Below, in pieces: positions 1 through 49,109 of a stretch of 49,109 nt of DNA. The stretch is from an uncultured SAR324 cluster bacterium (GTDB lineage Bacteria; SAR324; NAC60-12), in contig CACFAY010000006.1 in assembly GCA_902564345.1 (NCBI GenBank), forward strand, positions 1-49,109, in the 5' to 3' direction. Position numbers and translations under genes: made by a program. Every line of letters begins with the position of its first letter. The stretch's first letter is position 1. A model generated the notes under the pieces. It saw only the letters and a list, made by a program, of their open reading frames with translations, was not told the DNA's origin and did no database searches.

Positions 1-633
1 GGCTGCCATTAATCCAGCCAGACCTGCAAGCGCAGCACCTAAGCCAAAAACTATAGTATAGAGAAGGTTTATATTTACCCCAAGGGCACTTATCATTTGA
101 CGATTGCTTGCTCCTGCACGAATCAGCATCCCTAATTTTGTATGTGATACGAGTAAGTAAAGTAAAATTGCTACTATTATTCCTGCAGCAATAATTGCCA
201 ATCTAAATGCTGGATATCTTATTCCAAAAATTAGTTCTACACTACCGTTTAATATTTCTGGAAGTTGTATATCCAACCCTATGGGACCCCATAATAGTCT
301 TACAAACTCATTAAAAAAAAGAATAAGCCCAAACGTTGCCAAGACTTGATCAAGGTGACTACGCGTGTAAATATTTCTTATTGCAATGATTTCTAGTAAC
401 ATTCCCAATACCATACATGCTGGTAAAGTAAGAAGTAATCCAACAAAAAAAGATTCTGTCCAGTTAGTAAATGTTGCCGCAAGGTAGGCTCCCAACATGT
501 AGAGTGATCCATGTGCTAGGTTTATGAGGTCCATTATACCAAAAATCAAAGTGAGTCCTGCTGCCAGTAGAAACAGCAAGACTCCCAATTGTAAACCGTT
601 CATTATTTGCTCTAAAAGCAGTATCCAGTTCAC
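1..633 (-). CDS. livH: Branched-chain amino acid-type ABC transporter permease (LivH family), 3' end truncated by window edge
   Basis: Translated by hand from GTG at 633: MNWILLLEQIMNGLQLGVLLFLLAAGLTLIFGIMDLINLAHGSLYMLGAY..., the typical LivH N-terminal motif (GLTLIFG.M..IN.AHG); lies downstream of the SBP gene. Confidence 0.88.
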   Translation of the reverse strand, partial: MNWILLLEQIMNGLQLGVLLFLLAAGLTLIFGIMDLINLAHGSLYMLGAYLAATFTNWTESFFVGLLLTLPACMVLGMLLEIIAIRNIYTRSHLDQVLATFGLILFFNEFVRLLWGPIGLDIQLPEILNGSVELIFGIRYPAFRLAIIAAGIIVAILLYLLVSHTKLGMLIRAGASNRQMISALGVNINLLYTIVFGLGAALAGLAGLMAA

Positions 634-853
634 TAGGATATTAATATTTTTGCAGTATCTTTTGAATTTATGAATGGTAAGTTAAAAATTATAACATTTT
701 CTTACCAAAATTTTGTTAAAATCTAGAAAAAATCTCAGGAAATTTTCTTGACAAGATGAGTAAGATATAATTTAGTCATTGCTCTAAGAAATGAGTTTTG
801 GAAGGAAGATATGAGAAATTAAGTGACAAGAAGTGCCTCAAAATTCAGGAAAG

Positions 854-2026
854 CTACCATGACATTTTACAATTCTTTGCGTAAGTATCTTGATGGTTTG
901 TATAAACAGTTTTCACAATACTTGTTGTAAAGTTTCCTTCAGAATCTTTAATTACTTTACGTAAATAAAAATTCTGGATTGGGAAATGGTTATTACCATA
1001 TTTAAAAGGCCCTCGAACAGATGGGAAATTAGCTTTGCGCATTGCTGTTCGCATTGCTGCTTTATTTGATAAATCCCCATTAACAGCTTCAACTGCACTA
1101 TTAATAAGCATAATTGTGTCATAAGATTGTGCAGCGTAAAATGTAGGATAACGTCCTGTCATTTTACGGTAATCTGCTACAAAACGCTTATTTACAGCAT
1201 TATCCATGTCTGGTGCCCAGAATTGAGTCATCAAGCTTCCTTCAGCAAGACCTTTCAACCTTGGTAAATTTAATGAATCTACTGTGAAGGCAGAGTAAAA
1301 AGGGATTTTACCCTGTAATCCAGCCTGTGCATACTGCTTGATTATTTGAAGTCCATGCTTACCAGGGTAAAATACGAAAACTGCGTCGGGTTTAGCCGAG
1401 CGAATTTTGGCAAGTTCTGCTGAAAAATCAATCTGCGCTGGAAACTTGGTCATATCTTTCCCTACGATATTTCCTTTAAATGTTCTTGTAACCCCCGCTA
1501 CCATATTTTTCCCAGCAGCATAATTTGGGGCCATTATGTAGAGAGTCTTAATTCCAAGCTGATTTAGCACCTCACCCATGGCCATGGTAGTTTGGTCGTT
1601 TTGCCATGATGTCGAAAAAAAATCTTCATGGCAAAGTTTTCCAGCAACTGGACCAGGACCGGCATTAGAGCTAATCATAAATGGTCCCTTACCTACAACA
1701 GAATTACGGGAAGCCATAAGAACATGACTCCATATATAACCTGAAACAAAATGGACTTTGTCCTTTTTTACTAATTTGTCAGTTTTTTGCTTTCCTACAT
1801 CAGGTTTGAAAGTATCGTCTTCATAGAACATTTTAACATCTGAACCTGCCATTTTTCTTCCCAGGTGATCAAGTGCCAGCTCTACAGCATCACGCATGTC
1901 ATTCCCAATAGCACCTGCTCCGCCCGTAAGGGTAGTTACAAATCCAATTTTAACAGTCTCAGCTGTTGCAACTTGACTAATAATCAGTAATGCAGAGGCA
2001 GAAATCCAGAATAAGATTTTTCTCAT
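854..2026 (-). CDS. ABC transporter substrate-binding protein, Leu/Ile/Val (PBP type 1) family, probably aromatic-acid-binding subgroup
   Basis: Signal peptide; VKIGFVTTLTG; SNAGP...C...FFSTSWQNDQ; FPSVRGPFKYGNNHFPIQNFY; RBS AAGGAG upstream; followed by livH-like gene. Confidence 0.85.
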   Translation of the reverse strand: MRKILFWISASALLIISQVATAETVKIGFVTTLTGGAGAIGNDMRDAVELALDHLGRKMAGSDVKMFYEDDTFKPDVGKQKTDKLVKKDKVHFVSGYIWSHVLMASRNSVVGKGPFMISSNAGPGPVAGKLCHEDFFSTSWQNDQTTMAMGEVLNQLGIKTLYIMAPNYAAGKNMVAGVTRTFKGNIVGKDMTKFPAQIDFSAELAKIRSAKPDAVFVFYPGKHGLQIIKQYAQAGLQGKIPFYSAFTVDSLNLPRLKGLAEGSLMTQFWAPDMDNAVNKRFVADYRKMTGRYPTFYAAQSYDTIMLINSAVEAVNGDLSNKAAMRTAMRKANFPSVRGPFKYGNNHFPIQNFYLRKVIKDSEGNFTTSIVKTVYTNHQDTYAKNCKMSW

Positions 2027-2345
2027 TTTTTCTCCTTATCCTTGTAAAAATATTTTACCAGTATGACTGGGAACAATTAATTAAAGCACGAAAACAATAA
2101 CCCTACTTTCAGGTGATGTCAACTAAAATCTAAGTTCTAATGTGCGATCATTTCTTTGGTTCAAGAATTAAAAAATTTATAATTCCATTAGCATTTAATT
2201 TTCCATTACAAGTTTTCAGGGAATTGCTAATTGTTATTTCCTTAATATTCTGAATTTTTATCTTATTTTTATCAGATCTTCATTCTTTAAACCTTTTATG
2301 GCTCCAAACTGATTCCAAAATGGCTTTAATAGCAAGCTTATTATC

Positions 2346-3143
2346 TCAATATTCTAATTCATTGAGATAGTTTTTTACGCATTCCACATCTTTTTTGACT
2401 AGTTTATAAAATTCAATGTTATGTCCGAGTCTCGGACTGCTTCTGTGTCTCAATTCGTGAACCAGAGTATTAAGTAATTGGGTTTTTTTAGGCAAACCAA
2501 AGAACCAAAAGTTTGAGCGATGAATTTTGATGTATTCTTCTCCCCAGTATATTCCTGCTTCACCATATTGAATAAAATCCTTATGCACTGTAGGCTCTCT
2601 GGTATATTTAATTGGTACAGTTTTGATTTTGCTCTTCATGATTGAAGGGAAGCACTGGACTTTCAAAAGCACTTCAGCAAAATCTATAATATGCTTTTGC
2701 CTTGCTTCAGGAAATTCTAAAATCGGGTCAAGTAGATGCCAGCGATCTAAAATAAAAAATAAAACTATTCCAAATATCAAAAAGGCGAGGCAAAGTTGTG
2801 AATACTTAGAAAATAACGTTTTATGTGATACGTGCGAATTTAGGTGTCTCTTTTTCCAGCCTACCCATTCCTCCCATTCTTTTTGTAAAAAATTGATATT
2901 TATTAAATTATTATTATCATAATCTTTTTCTGATTCTTTATTGGGACTTGAGTAAAATGAAGTCTGAAATAATAAATGTTCTCCACAATTATTACAAAAA
3001 ATTCTGATAAAATGTTCACCTTTAAATCCTGACAAAGGAATAACTTTGAATTCATCTCCACCACATGAAGGACATTGCAAATTTGAGAATTCCTGAGAAG
3101 CTTCAGGAAACAAAATATTTTTTTCAGGAGTTAAATTTTTCAA
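2346..3143 (-). CDS. Hypothetical membrane protein: N-terminal Zn-ribbon, single TM helix, C-terminal SprT/WLM/YgjP-like HExxH metallopeptidase domain
   Basis: CPSC-x22-CNNC; hydrophobic LCLAFLIFGIVLFFIL; LLNTLVHELRHRSSPRLGHNIEFY; start codon uncertain (TTG). Confidence 0.65.
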   Translation of the reverse strand: MKNLTPEKNILFPEASQEFSNLQCPSCGGDEFKVIPLSGFKGEHFIRIFCNNCGEHLLFQTSFYSSPNKESEKDYDNNNLININFLQKEWEEWVGWKKRHLNSHVSHKTLFSKYSQLCLAFLIFGIVLFFILDRWHLLDPILEFPEARQKHIIDFAEVLLKVQCFPSIMKSKIKTVPIKYTREPTVHKDFIQYGEAGIYWGEEYIKIHRSNFWFFGLPKKTQLLNTLVHELRHRSSPRLGHNIEFYKLVKKDVECVKNYLNELEY

Positions 3144-3640
3144 ACGAAGGTAGAGCAGAAAACAAATTATTAGTAGTTATATTTTATATCCATAGAGAGC
3201 TTATAAATTAATTGTATATTACAAATTAAAAAAAGCATTTCTGATAAAAAATAAATGCATAAATTAAATAAATTAATCGTTATTTAATGGTACTCTAAAA
3301 AACTTGATTGATTTTAATGAGTATATATTTAAACTCTAATTTAGATTTGTGAAAAATTCCTTGAAAAAAACGATTCTGCTAATAATAAATAGACTTTAAC
3401 TGCATCAAAAAAATATTCTTGATTTTAATTTTTTCCATTAATTTTCAAAAATATTTTCCGATTTCTGAAAAATTTAATAAGCTTGAGTATTTTAAAACTA
3501 AAATAATATTTATTGTAATTTAAATTATCTTGCATTTCACTCGTTTTAGAAAGGACAATGCATGTGAAAAATTTGAACCATGTTAAAGATTACTAAATAA
3601 ATATTTATAGTTTTTAAAATTGCCTTAAGAGGGGGAGCTA

Positions 3641-5131
3641 ATGTCAGATGTTACGAGCGAAACAGTCAAATCAATTGGAATAAGAGATTCTTCATTATTC
3701 CGGCAACAGGTCTTCATAAATGGTAAATGGTCTGATGCAGATAATGGAGAAATCAATGAAATTACCAACCCATCCAATGGGAAGTTACTAGGTACCGTTC
3801 CTAATTGTGGGACTACCGAGGCTAAAAGAGCTATAGAAGCTGCAAATAAGGCATGGCCAAAATGGCGTTCCAAAACATCAAAAGAACGTGCATTAATATT
3901 ACGCAGGTGGTACGAACTGATGATGGAAAATCAGGAAGACCTTGCACGTTTAATGACTGCAGAGCAAGGTAAACCTTTAACTGAATCTGTCGGAGAAATA
4001 GCATATGCGGCAAGCTTTGTGGAGTGGTTTGGAGAAGAAGGCAAGCGACTCTATGGCGATACCATTCCTGCACATGCATCAGATAAGCGTATTGTAGTTA
4101 TCAAGCAGCCAATTGGTGTTACAGTTGCAATAACTCCATGGAATTTTCCCGCTGCAATGATCACTCGGAAAGCAGCTCCTGCCTTGGCTGCAGGATGTCC
4201 AATGGTAATCAAACCAGCTCCTGACACACCTTTTTCAGCTTTTGCACTTTGTGAGCTTGCTGATAGAGCTGGAGTACCTCCCGGGATATTAAGCACAATT
4301 ACAGGAGATGCTATTGAAATAGGTGGTGAATTTACTAGCAATCCAATAGTAAGAAAATTAAGTTTTACGGGTTCAACTGGAGTAGGCAAGCTACTAATGA
4401 AACAATGTTCAGGCACTGTCAAAAAACTTGCACTTGAACTGGGAGGTAACGCACCTTTTATTGTTTTCGATGATGCTGATTTGGAAGCAGCGGTTTTAGG
4501 AGCATTGGCCAGTAAATTCAGGAATGCAGGTCAAACATGTGTTTGTGCCAACCGAATTATGGCACAAAGTAAAGTATACGACAAATTTTGTGATATGCTG
4601 GCAGAGGCAGCTAAAAATATAAAAGTTGCAGATGGTTTTGAAGATGGATCCCAGCAGGGACCACTTATTAATGAGGCTGCCGTTGAAAAAGTTGAAAGCC
4701 ATGTTAAAGATGCACTTTCCAAAGGAGCAAAACTTCTGGCGGGAGGACAAAGACACCAACTTGGTGGAACTTTTTTTGAGCCTACAGTGCTCTCAGGGGT
4801 AACAAAAGGAATGCTGGTTGCAAAAGAAGAGACATTTGGACCGATGGCGCCTGTATTTAAATTTGAAACAGAAGAAGAAGCTATTGAAACTGCAAATGAC
4901 ACTGAATTTGGCTTAGCTGCATATTTTTATAGCAGGGATATAGGACGTATATGGAGAGTCTCTGAAGCTCTTGAATACGGTATTGTTGGAATAAATGAGG
5001 GTATTATTTCTACCGAAACGGCTCCATTTGGCGGAGTAAAAGAGTCTGGAACAGGGCGTGAGGGTTCTAAATATGGTATTGAAGACTACCTTGAAATTAA
5101 GTATCTATGTATGGGTGGAATAAACAATTGA
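3641..5131 (+). CDS. gabD: NAD(P)-dependent succinate-semialdehyde dehydrogenase
   Basis: AITPWNFPAAMITRK, SFTGST, LELGGNAP, FRNAGQTCVC, EETFGP, GREGSKYGIEDYLEIKY; RBS GGGGGAG. Confidence 0.93.
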   Translation: MSDVTSETVKSIGIRDSSLFRQQVFINGKWSDADNGEINEITNPSNGKLLGTVPNCGTTEAKRAIEAANKAWPKWRSKTSKERALILRRWYELMMENQEDLARLMTAEQGKPLTESVGEIAYAASFVEWFGEEGKRLYGDTIPAHASDKRIVVIKQPIGVTVAITPWNFPAAMITRKAAPALAAGCPMVIKPAPDTPFSAFALCELADRAGVPPGILSTITGDAIEIGGEFTSNPIVRKLSFTGSTGVGKLLMKQCSGTVKKLALELGGNAPFIVFDDADLEAAVLGALASKFRNAGQTCVCANRIMAQSKVYDKFCDMLAEAAKNIKVADGFEDGSQQGPLINEAAVEKVESHVKDALSKGAKLLAGGQRHQLGGTFFEPTVLSGVTKGMLVAKEETFGPMAPVFKFETEEEAIETANDTEFGLAAYFYSRDIGRIWRVSEALEYGIVGINEGIISTETAPFGGVKESGTGREGSKYGIEDYLEIKYLCMGGINN

Positions 5132-5175
5132 TTATTTAACAAATTTACAAAAACATTTTTATTGAAGAATTTTAA

Positions 5176-5409
5176 TTGGAAATTAATCTGGAGTTAATGG
5201 GACCTTTGGTTGATTTTTTACCGAATTCAGACAGAGGTAAAGCAGTTTTGAATCTGACAAATAATTCTACTATTGCTGATATGTTGGACAAATTGAAAAT
5301 CAAACAAAGGGTTGTTGTAGCTGTTAATGGTGATGAAGAGAAGGGACTTGACCACATTCTAAGTGACGGAGATGAGGTACTTGTTATCTCCCTTGTAAGC
5401 GGAGGTTAG
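5176..5409 (+). CDS. MoaD/ThiS family sulfur-carrier protein
   Basis: 77 aa ubiquitin-like pattern (VAVNG...L.DGDEV) ending in VSGG; immediately upstream of AOR. Confidence 0.88.
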   Translation: MEINLELMGPLVDFLPNSDRGKAVLNLTNNSTIADMLDKLKIKQRVVVAVNGDEEKGLDHILSDGDEVLVISLVSGG

Positions 5410-5443
5410 CTAATAATTTCAAAAAACAATCAGAGCAAAAAAT

Positions 5444-7384
5444 ATGACTTACGGATACACAGGAAAAATATTACATGTAAACTTAACAAAAGGTGAGCTG
5501 GAAATTGAAGAACCTGATGAACAGTTTTACCGCACTTATATGGGTGGTAGTGCGATGGGTATGCACTATGTTCTTAAAGAGACACCAGCAGGGGTTGATC
5601 CCTTCAGTCCTGATAATGTACTTGCTTTATGTACAGGGATTTTAACGGGAACACCAATTTCTGGACAAAGTCGTTTGACTTCCGTTGCAAAATCTCCACT
5701 TACAGATTGTATCGGAGACGCACAAGGTGGGGGTTATTTCCCAGCTGAGATGAAATTTTCTGGATTTGATGCAGTAATTATTAAAGGTAGATCTCCAAAG
5801 CCTGTTTATCTATGGATGCATCATGGTGAGGCAGAACTTCGTGATGCTGGTCATTTGTGGGGGTTAAAAACAGGAGACGCCGAGGATAAACTTAAAGAAG
5901 AATTAGATGATAAAAGAATTGAGGTCCTGCAGATTGGACCTGCAGGGGAGAATCTAGTGAGATTTTCTGCGCTGATAAGCATGAGCAACCGCGCAAATGG
6001 CCGAACAGGTATGGGAGCTGTTATGGGTTCAAAGAATCTTAAAGCAGTTGTGGTAAGGGGAAAAATGAAACCTGTTATTGCAAATCCAGAAAAATTTAAG
6101 GAGATGCAGAAGTTGGCAAAGGTAAATATGGAACCTACGGGTATGGACGGCTTTGGTAAATATGGAACTCCTGGTGTATGTTCTCCACAACATAGAGCCG
6201 GAGGTTTACCGACTTATAATTTCAACAGCGGTAACTTTGATAAACATGAAGAAATTGATGGTCACAAACTTTACAATGAGCATCTAAGAGGCCATGAAAA
6301 AGACGATCAGAATCGTTTTGGGAGAGATACTTGTTTCAGTTGTACAGTCAAATGCAAACGTGTTTCAGAAGTCGTTGAAGGTCCTTTTAAAACAGATGCT
6401 AAATACGGTGGTCCGGAATATGAAACCTTGGCCACTTTTGGAAGTTATTGCGGCATAAGTGATATGGATGCGATTATTCATGCCAATGCCCTTTGTAACA
6501 TGTATGGAATGGATACTATTTCCTGCGGAGCCACAATAGCATGGGCCATGGAGTGTTGGGAAGAAGGTAAATTAACACTAGAAGATACAGGAGGAATCAA
6601 ACTGAATTATGGAAACGCTGAAGCAATGGTAAAAGTTACTGAGATGATAGCTCACCGAGAAGGTTTTGGTGAAATCCTTGCGGAAGGCTCCAAGAAAGCT
6701 TCTGAGATAATTGGCCGTGGAACTGGAGAATACTTAATTACAAGTAAAGGTCAGGAAGCACCTGCACATATGCCTCAGGTAAAACGTAGCTTGAGTGTTA
6801 TTTATGCGGCAAATCCATTTGGCGCAGATCATGAGTCAAGCGAACATGATCCAGGGTATAAAGCCTATCCGGAACGTATGAAGGAAATTGGACTGACTAA
6901 TCCTCAAGAAAAATTGGCGCTTAACAAAGAAATGATGCGCTTTGCAATGATCACTCAGCATTTGTCAAGTGCGGTGGACAGTATCTCAGTCTGCGCATTT
7001 GTTTTTGGAGCTTCCTTTCAGCTTTATACGCCTGAACAATTGGTCCAAGCAATTAATGCTGTAATGGGCTGGAATGTAGATATGGAAGAGATTCTGCAAG
7101 TTGGTGAACGCCGACTCAACATGTTAAGGGCTTTTAATTCAAGAGAAGGTGTTGGAAGAGAATCAGACACTCTTCCGAAAAAGATGTTTAATAGGCCTCT
7201 TAAAGGAGGTCGGTCTGATGGTTATTTTATAAATGAGGAAGAATGGGAAGCTGCATTGGAAGATTACTACCGTTTATGCGATTGGGATGTGGATACTGGT
7301 CATCCGTCACTAAAGAAAATGGAATCACTTGGTCTGGGTTGGGTAGTTGCAGATAACAATGAACTTTCGAAAGTTATTATCTAA
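5444..7384 (+). CDS. aor: Aldehyde:ferredoxin oxidoreductase family (tungstopterin, 4Fe-4S)
   Basis: YGYTGKILHVNL, KSPLT, IGPAGENLV, GRTGMGAVMGSKNLKAV, CFSCTVKC, GPEYET, CNMYGMDTIS, distal SVC. Confidence 0.92.
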   Translation: MTYGYTGKILHVNLTKGELEIEEPDEQFYRTYMGGSAMGMHYVLKETPAGVDPFSPDNVLALCTGILTGTPISGQSRLTSVAKSPLTDCIGDAQGGGYFPAEMKFSGFDAVIIKGRSPKPVYLWMHHGEAELRDAGHLWGLKTGDAEDKLKEELDDKRIEVLQIGPAGENLVRFSALISMSNRANGRTGMGAVMGSKNLKAVVVRGKMKPVIANPEKFKEMQKLAKVNMEPTGMDGFGKYGTPGVCSPQHRAGGLPTYNFNSGNFDKHEEIDGHKLYNEHLRGHEKDDQNRFGRDTCFSCTVKCKRVSEVVEGPFKTDAKYGGPEYETLATFGSYCGISDMDAIIHANALCNMYGMDTISCGATIAWAMECWEEGKLTLEDTGGIKLNYGNAEAMVKVTEMIAHREGFGEILAEGSKKASEIIGRGTGEYLITSKGQEAPAHMPQVKRSLSVIYAANPFGADHESSEHDPGYKAYPERMKEIGLTNPQEKLALNKEMMRFAMITQHLSSAVDSISVCAFVFGASFQLYTPEQLVQAINAVMGWNVDMEEILQVGERRLNMLRAFNSREGVGRESDTLPKKMFNRPLKGGRSDGYFINEEEWEAALEDYYRLCDWDVDTGHPSLKKMESLGLGWVVADNNELSKVII

Positions 7385-7526
7385 GGTTTTAGATTTTAAT
7401 TTAAATCAAAATTATAAACTTTTTTGACAGAGTCAAACCAAAAAAAACTTCACCGTCAGAAAACATTCAGGTAAATGATGAATTTTGGAATCTTCTCTGT
7501 TTTAAGTCGATGGATTATTAAACAGA

Positions 7527-9062
7527 TTATTTAGAGTTGGAGTATTGATCTGAAAGTTTTAGGCGCTGAATTTTACCCGAGGGGCCTTTTGGTAGTTCAT
7601 TGAGGAAAAAGTAGTGGTCCGGGGATCTATATTCTCCTAATGCAACCAGACATAGTTTCCTGAGTTCAGATTCAGGAACTTTTTCCCCAGGACGCGGAGC
7701 TATAGCTGCTGCAATAATTTGTCCATAATGTTTATTTGGTAGTGGGAAAGCTGCAGCCTCCAAGACACTTTTATGTCTGTATAAAACATCATCAATTTCT
7801 CGTGGTGAGATGTTCTCTCCGCCTTTGATAATGAGTTCTTTAAGACGTCCGGTAACAAATACGTAGCCTTCAGAATCCATCTTTCCAAGATCACCTGTTC
7901 TATACCATCCATCAGGGGTGAATGCTTCTAGAGTTGCTTTAGGATTTTTAAGATAGCCTTTCATTAAATTTAATCCTCTAACCTGTATCTCACTTTCTGT
8001 ATTTGAAGATGCTTCAGTTCCATCAGCGTCAGCTATTCTTACCTCGTTTCCATACGCTATTCCAGGTGAACCAAGTTTATGCAGTTTTGGGTCAACTGGG
8101 TTTGAAAGTAGCGGAGAAGCAGTTTCAGTAATACCCATGGTTTCAACAACTTTTATTCCAAAACGTTCTTCAAATGCTTTTTGCAGGGCAGGAGGTAATG
8201 CTGCTGACGCAGAGCGTCCAAATCTAACGCTTCCCATTTTTGATTTTAATTTTTCTCCTTCTTCAATATTCATCAAATAAGAGATAATTGTAGGAACTAC
8301 ACTAAACCAAGTACATTTTTGGTCAACAACCAAGGACCAGAATTTGGATGCCTGAAAACGTTTTGGCATAACTAAACCTGAACCGTTTACAAGTGTGCCC
8401 ATAACAGAAACTACTTGTGCGTTGATATGGTAGAGTGGCAATACGCAAAGGCTTTTGTCATAAGGTTTTAGATCATGAGCTATTTCGGTATTCCAGCCTC
8501 CATAAAGAAGGCTTTCATGTGTGTGTATAACTCCCTTTGGACGTCCCGTAGTTCCAGATGTATAAATAAGTAAGGCTTTTTCTTTCGGGGTAGGTTTATA
8601 TTTTAAAAGTTTTTTGACCGGGACATTGTTATTCCAAACCGGCAATTCGTCCTCAAAATTAAGTATGATTTCCGGTTTGTTTGTAAGATGAGAAAGTGCA
8701 TGTTCTGCTAATTCTTGGTATTGATGCGCTACAAACAGTATTTTAGTTTCAGAATGTTCTAATACATAAGCTAAAATATCTCTGCCTGATAAGGGATTTG
8801 CCAGCAAGACTTGAAATCCTCCGTACATTCCTCCCAAAAATAATTCCAACGCTGTTTGTCCATTACCAAGTAGGCCTGCTATAGGAACTTTACGGGAAAG
8901 TCCCTTCTCATTCAAATAAGATGATACAGACTGAACACGTTGTTTAAATTCTCTCCAGCTAAAAGATTTCCCTGTTTCAGGATAAACCACATAATTCTGT
9001 TTCGGAATATTATCCGCGTGGTGGTCAATCAAACTCTGGATTGTATGTCCTAATGGATTCAC
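7527..9062 (-). CDS. sauT: AMP-forming acyl-CoA ligase, probable sulfoacetate-CoA ligase
   Basis: YTSGTTGRPKG, LPLYHINAQ, RFGRSASAAL, ETMGITET, RTGDLG, PKGPSGKIQR; directly downstream of sauS-like gene. Confidence 0.75.
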   Translation of the reverse strand: MNPLGHTIQSLIDHHADNIPKQNYVVYPETGKSFSWREFKQRVQSVSSYLNEKGLSRKVPIAGLLGNGQTALELFLGGMYGGFQVLLANPLSGRDILAYVLEHSETKILFVAHQYQELAEHALSHLTNKPEIILNFEDELPVWNNNVPVKKLLKYKPTPKEKALLIYTSGTTGRPKGVIHTHESLLYGGWNTEIAHDLKPYDKSLCVLPLYHINAQVVSVMGTLVNGSGLVMPKRFQASKFWSLVVDQKCTWFSVVPTIISYLMNIEEGEKLKSKMGSVRFGRSASAALPPALQKAFEERFGIKVVETMGITETASPLLSNPVDPKLHKLGSPGIAYGNEVRIADADGTEASSNTESEIQVRGLNLMKGYLKNPKATLEAFTPDGWYRTGDLGKMDSEGYVFVTGRLKELIIKGGENISPREIDDVLYRHKSVLEAAAFPLPNKHYGQIIAAAIAPRPGEKVPESELRKLCLVALGEYRSPDHYFFLNELPKGPSGKIQRLKLSDQYSNSK

Positions 9063-9109
9063 AATTTTTGTTAATTCTTCAGTTATTTTGTAAATGATAT
9101 TAAATATTA

Positions 9110-10504
9110 TTAGCGACCATGTTTTTTCCAGAAGTCACCAAATATTTCTTCTTCACTGGGTTCTATTGGATTTAGAGGATGAACTACCTGTACTATATTA
9201 AGAAAATGTCGATAATTGAGATTATCACTTATGCTATTTTTACCCCATGTACCACAACCCATTGAAAGAGAAAAGGGCAACCCGTTACCAAAACTGCCGC
9301 CAGTAGCTAGACAATGTGGCTGATTTACAATTACGCGACATGCAGGAAGCTTCAGCCCCATTTCCAGAGGACGTTTTTCACTTTTTGAATGTATTCCAAC
9401 TGAGTGTCCTTTTCCTTGGAATTCGTATAATTCTATTATTTTTTGGCAAGCATTTTCAAAATTATCTGCTCTATATATGGTCAATACGGGGCTGAGTTTT
9501 TCTCCAGAAAATGGATATTCGCTTCCTGTGCCTTTTTCTTCTACCATTAGCATTTTTGCTTGCTTCATTTCCGGGCGCTGCAAGCCAACTATTTCAGCGA
9601 TCTCAGGGGCTGATTTTGCAATCAAATGTGGATTTAATTTTCCTTTAAACCATAAATTGTTTTTTAATTCTTCTGTTTCCTTAGGGTCAAGAAGAACTCC
9701 ACCCTCAATCTGCAGTGCTTTAATAGCATTTTCATAAACTTCATCCACAATCATGAGACTATTTTCAGATGAACAACTGGTTGAATTGTCAAATGTCTTT
9801 GAAGTCACGACCTTTCTAGCAGCAGAAGCCATATCAGCAGTTTCATCAATAATAACCGCTACGTTTCCTACACCAACGCCTATTGCTGGAGTACCACTTT
9901 TATAAGCAGAACTTACATTTTTTTCAGATCCTGTAACCACCACCATGTCAACACACTGCATCAGTTTACTGGTTGACTCCTTGCTTGCAGGAGATGGGAT
10001 TTTTTGTATAAGGTACTGGGGATGATCAAGCCTGATCAGGACCTTTTGCATTATTTTAACAATAATTTCACAGATAGCATCACCTTTAGGTGATGGAGCT
10101 AGTATGATTGAGTTTCTTCCTTTAATTGCGTTTATAGTATTATTTAAAGGCGTTGCAATCGGATTAGTGGAAGGAGTAATTGCTCCCACTACTCCTACTG
10201 GACGAGCAATTTCAACTAATCCCTTTTCTGGAATTTTTTTTATGACACCCACAGAAGGAGCATTTTTCAAGTCTCTGAGGAGACCTAAAGTTTTTCGGTA
10301 ATTTTTGTTGAATTTATCATCTGAATTTCCAAGTCCAGTATCATGGACAGCTTTATTTGATAAGGAATGGTTAGTTTTTGGCTCTATTAATGACCATGCT
10401 AGACCTATAATTAATTCATCAACTACTTCTTGTTTGGCACTTTCAAAATGCTTCTGAGCTTCATAAGCCTGTTTGATTATTGTTTCAATTGGGACTTTTG
10501 TCAT
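9110..10504 (-). CDS. sauS: CoA-acylating sulfoacetaldehyde dehydrogenase
   Basis: AdhE-type acylating ALDH motifs (PSTNP, SKTFDNSTSCSSENS, FSGEKLSP) and C-terminal GGSFGNGLPFSLSMGCGTWGKNSISDNLNYRHFLN as recalled for SauS; paired with CoA ligase and TauE. Confidence 0.82.
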   Translation of the reverse strand: MTKVPIETIIKQAYEAQKHFESAKQEVVDELIIGLAWSLIEPKTNHSLSNKAVHDTGLGNSDDKFNKNYRKTLGLLRDLKNAPSVGVIKKIPEKGLVEIARPVGVVGAITPSTNPIATPLNNTINAIKGRNSIILAPSPKGDAICEIIVKIMQKVLIRLDHPQYLIQKIPSPASKESTSKLMQCVDMVVVTGSEKNVSSAYKSGTPAIGVGVGNVAVIIDETADMASAARKVVTSKTFDNSTSCSSENSLMIVDEVYENAIKALQIEGGVLLDPKETEELKNNLWFKGKLNPHLIAKSAPEIAEIVGLQRPEMKQAKMLMVEEKGTGSEYPFSGEKLSPVLTIYRADNFENACQKIIELYEFQGKGHSVGIHSKSEKRPLEMGLKLPACRVIVNQPHCLATGGSFGNGLPFSLSMGCGTWGKNSISDNLNYRHFLNIVQVVHPLNPIEPSEEEIFGDFWKKHGR

Positions 10505-10728
10505 AAAACAAATTACTATGTAATTTGGAAGTTTATTTTAAAATTAATTCTATTATTTAAAACAAATTTCTTAGAAAGAATTGGTGTAAACAAATATTTT
10601 GAGTTATTCAAACTATTTTTAATTTAAATATAATACTCTGATGTGAATCAAATTGTATTATTGAAATTATTTTACATAAAGGTATCACTAAGAGCATAGT
10701 AAAAGTAAAATATATTATTCAAATAATT

Positions 10729-11508
10729 TTAGAATATTTTATTCGCAAATTTTTGTGATGAATTAACTAGTATAAAATTCCCCAATAAAATAAGGCAAAA
10801 GAAAAATATTTTTTTGAATAAATCTTCAGGAATTATTTTTCTTATTAGCTGACCTATTAGTACACCTGTAATTGCTGGTAAAATTGCAAATGATGACCAT
10901 AAAAACAGTTCAAGCGTTAGAATATTTTTTGTTTTAAGTGAGAAAATCATCATCATTGTTAAAGCTGAGAATAAAATTCCCATTGACTGTACTAACCATT
11001 CTTTGCGTAGTTTAATTGCCTGAAAATAAAAAACACATGGTAAAACAAAAATACCAGTCATTCCTGTAACTAACCCGTTAATTAACCCAATAATTGGTGC
11101 TATCCACAACTCATTTTTTGTTTTAACCTCTATACTGAGACCGAAAAGGCTCAATGTGGAATAAAAAATAAGGAGAATGCCTAGAAATGAAGAAAGATAT
11201 GGTAGTGAAACAGTTTTTAATGCCATCGAACCAAACCATACCATTATACTGGCTGTAAATACCAATAGCCAATGACGTCTCAGCATTTTAAATAGATCTC
11301 CTCCTGCTAAAGCCTGCCAAAAATTTGTTACAAGGGATGGAATAAGTAACAGCGTAATAGCGTTAGGTAAGTTCGTTATAATTGTTAAAAACGCAATACC
11401 AACTGTCTGAAAACCAACTCCGATTGTTCCTTTAAGCATACCAGCAATGAATATGGAGCAAAAAATTGCTAAAGCAGTTGTTTCGTTAAACATTTTAATT
11501 ACTCTCAA
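10729..11508 (-). CDS. Sulfite/sulfonate exporter TauE/SafE family
   Basis: About 8 TM segments, AGMLKGTIGVG and GLINGLVTGMTG repeats, PSLVTN.WQ; start could be ATG at 11493. Confidence 0.82.
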   Translation of the reverse strand: MRVIKMFNETTALAIFCSIFIAGMLKGTIGVGFQTVGIAFLTIITNLPNAITLLLIPSLVTNFWQALAGGDLFKMLRRHWLLVFTASIMVWFGSMALKTVSLPYLSSFLGILLIFYSTLSLFGLSIEVKTKNELWIAPIIGLINGLVTGMTGIFVLPCVFYFQAIKLRKEWLVQSMGILFSALTMMMIFSLKTKNILTLELFLWSSFAILPAITGVLIGQLIRKIIPEDLFKKIFFFCLILLGNFILVNSSQKFANKIF

Positions 11509-11563
11509 AAATTTGAATGTGTTAACAATATATTTAATATGAAAAAATAATGAGACAATTTTC

Positions 11564-11591
11564 TTGACATATTATAGTATTTAGTTAGATT
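11564..11591 (+). promoter_or_regulatory. Putative sigma70 promoter for tctCBA
   Basis: TTGACA (11564-11569) - 16 nt - TAGATT (11586-11591), about 63 nt before the tctC ATG, which has RBS AGAGGT. Confidence 0.45.
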
Positions 11592-11654
11592 ACCTGATCA
11601 TTCTTCACAATTCAGTGATTAATGAATATTTTAGTAAATTAAAAGAGAGGTAGG

Positions 11655-12686
11655 ATGAAAATAAATTATCTTAAGAAATTAATTGCATTTGGATTTGTGG
11701 GTGTGCTGAGTTTTTTCCTGGCTAGTTCAGCAGGCGCATTCGAGTGCAAGATTAAGAAAAGCAGTATGGCTAAGCCTTCAGGATATCCTAGTCGAGCATT
11801 AACCATGATTGTTCCATATGGGCCTGCCGGAGGATCAGGGCAGATAGCCGCGGCAATGGCTGAGGCTGTAACAGATCTTACAGGTGTAAGTATTAATCGT
11901 GATCACAAACCTGGCGGCTCAGGAACAGTAGGCATGACTGCATATATGTCTGCCCCCTCAGATGGTTATACAGTGCTTGAACATATAGATGATGCTTCTT
12001 CTGCTCATGCTCTTGATTCTAGTAGACCTAATCCTGCTGTTGACTTAATACCTTTGGTTATATCACAAGTCACATTTTCTCAGATATATATACGTACAAA
12101 TGAGACTCGTTACAATAATTGGTTCACATTCGTTAAGTGGGTCAAAGCTCAAAATGGGAAGTCAACTATTGCTAACGTGTCCAAAGAAGGATCGATGGAG
12201 CGTGTAACAATGAAATTTATCACTGAAGCAACTGGCATGAAAATACAACAGATTTCCTTCGACAAGGGTGCTCCGCGATATGGTGCACTGCTAGGGGGAC
12301 AAGTTGATGCACTATTTGAGCAACCAGGTGATGTCAGGAAGTTTCTTGATTCAGATAAATTCAAACCAATCCTTACAGTATTTAATGAAAGGCCATCTGT
12401 TTTTGCAGATGTTCCAACTCACAAGGAAATGGGTATGAATTTTGAGCCACTTCTGCGATTCAGAGGATTTTATGTACATGCAAATGCTCCGTCTGATAGA
12501 GTTAAATGGCTACAATGGGCATTTCAGCGTGCATATTGCCAAGATAGCTATCAGAAATTCAACGAGTCTAAATTCATGACTGTAATTGATAGTTATCGTG
12601 ATACTCAGGGTGCAAGGGATTTGATTAAATCCTCAATTATTCAGTATAGAAATGTCTATAAAGACATGGGTCTGAATGTTAAATAA
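11655..12686 (+). CDS. tctC: Tripartite tricarboxylate transporter substrate-binding protein (TctC/Bug)
   Basis: Signal peptide; YPSRALTMIVPYGPAGGS; KPGGSGTVG; APSDGYT; ALLGGQVDA; DVPTHKEMG. Confidence 0.88.
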   Translation: MKINYLKKLIAFGFVGVLSFFLASSAGAFECKIKKSSMAKPSGYPSRALTMIVPYGPAGGSGQIAAAMAEAVTDLTGVSINRDHKPGGSGTVGMTAYMSAPSDGYTVLEHIDDASSAHALDSSRPNPAVDLIPLVISQVTFSQIYIRTNETRYNNWFTFVKWVKAQNGKSTIANVSKEGSMERVTMKFITEATGMKIQQISFDKGAPRYGALLGGQVDALFEQPGDVRKFLDSDKFKPILTVFNERPSVFADVPTHKEMGMNFEPLLRFRGFYVHANAPSDRVKWLQWAFQRAYCQDSYQKFNESKFMTVIDSYRDTQGARDLIKSSIIQYRNVYKDMGLNVK

Positions 12687-12730
12687 TGGTTAAACTTTTT
12701 TTTAATTTTTTAAAGCACCATTTCTAAATA

Positions 12731-12755
12731 GTGTCCGGTACTTCCTGCCGGACAC
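12731..12755 (+). terminator. GC-rich stem-loop between tctC and tctB (partial terminator or mRNA stabiliser)
   Basis: GTGTCCGGTA-CTTCC-TGCCGGACAC, 10-bp stem with one G-U pair, followed only by a weak ATTTC tail. Confidence 0.55.
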
Positions 12756-12779
12756 ATTTCAAAAATATTTATCAAGTAT

Positions 12780-13349
12780 TTGACCATGAATAAGTTAAAG
12801 GTTTCTCATATTTTTGAAACCAGCGTATGGATAGTCATCATTTTTGTCTTTTTTGCGTTTTCATTCGAGTTTGATCAGGAGATTGAAATTTATATTTTTG
12901 GTGCTACAGGTTGGCCAAGGACAATTTTGGGGATCCTTTTGCTTGTAGTGCTTGGTAATTTTTTCCAGCTATACAAAAAAGGTTCTCAAGAGCACCATGG
13001 ACGTATAGGCATATCAGAAGATGATGAGAGCATTTCATATGAAAGCTTCAAATCCGTACAGAAACTTATAGCAATTTTACTGCTCCCATTTCTTTACTCA
13101 TTGTCTCTTAAGCCAGTAGGATTCTATTCGGCAACTCCATTTTTCATTGCATTTTTAATTATGCTTTTAGGTGAAAAGAGAACTAAGTGGATTTTAGCAA
13201 ATACATTGTTAATATATTTCCTTATTATTTTACTTTTCATGGTTTTACTTAACGCTCCTCTACCTCAGGGTAATGTTTCACCATTCTACGATTTTAGTGC
13301 TTTCATGCTTACAATTAATACCAATCTTCATCAATACTTTAATTTCTAA
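12780..13349 (+). CDS. tctB: Tripartite tricarboxylate transporter small permease TctB
   Basis: Small 4-5 TM protein with GATGWP, VGFYSAT and LNAPLPQG, between tctC and tctA. Confidence 0.82.
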   Translation: MTMNKLKVSHIFETSVWIVIIFVFFAFSFEFDQEIEIYIFGATGWPRTILGILLLVVLGNFFQLYKKGSQEHHGRIGISEDDESISYESFKSVQKLIAILLLPFLYSLSLKPVGFYSATPFFIAFLIMLLGEKRTKWILANTLLIYFLIILLFMVLLNAPLPQGNVSPFYDFSAFMLTINTNLHQYFNF

Positions 13350-13358
13350 TCTAAGATT

Positions 13359-14843
13359 ATGATTGATAACTTTTTAGCGGGAACTGTTGCACTGTTTGGA
13401 GATCCTTTTTCTATTTTAATCTTTGTCTTCGGCGTCATTGGAGGGATGTTATTTGGTGCGATTCCTGGTGTCAGCATGCTGACTCTTGCAGCAATATTAC
13501 TCCCTTTTACAGCAAATTTTGACCCTGCACAGGGTGTTATGCTTTTTGCTGTTATTTACTGTACCGGGACTTATGGAGGAGCAATTACAGCAATTCTGTT
13601 TAATATCCCGGGTGCTCCTGAAAATGCTCCTACGGCGTTTGATGGATACCCCATGACAAAAAATGGTCAATCAGGAAAAGCAGTAGGAGCTGCAGTATTA
13701 TGTTCTGCTATTGGTGGAGTAACTTCTGCCGTAATTATGATGATGGCAACTGAACCTTTGGCAAACTGGGCAATCTCCAATATTGGTCCACCTGAGATTT
13801 TTGCATTGGTGTTTTTTGGACTAGCAGTCGCATCTTCAGTTGGAGGAAGAACCATTTGGAAGGGCTGGATTTCAGTATTATGCGGTTTAATGATAGCTAC
13901 AATCGGTCAGGACCCAGTTGGAGGAATCAATCGTTATAATTTTGGTTTTGCTGATCTTGCTGCAGGGATTGCATTTGTTCCAGCCATCCTTGGATTTTTT
14001 GCAGTTTCAGAGATATTTGTACAGGCAGAGAAAAAAGCAATTGGAAAATATGTGGCTCCAGAACTTAGTTTTGATTTTCCTACAATTATAGAATTGTGGA
14101 TTAATAAAATTGCTGTAGTAAGATCAATTGTTGTTGGGTTTTTTTGCGGCATTTTACCTGGGATAGGGGCTACTCTTGCTGCATTTATGGGTTATGGAGA
14201 AGCGGTTAGGTGGTCCAAGAATAAGAAAGAATTTGGAAAAGGTAAACTGGAGGGTGTAATATCTTCAGAGACTGCAAATAATGCCGCTACTGGTGCAGCA
14301 ATGATCCCTTTACTTGCACTTGGGCTTCCTGGAGGCGCTATGACGGCATTAATGGTTGGAGTATTTCAGATGCATGATTTGGAACCAGGTCCAATGGTGT
14401 TCTATAATTCCCCTGAACTAATTTGGATTGTATTTTCAGCAATGTTTTATGCAAATCTATCTATTCTGTTCATAGGTTTAATTGAGACAAAGACTATACT
14501 TTATCTGCTTAAAATACCATTTCAGTTTTTGGCACCTATGATTTTGCTGCTTTCAAGTATTGGCTCTTACATAGGAAGGGGTTTGGTACTCGATGTGATG
14601 ATTATGTTTGGTGCAGGCATAATTGGGTTTTTGCTTAGAAGATCTGGCTACTCGATACCTGGTATTGTGCTGGGAATTATATTGGGTAAAATTGGAGAAC
14701 AGAACTTTGCTCAGGGAATGCAAATGGTGCATTATGACATTTTTGAGTACTTGTCTAGGCCAATATGTCTACTTTTAATTGTTGCTGGCTTGCTAACATT
14801 ATTAGCAGGAGTATACAGGGCGGTGTCTTTTTCTATGAAATAA
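13359..14843 (+). CDS. tctA: Tripartite tricarboxylate transporter large permease TctA
   Basis: GAIPG, YGGAITAILFNIPG....PTAFDGYPM, GILPGIGAT, SETANNAATGAAMIPLLALGLPG. Confidence 0.93.
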   Translation: MIDNFLAGTVALFGDPFSILIFVFGVIGGMLFGAIPGVSMLTLAAILLPFTANFDPAQGVMLFAVIYCTGTYGGAITAILFNIPGAPENAPTAFDGYPMTKNGQSGKAVGAAVLCSAIGGVTSAVIMMMATEPLANWAISNIGPPEIFALVFFGLAVASSVGGRTIWKGWISVLCGLMIATIGQDPVGGINRYNFGFADLAAGIAFVPAILGFFAVSEIFVQAEKKAIGKYVAPELSFDFPTIIELWINKIAVVRSIVVGFFCGILPGIGATLAAFMGYGEAVRWSKNKKEFGKGKLEGVISSETANNAATGAAMIPLLALGLPGGAMTALMVGVFQMHDLEPGPMVFYNSPELIWIVFSAMFYANLSILFIGLIETKTILYLLKIPFQFLAPMILLLSSIGSYIGRGLVLDVMIMFGAGIIGFLLRRSGYSIPGIVLGIILGKIGEQNFAQGMQMVHYDIFEYLSRPICLLLIVAGLLTLLAGVYRAVSFSMK

Positions 14844-15110
14844 TTAATTTGCATAAGCAAAAGAATAATTAATGTCTTTCAAACCTTTTAAAATGAATGC
14901 ATTAGATAATTTTTCTCGTAAATTAAATTTATCAAATACCTTAAAGACTCTAATTCAATAAAAATTATTTTAAGAAAATTGTGATGAGCTAAATCAATGA
15001 AGACTAATACTTCATAGATTAAAATTCCTTGAATTGATGTTAGGAAGAAAAGCCATTATATGCTTACCACTTATCCCACCTTAATTCTGTTTTTACAGTA
15101 AATAAATATA

Positions 15111-16358
15111 ATGAAAAAAGTTCAATCTGACACAGAATTATTAAATATATCTCCAGTAAAAATGATTTTCTGGACATGTTTTTCTGTGGTGCTTTTGATG
15201 CAGGGAATTTTTACATTTTCATCAATGCTTCCTTTTTTCTTCAATGAATGGCAACTCGATAGTGTTGACGCTGGTTGGATAAGTGGAATTTATTACGGGG
15301 CCTACATGTTTTTTGTATTGATTCTTGTAAGTATTACAGACTGGATAGATGCAAAAAAAATATTTATTGGTGGTGCTTTAATTACATGCCTGAGTTGTTT
15401 TGGATTTGCTTTCTTCGCAGAAGGATACTGGACAGCCATGCTTTTCAGGACTATGGGTGGTATTGGTCTAGCTGGAACATATATGCCAGGTCTCAAGGCT
15501 CTGACAGACCGCTTAACTGGTAAATCCAGAGTAAGGGCAACATCCTTTTATACATCCTCATTTGGTGTGGGGAGTGCGTTTTCATTCTTAATAGGGGGTT
15601 ATATTCAGGACTGGTTTGCCTGGGAAGTTGCATTCTGGTTTGCAGGAATATGTGCATTGCTTGCAATTTTGATTATTTGTTTCACTCTAGATAATCTGCC
15701 TAATAAGTTTGGGTTATATTCAGGACTACGATCTCTAGATCTCAGACCTGTTTTGCGAAATCGGAGAGCAATGGGTTGGATTGCATGCTATTCAACTCAT
15801 AATTATGAACTTTTCGCATTCCGTTCATGGATTGTTGCTTACCTGGCTTTTGCTCTTACTGGTTTAGACAGTGGGAAAATTCAGCCATCACTAATTGTAT
15901 TTGTAGGAGTGTTACTAAGTATGCCTGCTAGTGTTTTAGGTAATGAGTTGTCAATGCGTTTTGGTAGAACACTCATTGTGAACAGCATTATGGGGCTTTC
16001 TTCAGTATTTGCCTTTTTAGTAGGATATAGTGCTGGTTTAGCAGTACCATATTTGATTTTAATTGTGTTGGTTTATGGTTGTTTTGTAACTGGAGAATCA
16101 GCATCAATTACAACAGGTGCAATAGAAAGTGCAACAGAAGATAGTCGTGGAGTTACTTTAGCGGTTCATTCTAGTATCGGTTTCATCGGATCATTTATGG
16201 GACCTGTTGGATTTGGAATAGTTCTAAATACTTTTGGTGGGCATAATAGTGAAAAAGCTTGGTTTTGGGCTTTTGCTTCAACAGGTATGATTCTTCTGAT
16301 AGGACCTTTAATTAATTTTTATCTCAGTAACTATAAATTTGACGTTTCTAATGATTAG
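15111..16358 (+). CDS. MFS transporter
   Basis: 415 aa with about 12 TM; TDWIDAKK loop, FRTMGGIGLAGTYMPGLK, SMRFGR. Confidence 0.88.
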   Translation: MKKVQSDTELLNISPVKMIFWTCFSVVLLMQGIFTFSSMLPFFFNEWQLDSVDAGWISGIYYGAYMFFVLILVSITDWIDAKKIFIGGALITCLSCFGFAFFAEGYWTAMLFRTMGGIGLAGTYMPGLKALTDRLTGKSRVRATSFYTSSFGVGSAFSFLIGGYIQDWFAWEVAFWFAGICALLAILIICFTLDNLPNKFGLYSGLRSLDLRPVLRNRRAMGWIACYSTHNYELFAFRSWIVAYLAFALTGLDSGKIQPSLIVFVGVLLSMPASVLGNELSMRFGRTLIVNSIMGLSSVFAFLVGYSAGLAVPYLILIVLVYGCFVTGESASITTGAIESATEDSRGVTLAVHSSIGFIGSFMGPVGFGIVLNTFGGHNSEKAWFWAFASTGMILLIGPLINFYLSNYKFDVSND

Positions 16359-16484
16359 AATTCCTGAATTTAATAAAAAACTATTTAAAGTAAGAATGGA
16401 CACATTATTTGCCTTTATTGATCGAAAAAAACATTTTAGAATTAAGATGCGTTTGGTAGTTTTAAAAACTAAGTTAGATTAAAG

Positions 16485-17360
16485 ATGTCCATTTTAATTG
16501 ATAAAAATACAAAACTATTGATTCAGGGAATTACTGGTTCTCAGGGAATGCTCCATACCAAAGGCTGCATTGATTACGGTACAAACGTTGTGGCGGGTGT
16601 AACTCCTGGAAAAGGTGGACAGAATTTTGAAGGAGTTCCAATTTTCAACTCCGTAATTGAAGCGATTAGAGCAACTGCCGCAAATGCCTCAATGATTTTG
16701 GTCCCACCTGCATTTGCTGCCGATGCAATAATTGAGGCAGCAGCTGCTGAAGTGCCTTTAATTGTGGCGATTACCGAAGGGGTACCAGTAATTGATATGG
16801 TACAGGCCGTTTACTTTGTACGTAAAAAGGGATGTCGGTTGATTGGCCCAAATTGTCCAGGAATAATAACTCCAAGTCAAAGTAAAATTGGTATTATGCC
16901 TGGTGCAATTCACAAAAAAGGGAGAATTGGAATTGTCTCAAGATCGGGAACTCTTACTTATGAGGCTGTAGGCCAAATTACTCGTATTGGTTTGGGCCAA
17001 TCAACCTGTGTTGGGATTGGGGGGGACCCAGTTAATGGAACAAATTTTATTGACTGTCTGAGTTTGTTTGAACAGGACGAGCAGACCGAAGCAATAGTTA
17101 TGATTGGTGAGATAGGGGGAGATGCAGAAGAACAGGCAGCAGAATACGCGAGAAATAATGTAACTAAACCCATAGTCAGTTTCATTGCAGGACAAACTGC
17201 TCCTCCCGGAAGAAGGATGGGGCATGCTGGAGCTATTATTTCAGGAGGACATGGAACTGCAGAAGAAAAAATGAATGCCTTAAGAGAAGCTGGAATCCAT
17301 GTGATTAAATCCCTTGATGAAATTGGAATTAAGATGCTTCAAGCTTTAGGAAAATCCTAA
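16485..17360 (+). CDS. sucD: Succinyl-CoA synthetase alpha subunit
   Basis: [48 protein letters not shown], phospho-His motif RMGHAGAI. Confidence 0.95.
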
Positions 17361-17460
17361 TTTTTTGCACATAGTTAGTTTTGCGACAAATTTATGCATT
17401 GAAAACGAAATTTGTTTGAATTGTAGTTGAATTTGTTGAAGTCTATCTTAAATGAAGATT

Positions 17461-17991
17461 TTAATGTACTGAACTTCTCGATATCGAAGGAAACTGAACT
17501 GAATTGGAAATAGTTGAAGTTGTATTCGCAGAAATAATGGCATGCTGTATACGGGGATCAGACTGAAGTGTAGAGATTATTTTCTCAATGTTTTTATATT
17601 CGAAATATTTACAGAATATAGATAAATAAAGTTGATTAATACCTCTTTCTGTTTTTGATCCATTCTTAGTTTCTGCCTCTACAATGCGCTTTGCTATATC
17701 ATTCACTAACCAGGGCATTTCTTCAAATTTGTTGCGTAACAAACTAAATATTTCTGCAAAAACCTCAATTAGGCAAACAGAAAATTCTTCACTAAGGGCG
17801 TCCTTTTCAATTTTGTAATAGTTGCTTACACGTTCTTTTATATGTTCCAGCATTCTTCCCTGGAGCATGTTTATAAGCAACTGCATTACCTGTTTTGTAT
17901 CGCATGCACATCCATCCGCTTTATCGTCAGAAAGTGAATGCAGACATTCTTCAATAACCCGTGTGTACGGGCTGACATTAGACATTTTCAC
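17461..17991 (-). CDS. Hypothetical, predominantly alpha-helical protein
   Basis: 176-aa ORF filling the gap between sucD and the next operon, no competing ORF, no motif recognised. Confidence 0.6.
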   Translation of the reverse strand: MKMSNVSPYTRVIEECLHSLSDDKADGCACDTKQVMQLLINMLQGRMLEHIKERVSNYYKIEKDALSEEFSVCLIEVFAEIFSLLRNKFEEMPWLVNDIAKRIVEAETKNGSKTERGINQLYLSIFCKYFEYKNIEKIISTLQSDPRIQHAIISANTTSTISNSVQFPSISRSSVH

Positions 17992-18007
17992 CTGAATAAC
18001 AACAGAA

Positions 18008-18030
18008 AATCTTTATAAAGATTATCTTTA
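18008..18030. promoter_or_regulatory. Overlapping palindromes, possible operator
   Basis: AATCTTTATAAAGATT (perfect 16-bp palindrome, 18008-18023) overlapping TAAAGAT-T-ATCTTTA (18016-18030), 17-39 nt upstream of the 17461..17991 start. Confidence 0.35.
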
Positions 18031-18253
18031 AGCGGCTTGTCCGTATTTATGTTTAACAATTTAAAAAAAAAATTGTGATTAATGATTAGACAACCCGTTG
18101 AGAATATGAAGCTTAAACAAATAATGCAAGCCCATTAGGAAAAAAAGTTCTTTCTTTTTTTGTTTTTTCAAATTGTGCAATCAGCACACCATACTATTTT
18201 AAGTTTTTACGTTTTTTATAACAAATATTCCAATGTATGATGATCCTGAACTT

Positions 18254-18478
18254 TCAGTTGCATTTGATAAACATTTCTGGAATCTCTTCCGAAATCGAAA
18301 CTAACATCACACGATATCCTCGATGACAAACAAGATCAGATTTACGGTAGCAATAAAAAATGTGAGGTGGGCATGAAACTAAATATCCATCTTCAGTTCG
18401 TTGGTTGTTTTCTAATGGGAGAGAACCTGTACATCCTGCAAAAGTAAAAGTTAAAAGAATATTTATAATTCGTTTCAT
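18254..18478 (-). CDS. Small putative lipoprotein, Cys-rich
   Basis: MKR + hydrophobic stretch + FAGC lipobox; four further Cys; ATG overlaps the upstream TAA (TAATG). Confidence 0.6.
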   Translation of the reverse strand: MKRIINILLTFTFAGCTGSLPLENNQRTEDGYLVSCPPHIFYCYRKSDLVCHRGYRVMLVSISEEIPEMFIKCN

Positions 18479-19329
18479 TATACATTTATAACTAAACGAA
18501 TTGGTTGATGATCGGAGGCATTTGTTTCAGTATTTACCGAGATTTGATTTATTTTCTTTGTTAGGCTTTGACTTACGAAAAAATAATCTCTGCAATGAGG
18601 GCCAATTCCCCATTGTTTGAAATCAAAAATTCCGCAGGTTGGAATATGGGAATTGTTCCCCTTTTGCGATGCCCATGCATCAACAAGGTCCATTTTATTT
18701 TCAGAAAACTCTGCTATCATACTTAAGTAAGGTTTGCTGTATGGAGTAAAGTTAAAATCACCACAGATGACAGTCTTTTCAGGGCGTCTTACGAGTTCAA
18801 ATGGAGTGTCAGGCATGTCTTTACTAGGGTAGTGAAATTGGTAATATGCTTCATTATGAATTTCGCGTATGCGATTTATTTGAGCCATTTGCTGTATTTC
18901 TGAAAAAAATTCAAGATGAGTAGACATTACGCGTAGATTAATTGTTTTTACAGGTATTATTAATTCTGTTATCTGCCTTGACATGAATTTTACTTTTGGA
19001 TCAGCAGGAGATGGCAGCAGGTGATGAAGAACTTGTAAGGGTGATAGCTTTGATAAAACAAGGTTCCCAAATTGTTTTCGATTTTCCCCTTTGCCTGCGG
19101 AACGATCATGAACTGCTCCAAAAAATGATTCATAATCTGGGAAAAAGCGTTCAAGTTCCTTTACTTGATCAGCCCCCTCACTGATAGAGGGATAGTTTCT
19201 TGAGACTTCCTGAAAACAAATCACATCAGGTAATTTATCTTTGTGAATAGTTTCTGCTATGCGACTTAAATCAATACGTTGGTCAGAACCTTTACCGTAC
19301 TGAATATTCCAACTGACAATTGTTAACAT
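18478..19329 (-). CDS. Endonuclease/exonuclease/phosphatase family protein
   Basis: SWNIQ, DVICFQEV, FGNLVLS, STHLE, ICGDFN, RDYFFVS, ASDHQP. Confidence 0.9.
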   Translation of the reverse strand: MLTIVSWNIQYGKGSDQRIDLSRIAETIHKDKLPDVICFQEVSRNYPSISEGADQVKELERFFPDYESFFGAVHDRSAGKGENRKQFGNLVLSKLSPLQVLHHLLPSPADPKVKFMSRQITELIIPVKTINLRVMSTHLEFFSEIQQMAQINRIREIHNEAYYQFHYPSKDMPDTPFELVRRPEKTVICGDFNFTPYSKPYLSMIAEFSENKMDLVDAWASQKGNNSHIPTCGIFDFKQWGIGPHCRDYFFVSQSLTKKINQISVNTETNASDHQPIRLVINV

Positions 19330-19335
19330 GACTTT

Positions 19336-20742
19336 TTAATTTACTACATTCACACCCACAACATTTTGTCCCTGATGTGCTAATAGTCTTGTAGTCAAAA
19401 TTTTATTCTGAAAATCATAGCATCCTTTTTCAGTCAGTATTACTCTTATATAATTGTCTGTGTAACCACTTATATTTCCTTTAGAATCAGGAGATTCCCA
19501 AAGTACTTTTCTGATCTTTCCCAGAAATTGGTCATGAAATTTATGTCTTTTTTGAGCACTAAGTATTCTCAAAATATCTCCTCTTTTTTGTTTTACTGAT
19601 GGCAATACCTGATTTTTAATAGTGTAAGCCGTTGTACCTTTTCGCCTAGAAAAAGGAAAAACATGAAAATAAGCAAAAGGGAGTTTTTCCAACAAATTTT
19701 TTGTACATTCAAATTCTTCTGAGCTTTCTTCAGGGAACCCAACCATCACATCAGTACCGATGCATATATCTGGGACTTCTTCATATGCTTCCCATACCTC
19801 ATCAGCATATTGGGCGGACGTATAACGGCGTCGCATTTTTTGTAAAACCGAATCAGATCCCGACTGCAAGGGAAGATGGAAAAATGGAACTAGTTTGTGC
19901 TGTGGATCAGACATATACTCAAAAAAAACCTTTGGAAAAGTCGTTGGTTCAATTGAACTGATGCGGATACGCTCTAATCCTGAGAGATTATTAAGAAAAT
20001 CCACGACTCCAATAATGTTTTCTTTCTCAGTCTCGTATGTCCCTATATTTACACCCGTTATTACTATTTCACGAACCCCTTCCGAAATAAGCATTTTGGC
20101 TTCATCCTTTAAATTTTCTAATTCACGAATGCGTGAACGTCCTCTAGCAAAAGGAATGATACAAAATGTACACATGAAATCACAACCGTCCTGAACTTTT
20201 AACATTGCTCGTGTATTTTTTATACCTACCTCAAGACGTGTTTCTTGTCCATATTTTAATCTTTTTAGTTCCTTTGCCTTGAATTCTTGGCGATCTTCTG
20301 AAAAATTTTTTATTTTAAATTTTTCGTCTTTTGAAAATACTGGTGTAGCAAATGTTTTCCTACTTATTTTTGGCCTAACAATTAAAGGATAATCATTAAG
20401 TTTCAGATTTTTCAGGTATTCAGTAATCTTCATTTTATCTTGATTCCCTAGAACAATTTTAACGCCTTCAATGCCCGCTAAAGTATCGGGGTTCATTTGT
20501 GCGTAGCACCCAGTGACTGCAATTATTGCTTCAGGATTTTGACGGTGCAGTCTTCTAATAAGCTGTCGATTTTTTGAGTCGCTTTGTTCGGTAACAGTAC
20601 AAGTATTTACTACGCAGACATCTGCCTTTTCTGTTTCATTAATAACGGTATAACCATTCTGCTTAAAGTTGCGGATTAAACTTTCAGTTTCATATTGGTT
20701 TAGACGACAACCCAAAGTATGAAAAGAAACACGTTTTTTCAT
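19336..20742 (-). CDS. mtaB: tRNA t6A37 methylthiotransferase MtaB
   Basis: TLGCRLNQYE, VNTCTVT, VTGCYAQ, radical SAM KVQDGCDFMCTFCIIP, HLPLQSG, HVFPFSRRKGT, GYTDNY. Confidence 0.92.
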   Translation of the reverse strand: MKKRVSFHTLGCRLNQYETESLIRNFKQNGYTVINETEKADVCVVNTCTVTEQSDSKNRQLIRRLHRQNPEAIIAVTGCYAQMNPDTLAGIEGVKIVLGNQDKMKITEYLKNLKLNDYPLIVRPKISRKTFATPVFSKDEKFKIKNFSEDRQEFKAKELKRLKYGQETRLEVGIKNTRAMLKVQDGCDFMCTFCIIPFARGRSRIRELENLKDEAKMLISEGVREIVITGVNIGTYETEKENIIGVVDFLNNLSGLERIRISSIEPTTFPKVFFEYMSDPQHKLVPFFHLPLQSGSDSVLQKMRRRYTSAQYADEVWEAYEEVPDICIGTDVMVGFPEESSEEFECTKNLLEKLPFAYFHVFPFSRRKGTTAYTIKNQVLPSVKQKRGDILRILSAQKRHKFHDQFLGKIRKVLWESPDSKGNISGYTDNYIRVILTEKGCYDFQNKILTTRLLAHQGQNVVGVNVVN

Positions 20743-20935
20743 AAATTCAGTGTCCTCATAATTTCCATTTATTCATTTACAGAGAGTTGTAATGGTGTGT
20801 ATGATTAAATTTCTAGTGGTGAAATTTTGCTTAAAAGTAGACTGGTATTTGTCTTCCTGTTAATATGATTGTAGTAATTTTAATCTCCATAATCAAAAGA
20901 AATTTAAAATTATGAATGTTACATTGCACTCATAA

Positions 20936-22603
20936 TTGGAATTATTCCCCAAAATGATTAATTTCAATACTAATCCTAAAAAATATCAACACTGGACTTT
21001 GGAAATAAAGGGCCAAATTGCTTCACTTATTCTTAATGTTAGTGAAGAAGGCGGTCTTTATAAAGGGTACAAATTAAAACTTAATTCTTATGACCTTGGA
21101 GTTGATATTGAACTTAATGACGCAATACAGCGTTTACGTTTTGAATATCCACAAGTCAGTGTAGTAGTAATTACTTCTTCCAAGGATAAAGTTTTTTGTT
21201 CAGGTGCGAATATTAAGATGCTTGGTCTTTTGTCTCATGCGCAGAAGGTAAATTTCTGTAAATTCACAAATGAAACAAGAAATTCAATTGAAGACTCAAC
21301 TAGATTTTCAGGACAGACTTATATCGCCGCCATTAATGGTGCTGCTGCAGGGGGGGGATACGAGCTTGCGTTGGCATCGGATTATATTTTGCTGGTAGAT
21401 GATGGTTCTAGCGCTATTTCATTACCTGAAGTTCCAATGCTTGCAGTACTTCCCGGTACTGGTGGGCTGACGAGGATTGTGGATAAGCGAAATGTGAGGC
21501 GTGATCATGCTGATTTTTTTTGCACCATTGCGGAAGGATTGCGAGGTAATCGTGCAGAGCAATGGAAACTAATTGACGAACTTGTTCCACGCTCTAAATT
21601 TTCTGAAACAGTTGAAAAACGGGCAATGGAAATTTCAGAGAAATCTAACAAGCCAGCAAGCTTAAAAGGAATTGATCTAACTGATCTTACAAGGGAGTTT
21701 AATGATAATAGCATAACATATGAAAACATTTTGATAACTTTAGATCGTAAGACAGGAGTTGTAAATCTGACGATAAAAGGGCCTTCTGGAGATTTACCAA
21801 TGGATCCTGAAAGCATTGCAATATTAGGAGATAAATACTGGCCTCTAGCTCTAGCAAGGGATCTTGATGATGCAATTATACACCTATCATTCAATGAACT
21901 GGAATTAGGTACCTGGGTTTTCCGCTCAGTGGGAGATATTGATAGTGTAGCAGATGTGGATGATATTTTAATTAAACACAAAAATCATTGGCTAATAAAT
22001 GAGATAATTCAATACCTCAAACGAGTACTGAAACGTCTTGATCTTGCTTCTCGTAGCTTAGTCACGCTTGTAGAACCAGGCAGTTGCTTTGCTGGAACTT
22101 TGCTAGAATTGGTTTTTGCTGCGGACAGGAGCTATATGCTTGACGGAACTTTACAAGATAGTAATGATTCTCCTGCGGTGCTGCGAACAACTAAAATGAA
22201 TTTTGGAAATTTGCCAATGTGCAATGACCTAACCCGCTTGCAGACTAGATTTCTGAACCAACCCGAGGAAGTGAAAAAAATTCATGACCATAGAGGAAAA
22301 GACATTCCAGCATTAGAAGCATTTGAGTCAGGAATGGTAACTTTTATTCCAGATGATATAGACTGGGAGGAAGAAGTTAGAATCGCCATTGAAGAAAGAA
22401 CAAGTTTTTCACCTGACGCATTAACTGGCATGGAAGCTTCTTTAAGATTTGCAGGGCCGGAAACACTTGAAACAAAAATATTCGGGAGATTATCCGCCTG
22501 GCAAAACTGGATTTTCCAGCGACCAAATGCAGCAGGGGAAAATGGAGCATTAAAGCTATATGGTACGGGTAAATTGGCCTATTATAATAAGGAGCGTGTT
22601 TAA
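20936..22603 (+). CDS. boxC: 2,3-epoxybenzoyl-CoA dihydrolase (crotonase-like BoxC)
   Basis: KLNSYDLGVDIELNDAIQRLRFE, KVNFCKFTNETRN, AGGGYELAL, ETKIFGRLSAWQNWIFQRPNA; likely start ATG 20954. Confidence 0.95.
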   Translation: MELFPKMINFNTNPKKYQHWTLEIKGQIASLILNVSEEGGLYKGYKLKLNSYDLGVDIELNDAIQRLRFEYPQVSVVVITSSKDKVFCSGANIKMLGLLSHAQKVNFCKFTNETRNSIEDSTRFSGQTYIAAINGAAAGGGYELALASDYILLVDDGSSAISLPEVPMLAVLPGTGGLTRIVDKRNVRRDHADFFCTIAEGLRGNRAEQWKLIDELVPRSKFSETVEKRAMEISEKSNKPASLKGIDLTDLTREFNDNSITYENILITLDRKTGVVNLTIKGPSGDLPMDPESIAILGDKYWPLALARDLDDAIIHLSFNELELGTWVFRSVGDIDSVADVDDILIKHKNHWLINEIIQYLKRVLKRLDLASRSLVTLVEPGSCFAGTLLELVFAADRSYMLDGTLQDSNDSPAVLRTTKMNFGNLPMCNDLTRLQTRFLNQPEEVKKIHDHRGKDIPALEAFESGMVTFIPDDIDWEEEVRIAIEERTSFSPDALTGMEASLRFAGPETLETKIFGRLSAWQNWIFQRPNAAGENGALKLYGTGKLAYYNKERV

Positions 22604-22835
22604 AATCTTATAATAATTCATTAATGTTTTTGTAGGTTAAGTTTTGAAAAATAATCCTAACTTTGAGTACATTTTAAAATTTTCAGCTAATCCTAACCTA
22701 TTTTTATTTAATTAAATGACTCTCACTTTATCATTTTAAGAGTTCACATATAAAATTATTTTTGATCTTTGATTTGTCTTGTACAATCAAAATCAAATTG
22801 GTTTTTAATTAAAATTAATATTATATTTCAGTTAT

Positions 22836-24251
22836 ATGACCATTAATTATAATGAGAAAATACCTAACAATGTTGATTTAAGCAGTGATAGAAGACTGCA
22901 GCGAGCATTGGAAAATTGGCAGCCAAAATTTCTTGACTGGTGGGAAGAACTTGGTCCTAATTATAGTTCTGAGTTCGATGTCTATCTGCGGACTGCCGTA
23001 AGCGTAGAAAAACAGGGATGGGCCCATTTTGATTATGTTAAAATGCCTGAATATCGATGGGGGATTTTTCTTACTCCATCAGACCCCAACAGGAAAATTG
23101 ATTTTGGTATGCACAAAGGAGAGCCTGTCTGGCAAGAGGTCCCTGGTGAATATCGTTCAGAGCTGAGACGCTTGATAGTAACTCAGGGTGATACTGAGCC
23201 AGCTTCAGTTGAGCAACAGAGGCATCTGGGTAAAACATGTCCTTCATTATATGACTTAAGAAATCTATTTCAGGTAAATGTTGAGGAAGGAAGACATTTG
23301 TGGGCAATGGTTTATTTATTACAAGCGTACTTTGGACGAGATGGTAGGGAAGAAGCAGATTCCCTTCTGGAAAGACACTCCGGTGATCAAGACAAACCCC
23401 GTATTTTGGGGGCCTTTAATGAAAATACTTCGGACTGGCTTTCTTTTTTTATGTTTACATATTTTACTGATCGTGACGGAAAATTTCAGTTGGCTTCTCT
23501 GGCAGAGTCAGCATTTGATCCATTGTCACGTTCATGCAGGTTTATGCTGACTGAAGAAGCACACCATATGTTTGTAGGAGAAAGCGGGGTGGGGCGAATA
23601 GTTCAGAGAACTTGTGAATTAATGAATGAATATAATACTTTTGATGTTAGAGAATATGGAGGAATCGATCTTCATACTCTGCAAAAATATCTCAATTTTC
23701 ACTTTAGTGTTTCCACTGATTTATTTGGCCAAGAGATTTCTACTAACGCGGCAACATATTTTAATACAGGACTAAAGGGTCGGTTGAACGAAGCAAGGAT
23801 TAATGATGATCATTTACTTCATGATGCAAGTTACCCAGTATTTCAAGTTAGTGAAGAACAAATATTTATAAACGAAACTCCTGCACTTAATGCCATAAAT
23901 GAACGTCTTCGTGATGACTACATTGCAGACTGCGATTTAGGGATAAGAAGGTGGAATAAAATAATTGAAAATTCAGGTCATGAATTTCGTTTTGAACTCC
24001 CCCACCGAGCTTTTAACAGAAATATAGGCCATTTTTCAAATATTAAAGTAAACCCAGAAGGAAGAATTATTTCTCAGCAAGAATGGGAAAAACGAAAATT
24101 TGAATGGATTCCTTCAGAAAGCGATCAATCATTTGTACAGTCTTTAATGAAACCAGTTATTGAACCAGGGAAAATAGCTGGATGGATTGCTCCACCTAAA
24201 GGCAGGATTAATCGTCAATCTTTTGAGTTTGACTATGTGCGTTTCAATTAG
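22836..24251 (+). CDS. boxB: Benzoyl-CoA 2,3-epoxidase diiron subunit
   Basis: IPNNVDL, YLRTAVSV, QGDTEPASVEQQ, VNVEEGRHLW and MLTEEAHH diiron ExxH motifs, WIAPP. Confidence 0.96.
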   Translation: MTINYNEKIPNNVDLSSDRRLQRALENWQPKFLDWWEELGPNYSSEFDVYLRTAVSVEKQGWAHFDYVKMPEYRWGIFLTPSDPNRKIDFGMHKGEPVWQEVPGEYRSELRRLIVTQGDTEPASVEQQRHLGKTCPSLYDLRNLFQVNVEEGRHLWAMVYLLQAYFGRDGREEADSLLERHSGDQDKPRILGAFNENTSDWLSFFMFTYFTDRDGKFQLASLAESAFDPLSRSCRFMLTEEAHHMFVGESGVGRIVQRTCELMNEYNTFDVREYGGIDLHTLQKYLNFHFSVSTDLFGQEISTNAATYFNTGLKGRLNEARINDDHLLHDASYPVFQVSEEQIFINETPALNAINERLRDDYIADCDLGIRRWNKIIENSGHEFRFELPHRAFNRNIGHFSNIKVNPEGRIISQQEWEKRKFEWIPSESDQSFVQSLMKPVIEPGKIAGWIAPPKGRINRQSFEFDYVRFN

Positions 24252-24280
24252 GTATTGCTTAGATATTAACTACGAAAAAA

Positions 24281-25882
24281 ATGGGAAAAAACACTGTAAT
24301 TATTGATACTTTTTCCAGACCAGCAAAGATTGAATTTACGTCCGAATTTAACGTTGCCGTTCCCTTTATTGATCGGCACCTTGATGAAGGCAGGAGGGAA
24401 AAAATTATAATACATACAACTTCAGGAGAAAAAGTAACTTATGGACAGCTCTTTGAGCGGGTCAATCAATCTGGGAATGTACTCAAAAGCATTGGCCTAG
24501 ATCCTGGTGACAGGATTCTGATGGTGGTTAAAGACTCTCCAGAATTCTTCTACTTATTCTGGGGGGCAATCAAGGCGGGTTTTATTCCAGTCCCGCTTAA
24601 CACTTTGTTCCGTTGCAATGATTATTCGCATATTATTGAGGATTCAGAGTGTGCTGCAGTTTTCTACTCCCCGGAATTCAAGACTGAAGTAGAATCAGCT
24701 TTAGCTCAAGTTTCTAGGAGTCCAGATCATTCATGTCTTACTGAAGGTGTTTCTGGAAGCTTTTTGGAACAGTTACAATCAGCTTCATTAGAACTTGATG
24801 CAGCACCTAAATCTGTAAATGATGATTGTTTTTGGCTCTATTCTTCCGGAACTACAGGAAAACCTAAAGGAGTGGTCCACAGTCATCGTGACATGGTGGT
24901 AACAAGTCAGCATTACGGTATAAACACTCTTGGAGTGAGAGAAGAAGATGTTTGTTTTTCAGCTGCAAAACTATTTTTTGCTTACGGTTTGGGAAACGCG
25001 ATGACATTTCCTTTATGGTCTGGTGCTTCCTGCATTTTATTTCCAGAACGTCCAACTCCTCAGTCAACTTTTGATATAATAAAGCAATTTAAGCCTTCAA
25101 TATTTTTTGGAGTTCCTACCCTTTATGCGGCACAGTTGAAGGAACTTAAATCAGGTTCAGACAGTTCTAATGCAATCCCAGATCTTTCTTCGATTAGAAT
25201 CGCAGTTTCTGCAGGTGAAGCCCTGCCAGCTGATATACTTCGCCGATGGAAAGAACATACGAAAACGGACATTCTCGATGGAATTGGGTCCACAGAAGCA
25301 TTGCATATTTTCATTTCAAATAGTCCGGATGATATCAGAGCAGGGAGCAGTGGAAGAATGGTGCCGGGGTATGATGCAAAAATTGTTGATGAAAACGGTA
25401 AAGAAGTTTCACAGGGTGAGGAGGGTCGTCTATTAATTCGTGGAGATTCAACCTGTAAATACTACTGGAATAATGAGCAGAAGACTGCTGAGACAATTGA
25501 GGGTGGATGGCTGCATACTGGAGACTCGTATCATCAAGATGAAGAAGGATACTATTTTTATGGGGGACGAAGTGATGATATGATGAAAGTAGGTGGAATA
25601 TGGTGTTCCCCATTTGAGATTGAAGCTAGGCTGGTAGAGCATCCAAAAGTACTGGAAGCCGCAGTTGTGGGACGTGAAGACGATTCAGGATTGATCAAGC
25701 CTGAGGCGCATGTGGTCCTTAATGATTCTGATGAAGAAACTGAATCTGTAACTGCTGAATTGCTAGTACACTGTAAATCGGGACTTGCTCCTTACAAATA
25801 TCCTCGATGGTTTAACTTTGCAGAACAACTTCCAAAAACTGCTACAGGTAAGATACAGCGTTATAAATTGCGATCTAACTGA
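24281..25882 (+). CDS. Benzoate-CoA ligase family protein
   Basis: FWLYSSGTTGKPKG, SAAKLFFAYGLGN, SAGEALP, DGIGSTE, DDMMKVGG, PKTATGKIQR; 29 nt after boxB. Confidence 0.9.
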   Translation: MGKNTVIIDTFSRPAKIEFTSEFNVAVPFIDRHLDEGRREKIIIHTTSGEKVTYGQLFERVNQSGNVLKSIGLDPGDRILMVVKDSPEFFYLFWGAIKAGFIPVPLNTLFRCNDYSHIIEDSECAAVFYSPEFKTEVESALAQVSRSPDHSCLTEGVSGSFLEQLQSASLELDAAPKSVNDDCFWLYSSGTTGKPKGVVHSHRDMVVTSQHYGINTLGVREEDVCFSAAKLFFAYGLGNAMTFPLWSGASCILFPERPTPQSTFDIIKQFKPSIFFGVPTLYAAQLKELKSGSDSSNAIPDLSSIRIAVSAGEALPADILRRWKEHTKTDILDGIGSTEALHIFISNSPDDIRAGSSGRMVPGYDAKIVDENGKEVSQGEEGRLLIRGDSTCKYYWNNEQKTAETIEGGWLHTGDSYHQDEEGYYFYGGRSDDMMKVGGIWCSPFEIEARLVEHPKVLEAAVVGREDDSGLIKPEAHVVLNDSDEETESVTAELLVHCKSGLAPYKYPRWFNFAEQLPKTATGKIQRYKLRSN

Positions 25883-25913
25883 ATTACACCTAAGAGATCA
25901 TCATTTCTAACTT

Positions 25914-26540
25914 ATGATAACATACGACCTATTTTCTCATAGCAATGCAGGTTGCGAATATTGTTCTGAGATAGATATCCCCGATGCAGAAGTTTTTCTG
26001 TATCCTTCATTACTGTCCAATCAGGAAGCGGATCAGCTGTTTGACTCTCTTAAAACAAGTATTATATGGGAAAAACACAAGATAAAGATATATGGAGTAG
26101 TACATGATGTACCAAGACTTACCGCATGGTATGGTGATCCAAATAAATCATATGAGTATTCAGGAATTAAACTACAAACCAGACTTTGGAATTCACCTCT
26201 GCTAAAAATCAGAGAAAAAATTGAAACAATTTCCAAAACAAAATATAACAGTGTTTTACTGAATCTATATCGATCAGGTTCAGACAGTGTATTATGGCAT
26301 AGCGATGATGAGCCTGAATTGGGTAAAAACCCTGTTATTGGGTCCTTGAGTCTTGGTGAAGCAAGAGAATTTCAAATGAAACACAAATATGATCGTGATC
26401 TGAAACAAAAAATTTTACTTAAGCATGGCAGTTTTTTACTGATGAAAGGCAAAACTCAGCACAATTGGCTGCACCAGATTCCAAAAAGAAAGAATTTAAA
26501 AGGTGAGAGGATAAATCTAACTTTTCGTACTATTCATTAA
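25914..26540 (+). CDS. alkB: AlkB-family 2OG-Fe(II) dioxygenase (ALKBH2/3-like)
   Basis: PRLTAWYGD, LLNLYR, WHSDDE (HxD), SLSLG, WLHQIPK, RINLTFR. Confidence 0.9.
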   Translation: MITYDLFSHSNAGCEYCSEIDIPDAEVFLYPSLLSNQEADQLFDSLKTSIIWEKHKIKIYGVVHDVPRLTAWYGDPNKSYEYSGIKLQTRLWNSPLLKIREKIETISKTKYNSVLLNLYRSGSDSVLWHSDDEPELGKNPVIGSLSLGEAREFQMKHKYDRDLKQKILLKHGSFLLMKGKTQHNWLHQIPKRKNLKGERINLTFRTIH

Positions 26541-26551
26541 AAAAATAAGAG

Positions 26552-27043
26552 ATGATGCGACAATTATTCTCAAAATCGGGAGCTGTTTTTTCTGATTGTA
26601 GAAAATATAGATACGCGCTCTGGCGAATTTGGGATGGGAATAAATCCCTTGCCATGATAATTGGTTTGAATCCATCGACTGCTGATGAAAATTCAAATGA
26701 TCCTACGATAATCCGGTGCATAAGTTTTGCCCGTTCATGGGGATATGGAGGAGTATTAGTAGCTAATCTTTTTGGGTTTCGTGCAACCTCTCCAACTGAG
26801 CTTAAGGCATACCATGAACCTGTTGGGAAGGAGAATGATTTATGGGTTCATGAAATAGCAAAAGAAGCTGTGATAAAAGTTGCTGCATGGGGTAACTATG
26901 GGAAATTCTTAAATCGTTCTGAAAAAATTTTGACTTCATTGGATCAATTACATTGCATTCAAATGAACAAGTCCGGTGAGCCAGCACATCCTCTATACTT
27001 GAAAGCAGAATTAATGCCTGTTCCAATGGATAGCTGCCATTAG
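26552..27043 (+). CDS. DUF1643 family protein
   Basis: A.FS.CRKYRY.LWR.W, IGLNPSTAD...DPTI.RC..FA..WGYG...NLF.FRAT.P, AAWG, PAHPLY. Confidence 0.85.
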   Translation: MMRQLFSKSGAVFSDCRKYRYALWRIWDGNKSLAMIIGLNPSTADENSNDPTIIRCISFARSWGYGGVLVANLFGFRATSPTELKAYHEPVGKENDLWVHEIAKEAVIKVAAWGNYGKFLNRSEKILTSLDQLHCIQMNKSGEPAHPLYLKAELMPVPMDSCH

Positions 27044-27192
27044 ACTGGAAAACTTTTTTTTTGGTAGAAAATATTAGTTATGTCCTGATATAGAGATGGA
27101 ACTCTGATTGCTGGAAGGGATATTTGTTTATATACTTACTATCAACCTCTTAAGGAATTATTACTAACAAAATATTAAATAATAACTTTATT

Positions 27193-27522
27193 ATGACCGA
27201 TTTGGCTAAAAAAACCTGTGTTCCGTGCAGAGGCGGTGTCCCACCACTGAAAGGCACTCAATTAAAAGAACTGCAGGATAAATTAAAAAATGATTGGAAT
27301 ATAATTAACGAGCACCATCTGGAAAAAGAATATTCATTTAAAAATTTTAAAGAGGCGCTTGATTTTACAATTAAAGTTGGAGAACTTGCTGAGAATCAGG
27401 ATCATCATCCGGATATTTTCCTTACATGGGGAAAAGTAAAAGTAACAATATGGACTCACAAAATAGATGGATTAACAGAAAGCGATTTTATCTTTGCAGC
27501 AAAGACTGACAGGGAACTTTAG
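27193..27522 (+). CDS. phhB: Pterin-4-alpha-carbinolamine dehydratase
   Basis: CVPCRGG, FKNFKEA, AENQDHHPDI, WTHKIDGLTESDFIFAAK. Confidence 0.92.
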   Translation: MTDLAKKTCVPCRGGVPPLKGTQLKELQDKLKNDWNIINEHHLEKEYSFKNFKEALDFTIKVGELAENQDHHPDIFLTWGKVKVTIWTHKIDGLTESDFIFAAKTDREL

Positions 27523-27613
27523 GAACAAAAATGTAATTTGGTAAAATCCAGTCTCTAAAACTTTGTAAATTAAAATTATAAAATACTTAAATTCTACTTT
27601 TAGTTTAAGCACG

Positions 27614-29671
27614 TTGATAAAGAATAAGAATATCATCGAAACAAAGCCGAGTGTCTGTCCGTTAGATTGTCCTGATACATGCAGTTTGTCAGTAAAGACC
27701 AATGGCGAGCATATCTTAGAAGTACGTGGTTCGATAGCCAATCCCTATACAGCCGGAGTAATTTGCAGTAAAGTTATGCGTGCCTACCCGGATTTCGTAC
27801 ACGGAGCGAAACGTCTTTCTCATCCTCTAAAACGTATTGGTCCACGCGGAGGTAATCATTTCGAAATTATTTCCTGGAAAAAAGCTTTAGATCTTGTGCA
27901 TGAGGGATTCACTTCTGCTATGGCTAAGTATGGACCCCAAACAGTAATGCCGCTTAATTACGCTGGGCCGCATGGTGAGCTTGCTTGCGCATCTATGGAC
28001 CGCCGTTTTTTTCACAAGCTTGGTGCATCCTTGCTCTCTCGTGGAGAACTTTGTGGTCTTGTACGTGAATCAGCCTACAATAGCCTTTATGGTGATGTTC
28101 CTGGAATGCCTCCTGAGCAGATGCGGCATTCTGATCTAATTATTATTTGGGGCAACAACGTCACAGTTTCCAATCTTCATCTGGCGAGGGTAATCAAAAC
28201 TGCACGGGAGAATCATTGTGCAAAACTGGTTGTAATAGATCCTAAGAGGACACGAATATCTGAACAAGCTGACTTGTTCATCCAGATTCAGCCAGGGACT
28301 GATGTTATTCTAGCATTAGCGATGTCCACAGAACTGGAGCAGCGCGGCGCTCACAAAATGGGATTCATAGATAAGTGGGTCGATGGCTATGAAGCCTATA
28401 TGGATAACGCACGAACTTATACAAAAGAAATGGTTTCCGAAAAATGTGGTATCGATTACGAGATCTTTAACCAGTTCTCCGAATGGTACAAAGATTCCAA
28501 TATAGTTAGTATCTCTGTTGGTAATGGACCGGAACGCGGCCATAGTGGTGGATCTGGAATTCGAGCTGCTATGGCTTTGCAAGCACTTACTGGAAATCAC
28601 GGTAAGATGGGTGCAGGTGTCTTCGCCAAACCAGGAAATTCCTTTCCGAGATCAACTGAACGACTCGAAAGACCCGATCTTATACCTGAAGGAACAAGGA
28701 CAATTAACATTGTCGACACATCTAAAGTATTGCTGAAGAAATCTATGGTACCACCTATAAAGGCGGTTTTCATATACAACCACAATCCAGTTGTCACACA
28801 TCCAGATCAAAATCGGATGCGCCGGGCTTTGGCCCAGGAGGATCTGTTCATTGCAGGTAGTGACGTTGTCATGACTGACTCCATGTCCTATTGTGACGTG
28901 GTTTTACCGGCAGCAAGTCATTTCGAATTCAACGATATATATGGCTCTTATGGTCATAACTATCTGCAAAGAGCTGAGCCTGTAATAACTTGTGTAGGTG
29001 AGTCTTTACCGAATACGGAGATCTTCCGTCGTCTTGCCGCAAGGTTTGGTTTCAACGATCAGATCTTCCAGGAAACAGATGCTGAATTGATGGACGCTGC
29101 GTTTGACGAAGGAGATCCAAGACTTAATGGATATAGACCTAGTGAGTTGCCTTTAGAAAAGGCTATAGCAATGAGTACCAAAGAAGGTGCGGATTTAATT
29201 CTTTGTGATACTGTCTTTCCTAAGACTAAATCAGGTAAGATTGAACTGTTTAGCCAAGATCTGGAAGAAAGATTCGGATACGGTCTTCCACGCTTCGAAC
29301 CAGTAGAGCGAAAATATCCTTTGTTGATAATCTCACCCTCTTCCTCGAAGAGGACCAATGCGACTTTTGGCGGATGTATTTTTTCGGAAGGACAAGAAGA
29401 ATTGGAGATTAATCCATTAGATGCCAAGATTCGCGGTATTTCTGATGGTGACAATGTAAAAGTTCATAACGAGCGTGGTGAGACTTTTCTTATCGCACGT
29501 ATTACAGATTCAGTCTTGCCTGGAGTCCTGTATACACCCAAGGGCACATGGATATCTGCAAGTAAGTCTGAACAAACTGTAAATGCGCTGCTTGATGCTG
29601 ACATCCGTACAGATATTGAGGATGGTGCTTGTTGTAACGAGGTCTTCTGCGAAGTTAGTAGAATTAATTAA
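27614..29671 (+). CDS. Molybdopterin (DMSO-reductase superfamily) oxidoreductase of unknown substrate, cytoplasmic
   Basis: N-terminal CPLDCPDTC...C 4Fe-4S motif, WGNN, VVIDP, PGTD, DVVLPAA, C-terminal INPLDA..RGI.DGD.V.V.N.RG MGD-binding domain; no Tat signal. Confidence 0.88.
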   Translation: MIKNKNIIETKPSVCPLDCPDTCSLSVKTNGEHILEVRGSIANPYTAGVICSKVMRAYPDFVHGAKRLSHPLKRIGPRGGNHFEIISWKKALDLVHEGFTSAMAKYGPQTVMPLNYAGPHGELACASMDRRFFHKLGASLLSRGELCGLVRESAYNSLYGDVPGMPPEQMRHSDLIIIWGNNVTVSNLHLARVIKTARENHCAKLVVIDPKRTRISEQADLFIQIQPGTDVILALAMSTELEQRGAHKMGFIDKWVDGYEAYMDNARTYTKEMVSEKCGIDYEIFNQFSEWYKDSNIVSISVGNGPERGHSGGSGIRAAMALQALTGNHGKMGAGVFAKPGNSFPRSTERLERPDLIPEGTRTINIVDTSKVLLKKSMVPPIKAVFIYNHNPVVTHPDQNRMRRALAQEDLFIAGSDVVMTDSMSYCDVVLPAASHFEFNDIYGSYGHNYLQRAEPVITCVGESLPNTEIFRRLAARFGFNDQIFQETDAELMDAAFDEGDPRLNGYRPSELPLEKAIAMSTKEGADLILCDTVFPKTKSGKIELFSQDLEERFGYGLPRFEPVERKYPLLIISPSSSKRTNATFGGCIFSEGQEELEINPLDAKIRGISDGDNVKVHNERGETFLIARITDSVLPGVLYTPKGTWISASKSEQTVNALLDADIRTDIEDGACCNEVFCEVSRIN

Positions 29672-29726
29672 ATAAACAAATATTTACTCCCATTTTGATA
29701 AATTCTAATAATTATAAAGTTTACTG

Positions 29727-30359
29727 ATGCTGAAAAATAATTCACATGTTGATTTGGAAGAAATAGAAAATCTAACTATTGGGCATTATGAGGAAAATGC
29801 GGAGTCTTTTAGAATTGGAACAAAGGATCATGATGTAAGTCAAAATATAGCGGCATTTCTTGGCGCACTTCCCAAGGGTAAGCAATTGGATATTCTTGAC
29901 TTTGGATGTGGCCCAGGAAGAGATTTAAATGTTTTTAAACAAATGGGACACAGGCCTACAGGATTGGATGGGAGCAAAGAATTTTGCAAAATGACTCAAA
30001 AATTAAGCAAATTCCCTATTCTACATCAAAAATTTTTACATCTTGAACTTGAAGATAACAGTTTCGATGGAGTTTTTGCTAATGCTTCACTTTTTCATGT
30101 TCCAAGCCTTGAACTTTCAAGGGTGCTTAAAGAAATACACTCTGCATTAAGAAAAGGAGGGATTTTATTTTCTTCCAATCCAAGGGGTTGTACAGAGGGA
30201 TGGCAGGGACAACGTTACGGCCATTACATGGAATTTGAAGAAAGTGAGATCTATCTTAAGAAAAACGGATTCAAAATATTATACCATTATTATCGTCCTT
30301 CTGGAAAGCCTAGGGAGCTTCAGCCTTGGTTGGCAATTGTAAGTCAACGGCAGGAATGA
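29727..30359 (+). CDS. Class I SAM-dependent methyltransferase
   Basis: ILDFGCGPGRD, GLDGS, FDGVFANASLFHVP, LRKGG. Confidence 0.88.
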   Translation: MLKNNSHVDLEEIENLTIGHYEENAESFRIGTKDHDVSQNIAAFLGALPKGKQLDILDFGCGPGRDLNVFKQMGHRPTGLDGSKEFCKMTQKLSKFPILHQKFLHLELEDNSFDGVFANASLFHVPSLELSRVLKEIHSALRKGGILFSSNPRGCTEGWQGQRYGHYMEFEESEIYLKKNGFKILYHYYRPSGKPRELQPWLAIVSQRQE

Positions 30360-30495
30360 GAATTAGGATCCCACAGGTTAAAATTCAAAACAAAAATTAA
30401 CTTTGAATTATTTTATTTCATGATTGAACCGCTGAACAAAAATAAAGATGGACGTCAAAAATATTTTAAAATACTGTAAAATTATTTTGATCCCA

Positions 30496-31110
30496 CTATT
30501 TAAAAGCAATCATTCCTCCTGCTCCAATCAATAAAATTCCTCCAATTCGATTAGTCCAAAGATGTATAAGGGGAAGCCGCATATGCTGCCCTACGAGGCT
30601 AGATAGCAGGGAGTATAAAAGGACTGATAGAAGAGCCAGCCCAAGGAAGGTTGATCCCAAAATCAGGGACTGTGTTATAAAAGATTTTCCAGAATCTATG
30701 AACTGGGGTAAAAAAGCCAGAAAAAATACAATGCTTTTTGGATTAAGTGCTGTTATTACAAATGCGTTAGCCATTATTGCATGCCATACTTCGGTATCTA
30801 TATTTTCTGTCAATTCTAGTGATTATGATTCACTTCTCCACATTCTAATTCCCAGCCAAATCAAATATGCGGCTCCGATCCACTTAAAAAATTGAAATAC
30901 TATCGAAACTGTCTGTAAAAGCAGTCCCACCCCTATGAATGAAAGTAACATAGCGACAACATCTCCCAGCCCCACTCCCAAGAGAAGAGCAAAAACTGCC
31001 TGTCTGCCGCGAATCAATGAGTAACTGATCACAAGCAGAATGGTTGGACCCGGTATTAGCAAAAAGCTTGATATTACTAAAGCGTAGGTCAGCCAAGTAT
31101 CTAATGGCAT
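30496..31110 (-). pseudogene. LysE/RhtB family translocator interrupted by one in-frame TAA (30823-30825)
   Basis: Both ORFs are in the same frame: ...TGG AGA AGT GAA TCA TAA TCA CTA GAA TTG ACA...; joined they give 204 codons with IPGP, KWIGAAYL and NPKSIVFFLAFLPQF motifs; could be a sequencing error. Confidence 0.8.
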
Positions 31111-31174
31111 TTATGAAACTTATTGTGGAGGGTAACTAGAAGCTTGAATTAAAAATTTTCAAGTCAATGCGTTG

Positions 31175-33640
31175 TCATGCCCTTAATTTTTTATTTTCTG
31201 GATCACAGGGTGATTCATTAATTACCCGGGCAGGACGTCGTTCACCAAGTATTTCAATTTCAAGTTGGGCTCCAGTCTCACTGTAACCTTTTCTGATATA
31301 AGCCAGAGCAAGACTTTTCCCGATACTGTGACCGAAGCATCCTGAAGTTGCGCGTCCAATCATTTCACCTGACAAGTCTGAATTGCCAGGAAGGAAAACA
31401 GGCTCGCTGCCCATTGCATCTGCATCAGTTGTGTCTATTTCGAGTGTAATAAATTCCTGAGGAACTCCAGTTTCTTTTTGCTTAAGCAGTCCTTGTTTAC
31501 CAACAAAATCATTCTTTTTGAATTGTACAAACTTGTCTAATCCTGCTTCTAAGATAGAATACTCACGTGTTAAATCAGCACCCCACATGCGATAAGATTT
31601 TTCTACGCGCATTGATTCCATTGCATACATCCCGAAGTGAGTTAAATCGAATTCTGCACCTGCCTCAACAATTGAATCAAACAACTGGATTTGTTGATCA
31701 ATAGGATGATGCAATTCCCACCCAAGTTCGCCTACAAAATTTACACGCATTGCCATAAGAGGTATGTCAGCTATTGAAATACGTTGTGATGTCAGCCATG
31801 GGAAAGCCTCATTGGACATATCAGCATCAGTAATTTTTGAAAGTAAATCACGAGATCGGGGTCCACAAACAACCAATGTTCCATAATCAAGAGTTATGTT
31901 TTTCAACGCTACGCTTCCATCACGAGGCATGTTGCGAAGAAGTAAATCATGATCATGACGCTCCGCAGCTCCTGAACTGACTGCAAAAAACTTATCCTTT
32001 TCTCTGGTAATAGTAAACTCCGATTCTACTCCGCCTGTTTTAGTTAAGGCATGAGCCAAGACTGTTCCTCCCTGCTTGGAGGGAAGACGGTTTGCTATCA
32101 TTTTGTTCAAAAATTCCTCTGCACCTGGCCCTGAAATTTCGTGTTTGGTGAAAGGTGTTAAATCTAGCAGACCAACATTCTCCCGAACTGACCTTACTTC
32201 TTCACCTACTCTTTCAAACCAGTTTGTACGATGAGTGTGGAAGCTGTATTTATTAAAAGGTTCCTCTCCTTCGGGCGCAAACCAATTTGGACGTTCCCAT
32301 CCATAGCGTTGACCAAATGCGGCATTAAGTGATTTATGACGCTCATATACTGGGCTTGTTTTGGCAGGGCGTGCTGCTGGTCTTTCTTCAAAATCATAGT
32401 GTATTATAAATACGTGTTCGTAACACTCTTCGTTTTTAGCTTTGATGAAATCACGTGTAGACTGTTCAGCACTGAAACGTCTAGGGTCAACTCCCATCAT
32501 ATCAATGCTAGGAGAACCTTCAATTATCCATTCAGCAAGATGTTTACCCGAACCTCCTGCTGCAGTAATGCCGAAACTATGACCTTCTGATATCCAGAAA
32601 TTTCTCAATCCCCATGCTGGTCCTACCATTGGATTGCCATCGGGTGTATAAGCTATTGGCCCGTTGATATGGTCTTTAATTCCTGCAGTTTCGAATAATG
32701 GCACACGTTCTCCCGCAGCAATTATGTGAGGCTCAAGTCGTTCAAGATCAGGGGGTAATAGTTCTTGTCCAAATCCTTCGGGGACTCCATCAAGGGCCCA
32801 GCACGGTGCACCCTTCTCATATGGTCCGAGAATAAGCCCATCTGCCTCCTGCCGCATGTAATATGATGCGTCGCTTTCACGTAAAACTGCCATTTCCGGA
32901 TTCCCACTGCGGTTATACTCGACCAGTTCAGGTATTGGTCCTGTGACAATAAACTGGTGTTCAACAGGTACGACAGGGAGCTCAAGGCCTACCATTCGTC
33001 CAGTTTGTCGTGCGTAATTTCCAGTACAAGAAACTACGACTTCACATGTGATGTCACCCTTGTTTGTACTTACAACCCATTCATCATTAGGCTTCTGTGA
33101 AATGGAAGAAACTTCTACATCTGTGTAAGCTTCGGCACCATTAGTTCTTGCACCTTTGAGCAGTGCCATTGTTACATCAACCGGAGCAACATGACCGTCA
33201 TCTGGATGATAAAGTGCGCCCTCAAGATCATCAACTTTTGCAAATGGCCAAAGTTTTTTGATCTCATCAGGACCAATCACTTCAAATGGTACTCCTATTG
33301 TGGAAGCAGTTCCACAATATCTCCTATATTCATCCATCCTCTCCTGATTCCTGGCCAGTCTAAGATTACCGGTTTTATGGAAACTGACAGGCTGGCCTGT
33401 TTCAGCTTCAAGTCCTTGGTATAAGTCAACGCTATATTTATGAATTTTTCCAACACTGTAACTCATATTAAAAAGAGGTAGTAATCCAGCTGCATGCCAT
33501 GTGGATCCTGAGGTATATTCATTTTTTTCCAGCAAAACCACTTCCTTCCAACCCATTTTTGCCAAGTGGTACAATGTGCTTGAACCTACTATCCCTCCTC
33601 CGATTACTACAGCTCTATAATGTGTTTTCATTTTTCTCAC
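31175..33640 (-). CDS. Dimethylglycine dehydrogenase-like flavoprotein (DAO + GcvT domains)
   Basis: VIGGGIVG, GSTWHAAG (covalent FAD His), YTPDGNP, GWERPNWF, FVGELGWELH, SMRVEKSYR.WG; adjacent etfAB. Confidence 0.88.
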   Translation of the reverse strand: MRKMKTHYRAVVIGGGIVGSSTLYHLAKMGWKEVVLLEKNEYTSGSTWHAAGLLPLFNMSYSVGKIHKYSVDLYQGLEAETGQPVSFHKTGNLRLARNQERMDEYRRYCGTASTIGVPFEVIGPDEIKKLWPFAKVDDLEGALYHPDDGHVAPVDVTMALLKGARTNGAEAYTDVEVSSISQKPNDEWVVSTNKGDITCEVVVSCTGNYARQTGRMVGLELPVVPVEHQFIVTGPIPELVEYNRSGNPEMAVLRESDASYYMRQEADGLILGPYEKGAPCWALDGVPEGFGQELLPPDLERLEPHIIAAGERVPLFETAGIKDHINGPIAYTPDGNPMVGPAWGLRNFWISEGHSFGITAAGGSGKHLAEWIIEGSPSIDMMGVDPRRFSAEQSTRDFIKAKNEECYEHVFIIHYDFEERPAARPAKTSPVYERHKSLNAAFGQRYGWERPNWFAPEGEEPFNKYSFHTHRTNWFERVGEEVRSVRENVGLLDLTPFTKHEISGPGAEEFLNKMIANRLPSKQGGTVLAHALTKTGGVESEFTITREKDKFFAVSSGAAERHDHDLLLRNMPRDGSVALKNITLDYGTLVVCGPRSRDLLSKITDADMSNEAFPWLTSQRISIADIPLMAMRVNFVGELGWELHHPIDQQIQLFDSIVEAGAEFDLTHFGMYAMESMRVEKSYRMWGADLTREYSILEAGLDKFVQFKKNDFVGKQGLLKQKETGVPQEFITLEIDTTDADAMGSEPVFLPGNSDLSGEMIGRATSGCFGHSIGKSLALAYIRKGYSETGAQLEIEILGERRPARVINESPCDPENKKLRA

Positions 33641-33769
33641 TCTTTACATATTTAATGCAAATTCTGGATATTAAATTCTCAGAAAAAAAATTAGCAAATT
33701 GTGCATGCAAAACACAATATTTTATGGTTTTAGGTAATTGCATTGTGGTTTTAATGACGCCTTTTATGT

Positions 33770-34732
33770 CTATTCCTTACGTTTTCCTACTTCCTCTCTT
33801 AAAACTGGTATGGCTTTGAAAAGATCTCCAACTATTCCGTAATCGGCAACTTTGAAAATTGGAGCTTCCGGGTCTTTATTAACTGCTACTATGACTTTTG
33901 ATCCGGACATACCTGCCAAATGCTGAATTGCCCCAGATATTCCCATGGCAAAATAAAAATCAGGATTAACCATTGTTCCTGTCTGTCCGACCTGGTGCTT
34001 GTGAGGGAGCCATCCTGCGTCACAAACTGCACGTGAAGCTCCAAATGCAGCACCTAATTCAGTTGCCAGTGGTCTGACGAATTCACATCCTTCTGTTCCA
34101 CCAACTCCGCGGCCAGCTGAGACAATAATACTTGCCTCATTAAGCTCCACTTCATTACTTTCCTCAACCTGTACTTCCCTGACCTCTATCTGTGAATGAC
34201 CAGAGGGGATGGAGAGAGAAACTGTGTTTGCAGAAGAAGGAGCAGAATTATCAGCAGGAAATATTCCGCTACGTATGCTAATTACGCGCAAACTGTCTTT
34301 GCTGAATTTACATTTTTGAACCGCCTTAGTGGCCATACATGGCCTATATGCGGTTATTTCGTCTCCATTGAATTCCAACCTAGTAACATCGCTTAAGGCA
34401 CCTGTTGACTGTCTAGCAGCTATACGTGGAGTAAGGTCTCTTCCAAATTCTGAAGATGTCAACCAGATTTGAGTAGCTCCTGACTGATGAATTGCATCTG
34501 ACACAAGTGCTGTGTATTGTTCTGTGTTGTAAATTTCTAACGATTTATCATCTCCAAGGTATACTGTACCAGCACCCTGACCTGCCAGAGTGTCTGCAAG
34601 AACAGATACTCCTGTCCCCAAGAGAACAGTATCCGATTCAAATCCCTCTGACTTTGCGAATGAAATTAATTCCAGAGTGTTTTTTTTGATTTCGCCATTT
34701 TTAACTTCGGCTACAATGAGAATTTTAGTCAT
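33770..34732 (-). CDS. etfA: Electron transfer flavoprotein alpha subunit
   Basis: IVSAGRG, GASRAVCDAGW, QVGQTG, GISGAIQHLAGM, VNKDPEAPIF..ADYGIVGD. Confidence 0.95.
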   Translation of the reverse strand: MTKILIVAEVKNGEIKKNTLELISFAKSEGFESDTVLLGTGVSVLADTLAGQGAGTVYLGDDKSLEIYNTEQYTALVSDAIHQSGATQIWLTSSEFGRDLTPRIAARQSTGALSDVTRLEFNGDEITAYRPCMATKAVQKCKFSKDSLRVISIRSGIFPADNSAPSSANTVSLSIPSGHSQIEVREVQVEESNEVELNEASIIVSAGRGVGGTEGCEFVRPLATELGAAFGASRAVCDAGWLPHKHQVGQTGTMVNPDFYFAMGISGAIQHLAGMSGSKVIVAVNKDPEAPIFKVADYGIVGDLFKAIPVLREEVGKRKE

Positions 34733-34830
34733 ATTATGTAATCTTTATAGAAATTAATTTATAATTTTAGGAAAATTGTTTTTTATCTTGCTATAATGAA
34801 TTTGTTGTTATGCAGAAACCTTTCAGATAA

Positions 34831-35616
34831 TTATGTTAAAAATTTAGCCTCTCCAACCATTAAATCCACTGCCTGCGTTACTGTATCAGCTTCATCTCCT
34901 TCAAATATTTGACCTTCTTTGCGTGACTCAGGTTTTTCAAATTGTAACACCTGTGTCATTGAACCTTGGATCCCGCTCATTTCGGATGTAATGCCTATAG
35001 AATCAAGATCAATTTCTTCCAAGGGTTTTTTCTTTGCCATCATAATACCGCGCATCGAAGCTAAGCGTGGTTCGTTTAAGCTGTCATTTACTGTAACTAA
35101 TCCCGGCATTACCATATCCACCACTTCAGTTCCATGATCGCCCTTTCGGTAAAGGGTGATATTTTTTTCAGAAACATCACTGAAGCGGATAATGTTTGTT
35201 ACTTGTGGTAGACCAAGGAATTCTGCTAGCATTGGAGCGGTTAATCCCGAATCCGTGTCCTGAGACTGCCTGCCGGTGAGTATAAGATCATAGTTGCGTC
35301 CCTCAAGAGCTTTTTGGAGTATTTTTGCGAAGGCATAAGAATCAGTTTCTCCAGCTTGATCATATTTGACGTGGATAGCTTTATGTGCTCCCATAGCCAA
35401 TCCTTTTCGCAGCGATTCTGCTGCTTTGTCAGGTCCGACGGTTAACAGTGTAACCTCACCTCCAACATCTTCTGTTATCTGCAATGCAGCTTCTAATGCA
35501 GTCTCATCCCAACTACTGATAACATAACTCAATCCTTCCTCTACTATTTCTCCTTCTTTCACTTTAATATTAAGTGCTACATCAGGAACTTGTTTAACTA
35601 GTACGATAATTTCCAC
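34831..35616 (-). CDS. etfB: Electron transfer flavoprotein beta subunit
   Basis: VLVKQVPD, ALEAAL, LAMGA, GRQSQD.D.G, NEPR..MRGIMMAKKKP. Confidence 0.95.
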   Translation of the reverse strand: MEIIVLVKQVPDVALNIKVKEGEIVEEGLSYVISSWDETALEAALQITEDVGGEVTLLTVGPDKAAESLRKGLAMGAHKAIHVKYDQAGETDSYAFAKILQKALEGRNYDLILTGRQSQDTDSGLTAPMLAEFLGLPQVTNIIRFSDVSEKNITLYRKGDHGTEVVDMVMPGLVTVNDSLNEPRLASMRGIMMAKKKPLEEIDLDSIGITSEMSGIQGSMTQVLQFEKPESRKEGQIFEGDEADTVTQAVDLMVGEAKFLT

Positions 35617-35720
35617 TTTAGTTTATATTGTTAAATATTTTTTAAATAATTAGCTGAAAGAAAAAAATCAGAAAATTTTTGACTCAGCACATGAGAAATA
35701 CAGTCAGTAATAGATAATTA

Positions 35721-36917
35721 TCAACTGCCTACTGACGCAGCAGCCTTTTCTCCGCCTAATCGATTCTCCATGAAACGATTGTAACGGAAAGGTTTAATCA
35801 TTTCAGGTGTTCCTTGAGCTATCATTTGAGCTGTGTTGTAACCGCTTGCAGGCGAAGCTTTAAAGCCATATGTTCCCCAGCCGCCATTGACATAAAAACC
35901 TTCTATTTCGTCGATAGATGAGATTATTGGGCTGTAATCCGGTGTCATGTCACATAATCCTGCCCATTGTCGCTGAACTGCAACATTATGCAAGACGGGA
36001 AATAGTTCAAGTACATGAGCGGCATAACTTTCAAGAAAACCGAGAGTTGATCGCATTCCATAATGAGGATATGTGTCAATTCCATTTCCACACACAAGTT
36101 CTCCCCGATCGGTCTGACTGAGGTAGATGTGGAGTGAACCACTGACTACAACGTGATGCAGCCAAGGTTTATAGCCTTGTGTTACAAGAGCTTGAAGTGG
36201 ATGAGTCACAATAGGTAATTTAACACCAACTTTTCGGCAAACTTCCGAACTCCATCCCGCAACAACTGAAACGAGGCTCTTACAGTTTATTTTACCCTTG
36301 TTAGTTACAACTCCTTTAACTTTACCTTTTTCAATAATGATATCCTCTACCTTTGTCAACTGATGAATGTGCACACCTGCCTTGTCAGCTCCTCTTGCAT
36401 ATGCCCAGACTACGGCGTCATGACGAATAATACCGCCTGGAGGATGATAAAGCGCTCCCATTACAGGGAAACGAGGGTGATTAGAAATATCAATCTCAGG
36501 AAGCATCTCTTTAATCTCTTTTGGCTCAAGCATGTAACTGTCGATTCCAAGTGCCTTGTTGTTTTCAGCTCTTGTAACCAAACCCGACACTGCAGCTGTA
36601 GAATGACCTAGTGTGAAGTGCCCCTGCTGGCTGAACATCAGGTTATAATTAAGCTCTAATGACAGGTTTTCATAAAGTTTAAGGCTTTGGTCGTAAAATT
36701 TTATTCCTTCCTCTGTTCGATAATTTGAACGAAGAATTGCAGTGTTTCTGCCTGAGCCACCATAACCAATAAATTTCTGTTCGAGAACGGCAATATTTGT
36801 AATGCCGAGTTTGGTCAAATAATATGCTGTTGCCAATCCGTGTGCACCTGCCCCGATTATAACCACATCGTAGGATTTCTCCAGATCGTGGTTTTTCCAC
36901 ATTCGTTTATCCATCAT
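35721..36917 (-). CDS. soxB: Heterotetrameric sarcosine oxidase / N-methylglutamate dehydrogenase beta-type subunit (MgdA-like)
   Basis: YDVVIIGAGAHGLATAYYL, GRNTAILRSNY, RHDAVVW (FMN-binding His region), VSGSLH.Y.SQ..RGELV, GWGTYGFKA, GEKAAASVG; symbol is a family label only. Confidence 0.85.
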   Translation of the reverse strand: MMDKRMWKNHDLEKSYDVVIIGAGAHGLATAYYLTKLGITNIAVLEQKFIGYGGSGRNTAILRSNYRTEEGIKFYDQSLKLYENLSLELNYNLMFSQQGHFTLGHSTAAVSGLVTRAENNKALGIDSYMLEPKEIKEMLPEIDISNHPRFPVMGALYHPPGGIIRHDAVVWAYARGADKAGVHIHQLTKVEDIIIEKGKVKGVVTNKGKINCKSLVSVVAGWSSEVCRKVGVKLPIVTHPLQALVTQGYKPWLHHVVVSGSLHIYLSQTDRGELVCGNGIDTYPHYGMRSTLGFLESYAAHVLELFPVLHNVAVQRQWAGLCDMTPDYSPIISSIDEIEGFYVNGGWGTYGFKASPASGYNTAQMIAQGTPEMIKPFRYNRFMENRLGGEKAAASVGS

Positions 36918-37573
36918 TTATCCTTTTCAAATGAGACAGGAATTGTCTCAATTCCTGCTGGTACAAGTCCTACTCCAATGCCGACATCCATCAATGCATC
37001 ATAAAGCGATTCTGTGAGATTCCTCGGATGCATAATGATGTCAAAATTATTGGTTCGATACAGAGTCATATTTATTGTGTGAATCGATGATTGAATCACT
37101 GAACCGGCGACAACTCTGTCACGTCTCAAATCAACTGCTGTTGAACGCTCTAGAACCTCATCCCGTCGTGGGCCTCCTAATACTAAACAGCCGTTTGAAC
37201 CCGACTGATCAGTAACAGTTGTTATCTTTGAATCAATTTTCTCCAGCATACCTTTTTCCATGCCAGGGTTGCATAAAATCAGATAGTCATTTTTTGTCAA
37301 TCTCAGTATAGCCATTTTTGAATCAGCTATTGAACTCAGTGGCTCAATCTTAGAAGATCCCTTTAGTATCTTTTCAGCCGCTGCTGATGCATCCCCCCGA
37401 GAAAGAGAAATTTTGCCAATGTGCGACCAGTCGACGAGGACTGAACTTTTTTTCAGGTTCTCCTGCTCACGTTCAGTATTCCCAAAATTCCCGGCAATAT
37501 GCCATCCTGAAACTTCAAAAATATTTACTGGGTGATTGCGGTATATTCCTGAAAGAGGGCTTGTTTTAATCAC
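36914..37573 (-). CDS. soxG: Sarcosine oxidase gamma / MgdD-like subunit (GcvT N-terminal-like fold)
   Basis: SPL start, LVDWSHIGK, TVTDQSG...LVLGGP...VL....VDLR; overlaps the beta gene by 4 nt. Confidence 0.7.
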   Translation of the reverse strand: MIKTSPLSGIYRNHPVNIFEVSGWHIAGNFGNTEREQENLKKSSVLVDWSHIGKISLSRGDASAAAEKILKGSSKIEPLSSIADSKMAILRLTKNDYLILCNPGMEKGMLEKIDSKITTVTDQSGSNGCLVLGGPRRDEVLERSTAVDLRRDRVVAGSVIQSSIHTINMTLYRTNNFDIIMHPRNLTESLYDALMDVGIGVGLVPAGIETIPVSFEKDK

Positions 37574-37733
37574 TTCATTCTCCTCTTGTTTGTAATCTGA
37601 CTATGATGTTGTATTTTTTTGAATAATCTATTTTTTTAAATTTTAATCTCATCTTTTGGCTCGAAAACGTTTTATTAAAACTTAATAAAATCTCCACTAT
37701 ACTAAATGTCATTAGAAGATTAATTTTTTAAAT

Positions 37734-38453
37734 TCATTCATCCAAATTATTTCTTATTTCTGAAAGCCTTCTTATTTGTTCACCTTTTGAGTTAAAATTT
37801 TCTGGACTAAGCCATTTTTCAAAAGAATTTTTTAGAACGGGCCAGTTTTTGTCTATGACAGAATACCATGCTGTATCACGATTTCTTCCCTTATATACAA
37901 GTGCCTGTCTGAATATTCCTTCATAGGTAAACCCCAGCCTCAATGCGGTATTTCTCGAAGCAGCATTAAGAGAGTCACATTTCCATTCACACCGGCGGTA
38001 ACCAAGCTCATCAAAAATACGGCGCATCATCAAATACATTGCTTCAGTAGCAATGGTTGTTTTTTTCAATAATTGTGAAAAATGAATCTTTCCAAGTTCT
38101 ATAACCCCATTAGCTGGCTGAATCCTAAGGTATGCGCATATTCCTGTTGGCTTTTCTGTCTTTAAGTCTATGATTGCGAAGTAAACAGGATCATTCTCAT
38201 TACTGACATGCTTTATCCAAGATTCAAATACATCTAAGCTATCAAATGGGCCATACGACAAATAAGTCCATTCAGAGCCATCATTTTTTTCCAAAAAAGC
38301 GTTAAAAAGATCTTTTGTATGCTTTTCAGGTTCTAATGCCTCCACACGACACAAGTTGCCTGATACCATCGATCGTTGAGGCATTTGACAATCTTTCCAA
38401 TCAGGAACAGAAAATCCTACAGGCTGTTCAAATGAATTGTGGCAGTTCTCCAA
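37734..38453 (-). CDS. GNAT family N-acetyltransferase (RimJ/RimL type)
   Basis: WTYL.YGPF, GVIELG.I.FS, LGYRRCEWKCDSLN.AS...A.RLGF.YEG.FRQ...KGRNRDTAWYS. Confidence 0.9.
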   Translation of the reverse strand: MENCHNSFEQPVGFSVPDWKDCQMPQRSMVSGNLCRVEALEPEKHTKDLFNAFLEKNDGSEWTYLSYGPFDSLDVFESWIKHVSNENDPVYFAIIDLKTEKPTGICAYLRIQPANGVIELGKIHFSQLLKKTTIATEAMYLMMRRIFDELGYRRCEWKCDSLNAASRNTALRLGFTYEGIFRQALVYKGRNRDTAWYSVIDKNWPVLKNSFEKWLSPENFNSKGEQIRRLSEIRNNLDE

Positions 38454-38464
38454 TCTTTCCTAAA

Positions 38465-41368
38465 TTAACTTTTTAAACGTTCACCTTCGGGGTCATATGC
38501 TGCATGATCCAACACAGTGGCTTGCACATCTTCTCCATTAGCCAATCTTATGAAGAAATGGCTGCCTGTTTCCGACAGATCATTTCTGACCCAGGCTAGG
38601 CCAATTCCTCTTTTCAAGGTAGGACTTAGCCGTGAACTTGTTACACGTCCGGCAATTTTCCCATTATCCAGCACAGCAACGCCATCGTCTGGAATGGGAG
38701 CGTCTGTTTCAAGTTGGTAAGGTACAAGTTTGTTTTCAATACCGCGTTCCTTGAAATGCTTCAAGAACGCCTTGCCGACAAAATCATCCTTATCATCTTT
38801 AATAGCGAAACCTACTCCAGTTTCATATGGGCTGCTCAGGGCATCAGTATCAGTTCCCGGTAACAGGTGACCTTTTTCCAAACGCAAAATACGCTGTGTT
38901 TCAACTCCAAAAGGCTTTAAATCAAACTCTTCTCCTTCAGCTAACAGATAATTCCACATAGATTCACCATATTCAGCAGGGAAATGAATTTCATACCCCA
39001 GTTCTCCGGTGAAGCCAATCCTATAGAATGAAACAGGTACATCTGCAATTTTAGTCTTTCGGCAATGCATGTAGGGAAAATCTTCGTTTGACATGTCGAT
39101 ATCAACAAGTTTCTGCAGAAAATCTCTGGCTGTCGTTCCTGTTACATTCACAGCTGCATTTGTTAGGCTGAGATTCCTGACCTGCACATCAAAATCTTCC
39201 ACCAGCAGCCACCATTGAAAAAGTGAATTTATTGCATCTTGGTTCCCTGTAGTAGTGGTAAGGTAGTAAATCCCATTTTCAATATGAGAAATAGTTCCGT
39301 CCTCAAACAGGATACCGTCTTCTCCAATCATTATAGAGTAACGCGTACGCCCTAACTCAAATTTTGCATATTTCCCTGGAAGTAAAAAATGTAGAAACTT
39401 TATTGCTTCCGGTCCGCTTATTTCAATTTTTCCAAGTGTACTAACATCAATCATTCCTAATCCATTACGAATAAATCCTGCTTCTATTTGGGGTGCAGTG
39501 TATGAATCAGGACGTTTCCATTGGCCAGCATCAAGAAATTTTACTCCTAGATCAATGTGACAGTGATGTAGTGGAGTACGCCTAATTGGAGACAGATGAG
39601 GTGCTCGTCCGGCAAGCAAACCAAATGTAGCTCCAGTGAAAGGAGGACGAACTGTGGTCACGACAGCATCCAGTTTAGAAAGTCCTGTGTCCTGAGCCGC
39701 AAGGCGAGCTACTGCCTCATGGCAGGCCTTACCCTGGCATGGCCCCATGCCCATGCTTGAGTAACGTTTTAGAGATTCTACTTGGTCATATCCCTCATCG
39801 ATGGATGCTTGTGCTTCAGTCCTTGTAACATCCATGCATTTGCATATAAAATGATGTGTTCCACCAGATTCAATATCTGCAGGCAGAGCAGTTATTATTT
39901 CTTCTGCAGTCCTTTCAGTCTTAACAGTATATACTTTCCCGGGAGATATTTTAGTTAAAGCAGCATCTTTTCCGGACTGAAATCCTTCTGCATATAAATG
40001 AGCAAACCCTGCTGATCCATGCACTTCTCCTGCAGAAAATACTCCAGAAGGTAATTCGGAAACACGCAAAATTTGGCGCTCAGCATCCCACTTTGGAGGC
40101 TTGTTTCCCATTGAGAGTAGGTTTATCTGTGGTTTAAAACCCACAGCCATTATAAGCAAATCACAGTCAAATGATTTTATCGAATTACCTCCGGAAAGTG
40201 GACCCACCTCTACACTTTCAATTCTTTTTCTGCCATTTGCAACATGAGCAGTAAGTCCCTTATAGACAGGAATTGCAAGCTCGCGTATTTTCTTTTCGAA
40301 AACTCCTTCATTATTTCCATCTTCACGTCCATCAACCACCGCTATAATTTTTGCTCCGGCACCATGCATAAGAAGTGCGGTATGAAACCCGCCATCATGA
40401 GTTGTAACCACAACCACATTTTCACCTGGTAGAACCGCATGACGCATGATCAGTCTTTCAACTCCGCGGGCAGTCATAATTCCAGGACGATCATTATTTT
40501 CAAAAACCAGATGCCTATCAGTCGCACCAGGCGCAAGAATAACTGAATCAGCCCTGATCTTGAACAAATCATGTCCACATTGTGCTGCAATCAAATTATC
40601 TTCATAAAGCCCAAACACATTTGAGTTTACTAATACTTCCAGGTTCGAAAATTCTGTAAGCTCATCAATTAATTTTTGAATGGCCTGATACTCTGGTAAA
40701 CCGTTGAGATTTAAATTTTCGCAATTGTCAACCTGTGCAATACTGTGAATTGAATGACCTCCAAGCACTGAGTTGTCATCCAGTAAAAGAACATGTTTCC
40801 CCTCCTGAACGGCAGCAAGAGTTGCTGCCAAACCCGACGGGCCAGCTCCAACAATGCACACATCAGGAAAACGGTATCTTTTTTCGTATCTTCTTTCAGC
40901 GTTTCTATCTTCAGTGTCTATTCTGCCAAGTCCTGCGGCCTTGCGGATTTGCTTCTCTGCAATGGGCCACATCCATTTTGGTTTGTGAAACATTTTATAG
41001 TAAAAACCGTTTGGAAGCATTGGAACGATTGTGTCATTTATTTCTCCAATATCGAACTCCAATGAAGGCCAGGCATTTTGCGATTTGACACTCATACCGT
41101 TTTGTACGAGTATTCGGTCAGCCAGCAGGTTTGGTTCATGATTGGCCGTAACCAATGATTCATGTCCTTGGCCGTATATGTCATAAGCACCCCGAGGTCT
41201 GTGATACTTGAAGCTTCGTGACAGTAGTGTTCGTCCTGATGCAATCAATGCAGAAGTAATAGTGTCAGTTGTATACGCCTGAATGCGTTTGCCGTTAAAC
41301 TTGAATGATAATTCCTTTCCTAAATCAGGAAGCTCGCAGTATTGATGAGTATCGATCCTATTTTTCAT
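38465..41368 (-). CDS. soxA: Sarcosine oxidase alpha / MgdC-like subunit (NAD-binding + BFD-like + GcvT domains)
   Basis: LLSRSFKYHRPRG, FYYKMF, VGAGPSG, FENNDRPGIM, LKRY..MGMGPCQGK, DVSTLGKI, GFTGELGYE, LRLEKGH, YDPEGER. Confidence 0.88.
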   Translation of the reverse strand: MKNRIDTHQYCELPDLGKELSFKFNGKRIQAYTTDTITSALIASGRTLLSRSFKYHRPRGAYDIYGQGHESLVTANHEPNLLADRILVQNGMSVKSQNAWPSLEFDIGEINDTIVPMLPNGFYYKMFHKPKWMWPIAEKQIRKAAGLGRIDTEDRNAERRYEKRYRFPDVCIVGAGPSGLAATLAAVQEGKHVLLLDDNSVLGGHSIHSIAQVDNCENLNLNGLPEYQAIQKLIDELTEFSNLEVLVNSNVFGLYEDNLIAAQCGHDLFKIRADSVILAPGATDRHLVFENNDRPGIMTARGVERLIMRHAVLPGENVVVVTTHDGGFHTALLMHGAGAKIIAVVDGREDGNNEGVFEKKIRELAIPVYKGLTAHVANGRKRIESVEVGPLSGGNSIKSFDCDLLIMAVGFKPQINLLSMGNKPPKWDAERQILRVSELPSGVFSAGEVHGSAGFAHLYAEGFQSGKDAALTKISPGKVYTVKTERTAEEIITALPADIESGGTHHFICKCMDVTRTEAQASIDEGYDQVESLKRYSSMGMGPCQGKACHEAVARLAAQDTGLSKLDAVVTTVRPPFTGATFGLLAGRAPHLSPIRRTPLHHCHIDLGVKFLDAGQWKRPDSYTAPQIEAGFIRNGLGMIDVSTLGKIEISGPEAIKFLHFLLPGKYAKFELGRTRYSIMIGEDGILFEDGTISHIENGIYYLTTTTGNQDAINSLFQWWLLVEDFDVQVRNLSLTNAAVNVTGTTARDFLQKLVDIDMSNEDFPYMHCRKTKIADVPVSFYRIGFTGELGYEIHFPAEYGESMWNYLLAEGEEFDLKPFGVETQRILRLEKGHLLPGTDTDALSSPYETGVGFAIKDDKDDFVGKAFLKHFKERGIENKLVPYQLETDAPIPDDGVAVLDNGKIAGRVTSSRLSPTLKRGIGLAWVRNDLSETGSHFFIRLANGEDVQATVLDHAAYDPEGERLKS

Positions 41369-41658
41369 CTGGAGTCCCCTTCATTTTTAGAAGAATTATT
41401 ATCCAGCTCATGATACCAAAAGCTTTTATGGTCAGTATTATTTGTGGTGTCACGTTCTGCTAAAAACCAGCTTTGACAACCGTTTCGGTGATACCACCAT
41501 TCGGTTTGAGGCCCCATTTTGTTTTTACGGAAATAGACATAATCTACCCAAACTGAAAAATCAGCATCTGGGGCAGGACGTTTCAAATATTCACTCCTGA
41601 AAGTAAATTCGCTTACAGCTCGTTTCCCACAATTTGGGCATTTTAATTGATAACTCAT
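41365..41658 (-). CDS. soxD: Sarcosine oxidase delta subunit
   Basis: CPNCG.R...EF, W.DYVY.R.N, EWW.H..GC..WF..ERDT (Cys2-His-Cys Zn site); overlaps the alpha start by 4 nt. Confidence 0.88.
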   Translation of the reverse strand: MSYQLKCPNCGKRAVSEFTFRSEYLKRPAPDADFSVWVDYVYFRKNKMGPQTEWWYHRNGCQSWFLAERDTTNNTDHKSFWYHELDNNSSKNEGDSR

Positions 41659-41734
41659 AGTTATTTAATAAGAAAAATTTCTGTTATTTGATGTGCTTTC
41701 CCATTATTTTAGCTTAATTTTATTACTCTATTTT

Positions 41735-43048
41735 TCATCCATTTACAGAAAAACTGCTGTTAGGATTAATTTCACGATTGCGTGAGTAGAATCCCATGTT
41801 TAGTTCCAGTCCTGTATAGACAGTTTTTACTTTGACAGGATTTGTATCATGATCTTGTCCATTTTCACATGCGTTTATTAGTTCAGCCATGCAGTGCCCT
41901 GCAACGGGGGCGTTTTTAAATTGGTTACCGCTGGAACCGATTGCCATATAAAAACCCTTGAGCGCAGACTTATCATAAATTGGTAACCAATCGTCTGAAA
42001 CATCATATAAATCCACCACACCACTTGTTCGTGAGGGGATTTTTAGTTGTGGTATTCTTTTGGCACAACGGTAAACTTGGGCTTTCCATTGCGATTCTGT
42101 AACCTGCTGGTTATAGTTATCAGGATCAGAAATCCATTCTTTTGGATCACATAATGGGTCTTCACTGCCAATTAGGATTGTATTGCCTGTTTCCGGACGA
42201 AAGTATATTCCGTTGTCACCGTCAGAGGTATGGAATCCATCTTTTTCAAAATCATATCCCTCTGGAGATGGTACATGATGTACCTCATGTCTTAAGGCTC
42301 TTGTTTTAATATTCATGTCTCTCTCAACATCAGCCATTCTGTTGATTACAAAAGAATGAGGTCCCGCAACATTAACGACAATCGGTGAGTCAATTTGTTC
42401 ACCTGTTTTTAAAGTCACACCCTCGATCTTTCCATTTTGCTGCCTAATTTCTGTGATTTCACTATTAAATATAAAGTCACCACCGTTTGCCTCTGCTGCG
42501 ACCTGCAAATTGTGGGAAGTCAGCTGGGGATCACTTACATATCCTGATCCTGGAGTGTAAACGGCACCTTCTATTTTTTTCCCAGTCTTATCCCAAAAGT
42601 GATCATCTTCATCTGGTCGAGTTGTGCCGTCGTATTGATCATGGGAATAAATGGGAATCATTTCTTTGAGTTTTTCGAGATCCCATATTTCGTGTTCAAC
42701 TCCAATTTCTTTAAATAGTTTTAGGCATTTACTACTATGATCTTCGCCTTCAAGTTTAAATAAAATGGAACCAGTTTTCATATATTTTATCATCCCGCGA
42801 TCGTCCTTCACTCCGATATAATCATCCCAGTCATCCCAGTAAAAAAAACCCTCGTAAGCCATTGCTACACCATCCCATGTAGAGTAATGTGCCCTGACGA
42901 TAGCACATGAATTACTAGTTGATCCATATCCTGAAGTTGGAAGTTTATCTATGTTTAATGTTTTGTATCCACGTTTTGCTAATTCGAAGGCAACTGAGGA
43001 GCCAATTACTCCTGCCCCGACAATTATGGCGTCTGCGGTTCTATTCAT
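41735..43048 (-). CDS. FAD-dependent oxidoreductase, DAO/sarcosine oxidase-like, substrate unknown
   Basis: IVGAGVIG, GSTSNSCAIVR, VVNVAGPHS, YFRPE, LYDVSDDWLPI, GSSGNQFK.AP. Confidence 0.85.
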   Translation of the reverse strand: MNRTADAIIVGAGVIGSSVAFELAKRGYKTLNIDKLPTSGYGSTSNSCAIVRAHYSTWDGVAMAYEGFFYWDDWDDYIGVKDDRGMIKYMKTGSILFKLEGEDHSSKCLKLFKEIGVEHEIWDLEKLKEMIPIYSHDQYDGTTRPDEDDHFWDKTGKKIEGAVYTPGSGYVSDPQLTSHNLQVAAEANGGDFIFNSEITEIRQQNGKIEGVTLKTGEQIDSPIVVNVAGPHSFVINRMADVERDMNIKTRALRHEVHHVPSPEGYDFEKDGFHTSDGDNGIYFRPETGNTILIGSEDPLCDPKEWISDPDNYNQQVTESQWKAQVYRCAKRIPQLKIPSRTSGVVDLYDVSDDWLPIYDKSALKGFYMAIGSSGNQFKNAPVAGHCMAELINACENGQDHDTNPVKVKTVYTGLELNMGFYSRNREINPNSSFSVNG

Positions 43049-43085
43049 ATCTTTCCTTCTTGTTTATTATGACCTTAATAAATAA

Positions 43086-43580
43086 TTATTTTACAGGAAC
43101 TTCTACAAGCCTCAAAGTATGCCCAGTATTTTCAAGGAATTGCATTATTCCATCACGAGGAATGGCTAAAGTACACGTATTCACTAATGGATGACAAAGA
43201 ATTGTTTCTGAATTCCAAAGTTCATTGTCAACAAATACCTCTACTTTTTTTTTTTGATCATTTACTAATGCTAATATACTTACTGAACCAGGTTCTATTC
43301 CCAAATATTTTTTCATGCGATCTGGTGACGCGAAACTCAATCGAGATGCTTCCAGTATGGAAGAAAGTTCTTTTAAATCCACCTGCTTATCTTGAGGTAC
43401 GATTACCAGAAAATGTCTAATTCCTTTTTTATCTCTTAAAAACAGATTTTTAGTTGACGCTCCATCCATTTTCGGTGAAAGCTTTTTTGCTTCACTTACT
43501 GTATAAACGGCAGGGTGATCGAAACGTTCATATGAGACCTCAATTGTATCAAGAAATTCGTAAATATCAGTCAATTTCAA
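43086..43580 (-). CDS. YbaK/ProX family aminoacyl-tRNA deacylase (ProXp-ala type)
   Basis: HPAVYTV.EA, TKNLFLRDKK, RLSFAS, LGIEPGSVS.LAL.ND, HPLVNT. Confidence 0.88.
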   Translation of the reverse strand: MKLTDIYEFLDTIEVSYERFDHPAVYTVSEAKKLSPKMDGASTKNLFLRDKKGIRHFLVIVPQDKQVDLKELSSILEASRLSFASPDRMKKYLGIEPGSVSILALVNDQKKKVEVFVDNELWNSETILCHPLVNTCTLAIPRDGIMQFLENTGHTLRLVEVPVK

Positions 43581-43594
43581 TTACTTAATTAATT

Positions 43595-43975
43595 TTAATT
43601 TTTTCTAGAATCCCAGACTATCTCAACTTCCACGTGATCTAGTATCCCTTGAATCGGTACAGACGGCTTTCTGATTCTAACTAAAATCATTTCAAGAGGA
43701 TATCTATGCCTCATTTCCTCAATGATTCTATTCCCAAGAGTTTCAATCAAATTAAACGATTGCTCTGAACTTACCCTGCTTACAATTTTGTGAGCATTTA
43801 CATAGGAAATTGTAGTGTTTTCTTCATCTACCCATGGATCAGGAGGATCCTTAAGCATATATTCTAGATCTATTTCAAAACGCTGACCCAGAGTTTTTTC
43901 TTCCTGATGTACTCCGTGAAATCCGTATACAACTATGTTTTGTAGGCGAATTGTATATTTTTTATTACTTTCCAA
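43595..43975 (-). CDS. folB: Dihydroneopterin aldolase
   Basis: YGFHGV..EEKTLGQRF.ID, TISY, FNLIETL, RIRKP..PI.G....VEVE. Confidence 0.88.
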   Translation of the reverse strand: MESNKKYTIRLQNIVVYGFHGVHQEEKTLGQRFEIDLEYMLKDPPDPWVDEENTTISYVNAHKIVSRVSSEQSFNLIETLGNRIIEEMRHRYPLEMILVRIRKPSVPIQGILDHVEVEIVWDSRKN

Positions 43976-44025
43976 AGTAATTTTTTTTTACTTTAAAATA
44001 TTTCATATTTCATAAAAAAGACAAT

Positions 44026-45747
44026 TCATGACAACCCAGTTATTCTCCCCTCGGAGTCAATGTCAATTCTTTGTACTGCGGATTGTTTTGGCATTCCCGG
44101 CATTAGCATCATTTTCCCAGTGAGAACAACAATAAATCCTGCTCCATTAGAAACTTTCACATCCCTGACCTGTAAGCGCCAGCCAGTTGGAGCATTTCGT
44201 TTTTTTGGATCATCTGAAAGAGATGCCTGGGTTTTGGCCATGCAAATTGGCCAGTTGGCCAGCCCGTTTTCTTGTAAACGGATTATTGAAGCATCTGCTT
44301 CTTCTGTATAGTCAACCCCATCTGCTCGGTATATTTCCCGTGCAACGGTTTGAATTTTATCCTTTATAGTGTCAGTATCGTCATAATAATAATTAGGTGC
44401 ACCAGGACTTTCATCAACAACACGTTTTATTTTTTTTGCCAAGTCCATACCACCTTCACTCCCTTTTGCGACTACTTCGCTGAGAGAACATTCTACACCT
44501 ATTTCCTCGCAATAATGTCGAACTGTATCGAGTTCTGCAGGCGTGTCGGAAGGGAATCTATTAATTGCCACAATTACAGGTAGTCCGTATTTTTGAACAT
44601 TTTCTGCGTGAGTTCTTAAATTTTCACAGCCTGTTTTAAGTGCCTCAAGATTTTCTGTATTCAAATTATCTTTCTCAACACCTCCGTGATATTTAAGCGC
44701 CCTCACTGTTGCAACCAATACACAAGCATTTGGGTTTAGACCAGCCTGGCGGCACTTTATGTTTACAAATTTTTCTGCACCTAGATCTGCTGCAAAACCA
44801 GCTTCTGTAACAACGTATGGTGCTAGTTTAAGAGACAATCTTGTAGCTCTTACGCTGTTTGAACCGTGGGCTATATTTCCAAATGGACCACAATGAACAA
44901 AAACTGGTGTATGCTCACAGGTTTGAACAAGATTTGGCTTCAACACGTCTTTCAGAATTACGCACATTGATCCTATACAGTCTAACTCGCGTGCAAAAAC
45001 AGGTTCCCCGGAATTGTTGTAGGCAACTACTATTCTACCAAGCCGTTCTCGTAAATCATCCATGTCTAGAGCAAGTGCTACAATTGTCATAATTTCCGAT
45101 GCCGCTACAATATCAAATCCGGTTTTGTGAGGAAAACCATCAAACTTTGATCCTAGTCCAATTTCTCCGTTACGAAGCTGTCTGTCACATAAATCAATTG
45201 TACGTCTCCAGGTTACTTTTTCATAGTCAATTTTTAATGGATTATCAAAATGCATGGAATTATCTAGCACAGCAGACAAAAGATTGTGGGCAGCAGCTAT
45301 TGCATGTAAGTCACCTGTAAAATGCATGTTGATGTCTTCCATTGGAAGAACCTGGGAATAACCTCCGCCAGCGGCACCTCCTTTTATCCCAAATGTTGGC
45401 CCCATACTTGGTTCACGCAGAGCCAATGCGTGCTTGATTCCGAGCTTTCCAAATGCCTGAGCCAAACCTATAGAAGTGCAGGTCTTTCCCTCTCCAGCTG
45501 GTGTAGGTGTGATTGCTGTAACTAAAATTAATTTCCCGTCTGGATTATCTTTAACTTGTTCCCAGACACTGTTTTCAATTTTTGCTTTAAATTTTCCATA
45601 CAGTTCAAGTCCATCAATTTCAATATTTAGCATTGAAGCAATTTCTGGAATTTTTTTCATTGATGCATTCTGAGAAATTTCAATATCAGAAGGAATACTT
45701 GGCATCTTTGGATATTGGGATTCTAAATCTGATTCGGAAGGTTTCAT
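44026..45747 (-). CDS. fhs: Formate-tetrahydrofolate ligase
   Basis: TAITPTPAGEGKT, KGGAAGGGYSQV, HFTGD, GPFGNIAHG, TEAGFAADLGAEKF, CMAKTQ.SLSD, MPGMPK. Confidence 0.96.
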   Translation of the reverse strand: MKPSESDLESQYPKMPSIPSDIEISQNASMKKIPEIASMLNIEIDGLELYGKFKAKIENSVWEQVKDNPDGKLILVTAITPTPAGEGKTCTSIGLAQAFGKLGIKHALALREPSMGPTFGIKGGAAGGGYSQVLPMEDINMHFTGDLHAIAAAHNLLSAVLDNSMHFDNPLKIDYEKVTWRRTIDLCDRQLRNGEIGLGSKFDGFPHKTGFDIVAASEIMTIVALALDMDDLRERLGRIVVAYNNSGEPVFARELDCIGSMCVILKDVLKPNLVQTCEHTPVFVHCGPFGNIAHGSNSVRATRLSLKLAPYVVTEAGFAADLGAEKFVNIKCRQAGLNPNACVLVATVRALKYHGGVEKDNLNTENLEALKTGCENLRTHAENVQKYGLPVIVAINRFPSDTPAELDTVRHYCEEIGVECSLSEVVAKGSEGGMDLAKKIKRVVDESPGAPNYYYDDTDTIKDKIQTVAREIYRADGVDYTEEADASIIRLQENGLANWPICMAKTQASLSDDPKKRNAPTGWRLQVRDVKVSNGAGFIVVLTGKMMLMPGMPKQSAVQRIDIDSEGRITGLS

Positions 45748-45813
45748 TTGATTAAAATGTTTTTGGTTAAATTATTGTTATTTAATCTTACTGGTATAAC
45801 TAATCGATTAGGT

Positions 45814-46683
45814 TTAGTGAACTGGCATTTTTTTACCAATGGCAACGATGGTAACTACCAATACTGCAAATATTATTGTTTGTAAGTTTACTGTCTCGTT
45901 GATTAAAAAAGCAGAGGCAAGTAGAGTTACAAAAGGTTGCATTAACTGTGTCTGGCTTACTCGGGCGATCCCACCTAAGGCCAGACCTTTGTTCCAAAGG
46001 AAAAAACCAAATAACTGACTGACTAAAGCCAAATATAAAAAACTTAGAAGAACATTTAGCGGAAGATTGCTGAAATCCTCTTCTGGTGCTTTCATCCATG
46101 CAGGAAAAATTATAAATGGGAATGAAATCACAAGTGCCCAACAAATTACCTGCCAACCTCCTAATTCCCTTGAGAGTTTACCTCCAAGTGCATATCCCAA
46201 TCCAGCACTTAAAATTGCTCCAATTAGTAACAAGTCTCCCAATTGGAAAGAACCAAATCCCTGCAAAAGCGAATATGTAACAACTACTATACTTCCAATC
46301 AGGCTAAAAATCCAGAAACCTACCGAAGGCTTTTCCTTGGAAACTATAACTGCTGAAGCTGCAGTTGCTAATGGTAAAACTCCTAGAACTACGCCTCCAT
46401 GTGATGCTGGTACTGTTTCCATTGCCCATGCTGTTAAGATAGGGAATCCTAAAACAACCCCTAATGCAACAACTGATAGTTGCATTAACTGATGCCTATT
46501 TGGTTTAGATTGTTTTGTAGCAATCAAAATAAATGCGGCTACAGCTGAAGCAATTACCGCTCGACCCAATCCTATGAATATAGGATCAAAATAAGGTACC
46601 ACAAATTTTGTGGCTGGAAGTGTTAACCCAAATGCGACAACTCCTAAAAAGCCAAGGATCATTCCTTTTGGTTCATTACTCAT
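45814..46683 (-). CDS. DMT/EamA family transporter
   Basis: About 10 TM, FGLTLPAT, VVLGFP, GGWQVICWAL, WNKGLALGGIARVSQ.QL.QPF. Confidence 0.88.
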   Translation of the reverse strand: MSNEPKGMILGFLGVVAFGLTLPATKFVVPYFDPIFIGLGRAVIASAVAAFILIATKQSKPNRHQLMQLSVVALGVVLGFPILTAWAMETVPASHGGVVLGVLPLATAASAVIVSKEKPSVGFWIFSLIGSIVVVTYSLLQGFGSFQLGDLLLIGAILSAGLGYALGGKLSRELGGWQVICWALVISFPFIIFPAWMKAPEEDFSNLPLNVLLSFLYLALVSQLFGFFLWNKGLALGGIARVSQTQLMQPFVTLLASAFLINETVNLQTIIFAVLVVTIVAIGKKMPVH

Positions 46684-46706
46684 TTTTCTGGGATTTTACT
46701 TTAGGA

Positions 46707-48077
46707 TTAGCACTCAGGCAAATTAACTGCAAGACCGCCTAATGAGGTTTCCTTGTAATGTTGGAGCATATCCTTCCCTGTTTTATGCATTGTAGCAATA
46801 ACTCTATCCAGCGAAATAATATGATTCCCATCCCCTCTCTTGGCAAGCCTTGCGGCATTAATTGCCTTTATTGCACCCATTGTGTTTCGTTCAATGCAGG
46901 GAATCTGAACCAAACCTCCTACAGGGTCACAGGTTAGTCCAAGATTATGTTCCATGCCAATTTCTGCGGCATTGGCAATTTGACTAAGTGTACAGTCCAT
47001 AATTGCAGCGAGGCCACCTGCTGCCATAGAACACGCAACTCCAACTTCTCCTTGACACCCAACTTCTGCTGCGGATATAGAAGCACCCTCTTTGAATAAA
47101 ATTCCTATTGCTCCTGCTGTTAGTAAAAAATTTATAATTTTGTCTTCATCGAAATCTGTTCTGAAACGACTGCAATAATGCATTACAGCTGGAATTACTC
47201 CGCCTCCTCCATTAGTTGGGGCTGTAACCATACGACCACCAGCAGCGTTTTCTTCATTGACTGCTATAGCAAATAAACTTACCCAGTCCATAACCTCTGA
47301 AGGTGATGAGTCTGGTTTTTCTATTAATTCTTTGTATAATAATGGAGCGCGTCGGCGTACATTCAATCCCCCCGGAAGTAGGTTTTCTTTAGAGGCCATT
47401 CCTCTTTTTGTACATTCCTGCATTACACTCCAAATATTTAACAATCCTTCCCTAATTTCAGATTCAGTGCGCCAGGTCTGCTCATTTTTCCACATTAATT
47501 CCTGACAGTTCATTCCTGTTCTTTCACAGTGTGTAAAAAGTTCTTCCCAAGTATTAAAAGGGAATGGAGTTTGAATTGTTTTAATTTCAACTTCATTTTG
47601 GATCTCATCACTGTTCAGAATAAATCCTCCTCCAATTGAATAAAATTCTTGTTCGTGAAGAACATTGCGGTCAGTATCAAAAACTGTGAAACGCATTCCA
47701 TTTGAATGATGAGGCAAAAATTCATCATGATTGAAGATTAAGGAGTTTTTCTCTTCAAAAGGAATACAGTGCTCATTCATCAGGTTAAGTGTCTTATTTC
47801 TATTTATTAGATCAAGACGGACAGGAATTTGTTCTGTATCAATTGAAGAAGGCTCATTCCCCTCTAATCCCATCAAAACAGCTCTATCAGTCCCATGACC
47901 CTTCCCAGTAAGAGCAAGTGACCCATATAACTCAATCTTAAGTGAAGCAATTTTTTTAAGAGGTAACTTTTCCATGTAGTTAAACAAAAATTGTTTTGCC
48001 GCGAACATTGGGCCTACAGTATGAGAACTTGAGGGGCCTATCCCTATTTTGAAAAGGTCAAATACACTAATATTCAT
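46707..48077 (-). CDS. sdaA: L-serine ammonia-lyase (Fe-S dependent)
   Basis: SVFDLFKIGIGPSSSHTVGPM, YSIGGGF, AVNEENAAGG..VTAPTNG, AEVGCQGEVG, GLTCDPV.GLVQIPCIERN, YKETS.GGLA. Confidence 0.96.
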   Translation of the reverse strand: MNISVFDLFKIGIGPSSSHTVGPMFAAKQFLFNYMEKLPLKKIASLKIELYGSLALTGKGHGTDRAVLMGLEGNEPSSIDTEQIPVRLDLINRNKTLNLMNEHCIPFEEKNSLIFNHDEFLPHHSNGMRFTVFDTDRNVLHEQEFYSIGGGFILNSDEIQNEVEIKTIQTPFPFNTWEELFTHCERTGMNCQELMWKNEQTWRTESEIREGLLNIWSVMQECTKRGMASKENLLPGGLNVRRRAPLLYKELIEKPDSSPSEVMDWVSLFAIAVNEENAAGGRMVTAPTNGGGGVIPAVMHYCSRFRTDFDEDKIINFLLTAGAIGILFKEGASISAAEVGCQGEVGVACSMAAGGLAAIMDCTLSQIANAAEIGMEHNLGLTCDPVGGLVQIPCIERNTMGAIKAINAARLAKRGDGNHIISLDRVIATMHKTGKDMLQHYKETSLGGLAVNLPEC

Positions 48078-48100
48078 TTTCTATATTTATCTTAAATATA

Positions 48101-49006
48101 CTATGTACGTTTTACTCGAAGACGTCTTTTTTGTCTTCTTCCACCTGTTTCACTTAAAGAGACTGGCTGTCTGAATCTTTTTATCCATCTTACACAGTTA
48201 GGATCATTCCCCATCATTACATCAGCTCCCATTACTGCCTGCATAACTGAGTCGTGTATAGGGTTTGTTATTGCAGAGGTAAGACCGGAGGCAATAGCCA
48301 TTGTTAGGAAGGCGCTGTTAATTCCATTACGATTTGGTAATCCAAAACTAACGTTAGATGCACCACAAGTAGTGTTTACTTTTAATTCTTCCTGTAAACG
48401 CCTTACTAGCCTTATGACCTGCATTCCTGCTGAGTTTAGTGCTCCGATTGGCATAACTAGTGGGTCCACAACTATGTCTGAGCTAGAAATACCGAAATCT
48501 TTAGCACGATTAACTATTTTTTTTGCTACTTCAAAGCGTATGTCTGGGTCCTCTGATATACCCGTTTCATCATTGGAAATTGCAACAACCGCACAACCAT
48601 ATTTTTTGACGAGAGGCAAAACTGATTCAAGTCTTTCTTCTTCACCAGTTACAGAATTCAATAAGGCCTTACCTTGATAAACTTCCAATCCTGCTTGAAG
48701 GGCCGCAACGATTGATGAGTCAATAGAAAGAGGCAGGTCTGTAATTTTTTGAACTAGTTTAATTGTGTCAGCAAGAATTTTTGGTTCATCTGCAAGAGGA
48801 ATTCCGGCATTAACATCTAGCATATGTGCTCCTGCAGCTACTTGAGCATGAGTATCCTGCTCCACTCTACTAAAATCACCTTTTGCCATTTCCTCTGATA
48901 GCAATTTTCTACCGGTTGGATTTATTCTTTCGCCAATTATTACGAAAGGCTGATCAAATCCTATAATAACCTCTTTTGTTGCGGAACTAATTACGGTTTT
49001 AGTCAT
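48101..49006 (-). CDS. Methyltetrahydrofolate:corrinoid methyltransferase (stand-alone pterin-binding domain)
   Basis: IIGERINPTGRK, LDVNAG, LSIDSS, NSVTGE, DPLVMP, CGASNVSFGLP. Confidence 0.88.
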   Translation of the reverse strand: MTKTVISSATKEVIIGFDQPFVIIGERINPTGRKLLSEEMAKGDFSRVEQDTHAQVAAGAHMLDVNAGIPLADEPKILADTIKLVQKITDLPLSIDSSIVAALQAGLEVYQGKALLNSVTGEEERLESVLPLVKKYGCAVVAISNDETGISEDPDIRFEVAKKIVNRAKDFGISSSDIVVDPLVMPIGALNSAGMQVIRLVRRLQEELKVNTTCGASNVSFGLPNRNGINSAFLTMAIASGLTSAITNPIHDSVMQAVMGADVMMGNDPNCVRWIKRFRQPVSLSETGGRRQKRRLRVKRT

Positions 49007-49024
49007 TTAAGTTATATAATATTT

Positions 49025-49109
49025 TCAAGTTTGTTTGATATTAAGGCCTTTGTTTTTAACAATTTCTTTCAAGATATGATTAGTGTACTTTTGCTCCAGT
49101 TCTTCAGCT
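49025..49109 (-). CDS. 3' end of an upstream CDS truncated by the window edge (identity uncertain)
   Basis: Hand translation ...AEELEQKYTNHILKEIVKNKGLNIKQT* with TGA at 49025-49027, 18 nt before the methyltransferase start. Confidence 0.45.
   Translation of the reverse strand, partial: AEELEQKYTNHILKEIVKNKGLNIKQT

Follow-up and report, generated by a model that had tools for sequence, protein, structure and literature searches.

Which N-methyl compound is oxidised, and to which carrier are electrons passed, by a four-subunit enzyme that resembles both the sarcosine oxidases (SoxBDAG) and the N-methylglutamate dehydrogenases (MgdABCD), and that carries four cysteines where the reference members compared here have none? 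Such an enzyme is encoded on a contig of a marine SAR324-type bacterium, in a stretch of 49,109 nucleotides analysed here as a whole (the window). We cautiously favour the reading that this four-Cys heterotetramer, likely iron-bearing, is a folate-linked N-methylglutamate dehydrogenase, with a carrier that is likely not ETF throughout the branch. Subunit homology, motifs, tree position and gene co-occurrence are established for the tetramer. The cluster has the order delta-alpha-GNAT-gamma-beta on the minus strand, an unrelated acetyltransferase gene lying inside it:

41365..41658, minus strand: delta subunit (SoxD/MgdB-like), 97 aa; PF04267 at 80.8 bits, zinc-type site Cys7/Cys10/His57/Cys61
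38465..41368, minus strand: alpha subunit (SoxA/MgdC-like), 967 aa; assigned by Pfam domains and a predicted model matching 2GAG_A, 1VRQ_A and 1Y56_A; domain series of a Cys-less N-terminal ferredoxin-like part, Rossmann, four-Cys A3/BFD-like and folate-binding GcvT
41114..41200, minus strand: place of the lost N-terminal ferredoxin motif C-x4-C-x2-C-x(n)-C in alpha
39722..39844, minus strand: four-Cys motif C509-x-C511...C544-x4-C549, a likely metal (iron) site
38492..39571, minus strand: folate-binding GCV_T and GCV_T_C domains of alpha, with the invariant Asp690
37734..38453, minus strand: GNAT acetyltransferase gene (PF13302) between alpha and gamma, not a subunit
36914..37573, minus strand: gamma subunit (SoxG/MgdD-like), 219 aa; GCV_T match at E 2e-14
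35721..36917, minus strand: beta subunit (FAD, DAO family), 398 aa; assigned by Pfam and residues aligned with 1VRQ_B
34831..35616, minus strand: etfB (context), PF01012
33770..34732, minus strand: etfA (context), an order-wide SAR324 orthologue
31175..33640, minus strand: dimethylglycine/sarcosine-dehydrogenase-like flavoprotein (context), 821 aa; DAO, FAO_M and GCV_T
41735..43048, minus strand: DAO-family flavoprotein (context), kept beside the cluster in SAR324
43595..49006, minus strand: upstream C1/folate genes (context), namely folB, fhs, an EamA transporter, sdaA and a pterin-binding methyltransferase

The gamma and beta genes overlap by 4 nt, and the GNAT gene is missing from loci L008, L009, L023 and L071. 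Parts of the stretch occur in 20 of 24 listed RNA runs, with at most 0.33 of its words in any of them. The contigs of four runs span 26-28 of 30 island bins, a result from contigs only, without a silent-stretch control; these contigs establish neither an expression level nor co-transcription of beta with etfBA. A promoter scan returned 49 sites where 50.5 were expected.

The alpha motif that an earlier note on this DNA had pointed out, FICKCMDV...LKRYSSMGMGPCQGKAC, is indeed present with Cys509, Cys511, Cys544 and Cys549 (minus-strand codons 39844-39842, 39838-39836, 39739-39737 and 39724-39722). It coincides with a Pfam Fer2_BFD match of 33.8 bits (cut-off 26) at alpha residues 508-556 and lies in SO_alpha_A3 (residues 505-588). 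We define the clade as the 76 homologues of alpha at >50% identity, which come from SAR324, the cyanobacteria, Cyclobacteriaceae, Kiritimatiellae and Acidobacteriota. In 74 of the 76 the set of four Cys is complete, so the motif is not a matter of chance; of the two exceptions, one is truncated and the other reads D-C-G-S. Canonical SoxA and MgdC were said to lack these Cys, which agrees with the solved chains 2GAG_A and 1VRQ_A, Cys-free at this site, and with the MgdC-type alpha of P. aminophilus (D-Q-D-S). In P. phymatum, A. caldus and Kovacikia, the alphas encoded next to mgs have D-D-S-S at the Cys positions. The four Cys pair one-to-one with those of the archaeal proline dehydrogenase 1Y56_A (phmmer E 7e-4), and it is likely that they hold iron. 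Of the "BFD-like Fe-S site" proposed earlier, the BFD-like part is borne out by the four-Cys/Fer2_BFD motif, but the name "Fe-S" is unsupported because Table S2 of PMC4575208 gives the homologous site, in a family of dye-linked dehydrogenases that includes 1Y56, as Fe-4Cys.

The motif is not unique to the SAR324 locus: among the best 150 family representatives, 32 carry it, and most of these also retain the N-terminal ferredoxin motif that the clade has lost (24 of the 150 have both motifs). This ferredoxin motif is found in none of the 72 clade members covered there, versus 44 of 44 outer homologues. Loss of the Cys is a repeated event on the alpha tree, where the label "none" needs four changes, three of them forced by starred branches. 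An AlphaFold model of alpha (pLDDT 80.5, pTM 0.62) confirms the fold, with residues 528-541 at pLDDT < 50; its top Foldseek matches are sarcosine oxidase structures (TM 0.67), and T-proteins are the best matches outside Sox. The GCV_T domain, at alpha residues 600-959 and with its invariant Asp690, lends support to the earlier suggestion of a THF-dependent N-methyl amino acid oxidoreductase, which the tetramer would then be.

The alpha and beta trees are congruent and recover the same clade (100), among or beside the both-motif clusters and outside the SoxA/alpha-Mgd group and the beta-type Mgd group. In both trees it stands apart from the D-D-S-S and D-Q-D groups, the Mgd references being proxies for the proteins of M. 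universalis, M. silvestris and R. pomeroyi, which have been tested genetically. Betas for the tree were taken from loci; the beta homologue search was filled with near-identical copies and yielded no outer relatives. Nesting of all subunits inside one known clade, which the earlier note had named as a refutation of a distinct class, was not seen in the alpha and beta trees. Of that proposed class, the position outside the known clades is supported; the ETF trait (see below) and the reading of the subunit signatures as mixed are not.

As to these signatures, the beta motifs EGIKFY, VSGSLH and GEKAAASVG are all present as described, and beta is 50-51% identical to Paraburkholderia-type Mgd proxies. 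The SoxB motifs NYLWDE, VMSNH and GTGGFK, present in 1VRQ_B and Azoarcus SoxB, are absent from it. The Cys2-His-Cys site of delta is equally confirmed (C7/C10/H57/C61); among 29 clade loci, 24 have it and five are truncated or not covered. Arg63, His166 and Lys353 of beta align with Arg69, His172 and Lys358 of 1VRQ_B, residues presumably engaged with the substrate carboxylate and, for the His, with covalent FMN. If the operon were a mosaic, with beta derived from Mgd, delta from Sox and the alpha motif from Hcn/opine-type enzymes, these parts would together form a separate class. Its beta does have motifs in common with the beta-type MgdA, its delta has retained the CCHC site that most D-D-S-S-type clusters lost, and AU tests on beta argue only marginally against a sister placement (p 0.048 for D-D-S-S, 0.068 for D-Q-D). 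We nevertheless consider a mosaic highly improbable and rejected it, the AU tests being only borderline: the alpha and beta trees agree in placing the clade outside both known groups, and the same three traits, four-Cys alpha, MgdA-like beta and CCHC delta, are likewise combined in the both-motif relatives, where 20 of 21 loci have CCHC. Since the two trees agree and the MgdA-like beta motifs are common to nearly all non-canonical groups, the best interpretation of the "mixed" signatures is an ancestral state and not a chimera.

The earlier note had left the substrate undetermined, having seen no gmaS or mgsABC in the window. None was indeed found among the 39 window proteins scanned, but the genes are present elsewhere in the own genome and in most genomes of the clade. 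In the own genome, contig C46 has gmaS (TIGR03105 at 636.5, cut-off 469.6) and mgsABC, and the window cluster holds the only full-length SoxA-like gene found in this genome, which is 51.5% complete. MgsC was present in 10 of 10 non-SAR324 clade genomes tested; eight of these are cyanobacteria and do not count as independent cases. In four of the ten, gmaS or mgs genes flank the cluster: a Kiritimatiellae locus (L009) reads gmaS-mgsABC-delta-alpha-gamma-beta, in G263 gmaS lies 1 nt ahead of delta-alpha-gamma, in G167 a divergent gmaS lies two genes from delta, and in G042 mgs-gmaS is found about 10 kb from delta. Of 301 cyanobacterial genomes, 31 have a SoxA-like alpha, which belongs to this clade in 7 of them; MgsC occurs in every one of the 31, versus 13 of the 270 others. 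Each of five non-SAR324 clade genomes tested has one beta-like gene, and three of the five lack a full-length dimethylglycine-dehydrogenase-like gene as a source of sarcosine. Furthermore, at 10 of 21 loci of the nearest both-motif relatives, mgs or gmaS adjoins the cluster.

Within SAR324, an MgsC-like gene occurs in 14 of 17 clade carriers; a match at E<=1e-100 is absent from G020 (93% complete), G009 and G012. Five further carriers have MgsC only as a 50-54% paralogue, and GmaS above the cut-off was found in none of five tested carriers of this MgsC-poor kind. These gaps speak against N-methylglutamate as substrate. Another SAR324 flavoprotein adjoins mgs (C46:3422-4801) and could be the N-methylglutamate oxidiser there.

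The neighbourhood in the window likewise points to betaine/sarcosine catabolism, an observation that runs against N-methylglutamate: sdaA and the pterin methyltransferase lie here, and MtgC-, MttB- and DMGDH-like genes occur in relatives. As described earlier, etfBA directly follows beta, etfB beginning 104 nt past it. The same holds for 15 of 29 scored clade loci, all with the SAR324 gene arrangement and many of them near-copies, and for L013 and L082. Taken together with the fhs gene of the island and with G020, which carries the clade and neither MgsC nor GmaS, this could mean that the SAR324 tetramer belongs to a glycine-betaine island as a dehydrogenase of sarcosine, or of N-methyl amino acids broadly, its four-Cys site feeding the adjacent EtfAB. 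We regard this, the model of the earlier note confined to SAR324, as fairly unlikely. EtfA was found in only one of ten non-SAR324 clade genomes, and there unlinked to the cluster; G020 has no etf within 20 kb around its cluster, the orthologous etfA being on another contig. The SAR324 etfBA is an order-wide orthologue present also in genomes without the clade, and a DMGDH-like client follows it. In the SAR324 loci of sufficient length, the 821-aa dimethylglycine-dehydrogenase-like gene follows etfA; this dimethylglycine/sarcosine-dehydrogenase-like flavoprotein is the likeliest ETF client. Moreover, the own genome has three DMGDH/SarDH-like genes that could be its sarcosine oxidisers, and beta is without the SoxB pocket motifs.

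An etf gene beside the cluster was also seen in none of 21 both-motif and 29 Cys-less loci. With EtfA in so few genomes outside SAR324, ETF as a clade trait, and with it the ETF-linked class proposed in the earlier note, was rejected; the etf neighbourhood is a local SAR324 arrangement and not a branch-wide one. The window etfA is the only one found in its incomplete genome. NAD, the other acceptor suggested, has no support either: the second nucleotide motif region of alpha is degenerate, as much as in SoxA/MgdC, and NAD(P), with a score of 0, is an acceptor for none of the six related four-Cys enzymes (PMC4575208 Table S2). The Rossmann domain of alpha may bind NAD, FAD or ATP.

We therefore return to the N-methylglutamate dehydrogenase, which would perform the last step of a GmaS-Mgs-Mgd methylamine pathway. 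By analogy with TSOX and the proline-dehydrogenase families, FAD in beta would oxidise the N-methyl group to an imine. The C1 unit would pass to tetrahydrofolate in the GcvT domain of alpha, as in these analogues, giving 5,10-methylene-THF and glutamate, and Fhs of the same island would process it further. Electrons may run from FAD via FMN at beta His166 to the four-Cys iron site, a mononuclear Fe(Cys)4 or a [2Fe-2S] centre, and would finally be handed to a carrier that differs from host to host. The SAR324 cluster would have parted from gmaS-mgsABC by a move into the betaine/C1 island; there the tetramer could use the housekeeping ETF next to it, whose main client would be the dimethylglycine-dehydrogenase-like neighbour.

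Turnover with O2 would be in full accord with His166 and with the TSOX architecture. The tetramer might then be an ordinary H2O2-forming, TSOX-like oxidase of N-methylglutamate or sarcosine, its four Cys holding an ancestral, structural and redox-inert metal (Zn or Fe). It has every part of TSOX, down to the His that aligns with His172; the upstream ferredoxin motif, a natural electron exit, is gone from every covered clade member; and the alpha tree shows repeated loss of the Cys, also within the clade. Conservation of the four Cys across five such different groups speaks against an oxidase, as does the P. horikoshii L-proline dehydrogenase, which has kept its four-Cys site and lost the 2Fe-2S, and for which dyes are given as acceptors (PMC4575208 Table S2). 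On this evidence we judge a plain oxidase unlikely. Also for the dehydrogenase, the four-Cys site may be dispensable, as Cys-less Mgd enzymes do the same job and just one of the four Cys is left in P0071 of the clade.

A bolder proposal, to which we attach only tentative and rather low belief, sees a third, iron-bearing class of N-methylglutamate dehydrogenase, an intermediate in metal loss (two sites, then four-Cys only, then none) linking respiratory proline/opine dehydrogenases to O2-using sarcosine oxidases. It would be rewired to ETF in SAR324, where the methyl group derived from methylamine (perhaps homarine) would be oxidised with energy conservation, and some cyanobacteria would use another carrier.

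The chemistry is of a known kind and the surprise moderate. Should the tetramer prove to be the missing N-methylglutamate dehydrogenase, the methylamine pathway would be complete in SAR324 and in a subset of cyanobacteria, and surveys with the usual markers would count it too rarely. Automated pipelines annotate mgd wrongly as sox (PMC13236597, section 9). This branch escapes them, or receives the name "sarcosine oxidase" or "2Fe-2S protein", because its scores fall below the family cut-offs: TIGR01372 gives 728.8 for alpha (cut-off 1164), TIGR01373 444.2 for beta (529.45) and TIGR01374 69.3 for delta (116.5), and gamma has no match at E<=1e-15 in the sarcosine oxidase families TIGR01372-01375. 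A metal site beside the flavin relay offers an experimental handle on the Sox/Mgd dehydrogenase-oxidase switch and on the electron acceptors of an Mgd enzyme. The both-motif relatives seem to be uncharacterised too.

Compared with known systems, the ETF-linked dimethylglycine/sarcosine dehydrogenases likewise oxidise an N-methyl group with FAD and couple this to folate; they are single-chain, a build that the 821-aa neighbour has and the tetramer has not. The aligned four-Cys motif is the likeness to the dye-linked L-proline dehydrogenase of P. horikoshii (1Y56) and the opine/D-hydroxyproline dehydrogenases. According to PMC4575208 (Table S2) and PMC1949818, 1Y56 has lost the N-terminal 2Fe-2S ligands, as has the clade: the C-x4-C-x2-C-x11/12-C [2Fe-2S] unit of proline/opine/D-hydroxyproline dehydrogenases, absent in P. 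horikoshii, occurs in 0 of 72 clade members. The alphas of these enzymes, however, have about 490 aa (1Y56_A 493) and no folate-binding domain, whereas the clade alpha has one, and their complexes include no SoxD/SoxG-type subunits. With SoxBDAG (Corynebacterium 1VRQ; 2GAG), the cluster has in common the fold, the delta zinc ligands and the aligned beta Arg/His/Lys; by sequence and fold, the four subunits with folate domain, the zinc ligands and the beta His are all present. It differs in that the A3 site of SoxA is Cys-free, beta is without the three SoxB motifs, and neither glyA nor purU lies beside the SAR324 cluster. MgdABCD falls into a Methyloversatilis/Paraburkholderia and a Methylocella/Paracoccus/Ruegeria type, and the beta motifs are close to those of the Paraburkholderia-type proxies. 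Mgd is recognised by grouping with reference mgd clusters in trees (PMC13236597, section 9); against the proxies used here, the clade stands separately in the alpha and beta trees. It also differs in its four alpha Cys versus D-D-S-S or D-Q-D-S in Mgd proxies, in its gene order delta-alpha-gamma-beta and, for SAR324, in a cluster unlinked from mgs. What it shares with Mgd are the four homologous subunits, the folate domain and, over the clade, the genomic tie to gmaS-mgsABC, in co-occurrence as well as linkage.

The alpha subunit gene of this SAR324 bacterium belongs to a Sox/Mgd-like heterotetramer cluster in the window, made up as follows:

41365-41658, minus strand, delta subunit
38465-41368, minus strand, alpha subunit
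36914-37573, minus strand, gamma subunit
35721-36917, minus strand, beta subunit

The cluster sits within a betaine/C1 island, a minus-strand run with at most 160 nt at every gap (pterin-binding methyltransferase, sdaA, EamA transporter, fhs, folB, YbaK-type gene, DAO-family flavoprotein, delta, alpha, GNAT, gamma, beta, etfB, etfA and an 821-aa dimethylglycine-dehydrogenase-like gene). The source assembly comprises 1.86 Mb at 51.5% completeness; the names of homologues and the conservation of gene order indicate SAR324. What lies between alpha and gamma varies among SAR324 loci (in L003, L011, L022 and L024, genes of the class V aminotransferase, GNAT and YtoQ families), and the window retains GNAT only. 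The DAO-family flavoprotein (41735-43048) is a conserved neighbour in SAR324 loci (78-100%) and also in locus L103, and may form a second catalytic subunit, as PMC4575208 describes for opine dehydrogenase. A LysE-type exporter gene (30496-31110) is broken into a 95-aa and a 105-aa ORF, its orthologues in L003, L011 and L024 being single 205-aa ORFs. The regions 5444-10504 and 20936-25882 hold genes for aldehyde ferredoxin oxidoreductase, boxC-boxB-benzoate-CoA ligase and acylating sulfoacetaldehyde dehydrogenase (SauS above cut-off), the latter with TauE and Tct transporter genes.

The four-Cys motif claimed for alpha in the earlier note is present at residues 509, 511, 544 and 549 (codons 39844 to 39722), in a region matching Pfam Fer2_BFD with a score over the cut-off. 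The Cys-less state that it ascribed to SoxA and MgdC was borne out as well: none of the four Cys aligns in the solved SoxA chains, and the alpha of P. aminophilus pAMI6 has D-Q-D-S instead. We take the latter to be the mgdC named in PMC4543880, from its position near gmaS-mgsABC. P. phymatum, A. caldus and Kovacikia have alphas next to mgs in which D-D-S-S stands at the site. The AlphaFold model of alpha matches TSOX alpha and P. horikoshii proline dehydrogenase (1Y56_A). Since the four Cys of 1Y56_A align with those of alpha, and Table S2 of PMC4575208 terms the site 'Fe-4Cys', separate from the 2Fe-2S unit, a metal site of some kind is likely here. The same table lists NAD(P) activity for 0 of 6 enzymes.

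The best 120 of 7,992 alpha matches fall into 76 at >50% identity (the clade) and 44 at ~39%; within these 120, the four Cys are complete in 74/76 and 44/44, respectively. The outer 44 also carry an N-terminal C-x4-C-x2-C ferredoxin motif, found in none of the 72 clade members covered there. When the family was clustered at 50% and the 150 best-scoring representatives were taken without regard to motif, 32 had the four Cys and 118 lacked them. Both motifs occur in 24 of the 32; the remaining eight are the clade's full-length representative and seven shorter proteins (578-875 aa), probably fragments. From these counts, the family has, at the sequence level, three states: both sites, four Cys only (the clade), or none (SoxA and both Mgd types). 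One clade member, P0071 (41 sequences in its cluster), has D-C-G-S at the site, resembling the Cys-less state that SoxA and MgdC reached independently. The both-motif set is larger (metagenome loci L080, L084, L086, L087, L089, L094-L097 and L113; proteins P0077-P0120) and apparently uncharacterised so far; its clusters often lie behind mgsABC/gmaS in the order delta-alpha-gamma-beta, and the 1211-aa alpha of L086 looks like a fusion with gamma.

Phylogenies, a check proposed earlier and run for alpha and beta, placed the clade outside both Cys-less groups. In unrooted alpha trees built without the motif columns (FastTree on 169 sequences 850-1250 aa long; quick IQ-TREE on a hand-picked 56), it forms a single branch (100) among both-motif proteins. 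Two other groups stand apart from it: D-Q-D (100), which holds SoxA-like proteins together with Paracoccus MgdC, and D-D-S-S (99-100). For Mgd, the trees use proxies in place of the proteins proven by genetic tests. With 25 loci dropped as near-copies or redundant, beta trees of 47 and 44 rows recover the same three groups (100/100, 100/100, 99/97). Deep branches are weakly supported, and forcing the clade sister to D-D-S-S (p 0.048) or D-Q-D (p 0.068) is disfavoured only marginally. The mixed subunit signatures, previously regarded as distinctive, turned out not to be so: the 'MgdA-like' beta motifs are common to nearly all non-canonical groups, and the delta zinc-type ligands (CCHC) occur in 20/21 both-motif loci. 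The simplest reading is that ancestral states were retained, with no mosaic; the direction of motif change is read from the Cys being common to 1Y56-type enzymes. Loss of the delta zinc ligands (C-N-H-S/T) accompanies D-D-S-S-type alphas in 18 loci (L028-L038, L098-L137), A. caldus being an exception. Two genomes of the other SAR324 family (L028 in G031, L029 in G030) have a D-D-S-S-type cluster instead, ordered beta-delta-alpha, and gave no MgsC match.

The statement that gmaS and mgsABC are missing holds for the window but not for the genome, as contig C46 carries gmaS-mgsABC, with GmaS over the TIGR03105 cut-off. Elsewhere, clade genes lie directly behind gmaS-mgsABC (L009), 1 nt behind gmaS (genome G263), two genes from a divergent gmaS (G167) or ~10 kb from mgs-gmaS (G042). 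MgsC is present in 10/10 non-SAR324 clade genomes, eight being cyanobacteria and so kin rather than independent; GmaS exceeds the cut-off in four of the five genomes examined for it, and in the remaining one a contig end truncates it. Among 301 cyanobacterial genomes (class draw of G041; kin, not independent), MgsC occurs in 31/31 with a SoxA-like alpha vs 13/270 others (44/301 in total); no alpha was found in those 13, although scoring was limited to two candidates in each genome, so some may be missed. The alphas of the 31 are of two types, this clade (7 genomes) and the remaining 24, of which the five examined read D-D-S-S; the types correspond to two score ranges of MgsC, 63-66% and 69-79% relative to the query. 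Either mgs or gmaS adjoins 10/21 both-motif metagenome loci, from a scan of the best 80 of 578 that gives no motif frequencies because of this selection and a motif Cys in one of its two patterns. These links favour N-methylglutamate as the substrate; the betaine/C1 setting of the cluster in SAR324 speaks against it, as do the following counts. An MgsC-like gene is found in 14/17 SAR324 carriers, the close type (73-79%) in only nine; MgsC and GmaS are both missing from G020 (93% complete), and GmaS exceeded the cut-off in 0/5 tested carriers without close-type MgsC. Homarine can be another source of N-methylglutamate (PMC13236597). A 459-aa DAO-family flavoprotein (L020, C46:3422-4801; orthologues in L021 and L026) is conserved next to the SAR324 mgs cluster and may act as the oxidiser of methylamine breakdown instead. 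In a SAR324 relative, a single cluster (L021, G017:C47) brings together a TMAO demethylase scoring over the cut-off of NF053776, an ammonium transporter and two gmaS-mgsABC-like sets that differ from each other.

Beyond SAR324, the proposal of an ETF-linked class found no support. Of the 29 clade loci scored, 15 have etfBA directly after beta; every one of these shows the SAR324 gene arrangement, and many are near-copies. It adjoins beta in 0/21 both-motif, 0/29 Cys-less and 0/3 partial loci. EtfA was found in 1/10 non-SAR324 clade genomes (completeness unstated), at 35% identity and far from the cluster; the same query matched in G042 and 33/41 SAR324-order genomes. The SAR324 etfA is the order-wide orthologue; members of the genus usually have one copy, with the single-chain DMGDH-like gene lying behind it. 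Single-chain DMGDH is a textbook ETF client. Hence, the enzyme as a class does not appear to require ETF, and its use within SAR324 is possible.

All four subunits are homologous to Sox/Mgd-type counterparts. Alpha has a folate domain with invariant Asp690, and beta Arg63, His166 and Lys353 align with 1VRQ_B; the roles of these beta residues and the cofactors would be those of TSOX. N-methylglutamate would be oxidised by FAD and the C1 unit handed to THF, while electrons would be relayed FAD-FMN-iron and exit to a host carrier. In a search of mainly open-access papers, we found no description of four-Cys SoxA/MgdC or the SAR324 cluster; the supplementary trees of PMC13236597 may include members of the branch. 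The four-Cys alpha cluster is a real feature and a variant of known Sox/Mgd enzymes, and we lean slightly towards an iron-site-retaining N-methylglutamate dehydrogenase as its likely identity. With P. horikoshii L-ProDH, the clade shares only the four-Cys domain state. By analogy, the enzyme would work like MgdABCD and TSOX, yet neither by trees nor by family cut-offs does it qualify as a member of one or the other.
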